From the NCBI RefSeq assembly GCF_000143415.4, contig NW_003314261.1, forward strand, positions 1,440,117 through 1,504,116: a DNA stretch of 64,000 nucleotides, read 5' to 3'. Below the pieces are notes generated by a model. The model had not been told where the DNA came from and searched no databases. It was given only the letters and a program-made list of their open reading frames with translations. Positions 1-64,000 of this stretch are shown here, piece after piece. The stretch's first letter is position 1, and every line of letters starts with the position of its first letter. This DNA comes from Selaginella moellendorffii (lineage: Eukaryota > Plantae > Lycopodiophyta). The translations under genes were made by a program, and so were the position numbers.

Positions 1-17
1 GTTCCAAACGGAAGGGG

Positions 18-2804
18 ATGGAAACCAAGCAGGATGTCCACAATTGGTGCAAGATCAAGACCACACACTTCCAACATTTTGAAGGCACAGTGTCTATAGT
101 TCATTGTGGCGGGCATTTAGATTGTGTGGATGAAGCATGCAATCGAGACCGCTCTAGAAACTCTATATTTTTCGAAGGGTCTGCAGTCAATCCTCCAGCA
201 TGTGACACCATTGCTGTTGGATTCAAATGTCGATTCTGCAAAAATGCTCCTCTATGTCGTGCTATCTGCGATGCCAAGATGTACTACTTTCTTCCACGGG
301 ATGGAGTGGCTGGAAGAGCTGCAGTGCATGTTGGCACACATATGCATCCAATGCAGGAAGGGATACAAAGGAGTTCTCTCAACCGTTTCAAAGATGCTGT
401 ACAGGAAGAGACTATGAGAAACTCATCTGCAACTCCGAAGCATGTTCAGAAGACCGTCCTCAAGGATTTTATCGCAAATACCTTACTCAATCCAGGTTGC
501 CAAAAGACTCAACTAAATGAGGCTAGCTTGCGGGACTTACTACGAGGAGTACAACCTGCTACTAGCCTAAGGAGGTACATCCGTTATTTTTCATACGTTA
601 TAATAATAATTTTTTCTTACATTATATTGTTTAGGATAAAATCTTGGATGTGTGAATCTCGAGAGGGGAAGTTGCAATCAAAAATTGACTCTATCCTTGA
701 ATTGAAACGGACTTGTCCATACGAGTTCATCCACGGAAGTTTGTTTCCAGACCAAGTTGTGAATGAGCAAGAGCGCCCCTTCGTCTTCAAAATGTCTACC
801 ATGGGCCCTGCCTCTGGCGTAGATCTTGTCTCCCGAATGGACATGTTTGGGTCCAGTGACCTTGCAAATGCATGGGTACATTTTGACCATATGGAGCGTG
901 TATCCGGTTGGACAACCATGGAAGCTCATGTGTATGATCCAAGGTAATTTTTATTCTCATTATATTGAAATTGTTATGATATTTATGTTTTCATAGGCTA
1001 CGTTGTAACTTAACAATTGCGACAGCAGAGTTTAAAGTACAAGACCAGACAGCACAGGAAATATTTTGGAAGTCCCTCTCTGATATTGTCCTAAAGCGGA
1101 CTGGTAAGCCTGCAAACTTTCGTGGTTTCATGGCAGATGGGGCTGGTGCAAACTGGAATGGTATCCGAGCAGTTTTTGGGAATGGTCAACCATTGGAAGG
1201 TCGTGAGAGGACTTGTGAGTTCCATTGGGCTCAAAGCCTAAACCAGCACTGCCACCTTATCAAGCCAGAGTTTCAATCAATATTTAAGGAGTTGTGCAAA
1301 CAATGGCAAGTTGCACCTTCTGAAGAAGAGCATGAGGCAAAAGCAAACGAGATCCGAATGTGGTGGCGTGAAGATGGCCATACAGACGTAAGTTGCCTAC
1401 CACAACTTGAGTCATGGTTAGGATGGTGGGAAGTTAGGATGTTCCAATGGGGACATCACTCTTTTCAGGTTGGTTTATATTTTTTCTTCTCCTTTTATTA
1501 CCTTTTAATATTGCCTTTTCCATTAGGATCAACCACTTGAGGACCTCGCATACACCCCAACTGTGAATCTCTCCGAAAGTAAGCATTGGAGTTGGCGTTC
1601 CTCTGAGGCAGGGAAAGGGAAGATGAGTCTATACGAAGCCTGTCTATCAGATTTGATACGTGCTATAGAGCAATCTTCAAAAGCACTGGCATTCGAGGAA
1701 GGAAGATATATGGGAACAGGGCCTTCTGTTGAGATGTTACATGATAGGATGAAGAGAAAATTAACTCCACCTGCCCGAACAGTGGCAACTGCAGTTGAGG
1801 AAGTGGTTCGTGGCACATCTATGGAGTACACTCCCCGAGCTTCTATTGGTGATATGAAGACTGTCCGCTCAAAGCGTCGTTTTTCCTTTGCTGGGGAAGA
1901 TGTTGGTACGGACCTTGGAGCAAAAAGCTCCCACAGGCCTGATGTCGAGTACCATTCTGCTCCAAGACACCGCTCTCGGACTGAGCCACCTCAAGTGGCT
2001 GATGAAGAGAGTGCATCTCAACAGGTTGAAATTGCTTACCGTAGTGTGGAGCCGAAGCAATGGGCAATCCGACGTGTGCCAGCAAAATCAAATGTAAGGT
2101 GTGTGGGGATGCTTCCGAGGGGCAAGTGTTGGGCCTGGATTCGTGGTGAAAAATCTGCTTCTGTTCCAGCCCCATGTTTCTATGGGGAACGAAAGCAAGC
2201 AGGATTTTCAAGATGGTGCTGGCTATATTGTTGCAACACCGACGCCAACCATACGAAGCGGCTTGAAGACACTATAATGACTAAACCTGATGCAGTACCT
2301 AAAGAATGGCCGGTTGCTAATGGGGTCGCGCTCACCTCGGATGAGATTGAAAACCTTGAGAAATCTGGTTTTAATCTTGAGAGGAGAGTTGGAGACATGA
2401 GTGACAGGAGCAGGACTATTCCTACAGAGATGCACAGGAGGCCAGCACGAAAAGGTAAAGCAGTTAAATTTATTGGTACCGTCTCCAAGCAGAAGCAAGG
2501 TAAAATAAACTTGGCTCAAACACTTGAGTGTGAGATTCTCTCCACGAAGTACATCACTGCGCTTGCAAAGGAGTACATAGTCAAAACAGAAGGTGGAGAG
2601 TACACAATTGCCATTCACGACTTTCCTTCTTGCACATGTCCAGACTTTATGAAGCGCGAGGAACATGGGAAGGCATATGCTCCTTGCAAGCATATGTACT
2701 ACATCTTCATCAACATCTTGCACCAGGATCCTAAAGTGGATATTCATATACACCAAGCAAGCCTTACTATTGCTGAGTTGCAAAAAACTTTTGGAGCTAA
2801 TTAA
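18..2804 (+). mobile_element. MULE/Mutator-like transposase with C-terminal SWIM zinc finger (4 exons; 5' end probably extends beyond the window)
   Basis: GT-AG introns at ~575-634, 944-996 and ~1469-1527 join the ORFs in frame. Contains FRGFMADG...RTCEFHWAQSL (D...CxxH of MULE DDE transposases) and SWIM motif CTCPDF-x12-CKHMYY. Confidence 0.75.
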
Positions 2805-2895
2805 ATTTCTCCAACACTATCGATGTTTATTCTCTATCAATAAAACTTATTATACTTTATATAATTAATACAAATGTGCTTTTTCATTTCACTTT

Positions 2896-3348
2896 TCATT
2901 TTATATGCTTTCGAGTGTTCTTCTCGCAATACTGCCCATAGTACTCGTGTGTCTCCATTTCTGTCTTTACCATCTCAAAAAAGATTTCATGGTAGTCTTT
3001 CGGGTGCGTGATGTTGCAGTGTGTCGCAAGAGCATATATACCATCATACTGATCATTGCCATTGTTTCCACCAGACGCTAGAAAACATATGGGGCACTTC
3101 TTGAAAGTGGCAGAATTGCATTTTTCTAAAACAAGTAAGAGGGCATTCTTTTTCACCCAATTTGTTGCACCCTCTGTCATTGCATTTATCTCCAACTCAT
3201 GATCACTATCCTCACTATCCTCTCTTTCATTCTCTTGTGTGATTTGGTTATGCTGTGCAATGGGATAGTTATTGCATCTCCTAGCCCTTGAGCCCTGGGA
3301 AGAAAGATTGTGAGAGTTAAAATTACCAACACTAGAACCCATAGACAT
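2896..3348 (-). CDS. 150-aa accessory ORF convergent with the transposase; acidic stretch plus CPxC..H..H zinc finger (zf-XS-like)
   Basis: Intact ATG-to-stop ORF containing CPICFLASGGNNGNDQYDGIYALATHCNITHPKDYH; tail-to-tail with the transposase. Confidence 0.5.
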   Translation of the reverse strand: MSMGSSVGNFNSHNLSSQGSRARRCNNYPIAQHNQITQENEREDSEDSDHELEINAMTEGATNWVKKNALLLVLEKCNSATFKKCPICFLASGGNNGNDQYDGIYALATHCNITHPKDYHEIFFEMVKTEMETHEYYGQYCEKNTRKHIK

Positions 3349-3869
3349 TTGTGGGTGTATTTCCCTTTTTTTGAATGAGAGTGTGAATGAAGATCTATAA
3401 ATTCTAGACAGTATGCTACGACAAACCCCTCAAGAATGTATTCTACAAAGAACCAAGTCTTTCTTTTATATGCAATAAGCTTACATCAATGGTTATTTTT
3501 TTTCCTTTCAAACGGTTATATGGTTTCACATAGAATCTTATTTCAAATTTAATAATTTTTTAATTCTGACAAACTTAACATTTACTAGCCAAAAAGCATA
3601 GAGTACAAATTTAAAGAAGTGACAAGAATACTCTTTTTTCAAACATTTTATTTTATGTTCTAACAAATGTCCCTATCATTGCATGTAGTAAATATTTAAA
3701 TTATTAGAACAAAATGTGTTCTTTAGAACATTTTTATCTATATAATATATAGAGAGTTATTAAATTATTAGGTTCGCCATAACCTTAAAATTTTAAAATT
3801 TATAATGTTTGTACTAAATTACAATTGAAAATTGAGCTCAACTCGTGAGCTCAACTCTTCAACTCGTGA

Positions 3870-5468
3870 GCTCAAGTATGGTCCGCGCCCCAAAGATGTA
3901 GTAGAGAGCATAATAATTGGTGGTTGAACGCCCTCACCAAACCACACATCTTTAACGCCACCATACTCCAGCGAGACACACTTAATACTCCACTTTATCT
4001 TTAGATCCACCTCACAAACCATAGTATCCCAAAAATGAGATCCACACGATGGATATCCGCGAGATAAAAAATCTCCACAAGTGTGGTTTTGCCAACCAAC
4101 ACTTCCAGCCCCTCGACACAAGCATTAAAATGCTAAGTAGAGGTAGCTACACCTTCCACCATTTATGGAAGAACTCTGCATGTGACCAGGCTATGCTCCA
4201 CAATAAACTTTGCCGAAACAAAGTTGTCATTGCTCCCACTATCCAGTAAAATCTGCACTGGATCACCATGGAACACGCCCTCCAGCATTAAAGTTAATTC
4301 ACAAGTATCCTCGAGCTCCATCTTGTTCCACACACAGTTGAGTTAACGAGCAATGATCGAAAATCTCTTCCTCCAACCAGAATGGTTGTTTTCGTCATCC
4401 TCACGTTGCAAAGTTTGCAACTTTTTAGTATCTGATTTACCATGAGTAGAAGATTGGCCATTCTTCTTGTCTAGCTGCTTGTTCTTCAACTGTGGACAAT
4501 TGGCCTTGTAGTGTCCAAGTTCGCTGTAATGATGACAACCCTGTCTATAATTCTTCACAAAGAACTTCTGCTTCTTGGATGCCTTTGTATCCAAAGTAGT
4601 CACCACCAACTTCAACTTATGATGCTTGTTCCCATCCTCGTGTCCACGGCGATCATCATGAAGATTCTTAACAGAAGGATTCCATGAACACTTGCGAGAC
4701 TTGTGCTTGTCATTGTCAAGTCGATGAGCCGCATTAAAGAGCTCCTCCAAACTCTTTGTAGGTTGAGAATGATGCAAGTGTTGCTGCATGCTTTCACTAT
4801 ATAGGCCATCAATGAAGTAGGACTTGTTCTAATCTGGATCCTTTGTTGAAACATGACTAATCAAGCAAGTAAGCTTCTCAATATAGTCCCTGAGCGTCAT
4901 TTCCCCTTGCTGAAAATATCAAAGTTCTATACGAGCATTCTCCACGTCGTAATGAGGGGCAAAACATAAATAGAAAGTAGCCTCAAACTCATCCATGGTA
5001 GACACTAGTGGTTTCTTATCCGCAACACGAGACTTTTCAAGCCAATTCCACCATTGAAGATCTGCATCACGCAAAACCATTGGAATAGCCACTAAAGCCT
5101 TTACATCTGGAGTTCCTCTAGCAGCCAAGAACTTCTTAACATTGGCTAGCCAAGTGAGACACTTGTCCACACCACCATCATCGGAAAAGGTTGGAATCTT
5201 GAGTTGATTTACCAAAGAAGGCTTACTTGGAGTGCTACCTTGTCCAACCTTGAGTGCCTTAACACGCCCAAGCATGGTATCCATCATGCCATACATCTTG
5301 TCTTGCATAACTTGCTGATTTCGATTAAGGGCTTGCAGCTCATGAACCACATCTTGAATGGTCCAAATCTCCGTAGCTTCGTTGGCACCATCGTCGGCAT
5401 CACCATCAACAATAGGATTCTAGCATTCAGCTTGGTTAGTCATCGCAACCAACCTCCCTTTGATACCA
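3870..5468 (-). mobile_element. Ty3/gypsy LTR retrotransposon remnant: PBS, gag and aspartic protease (broken by stops)
   Basis: PBS-Met TGGTATCA on minus strand at 5461-5468 next to a ...AACA LTR end. Gag-like ORF 4919-5350, degenerate zinc knuckle (CHHYSELGHYKANCP) in 4343-4789, and protease VQILLDSGSNDNFVS at ~4205-4258. Confidence 0.85.
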
Positions 5469-5469
5469 A

Positions 5470-8400
5470 TGTTATGATCTGACGCAAAAAGATAAAGATT
5501 TAGTTGCCCTAGACTATGCTATGCCACCTCTTGAGGTTCCTCACCACCCAACCACCCCCCAGCTACCTCAAAAGCTTCACTGCGCCACCGCTCCATTGTG
5601 AGCCCTAGGGTAGGGTTGAGTCCTTTACCCTAACATGCCTTAATATACCCTTGAGCCTCCCTTTGACCAATGTTGACCACACTCAAAGTTGGTGCCTAAC
5701 ACTAAGGGTGCTAAGGTGTGGTCAAGGGATGACCACTTATGGACAGATGGCCCAATTTTTGGGAGACAGGTTTATGGTATAGATGGTTTTGGATTACTAA
5801 TGAGACAAAGATGAATAGATATGGCCTTAGCATAATGGGCTAACATATCAGTGTTACCTTTGGATGTTTGTAATAGAATTGGACATGTGGAACACTTGGA
5901 CCAAGTGCAAAGGCTGAATGGCATAAATGCCATTCATTGGGCTAGAATGTCCTTAAGTCGGGAATAAGACTTATGGAGGTTGTGAATGAGTGGTCAAAAG
6001 TGTGGTTAAGTGACTAAAGTAGAATGAAAAATTTAGTATCTTACAATTTGGTATTGGAGCTATTCCTTAATCCAAATTTCATTAGTAGTCAAGTATATCA
6101 CCACTTGTATTAGCATCAGAAAGTCCCAGTAGTGGGCATATTCTCGAGGAGTAGCATGTTGAGAAGGCATGACTTTCCACTTTAGTTTATATGTGAACAT
6201 GTAGGTAATGTAGTGAATAAAAAGGGGCCAATAAAGGAATAACTTTGGGATTTTGGGAATAGTGAAAGGTTTTCCTCAAAGAGTTGAGAATGTGATTTTT
6301 ATTATTGCAAATATGATTTTGGGTATCGAAAGTTACTTGTCGACTATCTTTTTGGATATTCTTTCTTTACTGCCACAATGGCAGAAGGTTGGTATTGCTA
6401 GATCCTTTATCAATCTCTGCTTAAACTAGTTGAGAAATTGATCATCACATATGCACTTAGACCAAAAGGGCATTAAGGAAGGAAATTCTAAGTTGTCATT
6501 TAGTCAAGCATATTTGACACGGTGATGAGAAATTCATGATGTTGACTTACACTTGCTAGTGTTGGGAACATCTGCGATATTAAGTTTGATCCCTTAATAT
6601 TTGCTACATGATAGCTTACTATGTCTGCCATACACCCTCACTATCATGCTTTTTGTGTTAGTTTCATTTCAGTCCTAAATGCTATTTATGAAAAGTGTTT
6701 AGATTTGCTTATGTGGCATATTTACAGAATGTAGAGATTGTCTTGAACACAATAGTGTTTGTCCCATGTCTAAATTCGCAACTTAGAGACATTCCATATT
6801 TAGTAAGTTTCAAATTTGTCTTAGAGACTAACTCTTGGTATTAAGGGTGGTTAAGGGTGAAAACCTAGGGGGGGGGGGGAGGGGGATGTGGGGGGTTTCA
6901 AATGTATAGTAGAGATAGTGGGTAGGTCGGGCATGGCTAACCAACTTGAAATATAATCTAACTCTTGCTTGTGTGCTTGTCCTTGTTTTGTGTCCGACTT
7001 GGGTCTAAGCTTAAGTTTCATTCCATGCTAGTTGGTGGAGTACTCATATCCTTGCGTTAAGCCATCAGTATGCTAAAATAGCACCAGACTCTATTTGGCT
7101 CTATTTTTCATACTAGTCCTAGCATTGGAATGCTAGATATTCTAAGACTATTCTAAGTCACTCTGTGCTCATGTCCCTTCGCTCTTTAGCTCCATACTTA
7201 GGAGTTTGGCTCTATACCTTCATTCAATGGCCCAAGGCCTTAAAGCTCGGGTTCCACACCACTGTCCTTTGGACACGTGGCATGTGCCATATGGTATATG
7301 TAGGTTCTGCTTTGTAGTTATTCTATAGTAAATCACCATAGAATAAAGGGTAAAAACCACATGCACTACATTTGGTATTAGGGGATATATATCACCGAAT
7401 ACTATCTAAGGAGATTGGGAAACTAGTTTCGTTGCATACGTAGAGATGAAAACGATAGTTCGAGTGAGTACACATTTGGGTGCAAATGCTTTGCAATCGT
7501 TCCTTGGGTATGAAATTTAGTTACCTTTCATACTAAATTATATGTTAGCTTGCTCTTGGGCTCATAAGATGGACTGAGATGCTCTATTTGCACAAGTTGG
7601 CACTTGGGTTCATGAGTGAGGCACATTAGCACAAGTATATGCTTGGGCTCGTAAATGAGGCACATTAGCAACTCGAGGTTACACTTTGAGTTGGCAAGAT
7701 TAATGATAGGCTATCGGTGGTTCCATGAGTTGTTCCATGTACCATAGATGAAAAGTAAACCTTCCTTGGGTTTGTTATGAGTGGCAAATAGGCTGGTCTA
7801 TAATTGTTTAGCACAACATTAGTGGATCCTTCCTAGGCATGACTATGATCATTGCCGTGCTCTCTCATAAATTTTTCTTAGTTAGACTAAAGACAATGCA
7901 AAAGCAAGTTTGAGGGTAAGTCAAAAGATGAGACCGAAAAGAGAGTTATTAGGGACAAAGGATTAAACATGTAAATCATTTTCTCTTTTTGGAGAAATGA
8001 TTGCAAACGAGGTATGACTCATTGCTTGTGTTCACATTATGCAATCAAGAGTCCTTACCTTGATGCATGTGAAAAATGATGGTCTTATAAGTGGTGAGTT
8101 ATAGGATGAATAGCAATGAAGCATTAAATTATTTTATCTAGGCTTGATATTGAAGGTTTTGGTTAAATGTTCAATTCTTTTTCGGAGAACTTTACTATTG
8201 CTCATTGAGTAGTTTAGTGTTGGATTAGTTTTGACTTTGGTCGGAAAAAGAGTGATATGAGCTTATCCGTATTGTGAACAAAAGTTAATGGTGTTGGGTG
8301 GTGTAAAGTTCTATTGGTAGAGTGTAGCATTTATGTTGCATTTTGTCGAATCAAGTTGGCACTTGATAGTCATATAAACCTTTGAAGTAATTACATAGGT

Positions 8401-9380
8401 GTTGCTCATGGTGTTGTTCAATTGATGATTAAGTCATTGTGATTTTGCAAGTAGTAATATTATAGTAGCTTTGACTTGGCTCTCAATCGCAATCCATTAT
8501 GCTAAACTTATGTATGTACCTTGTTCCTTAAGAGTTTGCCTATTAAGTGATGGAAAAGGATTATAACATTCATTTACTATAGTTTATTAGTTTATTCATT
8601 AGCATTTGGAGTATGGATGGAGAAGGTATGAGGTTTGAGGCATTGACATCGCTAACACTTGTGTTAGTGGAAGTGGCATTGTTATTTTAAATGATGAAGA
8701 ATTTTCTTAAACCTTGATTTTTTATGTCATTTTTTTTGTTAGTACTTTTTGTTGTGCTATCAATCTCTCTATTAGGTTCTTTCAAAATTTACTAATGCAG
8801 TTTATTAATATTTTGGCATTATTATTAAGTTTTTAATAACATATATTATATAATATACACAATCAAACCAAGTGTTACTACAATATAAAATGTAGCAATT
8901 TATTTTTTCCTCAAGCAGGCAAGATTTAATATTGGTATAAAGCATTGGAATATTCCATTAAATATCAATTAGTAGTGATAATAAGAACAAGTTTTTTGTC
9001 ATGTAAAAAATATTTTAACATTATATTATTAATATAATATTATTAAGATATTTAGTAAGGTAATATAACAGTTTATCCTATGTTTAACACTTGGCTTAAT
9101 AAGATAAATTGTTTTAGTATAAAACTGAATTATTAATGAGGTTTTTATAAAATTAGTAATAATGACAATTTATATACACTACATTCTATTCACATTTTTG
9201 TATTCATATTTTATCATATTTGTAAACAGCAGTACGGTAAGAGTTTGAATCCTTAAGTCCAGTTCATGTGCATAATCTAACTTAAGAAAATCTTAACTAG
9301 TGTGACTATACAATTAGTGTACAAACTGGATGTGTAGAAAAAGCAGGAACTGATGCTAATATTGATATTTTTTTTTCTTC
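5470..9380. mobile_element. Degenerate LTR-retroelement sequence (LTR-like and pol-like remnants)
   Basis: No long ORFs. 5925-6300 matches 10700-11070; 6300-6910 matches the reverse of 13121-14630 and 34870-35470; 5700-6030 matches the reverse of 42300-42650. Confidence 0.6.
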
Positions 9381-9480
9381 NNNNNNNNNNNNNNNNNNNN
9401 NNNNNNNNNNNNNNNNNNNNNNNNNNNNNNNNNNNNNNNNNNNNNNNNNNNNNNNNNNNNNNNNNNNNNNNNNNNNNNNN
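9381..9480. other. Assembly gap (100 N)
   Basis: Run of N. Confidence 1.
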
Positions 9481-9869
9481 TTATTTAGTGTGATAGATCT
9501 TCTTTGACATCAAGCTCTAGTTGTCTTTATATAAATGAGTGTGGAAAATAATTTATTTAGTATATATATTCTATAGAAATAAATTCTAAGCTAAATACAA
9601 AATCCATTCACCCAATCATGGATTTACATAGAAAAGTGATAAAAAACCCATGACTAAGAGTTTAAATCTCAAGTAAAACACAAAACATTGGCATTTCTTT
9701 TACTTATTTATAATGTAATATTTCATTTCAAGAAAAAAAAATCATTCACATGGCAAGATTAGTTAAGCTAAACTAGGCTTATTTTAACTAATCTCAATCC
9801 TTCAAAAGACCATTTAGGTACTATAACATGGTATGGGATCTTTATACTTGTAAATATACTAGCTTTTTT

Positions 9870-10360
9870 AGCATGGCTATATATCCTTGTGTGAGTGTAT
9901 AAAATAGGGAAATGAATATAAAAATGTTAAGAGGAAGTGGCTTGGATTGAAATCAATCCAATAGCTACAAAAATCCCACCATGCTAATAATATATGGCAT
10001 TATAGTTGTACATTTGGATTTCATATCATCCTTTCCTCTTGGAAGGATGGAAAGCAATTCAGTTTTTATGATTGATGGGTAGGGATTTAGAGAAATATTA
10101 TAGTGGATCTATAAGTGGTGTTAATTATTTCTAATCCTTTTATACAAAGCATTTTGATTGCTACACATGTATAATTTATGGAGGAATGGCCTATTGAATA
10201 TCATACCAAACCTTATAAACTTGCAGTCTAATTGCACTCGATAGTCCTTTCCACTAAGAAAAGAACCCTTTGTACAAATTATGCACTATACAATTAACAC
10301 CAAGTCATTCACTTTATACTCTATAGATGGATAGTGATGGGACTTATAGTGTTGTTGTTG
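9870..10360 (-). mobile_element. Gypsy integrase 3' end / LTR remnant
   Basis: Reverse-complement similarity to 57350-57800 and 14840-15350. Confidence 0.6.
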
Positions 10361-10789
10361 TCCCACTTGTGAACGGCCTAAGTGTTCAATAGACTCCACT
10401 TGAACAAGTGGAAGAATACTCATCAAATATTAATCTAAAGACTTAATATCGACAGCTTGTAGCAATGACAATGGTAAAATCAACTAAATTGCAAGAGAAT
10501 TTAGGAATTCATAGATGGATGGTTAACACTCCGTTGCTCATGCAATAAATAGTTGAAACTAAGTAAGACTAAATAGGAGCTATTACAATAAGTGGGAACT
10601 TTAGCAAGGGACTTTAACTAAAGTTAAGACAATGGTGGTCAGATAAATAAGGTAAATTGATAAATTGGGAAGGAAAACTTTATAACTTACACTAAGTGGC
10701 CCAAATGCCATTCACAAGGCTAGCAAGTCCTCAAGTCAGGAATAAGACTTATAGAGGTTGTTGAGACTCTCTCAATTGGTGAAAGGTAT

Positions 10790-11792
10790 AGTTAAGTGAC
10801 TAAAGTAGAATGGAAAATTTAATTACTTGTAACTTTGTCTTAGAGTTGTTTCTTAGTTCGACTTTTATTGGTGGTTAAGTATATCACCACTTGATATTTG
10901 CATTAGAAGGTCCTAAAAGTGGCTGTATCCTTAAAGAGTAGCATGTTGAGAGGGCATGACTCTTTACTTAAGTTAATATGTGAATGTGTGGTGGATAAAA
11001 AAGGGTTAATAAGGAAACGACTTTAAAATTTTAGGAACAATAGAAGGTTTTCCTTAGAAAGTTGAGGATATGATTTATATAAATATTTAACTTAGTAAAT
11101 TGACTAATGTAGTTATGGTAAACCACTATAGTTGAGATCACAAGAATAATAAAGACTTTGAGACAATAAGGTCAAATACAGAGGAGGATATATATCCTTA
11201 AAATGGTAGCTAAGTTTACCTTTAATAATGATCAAAATAACCCAAGGAGTTGGGTGGTGTACTCAAAATATTCTTAAGGTTAAGTGTTTAAAGTAGAATG
11301 GTTTAAAAGTAAATATTCTTAGGTTAAGTGACTAAAGTAGAATAGAAAATTTAATTGCTTACAACTTTGTATTAGAGTTGTTCCTTAATCTAACTTTTAT
11401 TGGTGGTTAAATATATCACCACTTGATATTTGCATTAGAAGGTCCTAAGAGTGGTTATATCCTCAAAGAGTAGCATGTCGAGAGGGCATGACTCTCTACT
11501 TGAGTTAATACATGAATGTGTGGGTAATATGGTGGATAAAAAGGGTTAATAAGGGAACAATTTTAAAATTTTAGGAACAATAGAAGGTTTTCCTTAGAAA
11601 GTTGAGGATATGATTTATATAAACATTTAACTTAGCAAATTGACTAATGTAATTATGGTAAACCATTATAGTTGAGATCACAGGAACAATAAAGATTTTG
11701 AGACAATAAGGTCAAATATAGAGGAGGATATATATCCTTAAAATGGTAGTTAAGTCTACCTTTAATAATGACCAAAACAACCCAAGGAGTTG
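10790..11792. repeat. Tandem duplication of a ~530-bp-period unit of the LTR-like family
   Basis: gttaagtgactaaagtagaat...cccaaggagttgg occurs at ~10791-11253 and ~11323-11793. Confidence 0.85.
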
Positions 11793-12039
11793 GAGAATGT
11801 CTTTTTGTTTATAGGCTTTTTTCTTTTATGTTTGAACATTTTTGGATTATCTCTTAAATTATTCTCTTTTGGTTACTTACACTTTACTAATTATAATGTA
11901 TGGGTAATGTATGCGATAAAATGATGCTAACTAAGCACACTTGTACTCTCTTATAGCAAGACACCTTTAAGACCAATATTAGAAATATTTACAGTTGGCA
12001 TTATAAACATTTCCCAGAATAAATGACAAGAGTCATCGG

Positions 12040-12310
12040 ATGGGACCGAGTCGAAGATCGAGTCCAAGACCGACTCAGAGACCGAGTTCAAGATAGAGTC
12101 TGAGATCAAGCCGAGGCCGAATCGGAGACCGAGTTCGAGACCGAGTTCGAGACAGAGTTCGAGATCCAAATCGGGTCCGAGACCAAGTCCGAGGTCGAGT
12201 CCGAAGTCGAGTCTGAGATCGGGTCCGAGATCGAGTCCAAAATCGAGTCCGGGACCGAGTCCGAAGTCGGGTCCGAGATTGAGTCCGAGATCGATTCTGA
12301 GACTAAGTCT
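12040..12310. repeat. Degenerate hexamer array (CCGAGT/CCGAGA/TCGAGT)
   Basis: Tandem gagtcc/gagacc/gagatc units; an eroded reverse copy lies at ~43130-43330. Confidence 0.85.
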
Positions 12311-12326
12311 AAATACTAATACAGCT

Positions 12327-14630
12327 CAAGGGGTGAAAGCCCAAAGCGTGCGTCTCCTAGGGGGGGGGGGGGGGGCTGCAGGGGGTTCCAAAAGTATAGT
12401 AGGGATAGTGAGGTCCAGGAACCAGTCTTGAAGGAACTCTCCAGTGGTGCTTCCAAACTGACTTAAGGTTGAGATTGGGGCCGAGGGGCCTTGGGTGGGA
12501 GTGAGCATGGGCTTGGGTGGTGCTGGAGGGGCCACCCAAGGAAGTGCTCAAGAGCAGCTCCCACTCCCGAAAGGGAAACCGACTGCGGTGCTCCCGGCTC
12601 ATGTGGAGTGGTGCCCCACTTGAGTACCTTGTGGCTCATTGGTCCTTGCCCTTCCTAGGGGCTTGGGCCTTCCCTTCGGGATGGAAGTGGGGGGGGGGGG
12701 GGGTAGAGGTACTCATACCGGGCCATTAGGCCACGGTGTTTCGCCCCGACGTCCCGAAGCAAGTGTTGCACCCAAGGCTTGGGATTTAGAGGATCCCATG
12801 ATCAAGTCTTGTGGTACCAAGGGGTGTTAGGAATCTGGAGGCTTGGTGTGCTTGGCTACTTGTGCCTGCGGGGAGTGTAGCCGAACCTTAAGTCCAGTCT
12901 AACCCGGGGAGGGGGATTGGGAGAGATTTGGGAATCTGTAAATGGATGGCTAACACTCCGTTGCTCATGCAGTGAGTAGCTGAAACCAAGTAGGACCAAG
13001 TAGGAGCTGGTACCATATGCGAGAACCTTGGCAAGGGAACTTAGCACAAGCCAAGGCAGAGTTGGCTGGATAGACGAGGTAAGCTGGCAAATTGGAAAGG
13101 AAAAATTTGTGGCTTACACCCTACTATACATTTGGAACCCCCCATATCCCCCCCCCCCACCTTAAGGAACACACGCTTTGGGCTTTCACCCCAAGCCTCC
13201 CTTAGTATCAGGAGTTAGTCTCTGGAACAAGCTTGAAACTTACTAAATATGGAATGGTGCTAGAATGCAAATTTGGATACGGGACGAACACCATTGTGTT
13301 CAGGACAATCTCTACATTCCGTAGATATGCCAAATGAGCAAATCTAGACACTTTCCATAAATAGTATTTGGGACTGGAATGAGACTAACACAAAGGGCAT
13401 GATAGCAAGGGTGTTTGGCAAACACAGTAAGCTATCATCAGTGATATTGAGGGACCAATCTCAATATATGAGGGTTCTTGTCAAGCCAGTGCAAGACAGA
13501 GCAAAAGAGAACTAAGAGCCAATGTAGCGCACCTTATCTCTCTCCCCTTAAGCCAACTGGAAAAGGGGCAATTGTTTGATGAGAAAGCCTTTAGTGGCTA
13601 TTTTATCCCCATTTATCCCCCAAGGTTCCAAAAATCCACGGTGACAGTATATCCAAATCTCATCCCATGATCACATGTTTTATACTCACCCCCCCCTTCA
13701 GAGATGTCAATGTTCTCATTGACTATTGACTAACAACCCCTACTTAGCCAAGGGGAACCAACACCTCCATTTTCGCACTCAATCTACCAATCCTTCCATT
13801 GTGTAGACCAGCTATTCCATGTGAGGCAATTAGTCATCCACCCGTACCGCAGTCCCACGGTGGATACCTTCGTCCGTGGATACTCCACACAAGAGGAAGG
13901 ACGTACGCATGGATGTTTAATACGTGCGATTTCAAATTTAGGGCTTCCATTGTGTAGACCAGCTATTCCATGTGAGGCATACGTGCAATTTCAAATGTAG
14001 GGCTTCCATTGTGTAGACCAGCTATTCCATGTGAGGCAATTAGTCATCCACCCATACCGCAGTCCCACGGTGGATACCTTCGTCCATGGATACTCCACAC
14101 AAGAGGAAGGACGTACACATGGATGCCTAATACGTACGATTTCAAATTTAGGGGTAAGAATATACCTTGCTCAAGGGTATATTATACTTTTTAAGTAGCC
14201 ACTAATCAATGGGAATCGAACCCGTGCTATTTGCTCCGATACAACTGTAGCGCACCTTATCTCTCTCCCCTTAAGCCAACTGGAAAAGGGGCAATTGCTT
14301 GATGAGAGAGCCCTTAGTGGCTATTTTATCCCCATTTATCCCCCAAGGTTCCAAGGATCCATGGTGACAGTATATCCAAATCTCATCCCATGATCACATG
14401 CGCTACAGCCAGGCCGAGTATGCTCAGCTAGAAACACATAGGAGTTCCTACCTTATGTCCATCTGGCTAAGTACAGGTGCTAAGCTCAGTAAACTAACAC
14501 TTGAACATGAGGGGCTGATAAAGGGAATCAGCAATACTGACCTCTTGCCATTGTAGCAGTAAGGAAAGAGTGTCTGTAAGGATTGGCCGATAGATAACTT
14601 TCGATACCTGAAGTTATATTCGCGACAAAT
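12327..14630. mobile_element. Two oppositely oriented copies of a G-tract LTR-like repeat, the second interrupted by a TRIM
   Basis: 12327-12402 is the reverse complement of 13121-13195; 12940-13118 matches 10517-10692; 13121-13520 plus 14410-14630 match the reverse of 6300-6910. Confidence 0.65.
13523..14407 (-). mobile_element. TRIM-like non-autonomous LTR element (885 bp, 162-bp LTRs)
   Basis: LTRs at 13523-13684 and 14246-14407 (TGTAGCGCA...TGCGCTACA). Degenerate PBS-Met at ~14233-14244 (gctccgatacaa on +), PPT at ~13688-13700 (ccccccccttc on +), near-perfect 5-bp TSD gccaa/gccag. Confidence 0.85.
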
Positions 14631-14839
14631 ATGTATATGTTATTGGGGTATAAATTTTCATTGGTGCTTCATTATATAAAATTTTATATGATATAATATG
14701 ATATTGTCAATAGAGTTGAGTTTAGATTTGTATTATCATGAGCTATTGATGCTAAGTTATGGGATCAATACTTCATAAGTATTCTTCCACTAGTTCAAGT
14801 AGAGTTTACTGAACACTTAGGGTTGCATATAAGTGGGAC

Positions 14840-15350
14840 AATAACTATACTATAACTCTTATCATCATCTATTTATAGAGTACAAAGTGGATGATTTAAT
14901 ATTGGTTTATTTTCCAAATTTTATAGTATATGGTTTATTTAAGGGGCTTCTTGCTTAGTAAAAAGGATTATATTGAGTATTGTAGTAAGTTTGACTACAA
15001 GTTTATAAGGCTTGACACTACATTCAATAAACCTATCTTCTAAAAGTTATGCATGTGCAATGGCTTAAACATTTCATACAGAAGGATTAGGAGTAAATTT
15101 ATACATCCACTAATACCTCTTTCTAATGTTGCTCAAGATTTTGGCCTATCAACCAAGAGACTCTAACTACCTTCTAATTTTTCTAAAGGAGGGGATGATC
15201 TAAGGTCTAGATGTAAAGCTACAATGCTATATACTAATATTAACATAGTGGATTTTGATAATTATTAAATTGGTTTCAATTTGGACCACTGTATAAAAGC
15301 TAGGGTTTTTAGGCTAAATAAATATGTATTCCATTCTATACACACATAAA
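14840..15350 (+). mobile_element. Gypsy integrase 3' end / LTR remnant
   Basis: Direct similarity to 57345-57800 (agagtacaaagtggatga..., atttggaccact, ctagggtttt). Confidence 0.6.
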
Positions 15351-16037
15351 TTGTGCTTAATATTTATAATTAATGGAGTACTCAAGATTATTATTCCTAG
15401 TAAATCATAGTTTGTATAGAATCTCAATGATATCTTTCTTTAATCCTTGTGCTCAAGCAACAATTAATCCCATTCAAGAGTATTTAGAAAAAAAAAACTC
15501 AATACAAATATAAATTCTGACTATAAAAAAGATTATATACTATGGTTGAGATCTTTGGAACAATAGATGGTTGATGACTCTTGTATAGGAAAATTCTAGT
15601 GAGAGATGGCTCACCCAAGAGCAAAAGCTGAGCATTATATTTGGCATAATTGATTGATTGAATATGACAGCTTAGGAAATATATTTTTATTACCTCCATC
15701 TTTATGTTGTCTAGAATTTTATTTTAGAAACTTGTAGTTAAGTAGTATATATAAAAAAATCTAAGACAATGAAGCAAGATTCAAAATGCCACAAGAATAT
15801 TATCCTTATATACTTTCAAATTTAAGATTATTTAGTAAGAATGAGTTACATATGATTTTAAGAATTGATAAATATAAATTAATTTTTCCTCACAGCATTA
15901 CTATATGGTACAGAAAATTATTAGCAAGAAAAGTATAGAGAATACTAAAATCCCTTAGAGAGGAGTCTTTAATTTTACTTTATTAATTACATTATAATAA
16001 TTATATATTATATTATTTATATTTAATTTCTTTATTT

Positions 16038-16996
16038 TCAGTATTTCTTTTTCCAAATGAACATCCATAAAACTGTAGTTACCATAACAGAACGAATGTT
16101 ATTAATCATGGTGTCATTGCTTGTTATAAAGCTGTATATTTGCAAATAAATATCTATAGTTGAATTCCTATATAAGAGTTGAATAGGGAATAATACAATA
16201 TGATACACATCAAGTAATAAATAACTTAATTTTAAATATCCAAATATACCATCTAAAAACCAGTCACTATGAGTTCATACTACAATATCATTTATAATTA
16301 AATCACCTGATAATGTAACTGGATTGTAAAGGCCATACTTTTTTATAATATTAATCTCTGTAAAACAAGTACATTAAAAGTAAAAAAATGTTACGTGTAT
16401 TTACCTGTTATATTGTGAGGTAATAAATCCCCTGGTTGCTCATCCAAAGCTAATAATATATCAGCTAAAGTAATATCATTTACATATTTATAAAATATTG
16501 ATTTTGAATCTAAAATAGAGTATTAGAATAGTAATTAAGAATTCTTACTTTTAGTTGGTATGAAATACAATGTGGATAAGTCAATACTCTTATTATTCTC
16601 AGTATTAATATGGATAAATTCATCATAAGCCACAATATCTTTATGATATCAGCTTGCCATCTCTATTTCAAATTGAAACCTAATTACAATAGTTAAAATT
16701 AAGATTAAGTGACCAAGGTCAATAATATTACAGACCTTATCTCCTATAGAAATATCCTTTATTTTTCGTCTTTTACCATTAGAAAGTCTTAAGATAGCAT
16801 CCTCGATATTATAATTATGAATTTATATGATAAAGTAAACCATACCTGGAAAACATTTTTTGTTTTTAACACAATTAGAATCTTTGCAGTGATGACCTGA
16901 AATACAATCTGAATCTTTTGTACATGGATCAAGTTGAGATTTAGTAAAGGACATAAGACATATAATTAAAAACCCATAAATAAAGAAATTACTCAT
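16038..16996 (-). pseudogene. Hog/Hint-domain gene paralog (signal peptide, 4-Cys peptide, Hint) with a premature stop
   Basis: Translates to MSNFFIYGFLIICLMSFTKSQLDPCTKDSDCISGHHCKDSNCVKNKKCFP|...DISIGDK|...GLYNPVTLSGDLIINDIVV*THSDWFLDG...WKKKY*. Same exon layout as 51135-52138. In-frame TGA at ~16275-16277; first intron acceptor looks damaged. Confidence 0.85.
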
Positions 16997-17751
16997 TTCT
17001 TAAGTGTATAAGAAAATTATTACAAGATAGAAGCCTTATATAAAGAATATATCATTAATTTTCGTTTATATTCTTGTAATTTTTTTCACTAAGTCAACTT
17101 CATTGTCGTATCAAAACTCCAAATATTCAAGCATATTCTAGAATATTTTTTAATCTAACAGTTATGATTTTATCCATTAAACTTACTCAATGTTTACTGC
17201 TATATTACAAATGACATCCCCTCCTTTTCCACATACTATGAAAGTCCTAGCTAATATATGTGACCAAAATAGGTGTATCATAGTGTAGTGATGTTTATAT
17301 TTATAAAAAGTTTTAACACAAGAAGAGTAGTGTAGCTATACTCCTAGTTGATTGCTCAACTAGCCAAGATGTAACAAGCCAAGTGTTGGTGATCACTATC
17401 CCAGTTATATACAATAAGCCTACTAATGTGAATTTTGGATTTTATGGTTTTTTTTATGTTAAATGCAAATTAGTGTATGGTTATCCATGTGGTAACTTTT
17501 GTATGTAAAAAATTATGTGAAAACTATATAGAGTGAAAAATAACCATATGATTATATAAGAAAACAAGTATTAATCTCCTCTGGATATCCTTCAATAGTG
17601 AGAAAAAAGCTTTAAAATATATATGGAACTTTTTTTTTCTGCTTCTTTCATGTTTTATGGTAGTCAACTAGAAATTACAGCTTTTGGAATTGTACGAGAA
17701 GTGTGTAAGGAATGTCCAAAGAATGAGAAACTGTACACAAATAATGTATAG

Positions 17752-19018
17752 TTTGGAATTATTTTTGGTTTGCTTAAGCAGGGACTGAGATGGTAGTGAA
17801 TATACCTAGAATATTCTTGGATATTCTAGGATATTCTACCATCTAACAGTTATTATTCATTTAAATTAATCTTGTATTTATAAATTATACACTTATTTAT
17901 AATTTATAAAATTTCTTAAGCATTTCTTAGTATATTTTATTTTATTCTACCATCTAATGGTTGATATGCAATAAGATTAATCATGTGTTTATAAATTAAA
18001 AACATGCTTATAATTATAAAACTTATTTAATTGATTGGATTAATAAGTAAGAATAACACTACTATTAAGCAAACCAAACATTATTACATGCAATGCATAG
18101 AAATTTATTCACTGAGACATTGTTTAAAATGATTATCCAAATAGTTTTCTAGATCTCGTACATTATATAGTTTTTTATATAGATTATAATGTGATCAAAT
18201 ATTCCTAGCACAGACCATTTAATCCACACTAGAGCTGAATTCTTTTCATGCCCAATTCCCATAATTTTCCATTATAAAAGTTGTACAATGATATCTTTAC
18301 TTCTTGTTGCCAAAACTATTATAAGACCATAGCAATCAGTTTCAAGTTGCAAAAAAATGATTTCTTTAACTTATGCATGCTTAAAAAGTTTTTTCTTGTC
18401 TATGTAAGTAAATAAAAGATTTAACATCACTCACCAAGAATTGCACGATGGATCTTCTATATATATAAGTTAATCCAACTTAACCAAGTAAGTTAACTAA
18501 CTTAACAATTGGATCCAACTTAACCTTGATAACATTGGCAATCCTTCTGTTTGCATGTGAATTTATTTATGTGCATTTGTGCAATCTTGGCACCATATGT
18601 CAATTCTTCTAATCTTAGTTAATTAAGAATTTCTCACTAGCTTTTCTTCTTAGCACAGACAGGTCATAGAAGATAGGTTTTATCTCTATGATTTAATAAT
18701 TTGTTATGCATTGCATGTAGCAATGTTTGGTTTGCTTAATAGTAGTGTTATTCCTACTTATGATCAAATAAAAGTTTATAATTATAAACATATTTATAAT
18801 TTATAAACACAAGATTAATTTTATTGCATATCAACCAATTAGATGGTAGAATAAAATAGAATATACTAAGAAGTGTTTAAGAAAGTTTATAAATTATAAA
18901 TACAAAATTAATCTAAATGAATAAGAACCGTTAAATTGTAGAAAATCCTAGAATATTCAAGTATATTCTAGGTATATCCCAGTCCTAGATTTGCTTAAGC
19001 AAACCAAAAAGTTCCAAA
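17752..19018. mobile_element. Long inverted-repeat (foldback/MITE-like) element with ~340-bp arms
   Basis: 17752-18099 is the reverse complement of ~18705-19018. Each arm is itself bounded by TTGGTTTGCTTAA...TTAAGCAAACCAA. Confidence 0.8.
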
Positions 19019-19312
19019 AATCTATTTTTTGCCTCTCTTGCCAAACTACACTACTATAAATGGCATATATTCCATAAGAGGCCAGGAATTTTTTACCTTT
19101 AACTTTGTCAACATAATTCCAGTGATATACTGGTGGGGGGAGTTGTTTCCACTCATCACCTTTTTAAATGCAAATGAGATTGTAGGCATTACACAAATCA
19201 ATCTTGTAACATTTGTTTTATGAAAATAAATTTAAACAAATCTTTAAATCTTAGCAACCTTGATGAGATCAAGAGGTGGTAACTCCTCATCCCGTTATCC
19301 TTCATGAAGGGA

Positions 19313-21447
19313 TCAAGAGGTGGTAGCTCCTCGTCCCGATCTAGCTTTTATCCTTCGTGACGGGATCACCCAATCGTCCCCGTTTTGTTCCTCCAATCCT
19401 TGAGTTGGATCCGGGCACGGCTTTGTTCGCCAGCAAGCATAGTAAATCCCAGCAAGAGCAACAGCTAGAGCAGCCATGGATCCTACAACAATACCAATTG
19501 TCTCGCCAATCCTGTAATGCTTTCCCAAAGAAGAAGTCGCAGTGACGTTACTGCTAGAACAGTTTGCTCCGCAACATATAAAGTCAGCCATTGGTGTGGA
19601 GAACTCCTGTCTTGGACAGATTGGAGTCAGCGAACCAGCAAAATCACACCCTGTGGTTGCCTCTAGAACCTGTGAAACAAAGGATTATAAATAAGATCAT
19701 TCTCTGGAAGATTGTCAAAGCTTACTGGGTGAGAACTTTTCAATGTGAGAGGTTTTTGCTCTAGAGATGGACCCGGGCTTCTCTTAGAGACAGCCTCTTG
19801 AACGACTGCAAGACCCAAGCTGTTGATGAGATCGTCGGTGACAATATCGATGCAGGCAACTCCGATCAATCGTTGGGTGGCATCAAAAGCTAGAAAACAA
19901 AGTTACAATACCCAGAAACACCGTTTTCGTGGTTTTCTTTTTACCTGGCAAGATCGAGCTTGTAACATTGCGACCACCTGAATCAGCATATAATGGCACC
20001 CACACTGGCTTTCTGTTGACACTGCTAAAACGGAGCCAAGCTAAATAGTCCAAGTAGCTGCGTATCTTCATGAGAGGATTGGTTTCATCTTTTACTGCTT
20101 CGAAGCTTATGTTGAGGCTGAATTGCATTCTCTGGAAAGTTTCATCGTTGGAAATGTAGAAACCAATCCTGTACACGAAAACGACAACGTTTTTCTCGTT
20201 AAGCTGCTTGAAGATTGGATCTAAATCCGTCAGGTTGACATGGTTGGCAAATTGGCCATCTGTTAAGAGGAGTATAACCTGGAAAATTGTTGCAATTAAC
20301 TAACGAAAGAGCTCGAGTTTACGTACATTCAAGTTTGAGCTTGAGTTGAAGAAGTCAAGAGCCCCGACGAATGCTTTCTTAATATCGGTTTGTAATTTGT
20401 CCGCTCTTGCATTGCTTATTGCGTTTTTGAGAGCTGAGATTCCAGCATGATCGAAGGATGTCTCCAAGCCCTCAAGTGAAACCGAGACCTGGAAAATGAA
20501 AACTCATAGAAATTAATAAATAATAGGATGAGATACTTACTGGTTTTCCTCCAAATGGTTTGCCTCCATTCATATCTGACACAATTACTTGGTCCCCATT
20601 GGTAAGAGTGTCGAGAAGCTCGTCCAGAATCCCCTTGGCCACTGCTAGGCGGCTTTGAGATGACAAAGGGCCGATGGAAATGCTCATGGACGACGATGTG
20701 TCTAAAACAATGTAGAGTGATTTCACCACCGCCAAGGCATGCACATACCATGGCCTTTTCCTTGGATCATAGACTTTGCATTGATGATCGTCGGTATAGT
20801 CCTAAACCATAGTACAGATGGAGATTAAATAAAATCATGGAGCTTACCCTGCCTGGATAGATGTACAAGTATCCTTCGGCGCCTCCAAAAAAAACCCAGC
20901 CATGACAGACTTTGCTGGTGCTTTTCCATGCGAGTTGAAGTTTACGATCCAGGGACTTTTGGGCACAGATAGCAATCTTAACATCAGTGTCACTCTCCAA
21001 TGCCGATGGTGAGAGCCTGTGAAAACCCCAAAGAAGTTCTGTGACAGATCAAAAATGGAGAGAACCTAATGTATGATCTCTTGCTCGAGACGCTCAAGCT
21101 CTGGCATGTCCCATTAGTCGGAGTGGAGCAATCTAGATTATGACCCACATTGACGCACGAGAGAGATTGGATCTCATCCCTGGACTGCGGTCTACAAGTG
21201 TGCCTTGAGCAATTTTCGATTGTACATTGGGATAGAGATCCTGAGACGAGAAACGATCAATCAATAATACTAGCATTCTTGTGCAGCTCTTTACTATACC
21301 GCAAGCATTCTCCCGATTTGAAATGGCCTGCCTAGCAATCTCTTGTACCTGGAACGCTGCTTCATCCAGCACGGCTTCAATGTCGCCCAGGGAATGCGCA
21401 TGAAGGTACAAAAGTGCCACAAAAACTAATCTGGAAAGAAGAACCAT
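19313..21447 (-). CDS. alpha2delta/CACHD1-like type I membrane protein: signal peptide, Cys-rich N-terminus, dCache_1 with inserted vWA, TM, short tail
   Basis: Spliced translation: GWVFFGGAEGYLYIYPG..YDPRKRPWY..LYIVLDTSSSM (MIDAS)..LLLTDG..PVWVPLYADSGG..AFDATQRLIGVACIDI..TM IGIVVGSMAALAVALAGIYYA. Confidence 0.85.
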
Positions 21448-21796
21448 TGCTCAATCTTTCATCTCATGTGTGATTGTTTGAAGAACATCCTTTCTGCCTG
21501 TTAGAACTCGAAGGCAAGGAATTAAGCGAGTGAAGGAGACCCGAATTTAATGCCATTAATGAAGAAACAGGACCGACAAAATCAGCAAAGTTTTTAAACG
21601 ACAGTGCATATTCCGTGTCTAAGTTAAGAGATTCTCGAATATGCTTACTCTAATAATCTTTCTATTATTACTGCTCCACTTGTACCTTATAAATGGCGGG
21701 AAATGAGCCCTAGGGCGGCGGACAAAACAAGTGAGGCCACATTTCTTTTCTCTTCTTTGATGCTGTTTAGGTCAGTCAATCGCTACAGTGTCGCCA

Positions 21797-24747
21797 ATGG
21801 ATCGCTCGCCAAAGCAGCGCTGCGTTGAATTCCTGATTAGTCCTCGATTTGCCTCAAATGTGCTGGTTTTCGTCCTGGCAGTGACAGCCGCAGCGTCTGG
21901 GTTCATCGCCAATCTCACGCGCAATCTCAAGGCGGCGGGCGCTCCTACAATCTTCTCGGAGATCTCCGAGTATTCCAACCTGGTAAGGTGGTTCTTTCTT
22001 TTGCATCATCGGCTCACAAAATTTGTTCTTGGCAGAGAATTTTGAGGCAGGCAATTGAGAGAGCGAAGCTCAGGGATTTTATGTCCGACCATGAGAAGTG
22101 CCTCACTCTCTTTGCACCAACAGATAGTGCTTTCGAGAGTGTTTTGCACAAAAGGCTTCTTCCGTGCGTTACAAACCACTACAACGTGAATCGTTGTTTG
22201 TCTCTCGATCAGCTCCTCTCTTCTACAAGCCTCAACAAGTTGCTTCTAAATCACGGTGGTGTTTTCTTTTCGTCCTTTCTCATGCTCAACTCTTCTTTCA
22301 GTGGTCGATGGTAATTTGTCACTGGATAGTTCTGCAAAGGAGTCATTTCTTCACTTTCTCGGAGACTCTGTGGAAAAGGTATGGATTTTTCCTTTGCTTT
22401 TGTGGTTGGAGTAAGTGTTGCTTCTGATTCTCAGCTCGTTAAGAATGAGACTGGCCATGCAAGCATTGGAAATGCTGCTGTTATCGTGGCAAACGTACGT
22501 GTTGGAAACGGAATGATGCATCTGATAGATAATGTATTGGGAAGCGTTGATCCGGAAAGTGGTTTATCCTCCGATGTCTCGCTGGATGCTGAGGCTGTTT
22601 TAAGCGCTCTCAAACTCACAGATGCCGACTTTTTCAACGTTACAAAGGTTGGGAATCAATATCTTTTATTTTCTGGCTAACGTTAACTGGTTCTACGGCA
22701 CAGAGGCAAGAAATGGCCGAAGGAGCCAAAGCCTTGAACATTCCTGGCTTTCAAAAGAATAGGAACCAGGTTGGTTATCCGGATGGCGGACTAACGAATG
22801 CCCCCGTGCTAGTCTTTGATCCAAGTATGAACGAGGCAGACTTTACGGGTCCGGACACGAAGTTTTCCTACCCTTCACTTGCTGCAGGCATTACTCGGCC
22901 TTCTACAGACGAGGACCTCGCTTTCATGACCGTAAGTTCTTGCAAGAATGTTCTGGTTTCCATCTAACAGCGTGTTTTCTTTTCTTTTTGTACAAGATTC
23001 TCGAGCTCGGGGCACTCCTCAAGAGCAAGAAGGTGACCTCAGTGGAACTTGTGAAAGTTTTTTCTGAACGCCTGAAGAGGTAATCCGAACTCTTCTACGA
23101 AGGCTAGACAATGAAGTTTCTTTTGCTACACAGGTATGACAGTACTCTCAAAGCTGTTGTAACATATACAGAGGAGCTAGCACAAGAGCAAGCGTTAGCG
23201 GCTGACAAACTACTACAGCAAGGAACTTATCTGGGTTAGCAGTTCTTTTGCGCATGGAAGAAATAGTTAACTAACTCGTTGGCAGGACCATTGCACGGAA
23301 TTCCTTATGGTTTGAAGGACATAATTGCGGTTCCAGGGTACAGAACCACTTGGGGAAGCACAAGTTTTAAGGACCAGTTCTTCAACGAGGAAGCATTTGT
23401 TTATACCAGGTTTGTGATCAGTCTTGCATTGCTGTTAAAGCAAAGAGTTTTGGCAGACTCAAAGAGGCTGGAGCTGTGCTAATAGCGAAACTGGCTACTG
23501 GTTCCCTTGCTTACGACGATGTCTGGTTTGGAGGTCGGACAAGAAATCCCTGGAATATTGAGGAATTTTCAACTGGATCTTCTTGCGGACCTGCCGCGGC
23601 CACATCTGCTGGTTCGTTGAGTTCGGTGATTTTGCTGGTTTTAGTTTTTTTTGCTTTGCAGGAACCATTCCTTTTGCTATTGGATCGGAGACAGCAGGCT
23701 CAATATCTTATCCTGCTGCTCGAACTGGAGTGACGGCCTTCAGGCCAACATTCGGAATGGTGAGCCGATGGCAAATTATGAGCCTATCAGAGAGCCTGGT
23801 AAGTATACGTGCTTGTGTGTGTATGTTTTTTTTGTTTTCGGTATTCTAAGTTGGTGTTTGGCAGGATAAGATCGGTCCGTTTAGTAGAAGCATCGAGGAT
23901 TGTACTATCGTGCTAGATGTACTACGTGGAAAAGATCCTCGCGATCTCTCCTCGAAGAACATCAAGCTAAAGGATCCGTTCTCGATTGATGTGAAGAAGC
24001 TGACTGTCGGCTATTTGCCGGATGCAGAGATGGAAGTAAGTGTTCCAAAGCGTTTCGTTAAAAACTTTCTATGTTTCCCAGGTGGTGCGTATCTTAAAAG
24101 AGCAAGGTGTGAAGATGGTACCATTCGATCTAAAATACAGCGTCGACTCCGCGCAGCAGATTCTGAACTTCACCATGGATGTCGATATGCTGGCACATTT
24201 CGATCACTGGCAGCGCGCTGGCCTGGACGACGCGTACGAAGCACAGGATCAGTGGCCAGTTGAGCTCCGACGAGCGCGTCTCATCTCGGCAGTCGATTAC
24301 ATCCAGGTAGACAAGAACTCCCCTTCGTTCTTCTCGTTTTCTTGTTGTAGCTTCTAACGTATGAACTTTCGCAGGCACAGCGAGCACGTCACAAGCTCAT
24401 CTCCGAGGTGCTAGAAGCGCTGAAAGGCATCGACGCATTTGTAGGAAACGCTACAGACTGGGAGAAAGTTGCCGTGGGCAATCTCGTGGGAATGCCAGTG
24501 GCCATCATCCCAGCCGGCTTGAAAAGCATTCAAAATCCACCGCCGGAAGGAACTCGGCGGAGAACCACAGTGACCGCGGGGATCTATGCCCGACCATACG
24601 GCGACTCGGAGGTAAGCAAACAGATCTTTCCAGAGACCATTTATTTATATCGTGAGAGCTTCACAGGTTTTGGCACTGGCAATGGCCTTCCAGAAAGTCA
24701 CAAAGCATCACCTCCAGCGCCCACCGGTCGACAATGTCAAGCCATAG
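21797..24747 (+). CDS. Fasciclin (FAS1)-amidase signature fusion protein; amidase part resembles Arabidopsis At5g07360
   Basis: Hydrophobic N-terminal segment; FAS1 motifs LTLFAPTDSAF and NVRVGNGMMHLIDNVL; amidase motifs GPLHGIPYGLKD, TGSSCG, GSETAGSISYPA. Many short GT-AG introns; ends RPPVDNVKP*. An alternative upstream ATG at 21703 is possible. Confidence 0.85.
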
Positions 24748-24782
24748 TTTTGTATGAACGAGAACAAAGTTCTCCCAAGCTC

Positions 24783-26187
24783 TCAGCTTCCTCGGTAAGT
24801 CGTGAAGCTGAAGGGCGACAGCAGCAAAGGGACGTGAAAGTGCTGGAACTCCTGTGGCGGCTTGATGTCAAAGATGATGCAAACGTAAGGATAGAATGGC
24901 CCAGCGCCGGCGCTGCTCGCCGTGGAGGAGAGATACTTGCCAGTGTTGAAAGTCAGCCTGTAAACTCCAGCGGCGACTCGCTCCGAGGCTTGCATTAGAG
25001 GACCCGAGCGCCCATCCTGGTTTGTCACCGATGTTCCCAGCGGCATCCAAGACGTGTCCTCGAGACGCTCCAGCGAGATTTCCAAGCCGGCAGCTGGTCT
25101 TCCCAGCGAAACGTCCAAGACGTGCGTTGTGATTGGGGGGCGGAGAGATGGTTGCGGCTGCTGACCAGAGACGTGAGCTTCGATCTTGCTGAGCCGTCCG
25201 TCAGCTTTTGCGTCACCTATAGGAACAGGCACGGCGAGTTTAGTTAAGAGAATGTGGTACGACACTCGAAGCGAAACGAAGAAACAAAAATCTATGTTAC
25301 CAGTCCGAAAAGTACCAGATTCTTCGCGGCTTAGAGGAGAGCCGAGAGGTTTTTCATGATCAAGTCTCTGCTCCGAAAGGCTCAACTTGGAAGTGTTCTC
25401 GTCACCGCCTAGAAACAAGAGGCAAATCTCTAGCTGGATCTGGTTCTCGAGAAAAGATAAAAGACTAGTACATTACCAGGAGCAGTGTTCTGTGAGACGA
25501 GCTTTGACAACCGTAGTTCTGTGATCTTTTGTTGTTCGTTTGCAGCAACTTGGAGCTCAACCAAGGGTCTATTTGTGATTCGTCCCTTGAGAAGTAAAAC
25601 AAAGCTCAAAGCAAAGATCAAGGAAAGAATAGCACACCTTGAGAAGCTGCAAAATTTCCGAGCTACTCTTTCCAGTTGCACAGACAAGGAACACGAAGCC
25701 AAATTTTGATTCGTAGAGCCGATTCCACTCGGCTAGATCCTAGAACGTCATATAAGTCCCTATCAAGCTAGCCAACAAAGGATACGAAGAAAAAAGATAG
25801 AAAAAGAAGAAAGATTCTCACTACCTTGAGTGCTCGATCATTTGCACTGCTCAGTGCTGTAGCTTGCTCCTCGGCACACCAGCTAAAAAAGATACAAATA
25901 AAAGGGATAAGAAAGAAATTTCACGCATTACTCTGTTGTGGACTTGCTGCTGAGCGCTCCAATCCTTGGATGAGCTCCAAAAGCTTCCAGCCATCCAGGA
26001 ACATCCACCTGCGCTGATAATCCTCAAGATCTCGCCCAAAGGATCGAGCACAGACCTGATTCCACCATATCTGCCGCGACATCTCGATCGCCTCGGCGAG
26101 ATTCTTGAAAGGCCCGACCTTGGCCATCTCCTTGGCGAATTTGGAGCTGCCGCAGCACGCGATCCAATCGCTCTCGGAGAAATGCAT
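24783..26187 (-). CDS. TTL: Transthyretin-like bifunctional OHCU decarboxylase / HIU hydrolase (S-allantoin synthase)
   Basis: ACCGSSKFAKEM N-terminus; PPITTHVLDVSLGRPAAGLEI; FYPYV..HFHVPLLLSPFSFTTYRGS C-terminal signature; internal PTS2-like RLSKIEAHV. Confidence 0.95.
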
Positions 26188-26358
26188 CGCGACAGCCTAG
26201 CCAAAATTTCGAGGGTTTAGGTTTTCACATATTTTGCTAGATACCAGAATGACACGTGTCGCGTCGGTATTGGCGCCAGCGGGTTAAAGGTTCTTCGTTT
26301 TTAAACTGTTTGGCTATAAACCCTAGGAGGGAAAAATCAGTGTGCGGAATCGCTAAAG
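26188..26358. promoter_or_regulatory. Compact bidirectional promoter (TTL / CCDC113-like) with palindromic G-box and telobox
   Basis: 171 bp between divergent ATGs; GACACGTGTC at 26251-26260; AAACCCTA at 26318-26325. Confidence 0.6.
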
Positions 26359-28006
26359 ATGGACAATCTCGAGGTGGAGGAGAGGATCAGGGAGCTGAAG
26401 GCGCTCCAGATGCGCCAGGATCTGGTCCGGGTAGAGAACACGATGCTCACGGAACACCTTGCGGTAAGTGATCTTGAGATTTGGGAGAAGTAAATGCCGA
26501 TTTCCTGCCCTACATCTCTTGCTCCAATGATCTTGTCTTGAGAATGCTTGGTTGCAAACGTGAAACGAGCTGCTTATCATCTATTCTATCTATGTAATGA
26601 TCTTGCGTTTGAGATTTGGATTTCCTGCCGAAAGTTCTTTCTCCAATGATCTTTTCTTGAGAATGCTTGCTTGCAAACGTATGAAGAGCTGCTTATCATC
26701 TATTCTCTCTTTTTTGTTTCTTCCTCGAGATTGATCATGTCTAACTTCAATGTGGTTTTTTGAGCAGCGTGTGGTGGTGTCTTGGAAAGGAAGCATGGAA
26801 CTCCACCTGGAGAAAGCCGCAGAGGAGCGTGAAAATAATGGATCGGACTCGACTTCACGGAGCAGCCTATCATCCAGAGGCTCCTCTCCGAGCTCCGCGA
26901 GAAGTACCGTGAGGTTTACCGCGGCGGCGGGGCCAGCAGTAGCACCCGAGGCGCCAGTACCGATGAGCATGGAGGAGAAGTGTGAGATTGCTGAAGAAGA
27001 ATGCCGGTTCCTGGAGCAACACCTTGACAAGATGCGCAGTGAGAATGAACGAGTTCTTGATGACTACCGGGCGATACTCAAGGAGGCAAAGATGGCCATC
27101 GCCGAAGTAAGGAAGGAAAAGTCCGACTTTTACAGAGATGTTCTGCTGCTGGCGCAACTCAATCCAGCTAACAAGTCGTATTCACAAGACATTCTCAGGT
27201 AAAATTTGGAATCTTTTCTAACTTTTCTCAGCGAGAACCACTCTAAAGATTGAATTGTTTGCTACAGTTTTATTGAAGAGAAGCTTCGAAAGCGGGTGGT
27301 GGTCAGGAACTCTATCAAAGCGAAGAACAGCAGCTTACAGGCAGAAATAACGGAGCTTGAAACTCAGTTTGCCTCTAAGAAGGACCTCAAGGACATTCTG
27401 CACGTTGTGGATTTCGACCAGATCAAGATTCTAAACCACGAGCTTAATAGTCGTACGAGGGAACGAGATAATGGAATACAAAGCCTCAAAAGTGTGATGA
27501 AGGGCTCTATGAAGGTATGTATGGATGTTGGAATAGTGTTCTTCCGCACTTGCTTCTGGTTCCCAGGCTATGAATGAAACTCAAAAGGAGCTAACAAATG
27601 CATATGATAGAGGAATTGAGCTCAAGAACTGCCTTCGGGATCGAGTGCCGGTTATAAAGTCTGCCAAGGACAACATTGTCACAGAAAAATCTCAAAGAGT
27701 ACGTATTTTGCGAGTCCTGTTCTTTCTAAAGCAACACCTTTCAGATGAAGCTCCACGAAGCTGTGTTAACCGCTATCCAAGACCAAGACGGGCCTGTTCA
27801 GCCAACCGCTATGGACTATATGCGGACACAAGACAAAGCTGGGAAGCTCTGGAAGGATATTAGGAGATGGGAAGTCAAAGTAAGCTTTTTCCATAACTTT
27901 CTCGCCTGTACACAACAAGTATTTGTGTTCCCAGGTGGAAGTCGCGACGCTTATGTCTCAGGAACTCGAGAAGAGCTTGGCGTTCATGCAGGGTGTCTCA
28001 GCTTAA
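26359..28006 (+). CDS. CCDC113: CCDC113/CFAP263-like ciliary coiled-coil protein (DUF4201)
   Basis: Coiled coil with LHVVDFDQIKILNHEL and MDYM..IRRWEVKVEVA motifs as in CCDC113; multi-exon. Confidence 0.75.
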
Positions 28007-28448
28007 AACTCAGGTTAGATTTCTTTTTTCCTTCTCGTTAGCAAAGATGTCAACATTGAAATCTGTTGGGTTTCACCCTCGCAGGTTCGAATCCTGCTGT
28101 TGACGATGGTAAAACAATTCCTCTTGTTACGTGACATCTTTCTTCTGTCAAAGTGGATGTTGCTGTACGAAATGATTCTGCCACTGACGTTTATATTCAA
28201 AGAAAGATATGTGACAGAGGACCGAGGATGATCTCAGCTGCCACTATGTGACAAGATTCCCGAGGTAAAGCTATATGCACCTTTGCTTTTCTTTCATTCT
28301 ATTCGACCTACAGGTAAATCATTGAAACAAGTGATGTTCTCCAAGACTTACTTTCTCTGGTGTGTGTTCCAGGAACATCTATACATTATCTTCACCCCAG
28401 GGGCCGCAAGAAAGCTCGAGGCACTCGCTCAGGCCGCTCTGGAAAAGA

Positions 28449-28932
28449 ATGAGCAGCAAAGGACGACTCCCAGCGATCGTTGCCGCCGCCATGTCGCTGA
28501 CAGTGCTCGTAAGTTTCCAGAAACCACAGGCCTCGCTCGTGTTCGTTGCCGGCCAGGTGATAACCAGATGCAATCCATCGCTGGGAAGCTCCGACTGCTC
28601 CACGGACACTTGCTGCGGCCAGAATGGCTACTGCACAGGCTCGAATTGCTGCACGACTCGGAAGTGTCTCGAGTACTACGCTCCTCCAGGCTACTATGAC
28701 CGCGACTCTCACGACCACGATCACGATCAAAGCTTGTCGGGCAAGAAGAGCTTCGGATGGTGGGTTCAAGCGGCTGCTGGGCTCACCGGCTTGATCCTCA
28801 TCGTTATACTCATCTGCTGGTTCCTCTCGGTAAGCAAAGAGGCGGATTTTCTAGAAAAAAAAAAGAAAAATCTCTCTTTTCTTAATCTTCGTCATCTTTG
28901 TGTTCTTCCAGAAATGCCTATCAAAGTTCTGA
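28449..28932 (+). CDS. Small type I membrane protein with hevein-like Cys-rich ectodomain
   Basis: Signal peptide; CNPSLGSSDCSTDTCCGQNGYCTGSNCCTTRKC; His/Asp spacer; TM AAAGLTGLILIVILICWFL; introns at ~28509-28556 and 28830-28911. Confidence 0.6.
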
Positions 28933-29430
28933 TCATGATCACCCAAGTACTACCTTTTAACATTGTAAAAAACAAAACGATGAAGAACGTAGAAGAGAGA
29001 AAAATATTTCCCAAGTGATGTTTCTTGTGTAATAATTGCTACAGTTACTTTGCCGCCCCGTGATCCTCGTTTTCGTAGAAAAAAGATCTGCTCGAGAAAC
29101 GCGGTGTGTAAGAATGGCGCACGTGGCAGTGGGCTATTGGGTGGACAGTTACACGCCACAGCCGTTGGATCCAACTGGAGAGCTCTATTTGTTCGCGGCC
29201 CATCATGGGCTTCTGTCCCCGACAGTACCTTTAGGGCTCTTCGATTCGATTGCGTTGGGGGGAGAGAGAGGGCTGTGCTACCGCCGGGGCTGTGGCGTGG
29301 ATCCATCGATCAATCATTCGCTAGCAGCAGCAGTAGCGGTAGCAAGCCCACATTCTTTCCAAATTCGATCTTTTTCTGGGCGGCGCCCGGATTGTTTCGC
29401 GCAGGAGGGGATTTCTAGGGCTCTAGCGCC

Positions 29431-30546
29431 ATGGAGTGTGATGCCAAGCTCCTGGATCGAGTCCCCACCGGAAAGCCCCCTTTCTCGCTGGGCGACATCA
29501 AAAAGGCCGTGCCCAAGCACTGCTTCCAGCGATCGCTGCTGCGATCCTCGGCGTACCTCCTGGCGGACCTCCTGGGCGTCGCGATCCTCTTCTACCTCAC
29601 CAGGTTCGTGGAGATCGTAGCGCCGCCGGGGATCTTCCAGTGGATGCTCTGGGGGGCTTACTGGATCGCGCAGGGCTGCGTGGCTACCGGATTGTGGGTC
29701 ATCGCCCACGAATGCGGCCACCGCGCATTCAGCGACTACGCGGCCGTGGACAACGCGGTGGGATTCGTGATCCACTCGTGCTTGCTCGTCCCATTCTTCT
29801 CGTGGAAGTACAGCCACGCCCGCCACCACGCAAACAATGGCAGCATCCATCGCGACGAGGTGTTCGTCCCCAAGGAGAAGGATGGCCTCAGCGCATTGAC
29901 GCCATTCCTCCAGCACACTCCCGGCCGGATCTTCTCCATCATCTTCATGCTCACGCTCGGCTGGCCGAGCTATCTCCTCCTCAACGTCTCGGGCCGGAAG
30001 TACCCGCGCTTGGCCAGCCACTTCGATCCAAACTCCCCGATCTTCAACCGGCGGGAGAAGCTCCAGATCGTGGCCAGCGATCTGGGCTTGCTGGCGGTGT
30101 CCGCGGGGCTGATCTACCTGGGCTGGAGCGCGGGATTCGTGTGGCTGCTCAAGGTCTATGGCGTCCCTCTCATGATCGTCAATGCATGGCTCGTGACGAT
30201 CACGTACCTCCAGCACACTCACGTCGCGCTCCCGCACTACGCGGACTCGGAGTGGGATTGGATTCGCGGCGCGCTCGTCACGGTGGACAGGGATTATGGG
30301 ATTCTCAACACGATCTTCCACCACATCACCGACACTCACGTCGTCCACCATTTCTTCTCGAGCATGCCGCACTATCACGCCCAGGAGGCCACCGCGGCTG
30401 TGAGATCGGTGCTTGGGCGCTACTACTTGTGCGATAAAACTCCAGTCCTGGTTGCGATCTGGAGGGAGTACAAGGATTGCGTGTTCGTGGAGCCGGATGC
30501 CGCTGGAGAGGGGATCATGTGGTACAAGAACAGCTTGAGCTCTTGA
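29431..30546 (+). CDS. FAD2: Microsomal omega-6 (delta-12) fatty acid desaturase
   Basis: His boxes HECGH, HARHH, HVVHH; KPPFSLGDIKKAVPKHCF; C-terminal WYKN. Confidence 0.96.
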   Translation: MECDAKLLDRVPTGKPPFSLGDIKKAVPKHCFQRSLLRSSAYLLADLLGVAILFYLTRFVEIVAPPGIFQWMLWGAYWIAQGCVATGLWVIAHECGHRAFSDYAAVDNAVGFVIHSCLLVPFFSWKYSHARHHANNGSIHRDEVFVPKEKDGLSALTPFLQHTPGRIFSIIFMLTLGWPSYLLLNVSGRKYPRLASHFDPNSPIFNRREKLQIVASDLGLLAVSAGLIYLGWSAGFVWLLKVYGVPLMIVNAWLVTITYLQHTHVALPHYADSEWDWIRGALVTVDRDYGILNTIFHHITDTHVVHHFFSSMPHYHAQEATAAVRSVLGRYYLCDKTPVLVAIWREYKDCVFVEPDAAGEGIMWYKNSLSS

Positions 30547-30766
30547 AGAAGAGCCCATCATCTATGATTATCTACAGGCTTAAGTGATCGATTACTCAAG
30601 AAGGATCGATCATTGAAAGAAATCCTTAAAAGAATCCAATTGTCTTTTGGATCTATTCGGAAAATCTTGGTCCTAGAAAGATCTTGTTAAGCTGAAAATC
30701 TTGATCCTGAGATTTTGTTCCGAGTATTTCAATCACAGGTGAGATGATTGATAGAGCTTCTTCTTC

Positions 30767-33103
30767 ATGTCCTCTTGTTTACAAGGAGTAGCAGAGCTCC
30801 AGCAGCGTTTAAAGCTCAAGGAAGTTGACAAGGCCAACATCCAAAGTGTCTACGCCAACCTTGTCAAAACTTGCATCGCCACCAAGAATTTGAAAGAGGG
30901 CAGGCTCTTGCACTCCTTGATTCTCAAAAGCCAGCTCAAGGACGATGCCTTTCTCGACAATCTGCTCATGGACATGTACGGGAAATGCGGCAGCCCCGAG
31001 GAAGCGCGCACCATCTTCGACAAGATGGAGAACCCTAATGTGTATTCGTGGAATATCATCGTTACCGCATATGCCCAGGCAGGGCATCTTGACGACGCAC
31101 GCGCTTTGTTCGATAAGATGGAAGACAGAGATGTGGTGTCGTGGAATGGAATCATTGCGGCCTACTCCCGGCAAGGTCGCGTGCGAGACGCCAATGAGCT
31201 CTTTCAGAAGATGCCGGCAAGGAACACAGTGACTTACACGACAATGCTGTTGGGATATACCGAGCATGGGGATCTTGCCAGCGCAATGACGCTGTTTCGC
31301 GAGATGCCTTTCCAAAACGCTGTGTCGTGGAACACTATGATCGCGGCGTATGTCCGCCGTAGCGATGTGGCCTCGGCAAAGAAAATGTTTGAAACGATGC
31401 CAGCGTGGGACGTCATCACCATGAGCGCTATGATCGCGGCATATGCCCAGGCAGGGAATCTGGAGGAATCTGAGAAGCTCTTTGCGGAGATGCCGGAGAG
31501 GACCATCGTGTCCTGGAACTCGATGATCACGGTCTACGCTCAAAAGGGCCTACTGCAAAAAGCAAAGAGAGTGTTTGACTCCATGCCCGACAAAGATGTC
31601 GCCTCGTGGAACGCAATCATCAATGCGTATGCCGCGAGCGGGCATTTGGAAGAGGCCAGCCGCGAGTTCCGCCACATGCCACGACGCGACCTCTGGTCGT
31701 GGAATATTATGGTCCGCGCGTGTTCCCTAGACGGAGACCTGGAGACCGTCAAGTCAATGTTTGACCGGATGCCGCAGCGGAACGTGGTCACGTGGACCGG
31801 GATGCTGTCGGCATATGCTCAGAATGGGCATCTGGCGGAAGCTCGCGCCATCTTCGACTCCATGCCCGACCGAGATCCGGTTGCTCACAATGCGATGATT
31901 CAGGCCTACGTGGCAGGCGGGCGTTTGGAAGAGGCGGAGCTCCTGTTTGAGCAGCTGGAACACAGGGACGTGGTGGTCTGGAACACAATGCTGGCGGCTT
32001 ACACGCCGGCCAGCATTGACCGCGCCAAGAAGCTGTTTGACGCGATGCCTGTGTGGAGTGTTGTTTCCTGGACGACGATGATTGCCGGGTACGCGCAGGC
32101 CGGTCAGCTCCAGACCGCCAAGTCAATGTTTGACTCTGTGCTGGAGAGAAACCTGGTGTCGTGGAACGCGATGATCCAGGCTTATTGCGACAGCGGGAAT
32201 GTTCCACAGGCCAAGGCCATGTTTGATGCCATGCCCGTGAGGGACATGTTCTCGTGGAGTATTATGCTGTCGGGATTTGCCACGAATGGGGAGTTTGATG
32301 GAGTGGAGCGAGTCTTTAACTCCATGCCTGAAAAAAACATAGTGTCATGGACGGCGATGGTGTGGGCGATTGCGCAAAACAAGGGAGTGGAGGAAGCAAA
32401 GGTTTTGTTCGACAAGATGCCCGACTATAGTGTCGTGGCACTCAATGCAATGGTGGCGGCATATGCCCAAAATGGGTATATCCAGGATGCCAAGCGAATG
32501 TTCTATGCCATGCCCGCGCAGGATGTAGCGTCTTCCAATTGCCTCGTTGCAGGGCTCTCGCAAGATGGGGATATTGATGGAGCTAAAAGGCTGTTTGATC
32601 GCATCCCCAAGCACGACCTCGTTTCATGGAGCACAATGGTTGGAACATTTTGCAACTATGGCTACAGTAGCGAGTGTCTGGATCTCTTCCGAGCCCTTGA
32701 AGCTGAGGGCATCGAGCCTGACGAGATCATATTCGTGTCCACCATCAAGGCTTGCAGCTTCAAAGGTATGGTTGAAGAGGGCTGGAAGTTTTTCCGCTTG
32801 TTAACCATGGATCATAAGCTCAAGACGATCAAGGAGCATTACACTGCAATGGTGGATGTTTTGGGACGAGCGGGACGGTTTCAAAGGGCCATTGACCTTA
32901 TAAATTGCATGCCTTTTGTTCCTGATGTTGGAGAGTGGGGCTCTCTGCTTGGAGCGTGTGTGATCCACCGTAACATTGAGCTGGGACAATATGCGGCTGA
33001 GCGTGTCTTTGATCTGGAGCCTGGAAACTCAGCTACTTATGTGCTGCTTGCAAATCTCTATGAGGGAAAAGAAGCTCTGGCTGGTAAGGCATGCCAGAGA
33101 TGA
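30767..33103 (+). CDS. PLS-class pentatricopeptide repeat protein ending in an E motif (no DYW)
   Basis: About twenty 31-aa repeats (RDVVSWNxMIxAYxQxGxLxxAxxxFDxMP) followed by HYTAMVDVLGRAG..WGSLLGAC..LEPGNSATYVLLANLY. Confidence 0.93.
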   Translation: MSSCLQGVAELQQRLKLKEVDKANIQSVYANLVKTCIATKNLKEGRLLHSLILKSQLKDDAFLDNLLMDMYGKCGSPEEARTIFDKMENPNVYSWNIIVTAYAQAGHLDDARALFDKMEDRDVVSWNGIIAAYSRQGRVRDANELFQKMPARNTVTYTTMLLGYTEHGDLASAMTLFREMPFQNAVSWNTMIAAYVRRSDVASAKKMFETMPAWDVITMSAMIAAYAQAGNLEESEKLFAEMPERTIVSWNSMITVYAQKGLLQKAKRVFDSMPDKDVASWNAIINAYAASGHLEEASREFRHMPRRDLWSWNIMVRACSLDGDLETVKSMFDRMPQRNVVTWTGMLSAYAQNGHLAEARAIFDSMPDRDPVAHNAMIQAYVAGGRLEEAELLFEQLEHRDVVVWNTMLAAYTPASIDRAKKLFDAMPVWSVVSWTTMIAGYAQAGQLQTAKSMFDSVLERNLVSWNAMIQAYCDSGNVPQAKAMFDAMPVRDMFSWSIMLSGFATNGEFDGVERVFNSMPEKNIVSWTAMVWAIAQNKGVEEAKVLFDKMPDYSVVALNAMVAAYAQNGYIQDAKRMFYAMPAQDVASSNCLVAGLSQDGDIDGAKRLFDRIPKHDLVSWSTMVGTFCNYGYSSECLDLFRALEAEGIEPDEIIFVSTIKACSFKGMVEEGWKFFRLLTMDHKLKTIKEHYTAMVDVLGRAGRFQRAIDLINCMPFVPDVGEWGSLLGACVIHRNIELGQYAAERVFDLEPGNSATYVLLANLYEGKEALAGKACQR

Positions 33104-33499
33104 CTATGAGGACATTATAAATTTCTTTGTTTCCTCTTGCTGACGACTTTTTATTCAGCATGGCTATTATTACATGTTTAAGAAAGTAGGAGACCTGGCC
33201 AATGTCCTTCATTTGGCATCACTGATTAACATCAGCTTTCAAAGTAGCAATGGCATAGGTCATTGTTATTGATATCACACATGATGTCTGATGTGATTCT
33301 TTATGCCAAAATTTGAAAGGTTTATTTCCTTTTTTTTAGAAGGTTTTTTTTTTCTTTTCATATGAAAAGGTAGAAATAAAATTTGTTTTTCAAATGAAAG
33401 ATAAAAGACAAAAAAAGCTTTCATTCTATTTAATTAAGTAATATATCACCACTTTTTTTATTTTTCATGTTCATTCACACATTAAATGCTTTATCCCAA

Positions 33500-34450
33500 G
33501 AAGTAAATGTAGATTATATGATCTTTTGTTTGAATATAAGAAGTCAAGATACCCACAATGCCTCGTTGTGTTATTAGGGATACAGGACGGACCTATAAAA
33601 GAGCTAAGTGAATGAAAAAAACAATAAATAGTATGCTACTGTCATATGGCGTGTTGTCAATGAGAGTTCCTCCAACTCCTCTTCACGAAAAGAATTCACC
33701 TGGAAAATTATGGAACCTTTCTTTGAATGTATTTAACTTTTTAGCTTCTAAACAAATATTTACATTTGATAACTAAGTAAATTTGGAAAATAAAAATGTC
33801 TTAAATGTATAAAGAATTGAAACTATATACCATTAGAATTTCTTTGATTTTCTTTTTTTTTTCCCCATAGATATTGTAAAGTTTATATGGATTTCCAATA
33901 CATTCAAAAGCTTGAAGAGCTATTGGAAAAAATTATATCTTCTTTTTGTTTGATTAGTGAGAAAGGACAACATACATGCAACTTTTATATGATCATCTAC
34001 ATATACTATTATGAAATAATTTTCCATATTATAGACTTAGTCTTCCAAAACCTAATAGTTTTACATACCTCTGAAATTAGGTGGTTTCAAGGGCTTGAGG
34101 CAATTATAAAACTTTATCATCCTTAAAGTTTGAAGAGGAGTTTGGTTTCTTAAGTTTAGCTAATTTTGTTGCATCAACTTTTTTCTTTTTCTTTTTGTTC
34201 TCCTTCAATTTACAAACTTCTTACAAATTCTCAATCTCAATATCTTGAGCTATACACTATAGCACTATAACCTTAAGCTTTTCCTCTTTTGATTTAACCT
34301 CAGCCTTTTCCTTAGCATTTTCAAAATGAGTTTCCTCCTTTTGATTTGCTTGTTTAGAGGTTTTAGCACCATGTACAATTTCTTTTTGCCATCTTATCAA
34401 TTACATATATACATTTATCAATAAGTGAATATGCATATAAGATTCTTATT
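33500..34450 (-). pseudogene. Decayed K/E-rich coiled-coil ORF of unknown origin (possibly TE-encoded)
   Basis: Minus frame reads KTSKQANQKEETHFENAKEKAEVKSKEEKLKVIVL*CIAQDIEIENL*EVCKLKENKKKKK; the TAG/TAA stops fit CAG/CAA deamination. Confidence 0.35.
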
Positions 34451-34599
34451 GGATGATGCAATCTAACTAATCCTACACATGTCACTTTGAATCTATTACA
34501 AAAGTCTTTACGTATGCAACTAGAGTTAAAAATTCCGACAAAAGTTGGATAGAAATCATTGAGATAATTTTGATACCAAATATAGTGCACTTGAATTTA

Positions 34600-36480
34600 A
34601 AGCCAAACTTTTAAGCCTATTGCCCTATAAAATAAAAGTTTGGTATGCACTTAATATCCTTTATGAGCACCAACTCCTTATATTTAGCATATGTATGCAA
34701 AACAATGTTAGACAAATGCAATTTTGGCATACCAATGGCTTAACATGAGGAGGAGGGTACCCACCAACTAGAGCAATATGAAGCTTAGGCTTAGACTTAA
34801 GTTAGACGTAAAACAAAGAGCGACACAGCCTAATAGGAGCTAAATTAATGTCTCAAATGGGCAACTATGTTTTCAACCACTATCTCTATTATACATTTGA
34901 AACTACCCATAACACCCACCTCCCCCTTTTGAGGAATGCATGCTTTGGGCTTTACCCCAATCTCAAAAGTTAATCTTTAGGGCAACCTTGACAATTTACT
35001 AAATATGGAATGGTGTAGGATCAAAACCATGAGATTTAATACACTTTCTACATTCCATAAATATGCCTCTTGAAAAAATTTAGACACTTACCATAGTATA
35101 TAGAACCAAAATAGGACCAACACATGAGCCATGATAACAAGGGTGTGTTATAGACATGGTAAATTATCATGTAGCAATATTAAAGGTCTAAACTCAATAT
35201 CATAAGGGTTCTTAATATTAGTAAGTGCAAACCAATGGTTTGAGTTTCTCAAACTGAGCTAAGTATGCTCAACAAGACATATATAGGATTTTCTACTTTA
35301 TGTTTATTTGATTTAAAAACACATATATTAATCAGTTTCTTAATTAACTTAAGTGAGAACTATAAAGAAAATAATAATGATATCTTACTATTGTGGCAAT
35401 AAAGAGAGAATGTCTGTAAGGATTGGTTGAAAAGTATAATTTGATACTTGAAATCACATTCACAACAAATATGCTCTATAATCTAGTGTTATATATTTGT
35501 CATCTCTTAGAAGTATATTCATTATTATTGGCTATGACAAGAATCAAATTGCAAACTTATATTTATCTGTTATGCCATTTGAGATTAGTATGTATGTATA
35601 CCCAAAATAGATTTATAGACTAGTTTAATTTCTAGACAATGAAAGTTATATCAAATTTAATGTTGGAGCAATCTCCACTTATAACCTCAACATATTATTC
35701 AACTAATAACAATTTGTTAATTTAGAGTAAAATGTTAGTATGCAAGCAAAACTGATGGCAATTCAACTTCCATAGCTTTTTTAAGTTATGCTCCAAATCA
35801 CTATGTAACCTAACTAATATTCCACTCTGACTTTTTGTATGGGCTTGAATAAAGTTTTTCTTATTAAGATGCCCCTTTCTTGTTTCTTCACCCTTTCTAA
35901 AAATAATGATTATGTTATTCAAGATTTTTAACATCAACATATTTAACAATATTGATCTAGAGTTACCACCATCAATAAATTGTAGTAATGATGCTAAGGC
36001 TCTAAATCTACATCTACCTATATATTAGAGTTTTTGATAGTCACCATTAATATTTCATGGGATAATGTAACCCTCAAGGAATATTTCCCACTTGGCTTTC
36101 ATGACAATGTAAAAAATCTCATGCTTTCTCATTTAAATCCAACATCTTCATGACTACCATTGATTTTACTATTCATTGTGACAATTGATTGCAAAAAAAG
36201 CAATTAAAATATCATCATTAAACTTTTGTTTTATAACCCCAATAACCATAATCTGTCTAATAACCCCAATTAGCATATGAACAAGGTGCAATTTTAATGG
36301 AGATTGGAGCTACATCTCAATAATGTCTTTCCAAGGCTGAATAAAAATATTAAATTGAAAACCACCTTTACATATATTATCGTGATGCAAACCACTTTTG
36401 AAAGCAATGTCCTCATCTTCATGCTCACCCTTAGGCTAATACAACAAATGCAACACTTGTGTTTCTAGAAAACAAAAAAT
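34600..36480. mobile_element. LTR-retroelement remnants (G-tract LTR-like copy; gag/protease-like debris)
   Basis: 34870-35470 matches 13121-14630 without the TRIM; minus-strand FIDGGNS protease-like motif near 35955-35980. Confidence 0.55.
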
Positions 36481-36733
36481 GTTTAGTCTAATTAAAAATT
36501 GTTTGACTATACCAAGTATATATACACCATGGATCTACAGAAATTTAACTCCATTATGATAATTTTAGAAGTATTAACTAAAATACTTCTTTAGTGATTG
36601 ACATCTGGAATGATTGTAATTTGGATTGTATATTGATTTTATTACTTTTTAATATATAAATTTATATACATGATTAAGAGAATTAATCAAAATCCCATTA
36701 TAATATAGTTTTGGAAGGGTCCGAGGAGTAAGA

Positions 36734-38891
36734 TTACAAGTTTTCTTTTTGAGGAGATCTCATTGGAACCACCCAGTCCAGTTCTTGAGGTTGGTCATTA
36801 TCACTTCCAGTTGCTGGAGCTTTGTGGCACTTGCGACACAAAAACGCGGCAGAAACGAAGAAGGCACAAGTGGTGACCACTCCGCCCACAGCAATACCAG
36901 CACTTACTTTTCTCGTTAGCTTCTTTGCGGGATGAGGAGGAGAAGCACTGGCTGTAACAGCACAAGCTCCACAACATATAAACTCCCTCATGGACGTGGA
37001 AAAGTCGCCTCTTGGACAGATTGGAGCCAGGCTGCCATGGAAGTCACAGCTGATAGTCGCATTGGCGAGCTGCAAAATCAAATTTCTCTCAACTGAAAAA
37101 CAAAACAAAAGTTCCAAAAATTTGTACGTAACTGTCAGAGCGAGAGGAAGAGGCTTTTGCTGTGAAGGATCAAAGTATCGTTTAGATATAGCTTTCTCAA
37201 CTGTAGGCTGGCCAAGCTCCGCGATTAGCCCATCAGCAAGAACATCTATACGTGCAACTCCAATCAACTGTTGATTTGCATCAAAAGCTGCATGAAATTA
37301 AAATAATTACTAAGAAGAAGCAGAGTAATAAATAATAGTACTATACAAACCTGGAAAGATGGAAGTTGTCACATTGCCAAGGCCAACAGAATCGGTATAC
37401 AAACTCGCCCAAACTGGTTTCTTGTTGACAGCAACAAAGCGAAGCCATGCAATGTAGTCGAAATAGCTGTGGACCTTGAGCAGCGGGTTTTTGTCGTCGT
37501 TGATGACCTCGTAGCTCATGTTGAGGCTGCTCTGCATGTGCTGGAAAGTGGCATCGTTGGTTGTGAAGGACCCGATTCTGTAGACAAACACTACAACACC
37601 TCTCGCGTTCAGCTGTGCCAAAACTGGGCTCAGTTGGGTGAAGTTGAAATTGCCAGGGGTGACAAACTGTCCATCTGTGAAGAGGATTATGACCTGGGAT
37701 TTGGAAAGTTGAAGAAACCAATGTGATTTCTTGTGATTATCACACGAAAAGCATCTTACATTCAAGTTGGAGCTGGTGTTGAAGAAATCAAGTGCTGCTT
37801 GCAGCCCGTTCTTTATGTTACTGGCTGAGTTTGTAACACTTGTGTTGCTTATGGAATCTTTGAGGGAAGAGATTCCAGCCAGATCCAAAGAGGTTTCCTG
37901 GACGCCAAGAACTACGGAAACCTGGATTTCAGAACCTCATGATCAGAAGTTATCCTAGTCTCTGATGAAAAACATAACTGGAGCTCCGATTTTCTCACCA
38001 CCAATCGTTGACACAGCCACTTGATCTCCATTCGTGAAGGTGTTTAGCAGCCTTTTAATGATGTTATTTGCAACATTAAAGCGGGTTTGGGACGATAAAA
38101 CTCCAGTGGGATTGCTCATGGAAGCGGAGGTGTCCAAGAGAATGTAGAGCGATTTTTGGACCGCCAAAGCATTGAGAAACCATGGCCTGAGTCTTGGATC
38201 GTAAATATCACACTGCCAACTGTCGACATAGTCCTGTCAATATGAACACATTTATAAGCTCTCGCTTGCAGGGAAGAAATGCTTAGTGTGCACTTACCCG
38301 GCCTGGGTAAACATACAAGTATCCTTCAATCCCTCCAAAGAATGCCCAGCCAAGGGAGAACTTCCTCGTGTTATCCCAGGCCTGTTGTAGCTTCTTATCT
38401 AGAGATTTCTGAGCACACAAGACCGTCTGAAAATCTCGATCTTTCTCCGGAGCATCGGGTGGGACTCTGGATGATCATATCAACATCTCAAGTCAAAGCT
38501 GTAAATTGACAAACTAAATACCTGAGATATGTTCTTTGACTTGAAACGCTTAAGCTCTGGCAAGTTCCATTTGCCTGTCCATTGTGGAATACTCCAAAGC
38601 AAGAGAGCTTTTGGATCTCATCCTTGGATTGCGGCCAGCAAGGGCGCCTTGTGCAAGTGTTGAGTGAGCAATCCGCTAGACTTCCTGTGACAATGCTCTA
38701 CAAAGTTGTTTGAGTCTGAGCTTCAAGAGCTTACCACAAGTACTGGCTCGATTTAAGATTGCTTGATTCGCGATTGCCTGGACCTGGAAGTCGGTCTCGT
38801 CCAGCACCGTTTTGATGTTATCTTGAGCGTTTGCTAGCAGCAAAGACAAGACTCCTAAAAAGGCGGATCTAAGCAAGAGATAGTCCTGCAT
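36734..38891 (-). CDS. Second alpha2delta/CACHD1-like dCache_1-vWA membrane protein
   Basis: GWAFFGGIEGYLYVYPG..YDPRLRPWF..ILLDTSASM..ILFTDG..PVWASLYTDSVG..AFDANQQLIGVARIDV..TM..DWVVPMRSP; same intron layout as 19313-21447. Confidence 0.85.
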
Positions 38892-39099
38892 TCGCTCAAA
38901 CCTGCAAAAGTGGTGGCGTTGATTTTCTCAAGCTCCTGGAAGCAAGCGAACCAACATCTTGTTGATTTTTATGCGACCAGATCAAAGCTAGCCCAAACCG
39001 TGTGGACTTACGTATTGCCAACATCACCCATTCTCATAGGAGACGAGGCAACTTCGGGTTGGAGCTTCAATTGACTTCAACAGACGTCCATTGATTTTT

Positions 39100-39745
39100 A
39101 AAGGGACGAAGTCATTGTTGCTAATAAGTTTAATCGCAGGCTCGGCCAAGTTTCTGTTGTACAGGAAGCAAACGAAGCAAGACTCTCTTTCAACCAGTTA
39201 TGTTTGGTGACCAATTTTCTTTTCTGTGGCGATTTTGGCAGATCCGGACCAGTCTTGTTCAGCCCCGATGGGAGTTTCACTCGTGGTAGGCGAGGGGAAT
39301 TTGCAGCACTTACAAGAAAACTACAGCAGAAGCAAGAACTGCCGCTCCCACGCAAATACCAGCAATGCCACCAACTGCCAATAATCGCCACACATGAAAT
39401 ATGTGGTCAGTGTCAAAAAAATCTCTTTGCAGGCAAAACAGTTGATAATAGTTCCATTCGAGACCTGCTGGTAATGTCAGCGACAAGTTCTCTGGTTGGG
39501 TGAGAGGGAGAGGCTTTACATTCTCTAAAGAATAGAAGCTCCGTGTAGACACTTCTTCTTGAACAACAGCTCTGCTGAGCTTGCTGATAAGCTTCTCAGT
39601 AGTAATGTCAATGCATGCAACTCTAATCAAATGCTGATTTGCATCGAATGCTACAGCAGTAACCGCTGCAGTTTGATCACATATCTTGGTGACGATCAAG
39701 TGAGAGCCAATGCCTTCCACTGGGATAAAGGTATTGTCGCTTAAA
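39100..39745 (-). pseudogene. 3' fragment of a third alpha2delta-like gene
   Basis: VAFDANQHLIRVACIDI..VQEEVSTRSF..KPLPL and a TM-like segment; frameshifted; 5' part replaced by retroelement sequence. Confidence 0.7.
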
Positions 39746-39749
39746 TGAA

Positions 39750-42700
39750 GACCAGGTTTGCCAATGCTTAGTTGATAACACTCTTTTTATTGCCCAAAAG
39801 ATTAGTATAACTAGAGTCTAGGAGCTATGCTATAATTGCCTTTGCATTGTAAAACTCCTCATCAGCCTTGCTAGGTTTTGGAGCAATGGAATCTTGAGTT
39901 AGTGGCCCATCTCCAAGCAACAAGCATATTGATTCTTGGCAAGTCTGAGAGAGTTTTTCCCTTTTGCATATAGTTTTGCCACCTTGGCATCATTTGGAGC
40001 TTTTGAAGTGTATATAGCCTATAACATTTCCACTCTCTTGCTCCATATAGCCTCAATGTTTTGCAGACTCCTCGAAGCATTTGCCCAAGTCATCCTTGGT
40101 TGGAGAACCAAAATTGCAATTGCATTCTTCTAGCTAGCCAATAGGGACTTGTAGAGCTGCATATGTGAGATAGTGCTTCACCCTAGCAGCTGCAGGTTGT
40201 GTGAAGAAGCTCTTGAGTTTAGATATTACTATTTTTCTCTAGCCTAAGGGGGTGAATGTGTTAAGAGGGAAGGCTCTCGACAGTGGAGAGAACACTTTTT
40301 TATACTTTGAAATCCTGCTTGAATATCTCTTTTATGTGAACTCATTGCCTAGAAAATGAGGAAGAAGGGGAATATACCCTTGCACCTCACACTCCTAGAA
40401 TATTCCAACAGTGGAATATTTTAAGGAATCTCGCTCAACTCTAAGCCATGGATGTTGAAGACATCCATCTAACTCTCATACGGTCTTTTTGATAAGTATT
40501 TGGTTGAGGTGGTGAATATTAGAGTGGTTTAGGCAAGATATAATATGATTAAAACACTTTTGTGGGATTTATGTGACAACACTTTTGTAGGGTTTATTAT
40601 ACAATAATTTTACAGAGTTTATGCAACAATAATATAATGACATATAACTATGAAAACTCTCTTTTATATATAACATGGCCTCAAGACATGCCTCTCTTTA
40701 TTGTACTAGCAGTATGCTACAAATACATATGCATGGGAAGGGTGCTATGAGACATATGTCCAACCTCTAGCATGACTGTGAGGTGCAACATGACCTTGTG
40801 TTCAAACTCAAAACCTTTTGTACATGCAATTGCAAAGGTGTAGTAACTCCTAGAAAAAATAAACCACTAAATGCATTGACAATCAAGAAAGACCTTGCAT
40901 GCGTACCTTATTAAGAGGGACCAAACTAGAATTTTGGTACACTTTATTATTATTTAGTGTGACAATGTCTTTCAAGGTGAAAGGCACACCTACACTACAC
41001 TAAACATGTATTAGAAGTTGTAAATAAAATTCATGTCATCATCTTGTTTTGCACTTATTTTTTTAAAAATATTTTGCTAAGACAAGTGTAGTGCAATATC
41101 CATGTGTCCTTGTCAATGGGGCTTGTCATATTTATCCTCTAAAAAACTATAGAGATGTTAGTTTTGACATGCTAAAACATTGGTATAGAGTAATTCAAAG
41201 AGATTGGGTAATAAGAGGGAGGATTATGAAACTATAGTCTAATTTTGTGCCATGCAGATCCATAGTCTACAAATCTGCACCTTGAAATCATTATTGGTTG
41301 TAAGCTTTATATCTTATCCATCATTTCTAGCCTCGTATTTCTCTAGTGTGAGTGTGCCATCATTGTACCAATATGATGGACTTGAGCTGAACTTGAACTT
41401 GAGAGGGAACATATGACTTAAACTCCATAAAAAACTTGAGTTATCTTGAAATCAATTGAGATACACCATACTTACTTGTTCTCCATCTGTATAGCACATA
41501 CAATTTCTTAGGATACAAAGAGTCCTTGAAGATGTATACTCCTGAATCCCATGGTGTCGTGAAATCAAGAGGAGCATACAATCTCCACTAACAGTGATAT
41601 TGTTGATGCTATGGAATCCACTCCTCATTGCTGTGGCTAATCCCCTTCAACTGGGATCATTGTTTCCAACTTCCCATCAAGCCATGCAAGTGTATTATTG
41701 CTATGCCAATTCCACAACCTTATACCAATATAGATATACCTTTGTCTCTATCTATCTAAAGTTCATGACCAAAGGTGAACTACAAATCTGGGCTAAAGCT
41801 AGATTTCCATAGCAAGCTAGTATGATGTAATTTGTTATGCCCTTCAAAGCACTTCAAACATCAATTAATACCTTAAATATCAATTTGTAGTGTTCCGAGT
41901 GCCTTGATCGTGGTGAAGCCATGACCAAGGCAAGAAAAGAATCAGCCAACACAACCATATTATAAAAATTGGAACTTCAGTATATTGTCAATGTGTTCCA
42001 TTGCCAATTGAACCTATGTGAACAATCTAAAGGTGGAGATACTTGTGAAGAATAATATCCTTTACATGTAATATAAGGGTTCTTGTCAAAATACATAATA
42101 AAGTGTCCTTTCCTTTGATCTCTTCATACCCAAAACTCCAAAACCTAAAATCAATCAAAACTCTTGAACCATTGGATCTTTATAAAATTTCATTAGTGTA
42201 TTTTGCTAGTTTGTCCAAACCCTAGCCACCACCAAGGATAAGGACATCTTGATCTCTTGAATCTTGGCTTTAAATCACTTGTTCTATGTTTATTGTAAGT
42301 GATTAATTTTTTTATTCTACTTTAGTCACTTAATGATGCCTTTAACCACTTGGAGGAGTATCATTCACAACCTTTATAAATCTTTATTCCAAGTTGGGAA
42401 ACTTGTTAACCCTCAAAGGTAATCTTAAAGCCACTTTGACTTTGCACTTAATTTACATGTTTGATTCTACTTCAAACACCCAAAGATACTATCAATATCT
42501 CAACTCATTATATTAAGGTTATGTTTGTTCTTTTATATCTCATTGGTAGTCTAAAACCACCTATACCATAGTCCTATCTTTCCAAAACTAGGTCATCTGT
42601 CCATATATAGTTATCCTATAACCACACTTTAACATCTTTAAGACACCCCTAGATATAAAGAACACCATCTCTCAATATCATTTTTTTAATCCTCACCAAA

Positions 42701-43450
42701 TCCCAATGCTCACCAACACTGCCATTAAGATAGAGCATGATGGCTCAGCCACTAAATCCCATTAACCTTTGGGACTTCATCACTATGTGATTATACTCTT
42801 AGTCACTAGGCAAAGGGACCATTCTTCTTTTTTTTCACAATTTAAAACTTTGGGACGATATTTTAAAACACTATAGCTTAATGAGATCTTCATAGGTACT
42901 ACCCCCATCTTTTGCTATTGAGGTGCCTTACCCATTTAGCTAGAATGAGCCATACCAAGTATCTAAATAAGTAGTGCCACTCACACTTGAATTAGGAGTA
43001 TCGATTATTTGATCTTTTGGGAGAGCTAGAGTTAACTCTTGAACTCTTCACCATGTCACTTCACTTGTTCATCTATGTTTATTTTAGCTTTAGACTCTTC
43101 AATGTTCATATCATCACCACCATATGGATTTAGTCTTAGTCTTAGCCTTGGTCTTGGTCTCAATCTTGGACTTAGACTTGGTCTTGGCCTCCATCTCAGA
43201 CTTGGCCTTGGACTTCATCTTCGACCCAGTCTTGATCTTTATATCGGTTTTGATTTCAAAATTGATTTTGGATTTAATCTTAGACTTGGTCTTGAACTCT
43301 ATCTTGGACTTGGTCTCAGACTTAGTCCTAACACTTTCACGTATCACAACACTTATCATGTGTCAGTCCTTCTTATATCTCTTTTAAGAAACTTACTTAT
43401 TGATCACTTTATACTTATTTATTGAACATTTTTTTGGGAGTTTTTCTCTT
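39750..43450. mobile_element. Nested LTR-retroelement debris (gag-like, copia RT/RNaseH-like, LTR-like copy, hexamer array)
   Basis: Broken minus-strand coding-like segments at 39860-40400 and 41300-42250; 42300-42650 is the reverse of 5700-6030; eroded hexamer array at 43130-43330. Confidence 0.5.
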
Positions 43451-46400
43451 GCTCTCAACATTCTAAATCAAAGCTTTTAGTTTAAATATGTTATGTTTGT
43501 TGGACTTCTACTTCAACCACTGCCACTCAACAAACTTTTAGCTCCATTTTGGGGCTTAGAGATTTCTATCTTACACTCATTCATATGTCCTTGTTAGATT
43601 GGGCATTATATGCAGGTTCACATATTTGTGAAGGTGTTGTATAAATTCAATATAAGGGACTTCAAGTAAGCCATAAGTCTTTATGTCAATAGGGGAATAG
43701 CAATATATAGTCAGAGTCATCATTTTCAAGTTACAAGCCATCTTGCACCACACATCACTCCAAAAGTGTTTGATCCACCATAAATACATTATTATTGCTA
43801 CATAAAAGAAAGATTTAATTTCACCTAGTTATGAACTTAAGAATCATATATAAATATTACATTATGGCCTTCACACATTAGGCCCTATTGAACTCCCCCA
43901 TTTAATCTTTATATATGTGTTTTGGCTAGCAAAATTATAAAATTGTTTAACAATAGCATTTATAAATAGTTTATCCTCTCTTGTTCATTAACATGAGTAT
44001 GCTTGTGATATAGTGGCTCCCTATGTAAATAAATAACACAAAGTGTGTGGTATTATTTAGAAATTTTAAACACATAGTGGTATTAATGATTCCATCTAAA
44101 TAGATGTGCCAAGACTCTAGCTTGCAATATGTTGCATCAAGACTGAATTTTATGTGGTGGGGGAAATTTATTGTAAATTCACTAAAGCTCCATGGATAAC
44201 TCCACATTGAAAAACACATAAAGAATCAACTTTAATCTCCTTCACAAAATTTGTTTTGGGCAAATATAGATTAATGTAACAGCTAACTCTATATCCAACA
44301 TCTTTTAATTTGCCATTAACATATATAATCTTACATATCATAAAGTTCTCATATTATAAGAGAAACTCTTTAAAAAACACTTGTAACAACACTCTTGAGA
44401 GGATACACCTCTTCCGAGCTTTAATAGTGCAATATGCACCAATCCATTCTAAATAAAGTTAAGATTTCTTATTTTGTAGCCTTCCTTTAATTTAACATTT
44501 ATATAACCAAAATCTTTTTTATTTATTGCAAAACCACTCACTCATAAAGTGCTTTTTATTACCCTCTTTATATAAAATGCCTCAGATGCATGGTAATAGC
44601 TTTTAAAAGGCACTCAAAATCCAGTTCACACTTTATTACAAGCCCTTCACCAATGCTTAAACCGTACTAACATACCAAATAAACTGATATGAAATTTAAT
44701 TTTACATAGTGTTACAAAATTGCATACTTAGCACTAATCTCAACTTTGCCAAATCACCAATGCATGCCTATACCTTGAAAAAAAGTTAGATCCAAAAGAT
44801 TATTTTATTAATCACACATATGTATTTAAAAAATTCAAGAACACATGTGTTTTAAATTGATATATTTTACAGTATATTACAATCTTTTTGCCATGCCATT
44901 AACCCCAGATACACCTTCTCTTTGGAGTTGTACCTTCCCTCAAAATTTACAATTATGTTTTGATTGTCATAGCTAAAGAAGTAAAAAAAGTATATATCAA
45001 GATATATATATAAGATAATTTACTATTTTTCCTTTTACACTTGAGATGTGAATAATGAAAATAAACAAGTAAATCACATCTTTAAAAATTATTTATCCAC
45101 ATAGTCTCTTTTTTTCCTCTTATAGCATAACTCAATAGTAAGTAAAAACAAAATTAAATAAATAATTTATGTTTATACAATTAAAAGACAACATCTATAT
45201 ATATTTAATGCTTTTCAAATAGCTCAATCTAAAGATTTATATTGGTTTTCTGTGGTTTTAATATACATTTAATATTACTATATGATACAACTATAAAATA
45301 ATAATATCTACATTTGCAATATTTATTTATTCACTATCTATTTTTTATTTTTATTTTTGATCCAATATTCTAACATTTGAAGAATAATTTTTATTAGAAG
45401 CAAATCAAGTAAAAAAGCATGGTTGAGCAATTGTAATTACATGATAACTTTCCTAGATCAGCTATATCATCCTCTTATATTTGTTTAAGACTTTTTCTAG
45501 TCTTTACAAGAGATATTGTAAACATTATCATCTTATAAATGTCTTAAAAGAATAGACATTCCTGCAAATGAAAACTCCACGATTAATGTTTTTCTTGCTC
45601 AGGCCAAAAAGTAAAAGCATTAAGTATCATGTATAGATAAAACTTCTATAAAGCATTGAAGTTTTCTTCTATGCAAATCCAATGTAAAGACATATAGTTT
45701 CTTCAGATGTAATTTAAGCATTGTATCCTGCTTTGCAGGACCAAATGTGAAATTTGCAAATATTCAACTTATGCTCACTCACTAGATGAAAAGCCAGGTT
45801 ACTACTCAATCTTGTTTTGCATTAAACATGCCTCCCCTATGACTAAGTTACTGTAGCACTACTTTTGTTAGCTTTCATCTCAAGCAGTAATAAGCTAGAG
45901 CTTGTCTCCAAGCACATGAGAAAGAGAAAGAAAGAAAGAAATCCACTCGCCTTTGTTTGAGGTCAAAGCATACAAAGCCAAGATGAATATAGATTCAATC
46001 ACCAATGCATAAGTTCTCCTTCCCAATCCCTTGGCACAATCAGGCCAAATGTCAATCATGCCAGCACAGAGGTGAAGCTCAAGTGTAGCTATGGGATTGG
46101 AGAGTGCCCTTCTATTCCTCTTATAAACGATCCCTATAGGCCACATCAGCAACCAGAACTAACGAAAACCTTCCTGGACAATAACACAATCATTCAGCAA
46201 GAGCAGCACACTATCAGCCAGGTTCTAGAGTTGGGTGTTATAAATGTCAAGTTTTGGAGCTGTGGTGAACCGTGAGATAGAATCAAATTGACAGTAGTGG
46301 GTGACCTAAACTGCAAACTGAAAAACTTGACCAAATTTTTATTTTTGGTCTTATCTTATATTAGCATGGGTTGGATGATGTCATTGGAAAGACTTTTCGA

Positions 46401-46701
46401 GATATTGTTTGTTTCAATAATTGATCACGGTCCAGAAAACTTGTCATTCTTAGATGTTTTAGAAGAATAATGAATTAAAGTGAGTTTTTTCTTACACAAG
46501 AAAGACTCTATTTTTACAAAATAATTTTTTACAAGTAAATATCCTTGGGAAACATGTTAGCGTCGGGCGATCTACTTGAAGGACAAGATACCAGTTACTA
46601 AATGCCAAGAGCTTCAACAAAGGCTATTTGGTGACACACCACGAACTCTTAGACGAGGACACATTCTCTGGAGAAAAAAGAAATAGACATTCTCTATTTC
46701 C

Positions 46702-48903
46702 TCAGAAGTGACCGTTGGACGGGCCGGCTAAAATCGGTGAGCCCAGCGGAGTGCCAACCCAGTCCGATGCCTTGGGGGATTGAAGCCAAAAATCTCTCAG
46801 TGAAGCTACTGGCCTGTCCTTCCTTACTCCGTGCGTCCGGGGCAGTGGAGCATGAACAGTGATGGGCAGCGTCCACTCTCCCGTCTCCCTGTCTTTGATC
46901 TCGAGGGGATGTGCGTACTTCGACCACTCAACATTCCCTGGAGTGGCCACGAACTCGAAACGAAGAACCCACTGTACCGTGACGTGAGGAGTCGAGAAGG
47001 AAGCCGGGCCATCTAGAGGGATGGAGAAAAGGAAGTGCGTTTGTGAAACATCCGCGACAACTTCGTGATACTCGGATTGAATCTGTGCATCGTTTAGCGT
47101 TAATTGTCTAGCGTGAGAAGGCTACAACAAGAAAGGAAAGTCAAACAGTACCTTGGATATGACTTGCGAGTTCTTCCGGGAAGGATGCAAATGCAAAACG
47201 TTGAGTACTTCGCGAATCTCCAGCACGACTGAGACCTGCATTCTTCTCTTGTTACAGCTGGATACTTCACAATCATTCTCTCTCTCACCTCTAAGCACTT
47301 TCGAGAATCACTTTCTTCTGGAAAGCTGATAACCCCAGCAATCTGCAACGAGTAACGTCAAAAACGAGAGAGAGAAAGTGTGCACTTACAGTGTCTCCAA
47401 AGTAATGAACCGCATCAGGATTCTTGGGTGAAATACGCACAAGAACCTGATTGCCAAGCCTGATGTTGTAGGCTTTCCCCTTCACGTGGCCTGAAAGAAA
47501 CAGCTCAACTTCTAGTTTGACGCCTCCGAAAATAGATTCACCTGGGGAGGAGTCGGTTTTCGAGTCATCCTCTTGCTCACTTGGAAAACCGTCCATCGGG
47601 AACCGATTCCATGGGCTCCAATTCCCAGAGAGCGATGTGTCCAGTGTCCTTTGAGAATGTTCTGCAAAGATAGATCTCAAAACAAAACACGACAACAAAC
47701 TTCCAGTAACTTACTCGGGATTTCGTCTGCAAAAGATGCCATCAATATCTGCTTCTTCAATGCTGGTCGATTTGACTCTTCGCTTCTCGGCTGCGTCCTT
47801 GGAGTCAATGCAGGAGACTGGAGCACCAGCCGATCAAAGTTGTTCTCCAGACTTCCCTTCGGGCTATGGGAAACACTTTCGGATCCTTGACTAGATATAT
47901 CGTCTTCTAAACCTGAGAAAGTACTAGCCGTCCCCGTCTGCCAGATAAAAACGTTGCATTTGCCAAGACTTCAACTAGTGGGCATTGTAGTCAACTCACC
48001 CATTCTGAGTAGGCGCTATTTTCTTTCCACTGCAATTCTGCCTCCACAAGAGACGATGGAACAATGCCTGTGCATTGAGACACTTGTTTTAACGAGATTG
48101 CTTGACAAGTCCAAAAAGAACTGACCGCCATTTTTATGGCTTTCGTTGAGCTCAGCTGAAAGTCCACTGTTGTTAGGCATCGTCCAAACGGTTATGGGAA
48201 TGCGCTTCTCCTACACATGGTTCCAGCGTTCTCATATTAGGAAAATAAAACATTACATACCAGCGGAAGAGCAGCTTGTACCGATGAACTACCATTTTCA
48301 GTGGCAACAAATTTCCACCGAATAGTTGCGGTGAGATGGTAAAAGTATCGTACCGCTGTGCCTCTGAAGGACGGAGGAAGAAGCTTTGGTAGAACCGTGC
48401 GTACAAGATCTAAGCAAATTCACGACTTAAAAGACACTCGACATTTTTAATCGCTTCACCACAGGGAAACCAAAACTTACATGATCTCGTCAATCCGCCC
48501 TCGACGAAGACGCCACTAACCAAAGGTCCGCAAGATTCCAGAAAGATCCGTTCGCCTGTGAAGAGGTTTAAAAAATTTGCAAATTCGCCAGGCACGAACC
48601 TCTCTTTTGCTTCGATCCGGGAGGCTTTGGAGTGACGATCCATTGCGGATCGAGTTTCTCCGTCCCTCTCACCTCCACGGCAAATTCTTCCACCAAAATC
48701 AAGTCGCCGCAATCGGAAGCGCTGGCAGGGTTGGAAATCTCGACCGTAGCGGTGACAGCATCACCTGGCCTGTATACCTTCCGATCCAGGCGCAAATCCA
48801 GCAGCGGCGGCAGCTTGGATCGCGCTGCATTGGCGGCAGCGCCCGAGATCGCCCCCATTTCATCGCGAGAGGACGAGCTCCTGGGAAGAATATTTGCCCA
48901 CAT
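46702..48903 (-). CDS. RGP1: RGP1-like protein (Ric1-Rgp1 Rab6 GEF subunit family)
   Basis: LRLDRKVYRPGDAVTATVEI..GTEKLDPQW; YNIRLGNQVLVRISPKNPDAVHYFGD; VQWVLRFEFVATP..GEWTLPITVHAP; multi-exon. Confidence 0.8.
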
Positions 48904-49284
48904 AAAAGCAACCTAAGTTAGGGCTTGGGAATAGGTTTTAGCCTTTAGGGTGTGATAGTAGTAGTAGCCGCCAGTGCTCTTGGTCTTTCTTTTCCCAAGT
49001 GATGAGAAAAAGTGGATGAAAATCAAGGATGATTGTTTTTCTATTTAAGTCTCTGATGGATATCACAATGGAGAAGATCAAGTGATGAGGCACAGTGCCT
49101 GCAAAACGAAAATGAGACCCACTGTGATTTTTCTACTCTATTTAAGTCTCTGATGATCTCCAAGAAACATTTCAAGTCCCAACTCTGGAATTTAGCATTA
49201 GAAATGTAAAACTTTGATTCTATAAACTAAATCTTAGATTCTTATATGTGCTTGTGTGAACTCTATGCGCTGTAGATTTTAGAT

Positions 49285-51068
49285 ATGAGTATGGGGAGCC
49301 TGGCTGTGCAATTGGGTTCCTTCCATGGCGCACAGATTCTCAACCCATCTACGGTGAAGAAGAAATTGAAGAGGAAATCTTTCTCTTTCTCAAGAGTGAA
49401 TGCTCTATATGCAGATGATGGGGTAAGCCTGTAGACTTCCAGTCTTCAAATAGAAGAGAAAACCCTCCTTTTAGGAGATTGCACCTCAATCTAAAGGAGA
49501 TGGCTTTTCTTTCTATGGTGGTAAGTCTTCTTGTTCTTGTTCTTGTTCTTCTTTTTCAGGGATAAATTTTCTTACAATAATGTAGGAAAATATTCGGATG
49601 AAAGAGATAAAACAGATGACTGGTGGGCACGTGGTGATTTTGTAAGTTAATTCTGTTTTCGTAGTTAAGCTTAAGCTAATTATTAAATATTTTTACATAC
49701 TGCAGATGTATGCATACTCTCCTCAAGGATCATCAAACACAGTGAAAGAACCTTTGTTTGGTATGAAATTGGGTGCACAATCTCAAATATCTTCAAATGA
49801 GTATCGGTGAGGTTAGCATAGATGGTTTTAACAGTCATTAATTAGATATTTCTCAGATGGTTTTACGTTGAAGAAGGGACAAATAATAATCACACAATAC
49901 TGCTTTTACATGGTTTATGTTCGCAGGTGATGGTGTATTACTTAGGACGAGCTAACATATGTAGATTTTCAGGCTTATTCTTTTAGACATGTTATTTCTA
50001 TACTTGCCAAAGATTATCACGTTATAGCAGTTGATTGGTTGGGTAAGTTATATAGTTATGTCTTCTGTTCTATCATCATGGATAGGCTTTGGATTCTCGG
50101 ACAAACCATTATATGGTAATGGATTTAATTATACAACTCAAGGTAATGAACATAGACTGTTTTTAATTTTGTAGACTGTTTTTGTTTTTTCTTAAAACCT
50201 GCAGAGTATACAAATGCGCTTAGCTGTTTGGTGGATCGATTAAAATCAAACCAAATTTCTATAGTTGCTCAGGTAACTAAACACTAAATCTTTTTAAAAG
50301 GATTTTTTAAAGCTTTTTAAGACAGGGACATTTTACACCTCCAGTCGTAGAATATATTAGCGCAAATCCTTTCAAAATAGTTAAACTTATCATGATTAAT
50401 CCACCAGTAAGTAATCAAGAAACACAAAACATTATTTCATTTATTATTTCTTATACAGGTATCTAAAGAACACAGTGCTTTACCATCAAATCTCTTAGAA
50501 TTTACAAATTTATTCTTAGGTGATATATTTTCCCAGGTAAACTAGAATTACAAGAGCTTTCTAGCTATAAAGATTTGCTTATGTCAGGATCCTTTTAAAG
50601 CAAGTGATGGTGCTATGTCAAGAATAAGTTATTATGCTATAACAGAGGAGGATAAAATGGTTTATAGAAAGCCATATTTATCATCAGGATCAGCTGGATT
50701 TGCACTAAAGTCTGTGATTAAAAGTTTTAAAAAAGAGTTAAAGGTAATGCATTTCTCTAATGAATAAATATATTCTTGCTAAACATTTGGCTATAGGATT
50801 CAATTTTATCAGTTCGATCTTTATTAACGTCTAAAAACTGGGAAACACCTATATATTTTATTGGTGGTTTGAACGACAGATGGCTAAATTATAAATCACT
50901 CAAAACCTTTTGTGAGGAGTTCCAATTTAAACTAATCACTTTAGACAAGGTATAGCAAATATTTCAACATTAGTTTTAATATATTATTTTCAGGGTGGAC
51001 ATCTTCTACAAGAAGACATTGAAATTGACCTAGCAAATATAATAACAGGTTTATTAAAAAGTCCATAA
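49285..51068 (+). CDS. Plastid-targeted alpha/beta hydrolase (haloalkane-dehalogenase-like; resembles At4g12830)
   Basis: Transit-peptide-like N-terminus; DGFSFYGG, RWFYVEEG..LLHG, AVDWLGFGFSDKP, LGDIFSQDP, YRKPYLSSGSAGFAL, GGHLLQED; about 12 short introns. Confidence 0.85.
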
Positions 51069-51134
51069 AATAACAAAAACCAACCAATCTATATATAGTC
51101 ACCAGTTATATATCAGTTTTCATAGACTTAAAAA

Positions 51135-52138
51135 ATGAATGGTTTTCTTTTCTCTTTATCACTAGTTCTTAATGTTTTACCATTAATTAAAACTCAAGTT
51201 GATCCATGTACAAAAGATGAAGATTGCATAAAAGGTTATGAATGCAGGAACTTTAATTGTTATGTACGTCCAAGTTGTTTTCCAGGTAATTTTACTCCTT
51301 TTCTTGTTTTAAGAATACATTGTTTTTTTGTAATAGCTGATGCTATTATAAAACTTTATAATGGTAAAACAAAGCAAGTGAAGGATATTTCTATTGGTGA
51401 TAAGGTTTGTAGTTTTATAGAGCTTTAGTTCTTGCCTTTGATGGTGATGTTAATATGGGTAGGTTGCAATTCAAAATAAAAAAGGTATTATAGATTATTC
51501 TGATATATATGCTTTTGGACACCAAGATCTTAAAGCCTATAAAGAGTTTATTCATATTGATATTAGTAATAGAAAAAGCATTGAGTTATCTTCATTTCAT
51601 TATATACCTGTTATATGTAAGTATGTTTGAAATAGTTATTATGGCCACTAATAGTTTTATCTTTAGATTCAAAATCAACTATTTACAAATATGCTAATGA
51701 TGTTATATTAACTGATGTTTTATTAGCATTAGATGAAAAATCAGGAAAGATTATACCTTACAATATAACAGGTAAGAAAACTTATATTTTTTTCTTGTAC
51801 TTATTTAAGTATTTTTAGATATTTATGTGGTAAAAAAATATGGCCTTTATAATCCATTCATATTATCTGGAGATTTAATTGTAAATGATATTGTAGTTTC
51901 AACACATAGTGATTGGTTTTTAGATGGGTTATTTAGATATTTTAAACTAAGTCATTTACTACCTCACATATATCATTTTATTTTGTTTCCTATTCAAGTT
52001 CTATATGAAAAGTTAACTTTTGAGATTTATTTAAAGATATACAGCTTTGTAACAAATAATAGTATTATATTCAATTATATTAGTGGCATTGTGAGAGCTA
52101 CAGTTTTCTGGACGTTTTTTTCAAAACCAAAATACTAA
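51135..52138 (+). CDS. Secreted Hedgehog-type Hint (Hog) protein: signal peptide, 4-Cys peptide, Hint domain, SRR-like hydrophobic tail
   Basis: Exons ~51135-51285, 51337-51404, 51463-51616, 51667-51771, 51819-52138 give ..RPS|CFPADAIIKLYNGKTKQVKDISIGDKV..YSDIYAFGHQD..IELSSFHYIPV..YANDVILTDVL..GLYNPFILSGDLIVNDIVVSTHSDW..HIYHFILFPIQVLY. Confidence 0.88.
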
Positions 52139-52196
52139 AAAATGTAGAAAAACAATAGTAAATAAAGTGGATTTGAATTTCAATGTATTGCTTTAA

Positions 52197-52290
52197 ACTC
52201 TCTCTCTCTCTCATTTTCTCTCTCTCTCTCTCATTTTCTCTCTCTCTCTCTCTTTCACACATACACACACACACAGAGAAAGAGAGAGAT
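52197..52290. repeat. (CT)n/(CA)n/(GA)n microsatellite
   Basis: Directly visible; absent from the duplicated block at ~58127. Confidence 0.95.
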
Positions 52291-52455
52291 TGTTAGTGTT
52301 TTCTAACTTAAAGTAAAACTATTAACAATATATTCTATTGACGCTTTGTCAACAGTTGTGTGCTATGCATAGTAGGATAGTTGCTAGCACTTGAGTATAA
52401 TAATAAAATTTGCTGTAATTTTTAGAGTTTTTACGATCAAACAATCAAAATAATA

Positions 52456-54356
52456 TTAATACTCCGGTGCTCTTGGACTGAAGTACTGCTGGTATACACC
52501 ACTCTCCACGATTTCCAGCATCCTGGTCGCATTTTTCTTGATACACCTTGGCAGCTTGAATTGAGAAACACTTCCACCCCTGGATGCGGCATCATCAGCG
52601 ATTCGATTGAAAGTCCCTGGTGTCACAAGCCTCAGCTCCAGAGCTCCAATGGATCTCTCCATCCTCCCCCTGTGATACACCACGCTCAGTGATTCTTCCA
52701 TCTTGTAGCAGCACTCTCCTGCCTTTTCCGGTTCCAAGTGAAGCTCGCTGGACAGCTCCCAGTAAATCACGTAGTGCGGAGGATTGGAGGAGAGGTCGGC
52801 ATAGCTGGTGTAGTCCGTCAATCTTATTGCCTCCCCCTCCTTGCTCGTGACGCCATTTCGCAATGCCGCAAACGCGTTCATGACTGCGGTCTGGAGCTCC
52901 TTCTCGTCCGTTTTGTCCGAGTCGATGCTAAGTAGAACGTTCCTCCGGCAGACGAAGCTGAAGAGCGGAGCTTTGTTGTGGAAGCCCTCGACTCTAAGAA
53001 CGTCACCCATGCGATATCTGTACAATCCTGATGGAAAGAGCCAGAAAAGATAAAGATACAAGCCAAGACAATGAACTGGAAACTATACCAGCGTTTGTCG
53101 TGATCACAAGCTCGTACTCGTGGCCTTGTTCCACATCAACGAGTTCCACGGGCTCTTCACGAGAAGCTTTCTCCTCCGATCGAGCCACCGGCAGAAACTC
53201 GTAGTAGGACGTCTCGGGCAGAAACATGTAGGAGATCTGGGACGGATCGCAAAGCGGCTTGAGATTCACTCCAAAGAAAGACTCCGAGGACGCGTAGATC
53301 ATGGATGCTATTGGCAGGCCGTCGGTGAGATAGTCGACTTCTCCAACATACTGCTCCATAGCACCGGTGACGACTGTGTCGATAGCTTTGGCACTGGGCC
53401 ACAGCTTCCGGACGATTCCTTTCAAGCTTCCACTCAAGCACGCCTCGTCGATCACGTTCGCAAGCTCTGGATCCGGCCTTAAGATCTTCTCCACGGCTTC
53501 TCTGCAAGCCGGATCCACAACTCTCTCGGACAAAGTTCCCGTTCGTATGTCCCTGGAAAGCTCCTGCCACCAGGCTTCGAGGCACCTTATCGACCTCACG
53601 AGCGCCGACGCAAAGAAGCAGCCCAGCTTCGTCACGTCTCGGGCGTGGATCAAACCACACAGCAAGTGGCAGTAGGAGGCTTGCACGCTGTCCGTGCAAA
53701 GTATCACCTCCAGGGGGCTTGTATAATCGTTGCTTGGATCGAAAAGCCAGTTGCGGAACTCTGGACTGTTGTAGTATCCCGTCAGTGCTGGATAAGCTGG
53801 AAGTCCTCCAGGAGTCTTGCGGCCACTTCTCACGTATAAGAAGTACAAAGCTTTGCCGGTCCTCAGTCCAGGCAAGTCCCTACAGATTCGAAGGAACAAA
53901 CAATCATAAGCTTTGGAGGAAAATGACGACGAATACCTGTTGAGCAGAGCGGTGGCAAGATCAAAGAAGTAATCCGACACAGCATAGTGTCCCTCCGCTT
54001 TCGGGAACAGCTTGTGAGCCCCGCCGGAGGTCCCAGAGCTGCCAAAAGATCTTTGCAAAATCGACAAACTAGAGATAAACTTACCTCGTGAACATATCCG
54101 TGATAGGATTCGCAGAGAGCAAAGTAGAGGCCTCGCCGTCGGCAATTCGATTGATCTCATCCTTGATGTCTTCGTACTCAATGACCGGCGCTCTCTGCCG
54201 AAACACCTCCTTGGTTGCTGCTCGCAATCCATGCCTATTGAAGTAGTCTGTGGCGGCATTCTTCTCCAGGATCTCGGCCAGAACTTTATCCTGAGCCTCA
54301 CCGGGACTCCAGCTCGAGCTCTCGAGCTTCTCAAGCAGGAGCTGCTCGTTCTCCAT
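52456..54356 (-). CDS. GH3: GH3 acyl-acid amido synthetase, copy 1
   Basis: TSSGTSGG, YASSESFFG, GLYRYRMGD, QFKLPRC motifs; 4 exons. Confidence 0.93.
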
Positions 54357-54411
54357 CGTCTAAACCCGGAAAGGCACAAGAGGTAAGAAATAAAAGAAGA
54401 GTCAAATATAC

Positions 54412-54828
54412 CTCCGTTTGCAAGTGTTAAATCAGCACGTTTCTACTAACATAGTAAAATACAATACACACCAGAAGCTTTTGAAACAATCACAATGTCT
54501 GCTTGAATTATTGCTATGTGAAAAGAAGAAAGAAAAAAACGAAGCACAGACTTCGTTTGGAAGTGTTAAATCAGCACGTTTCTACTAACATAGTAAAATA
54601 CAATACACACCAGAAGCTTTTGAAACAATCACAATGTCTGCTTGAATTATTGCTATGGGAAAAGAAGAAAGAAAAAAACGAAGCACAGACCTCATTTGGA
54701 AGTGTTAAATCAGCATGTTTCTACTAACATAGTTAAATACAATACGCACCAGAAGCTTTTGAAACAATCACTGCTTGAATTATTACAATGTGAAAACAAA
54801 AGAAAAATACGAAGCACAGACCTCGTTT
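54412..54828. repeat. Three tandem copies of a 139-bp unit
   Basis: aagtgttaaatcagc at 54422, 54561 and 54700; single copy at ~60270-60418 in the duplicate block. Confidence 0.92.
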
Positions 54829-54877
54829 GGTTTGAAGCAGAAACTTTTTTATTCTCACCAGCCCGCACCCAAAGCTT

Positions 54878-55699
54878 TTAAAACGCATCGACTGTTCTTG
54901 ACACTGGCGACTTAAACTCGTCCCAGACCAGCTTCGCGCACTGATGGTTGAGCGAATCAATCTGTTCTCCCGCTTCCCCTCCAGCACTAGAGCCGGAGCT
55001 TCGGTCTCCAACTAGTAGAGCAGGAGGACTAGAGCTTTTGCCTCCAGCAATCGTCGAAGAAGCTCTATTGTTGTCATGAGATAAGCAAATCTCTGTCACC
55101 ACCCCCGGACCGTTTGCAGCCAGCTTCGCCTGTGCTAGCCGGATCCTCTCGGCGCGAGAGCCAATCACCTGTCCCAGGATGGATGCCCCGATAGTGAAAG
55201 CCATAGCGAGCTTTGTCATGTTGACAGCCTTTCTCATCATAGCAATGAATGGCACTGCTGCATGGACCGCAACGAACCACTTCAGAGAGAACTTCTTTGT
55301 GTGTTCGCACCAGACCCCCAGCGGCATGTTGGTTGCCATCCCCAGGAGGCCGATTGCCAGGAGTTTGGATGGCAATGGTTGAGGCCTCAAGTTCTTTGCG
55401 AACAGGGTGGCTTGAGTGGCGATGATAGCCGGTGGACACCGGTACTTCATCCCTGAGGGTGGTTTGAACCACTTTGTGACGAGAGGTAGCACTCCAGAGC
55501 GTGCGATTGGGCAGTTCCCAGTTGCCAGCCACTCGGAGCCAAGAGCTTCGTGAAGATGGTCTTGAAAATGTTTCATTGAATCATCAGAAGGAAGAAGAAG
55601 GAAAAAAAAAAAATTCATGACAATGACAGGAAATGAATGCAAAGTTACAGTAATTTGATGAATCAAAACAAAGAAATCACACCATAGCAGTCCTAAGGA
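54878..55699 (-). pseudogene. 5'-truncated NHR2-like copy
   Basis: Last exon only, with two in-frame deletions relative to 60467-61871; upstream exons replaced by a gypsy remnant. Confidence 0.8.
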
Positions 55700-57820
55700 T
55701 TATTGAAATGGAAGAACCTGGTTAATCGTATTGCTTGGTGGGCTTTGAAATTTTAGATATATAATTTTGATGTTGTTCATTGCCCAGGGAGTTTTATGAC
55801 TGATGCTGATACTCTTTCTTGAACTCCTCTTCCTTCTTCACTCTCTTCTCATATTTCTGATGAGCTTGTTATTCCAGCATCTGTGAATTTTTTAAACAAG
55901 GATTCTGTACCGTCGACGGTTGTTATACTTGACATTTAATGTCCACAATGTGCAGAATAAGATCTACCTTCTCTTTGATGAGGTTCGCGAGGCTCCAAAT
56001 ATTGAGCCAAATATCGTTCTTAGACGTTGTTACAAGGTAATCATGCTATTATTACATCATTATTGAAGCGGAAGAACTTGGTTGATCGTATTGCTCGGTG
56101 GGCTTTGAAGATTCAGATATATAATTTTGATGTTGTTCATTGCCCGGGGAGTTCTATAGCTGATGCTAATTCCCTTTCTTGAGCTCTTCTTCCTTCTTCG
56201 CTTTCTTTTTATGTTTTTAACGAGCTTGTTGTTCTAGCATCTACAGATTTTCTACACAAGAATTCTGTGCTATCAACAGTTGCTATTCTTGATGTTCAGT
56301 GTCCATAAGATACAAAGCAAGATCTACCTTCTTTTGATGAAGTTCGTGAGGCTCAAAAGATTAAGTTGTGAATTCGAAAGCTTCAAGAAGGGTTTGAGAA
56401 TCCTACATCACTTGCTGACGACTTACCATTCCGGCATTTAAGTTCTTAATATCGCCTTAAAAACAACTTTTTTTATTTTATGGGGATGGATTTTGATGAT
56501 CATTTATGGCTGGTGGTGCCTTCAATGTTTATTCCACGATTTTTCCATGCATACTATGATTCTCCTATTTTAGGTGGGCATATGGGACATCATCATATGA
56601 CCAAGAAGCTGCACAGATCTTTCTATTAGCTAAAGATGCGATGTGATGTTATCCGGTATATGTATAAATGCGTTTAGTATTAAGCACGTAATACTCCCCT
56701 TTATACTGCAGAAGGATGATTGGAGTCAATTGCAGTTTCCCATTCGTTTGAGTTGGTGGCATTTGATCTTATAGGACCTTTTCCATGATCGACTTTTGGT
56801 AGTGAGTATGTTATTATTGCTTCTAACTACTTGACTTGTTAGGTGAAAATTGGTGCTCTTGCTAGTGCCTCTGGAACTACTGTTAGATACTTCCTCCTTA
56901 ATGAAGTGGTGTTCTAGCATTCTTCTCCGGAGCGGATTCTTTCGGTAATGGTCCCATATTTATAGTTAAGGCATTTCATGTTTTGACATCTTGGTTGGGA
57001 ATACACCACACTTTCATGAGTGTTTATTATCCATAGTCAGACGGTTTAGTGGAATGGCTTGTTCAAACATTCAAAGGGATGATCGTTAAGTATATGAACT
57101 TTCAGCATTCGGATTGGGATGGTTATTTACTGTTTTTTCAATATACATATGTCACAAGGGTGCAAAATTATATTGGTGTTTCACTATATAAACTCCTATA
57201 TGGTCATGATCCAATATTACCAACGGAGTTGGGTTTACCTTTGCAATTGCCACGAGCTACCGATGCTAGGTCGTGGGATCAGTTTTTGATGAGCATTCTT
57301 CCACTTGTCCAAATAGAGTCTACTAAATACCTAAGCCACATACAAGTGGGACAATAACGACACTACAATTCACATCATTGTTCACCTACAGAGTACAAAG
57401 TGGATGACTTGGTGTTAGTCTATTTTCCCCATCTTATGATACATAGTTTATCTAAAAGGCTCCTTGCTTAGTGAAAAGGGCCATATCAAGTATTGTGGCA
57501 AGTTAGACCACACGTTTATGAGATATGGCATAATGTCAAGTAAGTTAATCCTCCAAAAATTGTGCATGTGCAACAGTTGAAATATTTTGTACAAAGGGAT
57601 TAGGAATAACTGATACCATCTACAAATCCACCAATGCCTCCTGTTGATGGTAGGGATGATATGAGATTCAAGTGTATGGTTACAATGCCGTATATTATAA
57701 TTAGCATAGTGGGATTTTAGTAGCTGTTGGATTGGTTTTAATTTGGACCACTCACTCCTATATATAAACTAGGGTTTTTGAGCTAATAGATATGCATAAT
57801 TTTATTATTCCCTAGACATA
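55700..57820 (+). mobile_element. Ty3/gypsy pol remnant (RNase H end, duplicated; integrase) plus LTR-like 3' end
   Basis: DRIARWALKIQIYNFDVVHCPG; integrase HHCC-like GGHMG..FY*LKMRCDV; FELVAFDLIGPF; YYP*SDGLVE; many stops. Confidence 0.85.
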
Positions 57821-57824
57821 ATAC

Positions 57825-58050
57825 TTGGTTTTTAGATGGGTTATTTAAATATTTTAAACTAAGTCATTTACTACCTGATATATATCATTTTATTTTGTTT
57901 CCTATTCAAATTCTATATAAAAAGTTAACTTATGAGATTTATTTAAAGATACACAGCTTTATAACAAATAAAGGTACTATACTGAATTATATTAGTGGCA
58001 TTGTGACAGCTACAATTTTATAGATGCTTATTCAAAATCAATATACTAAA
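57825..58050 (+). pseudogene. 3' fragment of the Hog/Hint gene carried by the segmental duplication
   Basis: Matches 51913-52138 (WFLDGLFKYFKLSHLLPDIYHFILFPIQ); TGG changed to TAG near 58021. Confidence 0.85.
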
Positions 58051-58304
58051 TAAAGGTTAAAAATGTAGAAAAAATAGCAAATAAAGTGGGATTTTAAGCA
58101 TTTGAATTTCAGTGTATTACTCTGAACTCTCTTGTTAGTGTTTTCTAAGTTAAGGTGATGAAACTATTGATCATATATTCTACTGACGCTTGACAACAGT
58201 TGTGTGCTATGCAGTTTATAGTACGATAGTTGCTAGCACTTGAGTATAATAATAAAATTTGCTGTAATTTTTAGAGTTTTTACGATCAAACAATCAAAAT
58301 AATA

Positions 58305-60207
58305 TTAATACTCCGGTGCTCTTGGACTGAAGTACTGCTGGTATACACCACTCTCCACGATTTCCAGCATCCTGGTCGCATTTTTCTTGATACACCTTGG
58401 CAGCTTGAATTGAGAAACACTTCCACCCCTGGATGCGGCATCATCAGCGATTCGATTGAAAGTCCCTGGTGTCACAAGCCTCATCTCCAGAGCTCCAATG
58501 GATCTCTCCATCCTCCCCCTGTGATACACCACGCTCAGTGATTCTTCCATCTTGTAGCAGCACTCTCCTGCCTTTTCCGGTTCCAAGTGAAGCGCGCTGG
58601 ACAGCTCCCAGTAAATCACGTAGTGCGGAGGATTGGAGGAGAGGTCGGCATAGCTGGTGTAGTCCGTCAATCTTATTGCCTCCCCCTCCTTGCTCGTGAC
58701 GCCATTTCGCAATGCCGCAAACGCGTTCATGACTGCGGTCTGGAGCTCCTTCTCGTCCGTTTTGTCCGAGTCGATGCTAAGTAGAACGTTCCTCCGGCAG
58801 ACGAAGCTGAAGAGCGGAGCTTTGTTGTGGAAGCCCTCGACTCTAAGAACGTCACCCATGCGATATCTGTACAATCCTGATGGAAAGAGCCAGAAAAGAT
58901 AAAGATACAAGCCAAGACAATGAACTGGAAACTATACCAGCGTTTGTCGTGATCACAAGCTCGTACTCGTGGCCTTGTTCCACATCAACGAGTTCCACGG
59001 GCTCTTCACGAGAAACTTTCTCCTCCGATCGAGCCACCGGCAGAAACTCGTAGTAGGAGGTCTCGGGCAGAAACATGTAGGAGATCTGGGACGGCTCGCA
59101 AAGCGGCTTGAGATTCACTCCAAAGAAAGACTCCGAGGACGCGTAGATCATCGACGCTATTGGCAGGCCGTCGGTGAGATAGTCGACTTCTCCAACATAC
59201 TGCTCCATAGCACCGGTGACGACTGTGTCGATAGCTTTGGCACTGGGCCACAGCTTCCGGACGATTCCTTTCAAGCTTCCACTCGAGCACGCCTCGTCGA
59301 TCACGTTCGCAAGCTCTGGATCCGGCCTTAAGATCTTCTCCACGGCTTCTCTGCAAGCCGGATCCACAACTCTCTCGGACAAAGTTCCCGTTCGTATGTC
59401 CCTGGAAAGCTCCTGCCACCAGGCTTCGAGGCACCTTATCGACCTCACGAGCGCCGACGCAAAGAAGCAGCCCAGCTTCGTCACGTCTCGGGCGTGGATC
59501 AAACCACACAGCAAGTGGCAGTAGGAGGCTTGCACGCTGTCCGTGCAAAGTATCACCTCCATGGGGCTTGTGTAGTCGTTGCTTGGATCGAAAGGCCGGT
59601 TGCGGAACTCTAGACTGTTGTAGTATCCCGTCAGTGCTGGATAAGCTGGAAGCCCTCCAGGAGTCTTGCGGCCACTTCTCACGTATAAGAAGTACAAAGC
59701 CTTTCCGGTTCTCAGTCCAGGCAAGTCCCTACAGATTCGAAGGAACAAACAATCATAAACTTTGGAGGAAAATGACGACGAACACCTGTTGAGAAGAGCG
59801 GTTGCAAGATCAAAGAAGTATTTCGACACAGCATAGTGTCCCTCCACTTTCGGGAACAGCTTGTGAGCCCCGCCGGAGGTCCCAGAGCTACCACAAAGTC
59901 TTTGCGAAATCGACAAAAACTAGAGATAAGCTTACCTCGTGAACATATCCGCGATAGGATTCGCACAGAGCAAAGTAGAGGCCTCGCCGTCGGCAATTCG
60001 ATTGATCTCATCCTTGATGTCTTCGTACTCAATGACCGGCGCTCTCTGCCGAAACACCTCCTTGGTTGCTGCTCGCAATCCATGCCTGTTGAAGTAGTCT
60101 GTGGCGGCATTCTTCTCCAGGATCTCGGCCAGAACTTTATCCTGAGCCTCACCGGGACTCCAGCTCGAGCTCTCGAGCTTCTCAAGCAGGAGCTGCTCGT
60201 TCTCCAT
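58305..60207 (-). CDS. GH3: GH3 acyl-acid amido synthetase, copy 2
   Basis: Same motifs and exons as copy 1, with few substitutions. Confidence 0.94.
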
Positions 60208-60466
60208 CGCCTAAACCCGGAAAGGAAACGGGGCACAAGAGGTAAGAAATAAACGAAGAGTCAAACATACCTCCCTTTGGAAGAGTTAAATCAGCACGTT
60301 TCTACTGACACGGTAAAATACAATACACACCAGAAGCTTTAAAAACAATCACAATTTTTGCTTGAATTATTGCAATGTGGAAAGAAGAAAGAAAAAAACG
60401 AAGCACAGACCTCGTTTGGTTTGAAGCAGAAACTTTTTTATTCTCACCAGCCCGCACCGAAAGCTT

Positions 60467-61871
60467 TTAAAACGCATCGACTGTTCTTGACACTGGCGAC
60501 TTAAACTCGTCCCAGACCAGCTTCGCGCACTGATGGTTGAGCGAATCAATCTGTTCTTCCGCTTCCCCTCCAGAACCAGAAGCGGAGCTTCGGTCTCCAA
60601 CTAGTAGAGCAGGAGGACTAGAGCTTTTGCCTCTAGCAATCGTCGAAGAAGCTCTGTTGTTGTCACGAGATAAGCAAATCTCTGTCACCACCCCCGGACC
60701 GTTTGCAGCCAGCTTCGCCTGTGCTAGCCGGATCCTCTCGGCGCGAGAGCCAATCACTTGTCCCAGGATGGATGCCCCGATAGTGAAAGCCATAGCGAGC
60801 TTCGGCATGTTGACGGCCTTTCTCATCATAGCAATGAATGGCACCGCTGCATGGACCGCGACGAACCACTCCGGAGAGAACTTCTTTGTGTGTTCGCGCC
60901 AGACCCCCAGCGGCACGTTGGTTGCCATCCCCAGGAGGCCGATTGCCAGGAGTTTGGATGGCAATGGTTGAGGCCTCAAGTTCTTTGCGAACGCAGTTCT
61001 CGCCAGGGCGGCTCGAGCGGCGACGATAGCTGGTGGACACCGGTACTTCATCCCTGAGGGTGGTTTGAACCACTTTGCGACGAGAGGTAGCACTCCACTT
61101 ACTGCTCGACAAGAGCGTGCGATCGGGCAGTTCCCAGTTGCCAGCCACTCGGAGCCAAGAGCTTCGTGAAGATGGTCCTGAAAATATGTTTCACTGAATC
61201 ATCAGAAGGACGAAGAAAAAAAAATAAAAAATCGTGAAGAACATTATCAGAGAGCCAACGATGACAGGAAATGAAATGCAAAGGTGCAGTAATTTGATGA
61301 ATCAAAACGAAGAAAACAAAGCAAAGGAGCAAGCAAAGGAGCAATCCAAGGAAAACAAGAAATCACACCACAGCACTCCCAAGGAAGAAAAGAAAGTGTA
61401 CCTTGTTTTGTTTCGATTCAGACTCCTTGCGCTCCTTCTTTTTCTTCTGTTGCTTGGCCATGAACGCGTCAAAATTAAATCTCCCGGCTCCAAACGAGGA
61501 GAGACTTATGGTAGCCGCGGATGCCGCCAGTGGATGGAAGCCCATCTTGGGGACTTCCAGGGTCTCGGCGCCATCGTCAGCCTTGTTCCGGGAGAGCGGA
61601 ATCACACCATCCTTGCCGTGGAACAGTCGAAATGCGGTGTCGAAACCAGGGCCATCCTCAAAAATTGGCCCTCTCGATCCGCGCAGCTGAAGAAGAGGGG
61701 GGCAAAATTTTCAGATCCCGAGCTAAATTTCCAGAATCTCGAGGCGCTTACCGGGTTGGGGAACTTGATGGGAGCAAAGCTGCTGAAATTGAACGAGGTC
61801 GGCTCGCCAATGTTCCTCAGGAATGGGCATCGCTCCACGCCCTCGGCGATCGTGCTACTGTCGCACGCCAT
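60467..61871 (-). CDS. NHR2: NHR2-like conserved plant protein (At4g25030/At5g45410 family)
   Basis: RCPFLRNIGEPT, GPIFEDGPGFDTAFRLFHG, FHPLAASAATISLS, GNCPIA, NVPLGVWREHTKKFSPEWFVAVHAAVPF, GQVIGSRAER. Confidence 0.8.
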
Positions 61872-62824
61872 CGCTGCTGCTTGCAAGCCCTGATCCCTCT
61901 ACCTCGGCGCTTGGAACTTCCAAACCCTAGCTGCGAGCTAACAATTGCCCACCACAATGACGGCAGCCAAGTCGTGTTTCCTCTGCGGACTTGAGCGTGG
62001 ATTCCAATCCACTTTGCGGAAGCGTGCAAAGCGTGTGGTAGGCACAAGAGTTAACGGCCCATACTTGCCGATCCTGAGTCAAATCTAACGTAAGCTGTAT
62101 TTTCAGAATGTTCTACAAGAAACTTCTACCAATTCTTAATAGTGCCCTAGGTCTACGCTTACCCTTAACATTAAGGGCCAAATTTTAGGAAGTTTGAACC
62201 ATTAGGCTCAAAACCATTTCCATAAATTTAACAGTGAGTATTGATAATGTATCATTACCTTTAAAAAGTAATTATTTGTGTTAGCAGCATTGCCATTGAC
62301 CTCTCCTCTCTTTAGAAAAGTGCTCTAGTCAACTCTTGGACTCTCTCTCTCGATGACCAATCTCTGCGCTGCACTGGAGCTGTGCCTTGAGAAATTATGG
62401 GAGCATTCCTGGGAATTCCACACAAATTGTGAGGTTTCAGAGCCTGGGAGATCACAGAGCTCCAAGAGGGAGAGAGATTCGCTGTCGGACAGGTTGCTTT
62501 AGACAGCGCGTTGGCAAGAATGGAGTGGTGATTCGCGCTGTGTTGCTCATGCTAAGCTCCGGAACCCGCAAGCAATGGTTCTTGGCTGCATGCTAAGTAA
62601 AAGCAAAGGCTGGATGAAATCGGTGAATTATAGAATACGTTAATAGTTCTTTCAGGTAAGCTCGAAATCTTCCATTCTTATGGTCTTTTGCGCATGGTCT
62701 GTGATCTTCACGTTCGTCCAAAGAAAAGGACCCGATCATGTCCATCGCTTTGTACAAAATGCTGATAGCCTGCGAAGAACAAAGTCAGGACTATCTTACG
62801 CGAATGGAGAAATGGCGGGCGCAC

Positions 62825-63961
62825 CTAGCCTCCATAACGATCACGGAGATGTTCCGGAGGCTGTTCTTTCATTATACCCGGATGAGCGTCCAAGTACTCT
62901 CGTATTCTTGTTCTTCGGTCCCCGAGGTAAGTGTGGTCTAAGAAGCTTTCGAATGCATCCTGCCCAAGATTTTTCGCTGCTAGAACACTGGCACCAACGA
63001 AATGTAAGAAATGAGAAAAGAGACTGCTCATACCAATGATGAAGATAGAGTCGGCAAGGGAGTATGTCATCACGCCATATCTGCTGGATTCCATGCTTTC
63101 CATAGCGTTCGTAGAAGACGTCCTTGTTTCCTACAATCCAGTGTCGCATGTTTCGTTTCAGAAAGGTGTCCCAACAGGTAACTGTCACCTTGGCAGCGAA
63201 TGGACAAGTATTCCTCGTCGCTGTACTTGGCACAAATCACCTGGTTGCTCAAATAAGCTCAGGGATCTTCCAGATACCGTCAGAATACTCACAGCCTTAC
63301 AGAGATGAATCGCATTTTCTTCAGAAGAGTTGACAACGGCCACCTAAAGAGAGAAAAACAAATACGTAAAACAAAGGCCGGTTGAATCACCCGAGACTTA
63401 CTTCGAGAAACCGAAACTCGTGTTCCCGCTGTATGAAAGCCGGAACCTGCAATAAGAAAAAAAGAAAACGAACTCACAGAGATCCGAAACGAATGTCTAC
63501 CTCAAGCAGAGAGATTTCGAAGACAGTGACGACTATGGACTCCCCAATGCATGGCTCCACGCTCAAGCTCGACATTTCCTGTGAGGAACAAATATAACCA
63601 GCAAAAGTTGTGAAGAAAGAAAAACGTTATCGAAAAAAGTTCTACGTAGATAGTGTTTCCTACCTTTGTTTCAACATTCGCGATGCCGCGTTCCAGAAAT
63701 ATTGGAGCGATGTGCGCAAAGATCCGTCGAAAGTTTTTGACGACTCCAGGTCGGAAATTGAGAAGCCTGGGAAACGTGGAGCGAGCACTCTTTTCTAAAC
63801 GCACAGCTCAAAGTTAGATAAAAAGAAAAGGAATGAAAGAATGACTTACCAGAAAGAAGGGAACCAAAGCCACAGATTGAGACCAATCCATTGCTTGAAA
63901 TGGCCGCGAAATCCGACGCATTCTCGAGCTCTCTGGAGAATGGAGCAGCATTTGCATCCAT
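62825..63961 (-). CDS. Conserved plant protein with gamma-glutamylcyclotransferase-like GFGSL motif
   Basis: Spliced: SICGFGSLLS..SARSTFP..FRRIFAHIAPIFLERGIAN..SSLSVEPC..REHEFRF..IWRDDILPCRLYL..FLDHTYLGDR..RYGG*. Confidence 0.8.
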
Positions 63962-64000
63962 CCCTGGAAATCTATGAACACCCTGACGATCGCAATGCGC

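What the first reader, a model, noticed from the sequence alone, without database searches (positions are those of the whole stretch)
19313..21447. Plant alpha2delta/CACHD1-like amino-acid sensor without a kinase
Seen in sequence: YDPRKRPWY, then a vWA domain with intact MIDAS (DTSSS..T..TDG), then PLYAD and IGVACID. This is the split YxxxxRxW...Y...D dCache_1AA ligand motif. A single TM and a ~37-aa tail follow. Established: this architecture is that of animal alpha2delta/CACHD1 calcium-channel subunits, whose Cache pocket binds amino acids and gabapentinoids; the family has been reported as absent from flowering plants. Inference: an extracellular amino-acid receptor-like protein that needs a partner channel or kinase. 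A role in sperm chemotaxis or nutrient sensing is speculation.
Basis: partly seen in the sequence, partly recalled or inferred. Interest (0 to 1): 0.8.

Follow-up and report, generated by a model that had tools for sequence, protein, structure and literature searches.

The report
Spikemoss alpha2delta-like VWA-Cache membrane protein
This is a real, intact and transcribed Selaginella gene for a cell-surface protein built like the front half of animal calcium-channel alpha2delta subunits, with the amino-acid-binding pocket residues kept, but the gene already carries that name in RefSeq and the family was reported in non-flowering plants in 2022, so it is an untested member of a known family, not a discovery.

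Summary
On the minus strand, 21447 to 19313, lies an 8-exon gene with seven GT-AG introns of 46-59 nt. Spliced transcript contigs from four studies confirm it. It encodes 589 aa. The product is identical to RefSeq XP_024533612.1 of Selaginella moellendorffii, auto-named "voltage-dependent calcium channel subunit alpha-2/delta-4".

The order of parts is:
- signal peptide, long helix and a Cys-rich insert;
- Cache strands with YDPRKRPWY;
- a VWA domain with a complete MIDAS;
- the remaining Cache strands (PLYAD, IGVACID);
- a short Cys stalk, one TM helix and a 38-aa tail.

No kinase is present. Homology to alpha2delta-1 is strong (profile E 1.8e-42; structure Z about 30 over about 410 residues). 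R, W, the third Y and D of the amino-acid motif are invariant in every relative where the position is present.

It is only the front half of alpha2delta. The membrane-proximal Cache module, the second dCache_1 and the delta/GPI part are absent.

Relatives are kinase-fused receptor kinases in mosses and kinase-less proteins in Selaginella (a tandem family) and Psilotum. Ginkgo has a fragment.

Gumerov et al. 2022 already reported such proteins in Archaeplastida but not angiosperms. The scan had also flagged paralogues and the allele elsewhere in this genome. Ligand binding and any partner remain untested.

The parts
19313..21447 (-). Whole CDS, start codon to stop codon: 8 exons, 1770 nt, 589 aa. 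Exons in + coordinates: 21300-21447, 21066-21240, 20848-21016, 20541-20801, 20327-20488, 19945-20278, 19726-19889, 19313-19669.
   Evidence: Spliced contigs with CT..AC (GT..AG on the minus strand) joints. Translation is intact and identical to P0031 / XP_024533612.1.
21385..21447 (-). Signal peptide, residues 1-21 (hydrophobic core LVFVALLYL)
   Evidence: By inspection of the translation. No signal-peptide predictor was available.
21307..21384 (-). Long N-terminal helix (alpha1 of the Cache domain), residues 22-47
   Evidence: AF2 helix 2-46, pLDDT 84-93. The structural alignments to alpha2delta-1 start at model residues 1-14.
20995..21306 (-). Cys-rich insert between helix and Cache sheet, residues 48-115, 7 Cys; spans introns 1 and 2
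   Evidence: Cys positions. Low pLDDT. The Cys columns are conserved across land-plant relatives.
20733..20994 (-). N-terminal part of the Cache (distal PDC) module, residues 116-187, including YDPRKRPWY at 20745-20771 (Y175, R180, W182, Y183)
   Evidence: Aligned with alpha2delta-1 YDVRRRPWY. The profile also hits PctA at E 6.7e-10 over this part.
20039..20732 (-). VWA domain, residues 188-385, with complete MIDAS: D198-x-S200-x-S202 (20688-20702), T285 (20387-20389), D312 in TDG (20255-20263)
   Evidence: Pfam VWA_2 2.7e-7 and VWA 8.7e-6. MIDAS table. AF2 pLDDT 80-92.
19783..20038 (-). C-terminal part of the Cache module plus the following helix, residues 386-452: W398, Y402, D404 (PLYAD 19982-19996) and D431 (IGVACID 19846-19866)
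   Evidence: Sub-threshold Pfam dCache_1 hit to profile positions 116-157. The profile aligns with alpha2delta-1 WTNVYLDA and GVMGVDV, and with Mlp-type bacterial dCache sensors. AF2 strands 396-402, 408-417 and 423-432.
19499..19782 (-). Ser/Pro-rich linker and small Cys stalk, residues 453-528 (C479, C489, C503, C504, C508); not a Cache module
   Evidence: pLDDT below 35 in the full model. Folded alone it gives no beta sheet. The Cys pattern is conserved across land plants. No Pfam hit.
19430..19498 (-). Transmembrane helix, residues 529-551
   Evidence: Highest hydropathy window of the protein. AF2 helix 529-551.
19316..19429 (-). Cytoplasmic tail, 38 aa, with DWVIPSRR; the Selaginella paralogues share DW[VL]xPxR. 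No kinase.
   Evidence: No kinase motifs downstream.
36737..38900 (-). Second, intact paralogue in the window (= P0015, SELMODRAFT_402207), about 57% identical, same layout
   Evidence: tblastn; ORFs; motif table.
39313..39945 (-). Truncated third copy: only the last Cache strand, a degenerate stalk and a TM helix
   Evidence: tblastn; ORF 39310-39720.

Best explanation
This is a type I cell-surface receptor-like protein of the alpha2delta/CACHD1 superfamily, in its minimal form. It has one PAS-like Cache (distal, 'first PDC') module with a VWA domain inserted into it, held on a short Cys stalk above a single TM helix and a 38-aa tail.

Shown here:
- The gene is intact, spliced and transcribed.
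- The ectodomain is homologous and structurally similar to the first Cache-VWA unit of alpha2delta-1.
- The residues that hold the alpha-carboxylate (Y175, R180, W182) and the alpha-amino group (Y402, D431, plus D404) of a bound amino acid in alpha2delta-1 and bacterial dCache_1AA sensors are all present. R, W, Y402 and D431 are invariant across relatives that share only about 25-30% identity.
- The five MIDAS residues of the VWA domain are complete.

Inferred:
- The Cache pocket binds a free amino acid or a similar small amino-carboxylate. Five of the 13 pocket-lining positions differ from alpha2delta-1, so side-chain preference should differ.
- The MIDAS face binds an acidic residue of a partner protein.
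- Because there is no cytoplasmic output domain, the signal must pass through a partner, either another receptor kinase or a channel. In mosses the same ectodomain is fused directly to a receptor kinase.
For: Gene model and expression. Sequence homology: the allelic protein P0016 matches alpha2delta-1 at E 1.8e-11. The plant ectodomain profile matches alpha2delta-1 at E 1.8e-42, CACHD1 at 2.5e-20, PctA at 6.7e-10 and Mlp-type amino-acid sensors at about 2e-4, with motif residues in register. Structure: AF2 core pLDDT 80-93. Foldseek gives alpha2delta-1 at E 4e-21. VIA-align gives Z 29-30 over 402-420 residues, against Z of at most 20 over about 175 residues for plain VWA domains. Motif and MIDAS conservation table. 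Motif definition, and loss of binding on R or D mutation: Gumerov 2022. Pocket residue list of alpha2delta-1: mapped by hand through the alignments. Moss relatives carry a kinase after the TM helix, which shows that this ectodomain is used as a sensor input.
Against: No binding or partner data exist for any plant member. I could not measure pocket geometry, because the tools return no coordinates. The membrane-proximal Cache module that relays the signal in bacterial dCache receptors is absent. In alpha2delta-1 the bound amino acid may act as a structural or trafficking cofactor, not as a signal. The first motif Y is F in mosses, so not every motif position is fixed. The AF2 alignment had only 18 sequences.
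Confidence: 0.6

Rival explanations
1. It is a true auxiliary subunit, alpha2delta-like in function, of the four-domain Cav/NALCN-type channel that earlier scan notes report in this genome. It would bind the channel's extracellular loops through its MIDAS and promote trafficking or gating. Amino-acid binding would be secondary.
For: The closest solved structures are alpha2delta-1 in Cav complexes. The MIDAS is perfect in this gene only; paralogues have T to S, and mosses and the fern have DxGxS. By general knowledge from the alpha2delta field, a perfect MIDAS is needed for Cav enhancement. Earlier notes s1-355612 and s1-380501 report an intact four-domain channel in Selaginella; I did not check them. 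The land-plant relatives I found are all from lineages with swimming sperm.
Against: The second dCache_1 and the delta part of animal alpha2delta are absent. Moss orthologues signal through their own kinase, which argues for a receptor and not a channel-subunit role. CACHD1 shows that this fold also serves non-channel partners, as in the FZD5/LRP6 complexes. No co-expression or interaction data exist.
Confidence: 0.15
2. It is a metal-dependent adhesion or matrix-binding surface protein. The VWA MIDAS would bind a cell-wall or secreted protein ligand, and the Cache pocket would be structural, holding a constitutive amino acid, with no signalling role.
For: Complete MIDAS. No cytoplasmic signalling domain. 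A heavily N-glycosylated, Cys-rich ectodomain with 8 sequons. A tandem multi-copy family, as is usual for surface proteins.
Against: The most strictly conserved residues across the family are the Cache pocket residues, not the MIDAS, which is degenerate in mosses and the fern. Fusion to a kinase in mosses implies signalling.
Confidence: 0.15
3. It is a decaying or non-functional duplicate in a tandem array.
For: A truncated copy lies in the same window. Intron 6 (49 nt) is retained in some transcript contigs, which would shift the frame.
Against: The 589-codon frame is intact. Correctly spliced transcripts occur in several studies. The two alleles differ at only 8 residues, none in a motif. 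All pocket and MIDAS residues are kept.
Confidence: 0.03

Closest known systems
Animal voltage-gated calcium channel alpha2delta subunits (alpha2delta-1, e.g. PDB 7vfs, 8fd7, 6jp8)
   Same: An N-terminal helix and a first Cache distal module split by a VWA insertion at the same place. The motif YDxRxRPWY ... WxxxY.D ... GVxGxD is kept. The MIDAS is DxSxS..T..D. Identity is about 21% over about 410 structurally aligned residues.
   Different: [quoted passage not shown] It has a Cys-rich insert after helix 1, a real TM helix and a 38-aa tail. Five of 13 pocket-lining residues differ: V209 to F, Y219 to I, W225 to Y, A455 to S, L456 to G.
CACHD1 (PDB 8s7c, 9eq6)
   Same: A type I TM protein with VWA inside Cache and a cytoplasmic tail in place of a GPI anchor. 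Z 24.6; profile E 2.5e-20.
   Different: CACHD1 has two dCache_1 domains and keeps its amino-acid motif in the second one (Gumerov 2022). Here there is one module, and the motif sits in the VWA-split one.
Single-dCache_1 (VWA-inserted) dCache_1AA proteins of diverse eukaryotes, including Archaeplastida (Gumerov et al. 2022, PNAS, PMC8915833)
   Same: This is the group the gene belongs to. It has the split AA_motif with 28 residues between Y and D (the paper gives 27-34). The group is absent from angiosperms.
   Different: The paper describes these as having one dCache_1. In the plant proteins I find only the distal module and no proximal one. I could not read the paper's Dataset S3, so I cannot say whether this exact gene is listed there.
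Bryophyte VWA receptor-like kinases (Lehti-Shiu and Shiu 2012 as cited in metaRLK 2.0, PMC13174206; e.g. Ceratodon P0020, Physcomitrium P0037)
   Same: The same ectodomain at 28-30% identity, including the Cys insert and Cys stalk, and one land-plant clade with 100/99 support.
   Different: The moss proteins carry an RLK/Pelle-type kinase after the TM helix and have a degenerate MIDAS (DxGxS). The Selaginella and Psilotum proteins have no kinase.
Bacterial dCache_1AA chemoreceptors (PctA 5ltx/5t65, Mlp24/Mlp37)
   Same: [quoted passage not shown] The profile hits both halves separately.
   Different: The bacterial sensors have no VWA insertion, do have a proximal module, and have a cytoplasmic signalling domain.

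Membership tests
alpha2delta (CACNA2D) calcium-channel subunits | First Cache module split by a VWA domain (VWA_N + VWA), collinear with alpha2delta-1 | tested here: met
   Profile E 1.8e-42, aligned to chain positions 132-474 of 6jp8_F. Z 29-30.
alpha2delta (CACNA2D) calcium-channel subunits | Second dCache_1 / VGCC_alpha2 region (PF08473) | tested here: not met
   No Pfam hit. Only 78 residues lie between the post-Cache helix and the TM helix, with no sheet predicted.
alpha2delta (CACNA2D) calcium-channel subunits | Cleavage into alpha2 and delta, and a GPI-type C-terminal anchor | tested here: not met
   The TM helix 529-551 is followed by a 38-aa hydrophilic tail, which is not a GPI signal shape. 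Cleavage itself cannot be tested here.
alpha2delta (CACNA2D) calcium-channel subunits | Physical association with a four-domain channel alpha1 subunit | not testable with these tools
   Only earlier scan notes say such a channel exists in this genome.
dCache_1AA amino-acid sensor domain (Gumerov 2022) | AA_motif: Y, R, W for the carboxylate, and Y then D (27-34 residues later) for the amino group | tested here: met
   Y175, R180, W182, Y402 and D431, with 28 residues between Y402 and D431. Definition.
dCache_1AA amino-acid sensor domain (Gumerov 2022) | Double (distal plus proximal) Cache architecture | tested here: not met
   Distal module only. The Pfam dCache_1 match covers profile positions 116-157 of 240. 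The fern relative passes the threshold of the 'first PDC' model PF22673 only. The C-terminal 158 aa fold to helices only.
dCache_1AA amino-acid sensor domain (Gumerov 2022) | Binds amino acids | not testable with these tools
   Needs ITC or thermal shift. No model coordinates are returned, so docking was not possible.
VWA domain with functional MIDAS | DxSxS, T and D metal-coordinating residues in a Rossmann-like VWA fold | tested here: met
   D198, S200, S202, T285 and D312. Pfam VWA and VWA_2 are above threshold. Z about 20 to many VWA structures.
Plant receptor-like protein (RLP: an RLK-type ectodomain without a kinase) | Signal peptide, ectodomain shared with an RLK family, one TM helix, short tail, no kinase | tested here: met
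   Layout. RLK relatives in mosses. No kinase motifs in the window near the gene.

The most novel reading that the evidence does not exclude
The minimal VWA-Cache protein is the ancestral partner of the four-domain Cav/NALCN-like channel that Selaginella is said to keep. The pair would act in swimming sperm, so that an extracellular amino acid tunes calcium entry during chemotaxis. That would make the alpha2delta-channel partnership older than animals, and lost in plants together with motile sperm.
Probability: 0.08. Interest if true: 0.8.

Novelty: new member of a known kind. Interest (0 to 1): 0.38.

Why it matters
No plant member of this family has been studied at the bench, and plants have few known receptors for extracellular amino acids. 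The Selaginella proteins are small (589 aa), lack the second Cache domain and keep every ligand-coordinating residue. That makes them a convenient minimal system for two questions: whether the 'universal' amino-acid pocket works in plants, and what an alpha2delta-like ectodomain does without the rest of alpha2delta.

The contrast between kinase-fused moss forms and kinase-less lycophyte and fern forms gives a natural test of how the signal leaves the ectodomain.

The discovery value is limited. The gene is already named alpha-2/delta-4 in RefSeq, and the family's presence in non-flowering Archaeplastida, with the same motif argument, was published in 2022.

Tried and rejected
1. Pfam on single exons gave only weak VWA hits. 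The full-length allele was needed.
2. phmmer of exon 6 against the PDB found nothing relevant. The one large HMMER search, also run with exon 6, gave only 13 hits. It says little about how wide the family is.
3. The word-index searches scored only 8000 candidates each. Absence of a Selaginella kinase-fused copy or of seed-plant copies cannot be concluded from them.
4. A kinase exon downstream was rejected. No kinase motifs occur on the minus strand down to 14000, and the next gene there is a different one.
5. A hidden proximal Cache module in residues 453-528 was rejected.
6. Pseudogene, contamination or animal-derived DNA were rejected. The evidence is short plant-type introns, tandem paralogues, two alleles, and a land-plant clade with moss and fern relatives.
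7. The bacterial promoter and terminator scan is irrelevant for a eukaryotic gene and showed no enrichment.
8. The supplement of Gumerov 2022 (Dataset S3) is not held, so I could not check whether this gene is listed.
9. The full alignment A2 used as a PDB profile was swamped by kinase hits. I repeated the search with ectodomains only.

Full report
**1. The gene.** Contigs from four public runs of four studies lie on the stretch with seven skips. Each skip is bounded by CT..AC on the + strand, which is GT..AG on the minus strand. The introns are 19670-19725, 19890-19944, 20279-20326, 20489-20540, 20802-20847, 21017-21065 and 21241-21299. Because these contigs are spliced, the runs hold RNA and the gene is transcribed. 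Joining the eight exons gives a 1770-nt open frame of 589 codons.

The product is identical, residue for residue, to P0031 = XP_024533612.1, [quoted passage not shown]. A second RefSeq protein, P0016 (588 aa, on another scaffold), differs at 8 positions, none in a motif, and is the other haplotype. So the window is S. moellendorffii, and the gene already carries an alpha2delta name from automatic annotation. No paper in the library mentions its accession or locus tags.

**2. Anatomy.**
- Residues 1-21: signal peptide (by inspection).
- Residues 22-47: long helix.
- Residues 48-115: Cys-rich insert with low model confidence.
- Residues 116-187: first Cache strands, ending in YDPRKRPWY.
- Residues 188-385: VWA domain with D198-x-S200-x-S202, T285 and D312.
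- Residues 386-452: three more Cache strands carrying W398, Y402, D404 and D431, then a helix.
- Residues 453-528: Ser/Pro-rich linker and a small stalk with five Cys.
- Residues 529-551: TM helix.
- Residues 552-589: tail.

Eight N-glycosylation sequons lie in the ectodomain. No kinase motif is found downstream on the same strand.

**3. Homology.** Exon 4 alone finds alpha2delta-1 as its best PDB match (E 6e-4), plus a bacterial amino-acid chemoreceptor. The full-length allele gives E 1.8e-11 to alpha2delta-1 over residues 144-422.

A profile of 16 ectodomains (Selaginella, Psilotum, mosses and two unplaced eukaryotes) gives these matches:
- alpha2delta-1, E 1.8e-42;
- CACHD1, E 2.5e-20;
- PctA, E 6.7e-10, on the part before the VWA;
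- Mlp-type sensors, E about 2e-4, on the part after the VWA.

In that alignment YDVRRRPWY, DVSGS, FTDGG, WTNVYLDA and GVMGVDV of alpha2delta-1 pair with the plant motifs.

Pfam places VWA and VWA_2 above threshold. dCache_1 is only sub-threshold, on profile positions 116-157 of 240. The fern relative passes the threshold of PF22673, the "first PDC" model.

**4. Structure.** An AF2 model of the allele (18-sequence alignment) has pLDDT 80-93 in the VWA domain and Cache sheet, and below 35 in the stalk and tail. Foldseek ranks alpha2delta-1 first (E 4e-21, about 460 columns), then CACHD1 (1e-12), then plain VWA proteins (1e-7). VIA-align gives these scores:

| Match | Z | Aligned residues |
|---|---|---|
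| alpha2delta-1 | 29-30 | 402-420 (rmsd about 4 A) |
| CACHD1 | 24.6 | 385 |
| Isolated VWA domains | at most 20 | about 175 |

About 230 residues outside the VWA domain therefore also match. The ESM Atlas search returns alpha2delta clusters and a diatom cluster of 699-aa VWA proteins.

After the last Cache strand there is one helix and then disorder. The last 158 residues, folded on their own, give only that helix and the TM helix. The stalk aligns across land plants as a short Cys pattern, not as a PAS-like module. The protein therefore has one Cache module, not a double Cache, and no second dCache_1.

**5. Pocket and MIDAS conservation.** In a 19-protein alignment, R180, W182, Y402 and D431 are identical in every sequence where the position is present. 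The first Y is Y in Selaginella, Psilotum and an unplaced full-length dCache protein, and F in mosses.

Gumerov et al. define the motif as Y, R and W for the carboxylate and Y and D for the amino group. They show that R to A and D to A or N abolish binding.

The gabapentin and L-Leu pocket of human alpha2delta-1 is lined by 13 residues. I mapped them by hand through the printed alignments:
- Seven are identical: W207, Y238, R243, W245, Y452, D454, D493.
- One is conservative: T463 to S.
- Five differ: V209 to F, Y219 to I, W225 to Y, A455 to S, L456 to G.

The polar cage is kept and the side-chain wall is changed.

The MIDAS is complete only in this gene. The Selaginella paralogues have S in place of T. 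The mosses and Psilotum have DxGxS.

**6. Relatives and evolution.** Selaginella has at least four full-length paralogues: P0031, P0015, P0001 and P0014, all on one 6.95-Mb scaffold. One paralogue (36737-38900) and a truncated copy (39313-39945) lie in this window.

| Lineage | Proteins | Form |
|---|---|---|
| Psilotum nudum | P0036, 590 aa | kinase-less |
| Mosses (Ceratodon, Sphagnum, Physcomitrium) | 780-1015 aa | same ectodomain fused to a receptor kinase |
| Ginkgo | P0003, 141 aa | fragment with TDG and the W..Y part |

A maximum-likelihood tree of the ectodomains gives one land-plant clade (100/99). It contains three unresolved branches: Psilotum, Selaginella and the mosses. The outgroups are kinase-less. 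By parsimony, kinase fusion is a gain on the moss branch. A gain at the base followed by loss in vascular plants is not excluded.

**7. What is already known.** Moran and Zakon 2014 called alpha2delta metazoan-specific. Gumerov et al. 2022 then reported several things:
- dCache_1AA proteins with a VWA insertion occur in nearly all eukaryotic supergroups, including Archaeplastida.
- None were found in angiosperms.
- Single-dCache_1 forms occur in diverse eukaryotes.
- Kinase fusions occur in some Streptophyta.

RLK surveys list a bryophyte-only VWA-RLK family. Earlier notes of this scan flagged the neighbouring tandem array and the allelic copy in the same genome.

What I add is modest. This gene is confirmed as expressed and intact. 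The plant proteins lack the proximal module. The vascular-plant members are kinase-less. This copy alone has a perfect MIDAS.

**8. Mechanism.** The most likely reading is a surface receptor-like protein whose Cache pocket binds an amino acid or similar ligand and whose MIDAS face holds a partner. Output would go through that partner, because the tail has no catalytic domain.

The rivals are a channel auxiliary subunit, a MIDAS-dependent adhesion protein and a decaying duplicate. They are weighed in the fields above. None of the functional steps has been tested in any plant.

Noticed in passing
window 36737-38900 (-): A second full-length paralogue (= P0015, SELMODRAFT_402207) with the same layout. 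The GenBank model of 563 aa omits the TM helix that the window ORF 36734-37267 clearly encodes.
   Followed up: partly
window 39313-39945 (-): A truncated third copy holding only the last Cache strand, a Cys-less stalk and a TM helix. The RefSeq model P0017 (made on the other haplotype) joins the matching fragment to the N-terminal exons of the neighbouring paralogue, which looks like a chimeric gene model.
   Followed up: partly
window 21017-21065 (intron 6 of the gene): This 49-nt intron is removed in one run's contig (X4). It is retained in contigs of X10 and X2, and another contig in X1 shows a different junction near 21055. Retention would shift the frame.
   Followed up: no
window 21988-22680 (+): A divergently transcribed neighbour encodes a fasciclin (FAS1) domain protein (Pfam PF02469, E 4e-5 and 5e-3 on two exon pieces). 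Its first ORF piece begins about 540 nt upstream of the alpha2delta-like gene's ATG.
   Followed up: partly
window 19316-19429 (-), and the tails of P0001, P0014, P0015: The short cytoplasmic tails of the Selaginella paralogues share DW[VL]xPxR about 20 residues after the TM helix, although the tails are otherwise diverged. The motif is absent in Psilotum and the mosses. It is unexplained; it could be a sorting or partner-binding motif.
   Followed up: no
P0006 (481 aa, ENA metagenome contig; cluster mate P0055, 1020 aa): This protein consists of about 40-aa tandem repeats, each containing RVWLPLYASGIG. It matched the VWVPLYAD strand of exon 6 seven times. Its origin and meaning are unknown.
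   Followed up: no
window 12200-12270 (-): A low-complexity DFGLGPGL-type repeat in one reading frame turned up in the kinase-motif scan. It is probably a simple repeat.
   Followed up: no

What the first reader, a model, noticed from the sequence alone, without database searches (positions are those of the whole stretch)
51135..52138. Hedgehog-like self-processing precursor of a tiny Cys-rich secreted peptide
Seen in sequence: a 5-exon gene encoding a signal peptide, a ~27-aa peptide (QVDPCTKDEDCIKGYECRNFNCYVRPS, four Cys) and then CFP, the Hint N-terminal nucleophile. It also has a block-B-like ELSSFH (S in place of T), FGHQD, the Hh-type C-terminal block GLYNPFILSGDLIVNDIVVSTHS (compare GxYAPLTxxGTIVVNxVxAS) and a His/Pro hydrophobic segment resembling the sterol-recognition region. 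Established: Hedgehog Hint/SRR domains autocleave at this Cys and attach cholesterol to the upstream domain, and Hog-domain genes have been noted in non-flowering plants, but their function is unknown. Inference: this could release a sterol-tailed, disulfide-bonded mini-peptide, i.e. a lipid-anchored plant signal or defence peptide made by intein-like chemistry.
Basis: partly seen in the sequence, partly recalled or inferred. Interest (0 to 1): 0.9.

Follow-up and report, generated by a model that had tools for sequence, protein, structure and literature searches.

The report
Silent extra spikemoss Hog gene copy
This is a real, intact but unannotated and apparently unexpressed extra copy of a spikemoss (Selaginella) gene family, known since 2008, that fuses a tiny four-cysteine secreted peptide to a Hedgehog-type self-cleaving domain; what such plant proteins attach to their peptide is still untested.

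Summary
Window 51135-52138 (+) is a clean five-exon, 265-codon gene: signal peptide, 27-residue four-Cys peptide, then CFP and a complete Hint plus conserved C-terminal region.

- Homology: three exons hit Pfam Hint colinearly. A family HMM scores the spliced protein 219.8 bits (best shuffle 3.4). blastp gives 3e-51 to an annotated Selaginella moellendorffii Hint protein with the same four-Cys cargo.
- Active site: Cys1, Ser-x-x-His and 19 of 20 near-invariant family residues are kept. His replaces the Hedgehog Asp46 base in all 54 aligned relatives. Hedgehog Cys143 is absent (Thr).
- Not new: Hog genes of Selaginella and moss were published in 2008 and are annotated. This scan has reported sister AT-rich copies on other DNA of this genome.
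- No expression seen: depth is zero in three RNA-seq runs and one contig set, while both neighbouring genes are expressed and spliced.
- Decaying surroundings: the gene is 25% GC with CpG o/e 0.13. One sister copy in the window has two stop codons and a lost catalytic His. Another is a truncated fragment.

The copy is either narrowly expressed or recently silenced. Self-cleavage is plausible; sterol tailing is unsupported. Interest is modest.

The parts
51135..51285 (+). Exon 1. Codons 1-20 are a hydrophobic signal-peptide-like N-terminus (51135-51194). Codons 21-47 are the 27-aa four-Cys cargo QVDPC...YVRPS (51195-51275; Cys25, 31, 37, 42). Cys48 of CFP, the predicted cleavage nucleophile, is at 51276-51278.
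   Evidence: Translation and hydropathy. The cargo aligns with the four-Cys cargo of P0013. CFP is invariant in 53-55 of 55 relatives. No signal-peptide predictor was available.
51286..51336 (+). Intron 1 (51 nt, GT..AG, phase 1), directly after CFP+G
   Evidence: The position is shared with the P0151 gene.
51337..51404 (+). Exon 2: ADAIIKLYNGKTKQVKDISIGDK (Hint block A)
   Evidence: Pfam Hint 12.3 bits, model positions 17-38.
51405..51462 (+). Intron 2 (58 nt, GT..AG, phase 0)
   Evidence: The position is shared with the P0151 gene.
51463..51616 (+). Exon 3. His93 (51520-51522) lies at the Hedgehog Asp46 general-base position. Ser116 (51589-51591) and His119 (51598-51600) form the T/S-x-x-H block B.
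   Evidence: Pfam Hint 17.2 bits, model positions 43-87. The alignment of P0013 to 6TYY/6TD6/1AT0 places the plant His on D46 and TxxH on T69/H72.
51617..51666 (+). Intron 3 (50 nt, GT..AG, phase 1). It is present in copies A and B but absent from the P0151 gene.
   Evidence: If retained it gives an in-frame TGA.
51667..51771 (+). Exon 4: middle of the Hint domain
51772..51818 (+). Intron 4 (47 nt, GT..AG, phase 1)
   Evidence: The position is shared with the P0151 gene.
51819..52138 (+). Exon 5. It holds the Hint C-terminal block GLYNPFILSGDLIVNDIVVS, with Thr188 (51902-51904) at the Hedgehog Cys143 position. Then comes the family-conserved post-Hint region HSDWFLD...LP..Y...L.P (codons 189-243) and a hydrophobic C-terminal tail (codons ~241-259). 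Stop TAA is at 52136-52138.
   Evidence: Pfam Hint 17.9 bits, model positions 132-162. There are 267 representative clusters with E<=1e-3, matching query residues up to ~80 of 105. Invariant columns are and hydropathy.
51090..51098 (+). TATATATAG, a possible TATA element about 40 nt upstream of the ATG. The upstream gene's stop codon is only 67 nt before the ATG.
   Evidence: Read from the sequence only; not tested. The upstream transcript's coverage fades out by the 50970-51166 bin.
16041..16996 (-). Copy B: a decayed paralogue with the same layout (cargo QLDPCTKDSDCISGHHCKDSNCVKNKK + CFP). It has two in-frame TGA stops. The catalytic His (H72 position) is Tyr and a family-invariant Pro is Leu.
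   Evidence: tblastn and reading of the sequence.
57817..58017 (+). Copy C: a fragment holding only codons 189-255 of the last exon (78% aa identity to A). It lies in a tandem duplicate of the Hog-3'-end + GH3 segment. Homology to A stops abruptly at 57816.

Best explanation
This is one more member of the plant/algal 'Hog' family (Hint module plus a conserved C-terminal adduct-recognition-type region) in a Selaginella genome. It belongs to a very AT-rich, five-exon sub-group whose cargo is a 27-residue four-Cys peptide.

Inferred mechanism, if the protein is made:
1. The signal peptide takes it into the ER and the four cargo cysteines pair.
2. Cys48 attacks the Ser47 carbonyl (N-to-S acyl shift), helped by Ser116/His119, the T/SxxH block.
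3. The thioester is resolved by a nucleophile positioned by His93, which sits where Hedgehog has Asp46.
4. The mini-peptide is released, either as a free acid or esterified to a lipid or sterol. The Hog part, with its hydrophobic C-terminal tail, stays behind.

Shown here: the gene structure, family membership, the conserved catalytic residues, a Hint fold for the closest annotated paralogue, and historical purifying selection. Not shown: expression, cleavage, or any adduct.

At this locus the gene is intact but unannotated, and silent in all RNA data examined. It sits among decayed sister copies. It is therefore either expressed only in an unsampled stage or condition, or a recently silenced duplicate.
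For: - Gene model.
- Pfam Hint hits colinearly in three exons.
- The family HMM gives 219.8 bits over residues 46-243, against at most 3.4 bits for 200 shuffles.
- blastp gives 2.8e-51 to P0013 = EFJ13332.1 of S. moellendorffii. The 10 relatives tested reach Pfam Hint 85-108 bits.
- 19 of 20 near-invariant family residues are retained and the twentieth is V to I.
- P0013 aligns to Hedgehog structures 7E2I, 6TYY, 6TD6 and 1AT0 with the plant His on D46 and TxxH on T69/H72.
- The AlphaFold model of P0013 (pLDDT above 90 across the Hint module and most of the post-Hint region) matches 1AT0 best: TM 0.87, rmsd 1.8 A over 145 columns. It aligns 187 residues, up to residue 256, with an Ihh-type predicted model.
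- The D46H mutant of Hedgehog still processes (PMC12054796).
- dN/dS between A and B is 0.26-0.34 in the Hint and last exons and 0.89 in the cargo.
- Three of four intron positions are shared with the gene of the GC-normal paralogue.
- Silence: zero depth over 51167-52348, while the upstream gene has 2-25x and the GH3 gene 30-130x, both with spliced reads. No indexed RNA run holds the stretch.
- Not in the protein collection: the best representative is about 50% identical on exon 5, and nothing turned up in the word search.
Against: - No transcript is seen, so the splice sites and the protein itself are unconfirmed.
- CpG o/e is 0.13 and GC 25%, against 0.89 and 52% in the neighbouring GH3 gene. 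This fits long-term silencing with methyl-C decay (the link to methylation is inference).
- On the branch leading to copy A since the A/C duplication, all 6 polarised changes in 67 codons are non-synonymous. Given the family's historical dN/dS this has a probability of about 0.02-0.05 by my own binomial estimate from the site counts. The sample is small and the outgroup distant.
- Both sister copies in the window are dead.
- Hedgehog Cys143, reported as required in animal Hh, is Thr.
- The spliced protein itself could not be submitted to Pfam or AlphaFold, because it has no reference.
Confidence: 0.8

Rival explanations
1. Young pseudogene. The copy was silenced after the local duplication and is still open only because too little time has passed. 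It makes no product.
For: - Zero RNA depth while both neighbours are expressed, and no RNA run is on record as holding the stretch.
- The A-branch changes are all non-synonymous, 6 of 6.
- A-C dN/dS is about 2, with 2 synonymous and 16 non-synonymous differences.
- Only 5.8% of single-base changes in this CDS create a stop, so a few percent of neutral divergence can leave the frame open.
- Sister copies B and C are decayed.
- There are only 67 nt between the upstream gene's stop and the ATG.
- CpG o/e is 0.13.
Against: - All four splice-site pairs, the start codon, the catalytic residues and 19 of 20 near-invariant residues are intact, whereas copy B has lost several.
- AT-richness predates the A/B split (both are about 25% GC). 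Yet A-B dN/dS is 0.26-0.34, so AT-rich copies were under selection for a long time.
- Earlier notes of this scan report several other intact AT-rich copies elsewhere in the genome (unchecked by me).
Confidence: 0.4
2. It is a working, narrowly expressed gene (for example gametophyte, reproductive or stress-induced) whose Hog domain esterifies a phytosterol to the C-terminus of the four-Cys peptide, giving a lipid-anchored signal or defence peptide.
For: - The precursor is intact with a complete catalytic set for thioester formation.
- His lies at the general-base position, and the D46H Hedgehog mutant is active.
- The post-Hint helical region is conserved. In predicted models it aligns partly with the region that follows the Hint module in animal Hh.
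- The cargo evolves fast while its Cys are fixed (dN/dS 0.89), as in many secreted Cys-rich peptide families (general knowledge).
- In Cyanidiophyceae red algae most Hog genes are expressed in one life stage only (PMC13353863).
Against: - No transcript is seen.
- No adduct has been shown for any non-animal Hog. As of 2026 their function is called unknown (PMC13353863).
- The Pfam match stops before the animal sterol-recognition part.
- Cys143 is absent.
- The cargo has no confident fold in the model of P0013, with pLDDT 40-56. Its matches to peptide families are all below threshold.
Confidence: 0.15
3. The Hog domain acts only as a self-removing pro-domain or ER-exit device. The thioester is hydrolysed, or passed to a non-sterol nucleophile, and the peptide leaves without a lipid.
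For: - The family lacks Cys143 and the animal SRR sequence.
- Burglin named the corresponding region of non-Hh proteins the 'adduct recognition region' because the adduct is unknown (PMC2362128).
- Cargoes across the family are extremely varied: none, Pro-rich, hevein-type chitin-binding, and large Cys-rich domains.
Against: The post-Hint region (S-x-H-S-x-W-F-L-D ... LP..Y...L.P) is nearly invariant in 55 relatives. That argues for a function beyond plain hydrolysis, which a bare Hint module can do (established for the Drosophila Hh-C17 fragment, 1AT0; my knowledge).
Confidence: 0.25
4. It is foreign or mobile DNA, such as a contaminant, horizontal transfer or transposon passenger, as suggested by the 25% GC island.
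For: - GC is 25% against 41% for the window.
- There are three copies within 64 kb, and earlier notes suggest many copies in the genome.
Against: - It is flanked on one contig by expressed Selaginella-type genes: an alpha/beta-hydrolase-like gene, and a GH3 gene 91% identical to SELMODRAFT_119116.
- GC already falls gradually through the upstream host gene.
- Its spliceosomal introns have host-typical size, and three positions are shared with the gene of a GC-normal Selaginella paralogue.
- No flank similarity between copies A and B was detected.
Confidence: 0.03

Closest known systems
Selaginella moellendorffii EFJ13332.1 (SELMODRAFT_446381, UniProt D8SQW9) / XP_002985754.2, annotated 'Hint domain-containing protein' / 'indian hedgehog B protein' (P0013, P0151)
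   Same: - The layout is the same: signal peptide, short four-Cys cargo, CFP, Hint, conserved HS.WFLD...LP..Y region and a hydrophobic C-terminus.
- It is 36% identical over residues 1-239, E 2.8e-51.
- Three intron positions are shared.
   Different: - Its gene is 43.5% GC and is annotated.
- Its cargo is 36 residues with spacing C-x6-C-x5-C-x11-C, against 27 residues with C-x5-C-x5-C-x4-C here.
- It has no intron 3.
- It has Gly at -1 and Thr in TxxH, where this copy has Ser in both places.
Burglin 2008 plant Hog proteins: pSm Hog (ESTs DN839649/DN837769), pPp Hog, pSl Hog (PMC2362128)
   Same: The Hog domain is the same, with FGH, T/SxxH, GLYNP...VN..AS.HSEWFLD and the motif-J Cys replaced.
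   Different: pSm Hog has essentially no cargo (signal peptide, then CFP). pPp Hog has a cargo of about 230 residues. The four-Cys mini-peptide cargo is not described in that paper.
Animal Hedgehog C-terminal autoprocessing domain (Drosophila Hh-C, PDB 1AT0; D46H mutant 6TYY)
   Same: - The Hint fold is shared: the model of the paralogue gives TM 0.87, rmsd 1.8 A.
- Cys1, the residue at position 46, position 69 and His72 fall at the same numbering counted from the nucleophile (48, 93, 116, 119 here).
- His at position 46 equals the engineered, still active D46H.
   Different: - There is no HhN signalling domain.
- Cys143 is Thr.
- The sterol-recognition part of the Pfam model is not matched.
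- The adduct is unknown.
Nematode 'short-hog' proteins (Xiphinema Shog1/Shog2, Trichinella Xhog3; PMC2362128)
   Same: They have a signal peptide plus a very short predicted released peptide (15, 25 and 34 residues) in front of a Hog domain.
   Different: They are animal proteins. I know of no relation between the cargoes. [quoted passage not shown] I did not compare sequences.
Cyanidiophyceae (red alga) Hog gene families (PMC13353863)
   Same: They are multi-copy non-Hh Hog genes of unknown function, mostly expressed in one life stage.
   Different: They have different cargoes (kelch or none), a subtelomeric location and a different lineage. I did not compare sequences.
Inteins and bacterial intein-like (BIL) domains
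   Same: They share the Hint fold and the N-terminal Cys with TxxH chemistry (Foldseek hits from rank 3 onwards).
   Different: There is no C-extein and no terminal Asn plus downstream nucleophile. The Hint module ends in VVSTHS and runs on into the helical region, so no splicing is expected.

Membership tests
Hog proteins (Hint + SRR/ARR; Burglin 2008) / Pfam Hint PF01079 | Significant match to the Hint profile | tested here: met
   - Pfam on exon pieces gives 12.3, 17.2 and 17.9 bits at colinear model positions. Each is below the 29.7 cut-off alone; the rough sum is 47.
- The full spliced protein scores 219.8 bits against an HMM of 55 relatives, versus at most 3.4 for shuffles.
- The 10 relatives tested score 85-108 bits on Pfam Hint.
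- Full-length Pfam on the spliced protein was not run, because it has no reference.
Hog proteins (Hint + SRR/ARR; Burglin 2008) / Pfam Hint PF01079 | N-terminal nucleophile Cys in motif A (C-F-P) directly after the cargo | tested here: met
   Cys48-Phe-Pro. The columns are C 55/55, F 54/55 and P 53/55.
Hog proteins (Hint + SRR/ARR; Burglin 2008) / Pfam Hint PF01079 | Block B T-x-x-H | tested here: met
   Ser116-Ser-Phe-His119. His is 55/55 and the first position is T 30 / S 25 in the family. It aligns to T69/H72 of Drosophila Hh through P0013.
Hog proteins (Hint + SRR/ARR; Burglin 2008) / Pfam Hint PF01079 | Signal peptide, so that processing occurs in the secretory pathway | tested here: inconclusive
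   The N-terminus is hydrophobic (Kyte-Doolittle 1.5 over residues 1-19) and aligns with the N-termini of relatives. No signal-peptide predictor was available.
Hog proteins (Hint + SRR/ARR; Burglin 2008) / Pfam Hint PF01079 | Conserved region after the Hint module (motifs J/K; SRR or ARR) | tested here: met
   The family-type region S-x-H-S-x-W-F-L-D...LP..Y...L.P is present and every near-invariant residue is kept. It is helical with pLDDT above 90 in the model of P0013.
Bona fide Hedgehog (cholesterol-transferring HhN-HhC) | HhN signalling domain (Pfam HH_signal) | tested here: not met
   The cargo is 27 residues. Its only hits are sub-threshold Dickkopf_N and Nodulin_late.
Bona fide Hedgehog (cholesterol-transferring HhN-HhC) | Asp46 general base | tested here: not met
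   His93 occupies the position, and it is His in 54/54 aligned relatives. It may be functionally equivalent, since the D46H Hedgehog mutant still processes (PMC12054796; PDB 6TYY).
Bona fide Hedgehog (cholesterol-transferring HhN-HhC) | Cys143 (branched intermediate; C143A/D abolish processing) | tested here: not met
   It is Thr188 here. The family column is A/S/V/C/T. The requirement is stated in PMC12054796.
Bona fide Hedgehog (cholesterol-transferring HhN-HhC) | Sterol-recognition region and sterol transfer | tested here: inconclusive
   The Pfam match ends at model position 162 of 213 in this gene and in all relatives tested. Model-to-model alignment with an Ihh-type protein extends to residue 256 of P0013 (187 residues). 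The chemistry cannot be tested with these tools.
Inteins | C-terminal Asn plus downstream Cys/Ser/Thr and a C-extein to ligate | tested here: not met
   The Hint module ends in VVSTHS and continues into the helical region to the stop codon. There is no Asn-nucleophile junction.
Named Cys-rich peptide families (Dickkopf_N, Nodulin_late/NCR) | Profile match above the curated threshold | tested here: not met
   Scores are 18.2 bits against a cut-off of 25 and 17.2 against 30.4. The best Atlas feature scores are 0.84 or lower, which is a lead only.

The most novel reading that the evidence does not exclude
The AT-rich, five-exon, four-Cys Hog copies of Selaginella are not junk. They are a methylated, stage-restricted gene set (for example gametophyte, sporangium or infection). 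Its Hog domains, using His instead of Asp as base and no Cys143, would attach a phytosterol or other lipid to rapidly diversifying disulfide-bonded mini-peptides. That would be a plant counterpart of lipid-tailed Hedgehog ligands.
Probability: 0.12. Interest if true: 0.75.

Novelty: new member of a known kind. Interest (0 to 1): 0.3.

Why it matters
What non-animal Hog domains do with their thioester is a genuine open question. A 2026 paper still calls their function unknown (PMC13353863). A 27-residue cargo would make a convenient mass-spectrometry substrate for answering it. The near-universal His at the Hedgehog Asp46 position is a natural counterpart of the engineered D46H enzyme.

This locus adds little by itself, for three reasons:
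- The family and this very layout are already published or annotated.
- The scan has met sister copies on other DNA of the same genome.
- This copy shows no expression.

Its practical value is as an annotation fix (one unannotated intact gene, one pseudogene, one fragment) and as one data point on AT-rich, CpG-depleted, silent-looking gene copies in this genome.

Tried and rejected
- phmmer of exon 3 and exon 5 pieces against PDB sequences gave nothing meaningful: kinase/Sec62 noise at E about 1, and no hit. The pieces are too short, so I used the full-length paralogue P0013 instead.
- The word-indexed protein search with exon 5 gave no hit in the 58-184 aa range. This is uninformative about longer relatives.
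- The look-up of encoding contigs for P0013 found nothing on record. P0151 worked.
- Species identification through the 778-aa PPR ORF was a poor choice. The family is huge and the best identity was 31-39%. The GH3 neighbour gave 91% to S. moellendorffii. That fixes the genus but not the exact species or assembly.
- The ESM Atlas search on the signal peptide plus cargo scored 0.84 or lower. It returned generic toxin and Cys-rich peptide clusters with no assignment.
- The ORF upstream of fragment C looked integrase-like by eye but has no Pfam hit. I make no claim about what truncated copy C.
- The search of earlier findings by sequence was blank.
- Not done: Pfam hmmscan, AlphaFold and an exact-sequence look-up on the spliced 265-aa protein itself. 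I used exon pieces by reference, in-sandbox HMM and BLAST on the spliced sequence, and the closest annotated paralogue as a structural proxy.
Full report
**1. What is in the sequence**

Reading 50700-52600 and splicing at canonical sites gives a clean gene on the + strand. Exons are 51135-51285, 51337-51404, 51463-51616, 51667-51771 and 51819-52138. The four GT..AG introns are 51, 58, 50 and 47 nt. The CDS is 798 nt and the protein 265 aa.

The protein runs as follows:
- a hydrophobic N-terminus, residues 1-20;
- the 27-residue peptide QVDPCTKDEDCIKGYECRNFNCYVRPS, with Cys at 25, 31, 37 and 42;
- Cys48-Phe-Pro and then a Hint-like sequence;
- a 75-residue partly hydrophobic tail.

The only cysteines are the four in the cargo plus Cys48. 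RNA-confirmed introns in both neighbouring genes are 43-64 nt, so the predicted introns have the normal size for this genome.

**2. Is it more than chance**

Yes.
- The CDS is 25.5% GC, where stop codons are frequent, yet 265 codons are open.
- Exon 2, exon 3 and exon 5, scanned separately by reference, each hit Pfam Hint PF01079 and nothing else. The model positions are colinear: 17-38, 43-87 and 132-162.
- The exon-5 piece alone finds 267 representative clusters at E<=1e-3 in 1.84 billion proteins.
- The spliced protein, built in the sandbox from the window file, matches these representatives from about residue 41-48 to 222-240 with E down to 2e-51.
- An HMM built from 55 of them scores it 219.8 bits over residues 46-243. 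The best of 200 shuffles scores 3.4 bits.

**3. Family and organism**

The best full-length match, P0013, is EFJ13332.1 (SELMODRAFT_446381). Its cluster includes XP_002985754.2, named 'indian hedgehog B protein', of Selaginella moellendorffii.

Other close representatives are:
- S. moellendorffii 'warthog protein 4/6';
- Ceratodon purpureus (moss);
- Diphasiastrum (lycophyte);
- Adiantum (fern);
- Gonium (green alga).

All ten relatives tested carry Pfam Hint at 85-108 bits.

The neighbouring GH3 gene is 91% identical to an S. moellendorffii GH3 protein, with the next best at 53% or lower. The window is therefore Selaginella. Earlier notes of this scan say S. moellendorffii. I did not prove the exact species or assembly, and a PPR ORF in the window has no close protein on record.

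The gene of P0151 (GL377634.1) is 43.5% GC. From its sequence I read introns at the same positions as introns 1, 2 and 4 here. Intron 3 is extra in this sub-group.

**4. Catalytic anatomy**

P0013 aligns to human Shh (7E2I, 1e-10), Drosophila Hh (6TD6), its C-terminal fragment (1AT0) and the D46H mutant (6TYY). Through that alignment and the family alignment:
- Cys48 corresponds to Cys1.
- His93 falls on Asp46. Counting from the nucleophile it is position 46 exactly.
- Ser116 and His119 fall on Thr69 and His72.
- Thr188 falls on Cys143.

In 55 relatives the columns read as follows:

| Position | Residues in the family |
|---|---|
| Cys1 | C 55/55 |
| 46 | H 54/54 |
| 69 | T 30, S 25 |
| 72 | H 55/55 |
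| 143 | A, S, V, C or T |
| -1 | G 18, S 15 |

According to PMC12054796 the Hedgehog active site is C1, D46, T69, H72 and C143. D46H still processes, whereas C143A and C143D do not. The plant family therefore has everything for the thioester step and a plausible base. It lacks the Hedgehog-specific Cys143, as Burglin already noted for moss and red-algal Hogs.

After the Hint module the family has a nearly invariant S-x-H-S-x-W-F-L-D ... LP..Y...L.P stretch, all kept here. The Pfam Hint model is matched only to position 162 of 213. The animal sterol-recognition sequence is therefore not recognisably present.

**5. Structure (proxy)**

The spliced protein has no reference, so I folded the closest annotated paralogue P0013 with a 60-row alignment that includes this gene's exon pieces.
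- Mean pLDDT is 82.5. It is above 90 across most of residues 61-240, the Hint module and most of the post-Hint helices. It is 40-56 for the signal peptide and cargo.
- Foldseek ranks 1AT0 and 6TYY first (TM 0.86-0.87, rmsd 1.8-2.0 A). Inteins and BIL domains follow.
- Against ESM Atlas models an Ihh-type entry aligns 187 residues, reaching residue 256. That includes some of the helical region. This is a model-to-model comparison and only modest evidence.

**6. Cargo**

The four-Cys peptide aligns with the four-Cys cargo of P0013, sharing D.C..G[FY].CR and the last Cys. The layout therefore already exists in an annotated gene.

Burglin's published pSm Hog has no cargo beyond the signal peptide, and pPp Hog has a large one. 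The mini-peptide type was thus not described in that paper. The paper did describe nematode 'short hogs' with predicted peptides of 15-34 residues.

The cargo has no significant match to any peptide family. Dickkopf_N and Nodulin_late score below their cut-offs and Atlas scores are 0.84 or lower.

Across the family, cargoes range from none through Pro-rich and hevein chitin-binding domains to large Cys-rich domains.

**7. Is this copy alive**

Evidence for a live gene:
- The frame, the start codon, all splice sites, the catalytic residues and 19 of 20 near-invariant residues are intact.
- dN/dS between copy A and copy B is 0.34 for the Hint exons and 0.26 for the last exon. It is 0.89 in the cargo, with all Cys conserved.
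- Both A and B are about 25% GC. The sub-group was therefore already AT-rich while under purifying selection.

Evidence against:
- Three raw RNA-seq runs of the same species label (about 12% of each read) and one contig set give zero depth over 51167-52348.
- In the same runs the upstream alpha/beta-hydrolase-like gene has 2-25x with 11 spliced junctions. The downstream GH3 gene has 30-130x.
- No indexed RNA run is on record as holding the stretch; listed runs hold at most 0.04 of its sampled words.
- CpG o/e is 0.13, against 0.89 in GH3.
- The upstream gene's stop is 67 nt before the ATG.
- The gene is not in the protein collections, so it appears unannotated.

The local family is decaying:
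- Copy B (16041-16996, minus strand) has two in-frame TGA codons. The His72-equivalent is Tyr and an invariant Pro is lost.
- Copy C (57817-58017) is only codons 189-255. It sits in a tandem duplicate of the segment that also carries GH3, where 52290-53500 matches 58132-59349 at 97.9%.
- Polarising the A/C differences with B as outgroup gives 6 changes on the A branch, all non-synonymous. This is compatible with neutrality. It is unlikely (about 0.02-0.05 by my estimate) under the family's historical constraint. The sample is only 67 codons of the least conserved region.
- Only 5.8% of point changes create stops, so a recently released gene could still be open.

I cannot decide between a narrowly expressed gene and a recently silenced one.

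**8. How it most likely works, if made**

- ER entry through the signal peptide (inferred).
- Two disulfides form in the cargo (inferred).
- An N-to-S acyl shift occurs at Ser47-Cys48, assisted by Ser116/His119. This is inferred from conservation and from the established Hint mechanism.
- The thioester is resolved with the help of His93.
- The 27-mer is released, while the Hog part keeps its hydrophobic tail.

The nature of the attacking nucleophile (water, sterol or other lipid) is unknown for every non-animal Hog. A 2026 paper still calls their function unknown. It also notes that most red-algal Hog genes are expressed in one life stage only (PMC13353863), which keeps the stage-restricted reading open.

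**9. Novelty and verdict**

This is a new, unannotated member of a known kind. The family has been published since 2008 (PMC2362128). The same layout is annotated in S. moellendorffii. This scan has already reported sister AT-rich five-exon four-Cys copies on other pieces of this genome: s1-337333, s1-418885, s1-363736 and s1-374775, each also called intact, unannotated and silent (I could not see their sequences).

The other note on this window (s1-422270) calls copy B a hidden second gene. I find it to be a pseudogene.

Interest is modest at 0.3. The open question of the plant Hog adduct is real, but this silent copy is not the best handle on it.

Noticed in passing
It has in-frame TGA codons in exon 3 and in the last exon. 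The catalytic His is replaced by Tyr and a family-invariant Pro is lost. The same four-Cys cargo pattern is kept.
   Followed up: yes
window 57817-58017 (+): This is a third Hog remnant holding only codons 189-255, with 78% aa identity to copy A. Homology stops abruptly at 57816. The ORF just upstream (57049-57357) looked integrase-like by eye but has no Pfam hit.
   Followed up: partly
window 52290-53500 and 58132-59349: These two segments form a tandem segmental duplication at 97.9% identity carrying two GH3 (auxin-amido-synthetase-type) genes. RNA reads show a second variant at about half frequency at many GH3 positions, as expected if both copies or haplotypes are expressed. The adjoining Hog 3' end is much more diverged (83% over 320 nt) than the GH3 part.
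   Followed up: partly
window ~48900-51068 (+): This is an expressed alpha/beta-hydrolase-like gene with 11 RNA-confirmed short introns. I recognised the hydrolase motifs by eye and ran no Pfam scan. Its GC falls steadily from about 0.38 to 0.27 towards its 3' end, so the AT-rich island is not confined to the silent Hog gene.
   Followed up: partly
family alignment A1 (55 Hog proteins from plants, algae and metagenomes): His occupies the Hedgehog Asp46 general-base position in 54 of 54 aligned non-animal Hogs, a natural counterpart of the engineered D46H enzyme (PDB 6TYY). The stretch S-x-H-S-x-W-F-L-D right after the Hint module is nearly invariant.
   Followed up: partly
window 30767-33103 (+): This 778-aa single-exon PPR ORF has no protein above about 40% identity in the 5.8-billion-protein set, including S. 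moellendorffii. Either it is unannotated too, or the window is not from the reference assembly.
   Followed up: no
window 52195-52300: A (CT)n/(CA)n microsatellite block lies directly downstream of the Hog stop codon. The reads tool skipped it as a repeat.
   Followed up: no
window 8001-10000, 34001-36000, 44001-46000: These are further AT-rich islands (GC 0.27-0.30) like those that hold Hog copies A and B. tblastn with the Hog protein found nothing significant there. Their content was not examined.
   Followed up: no
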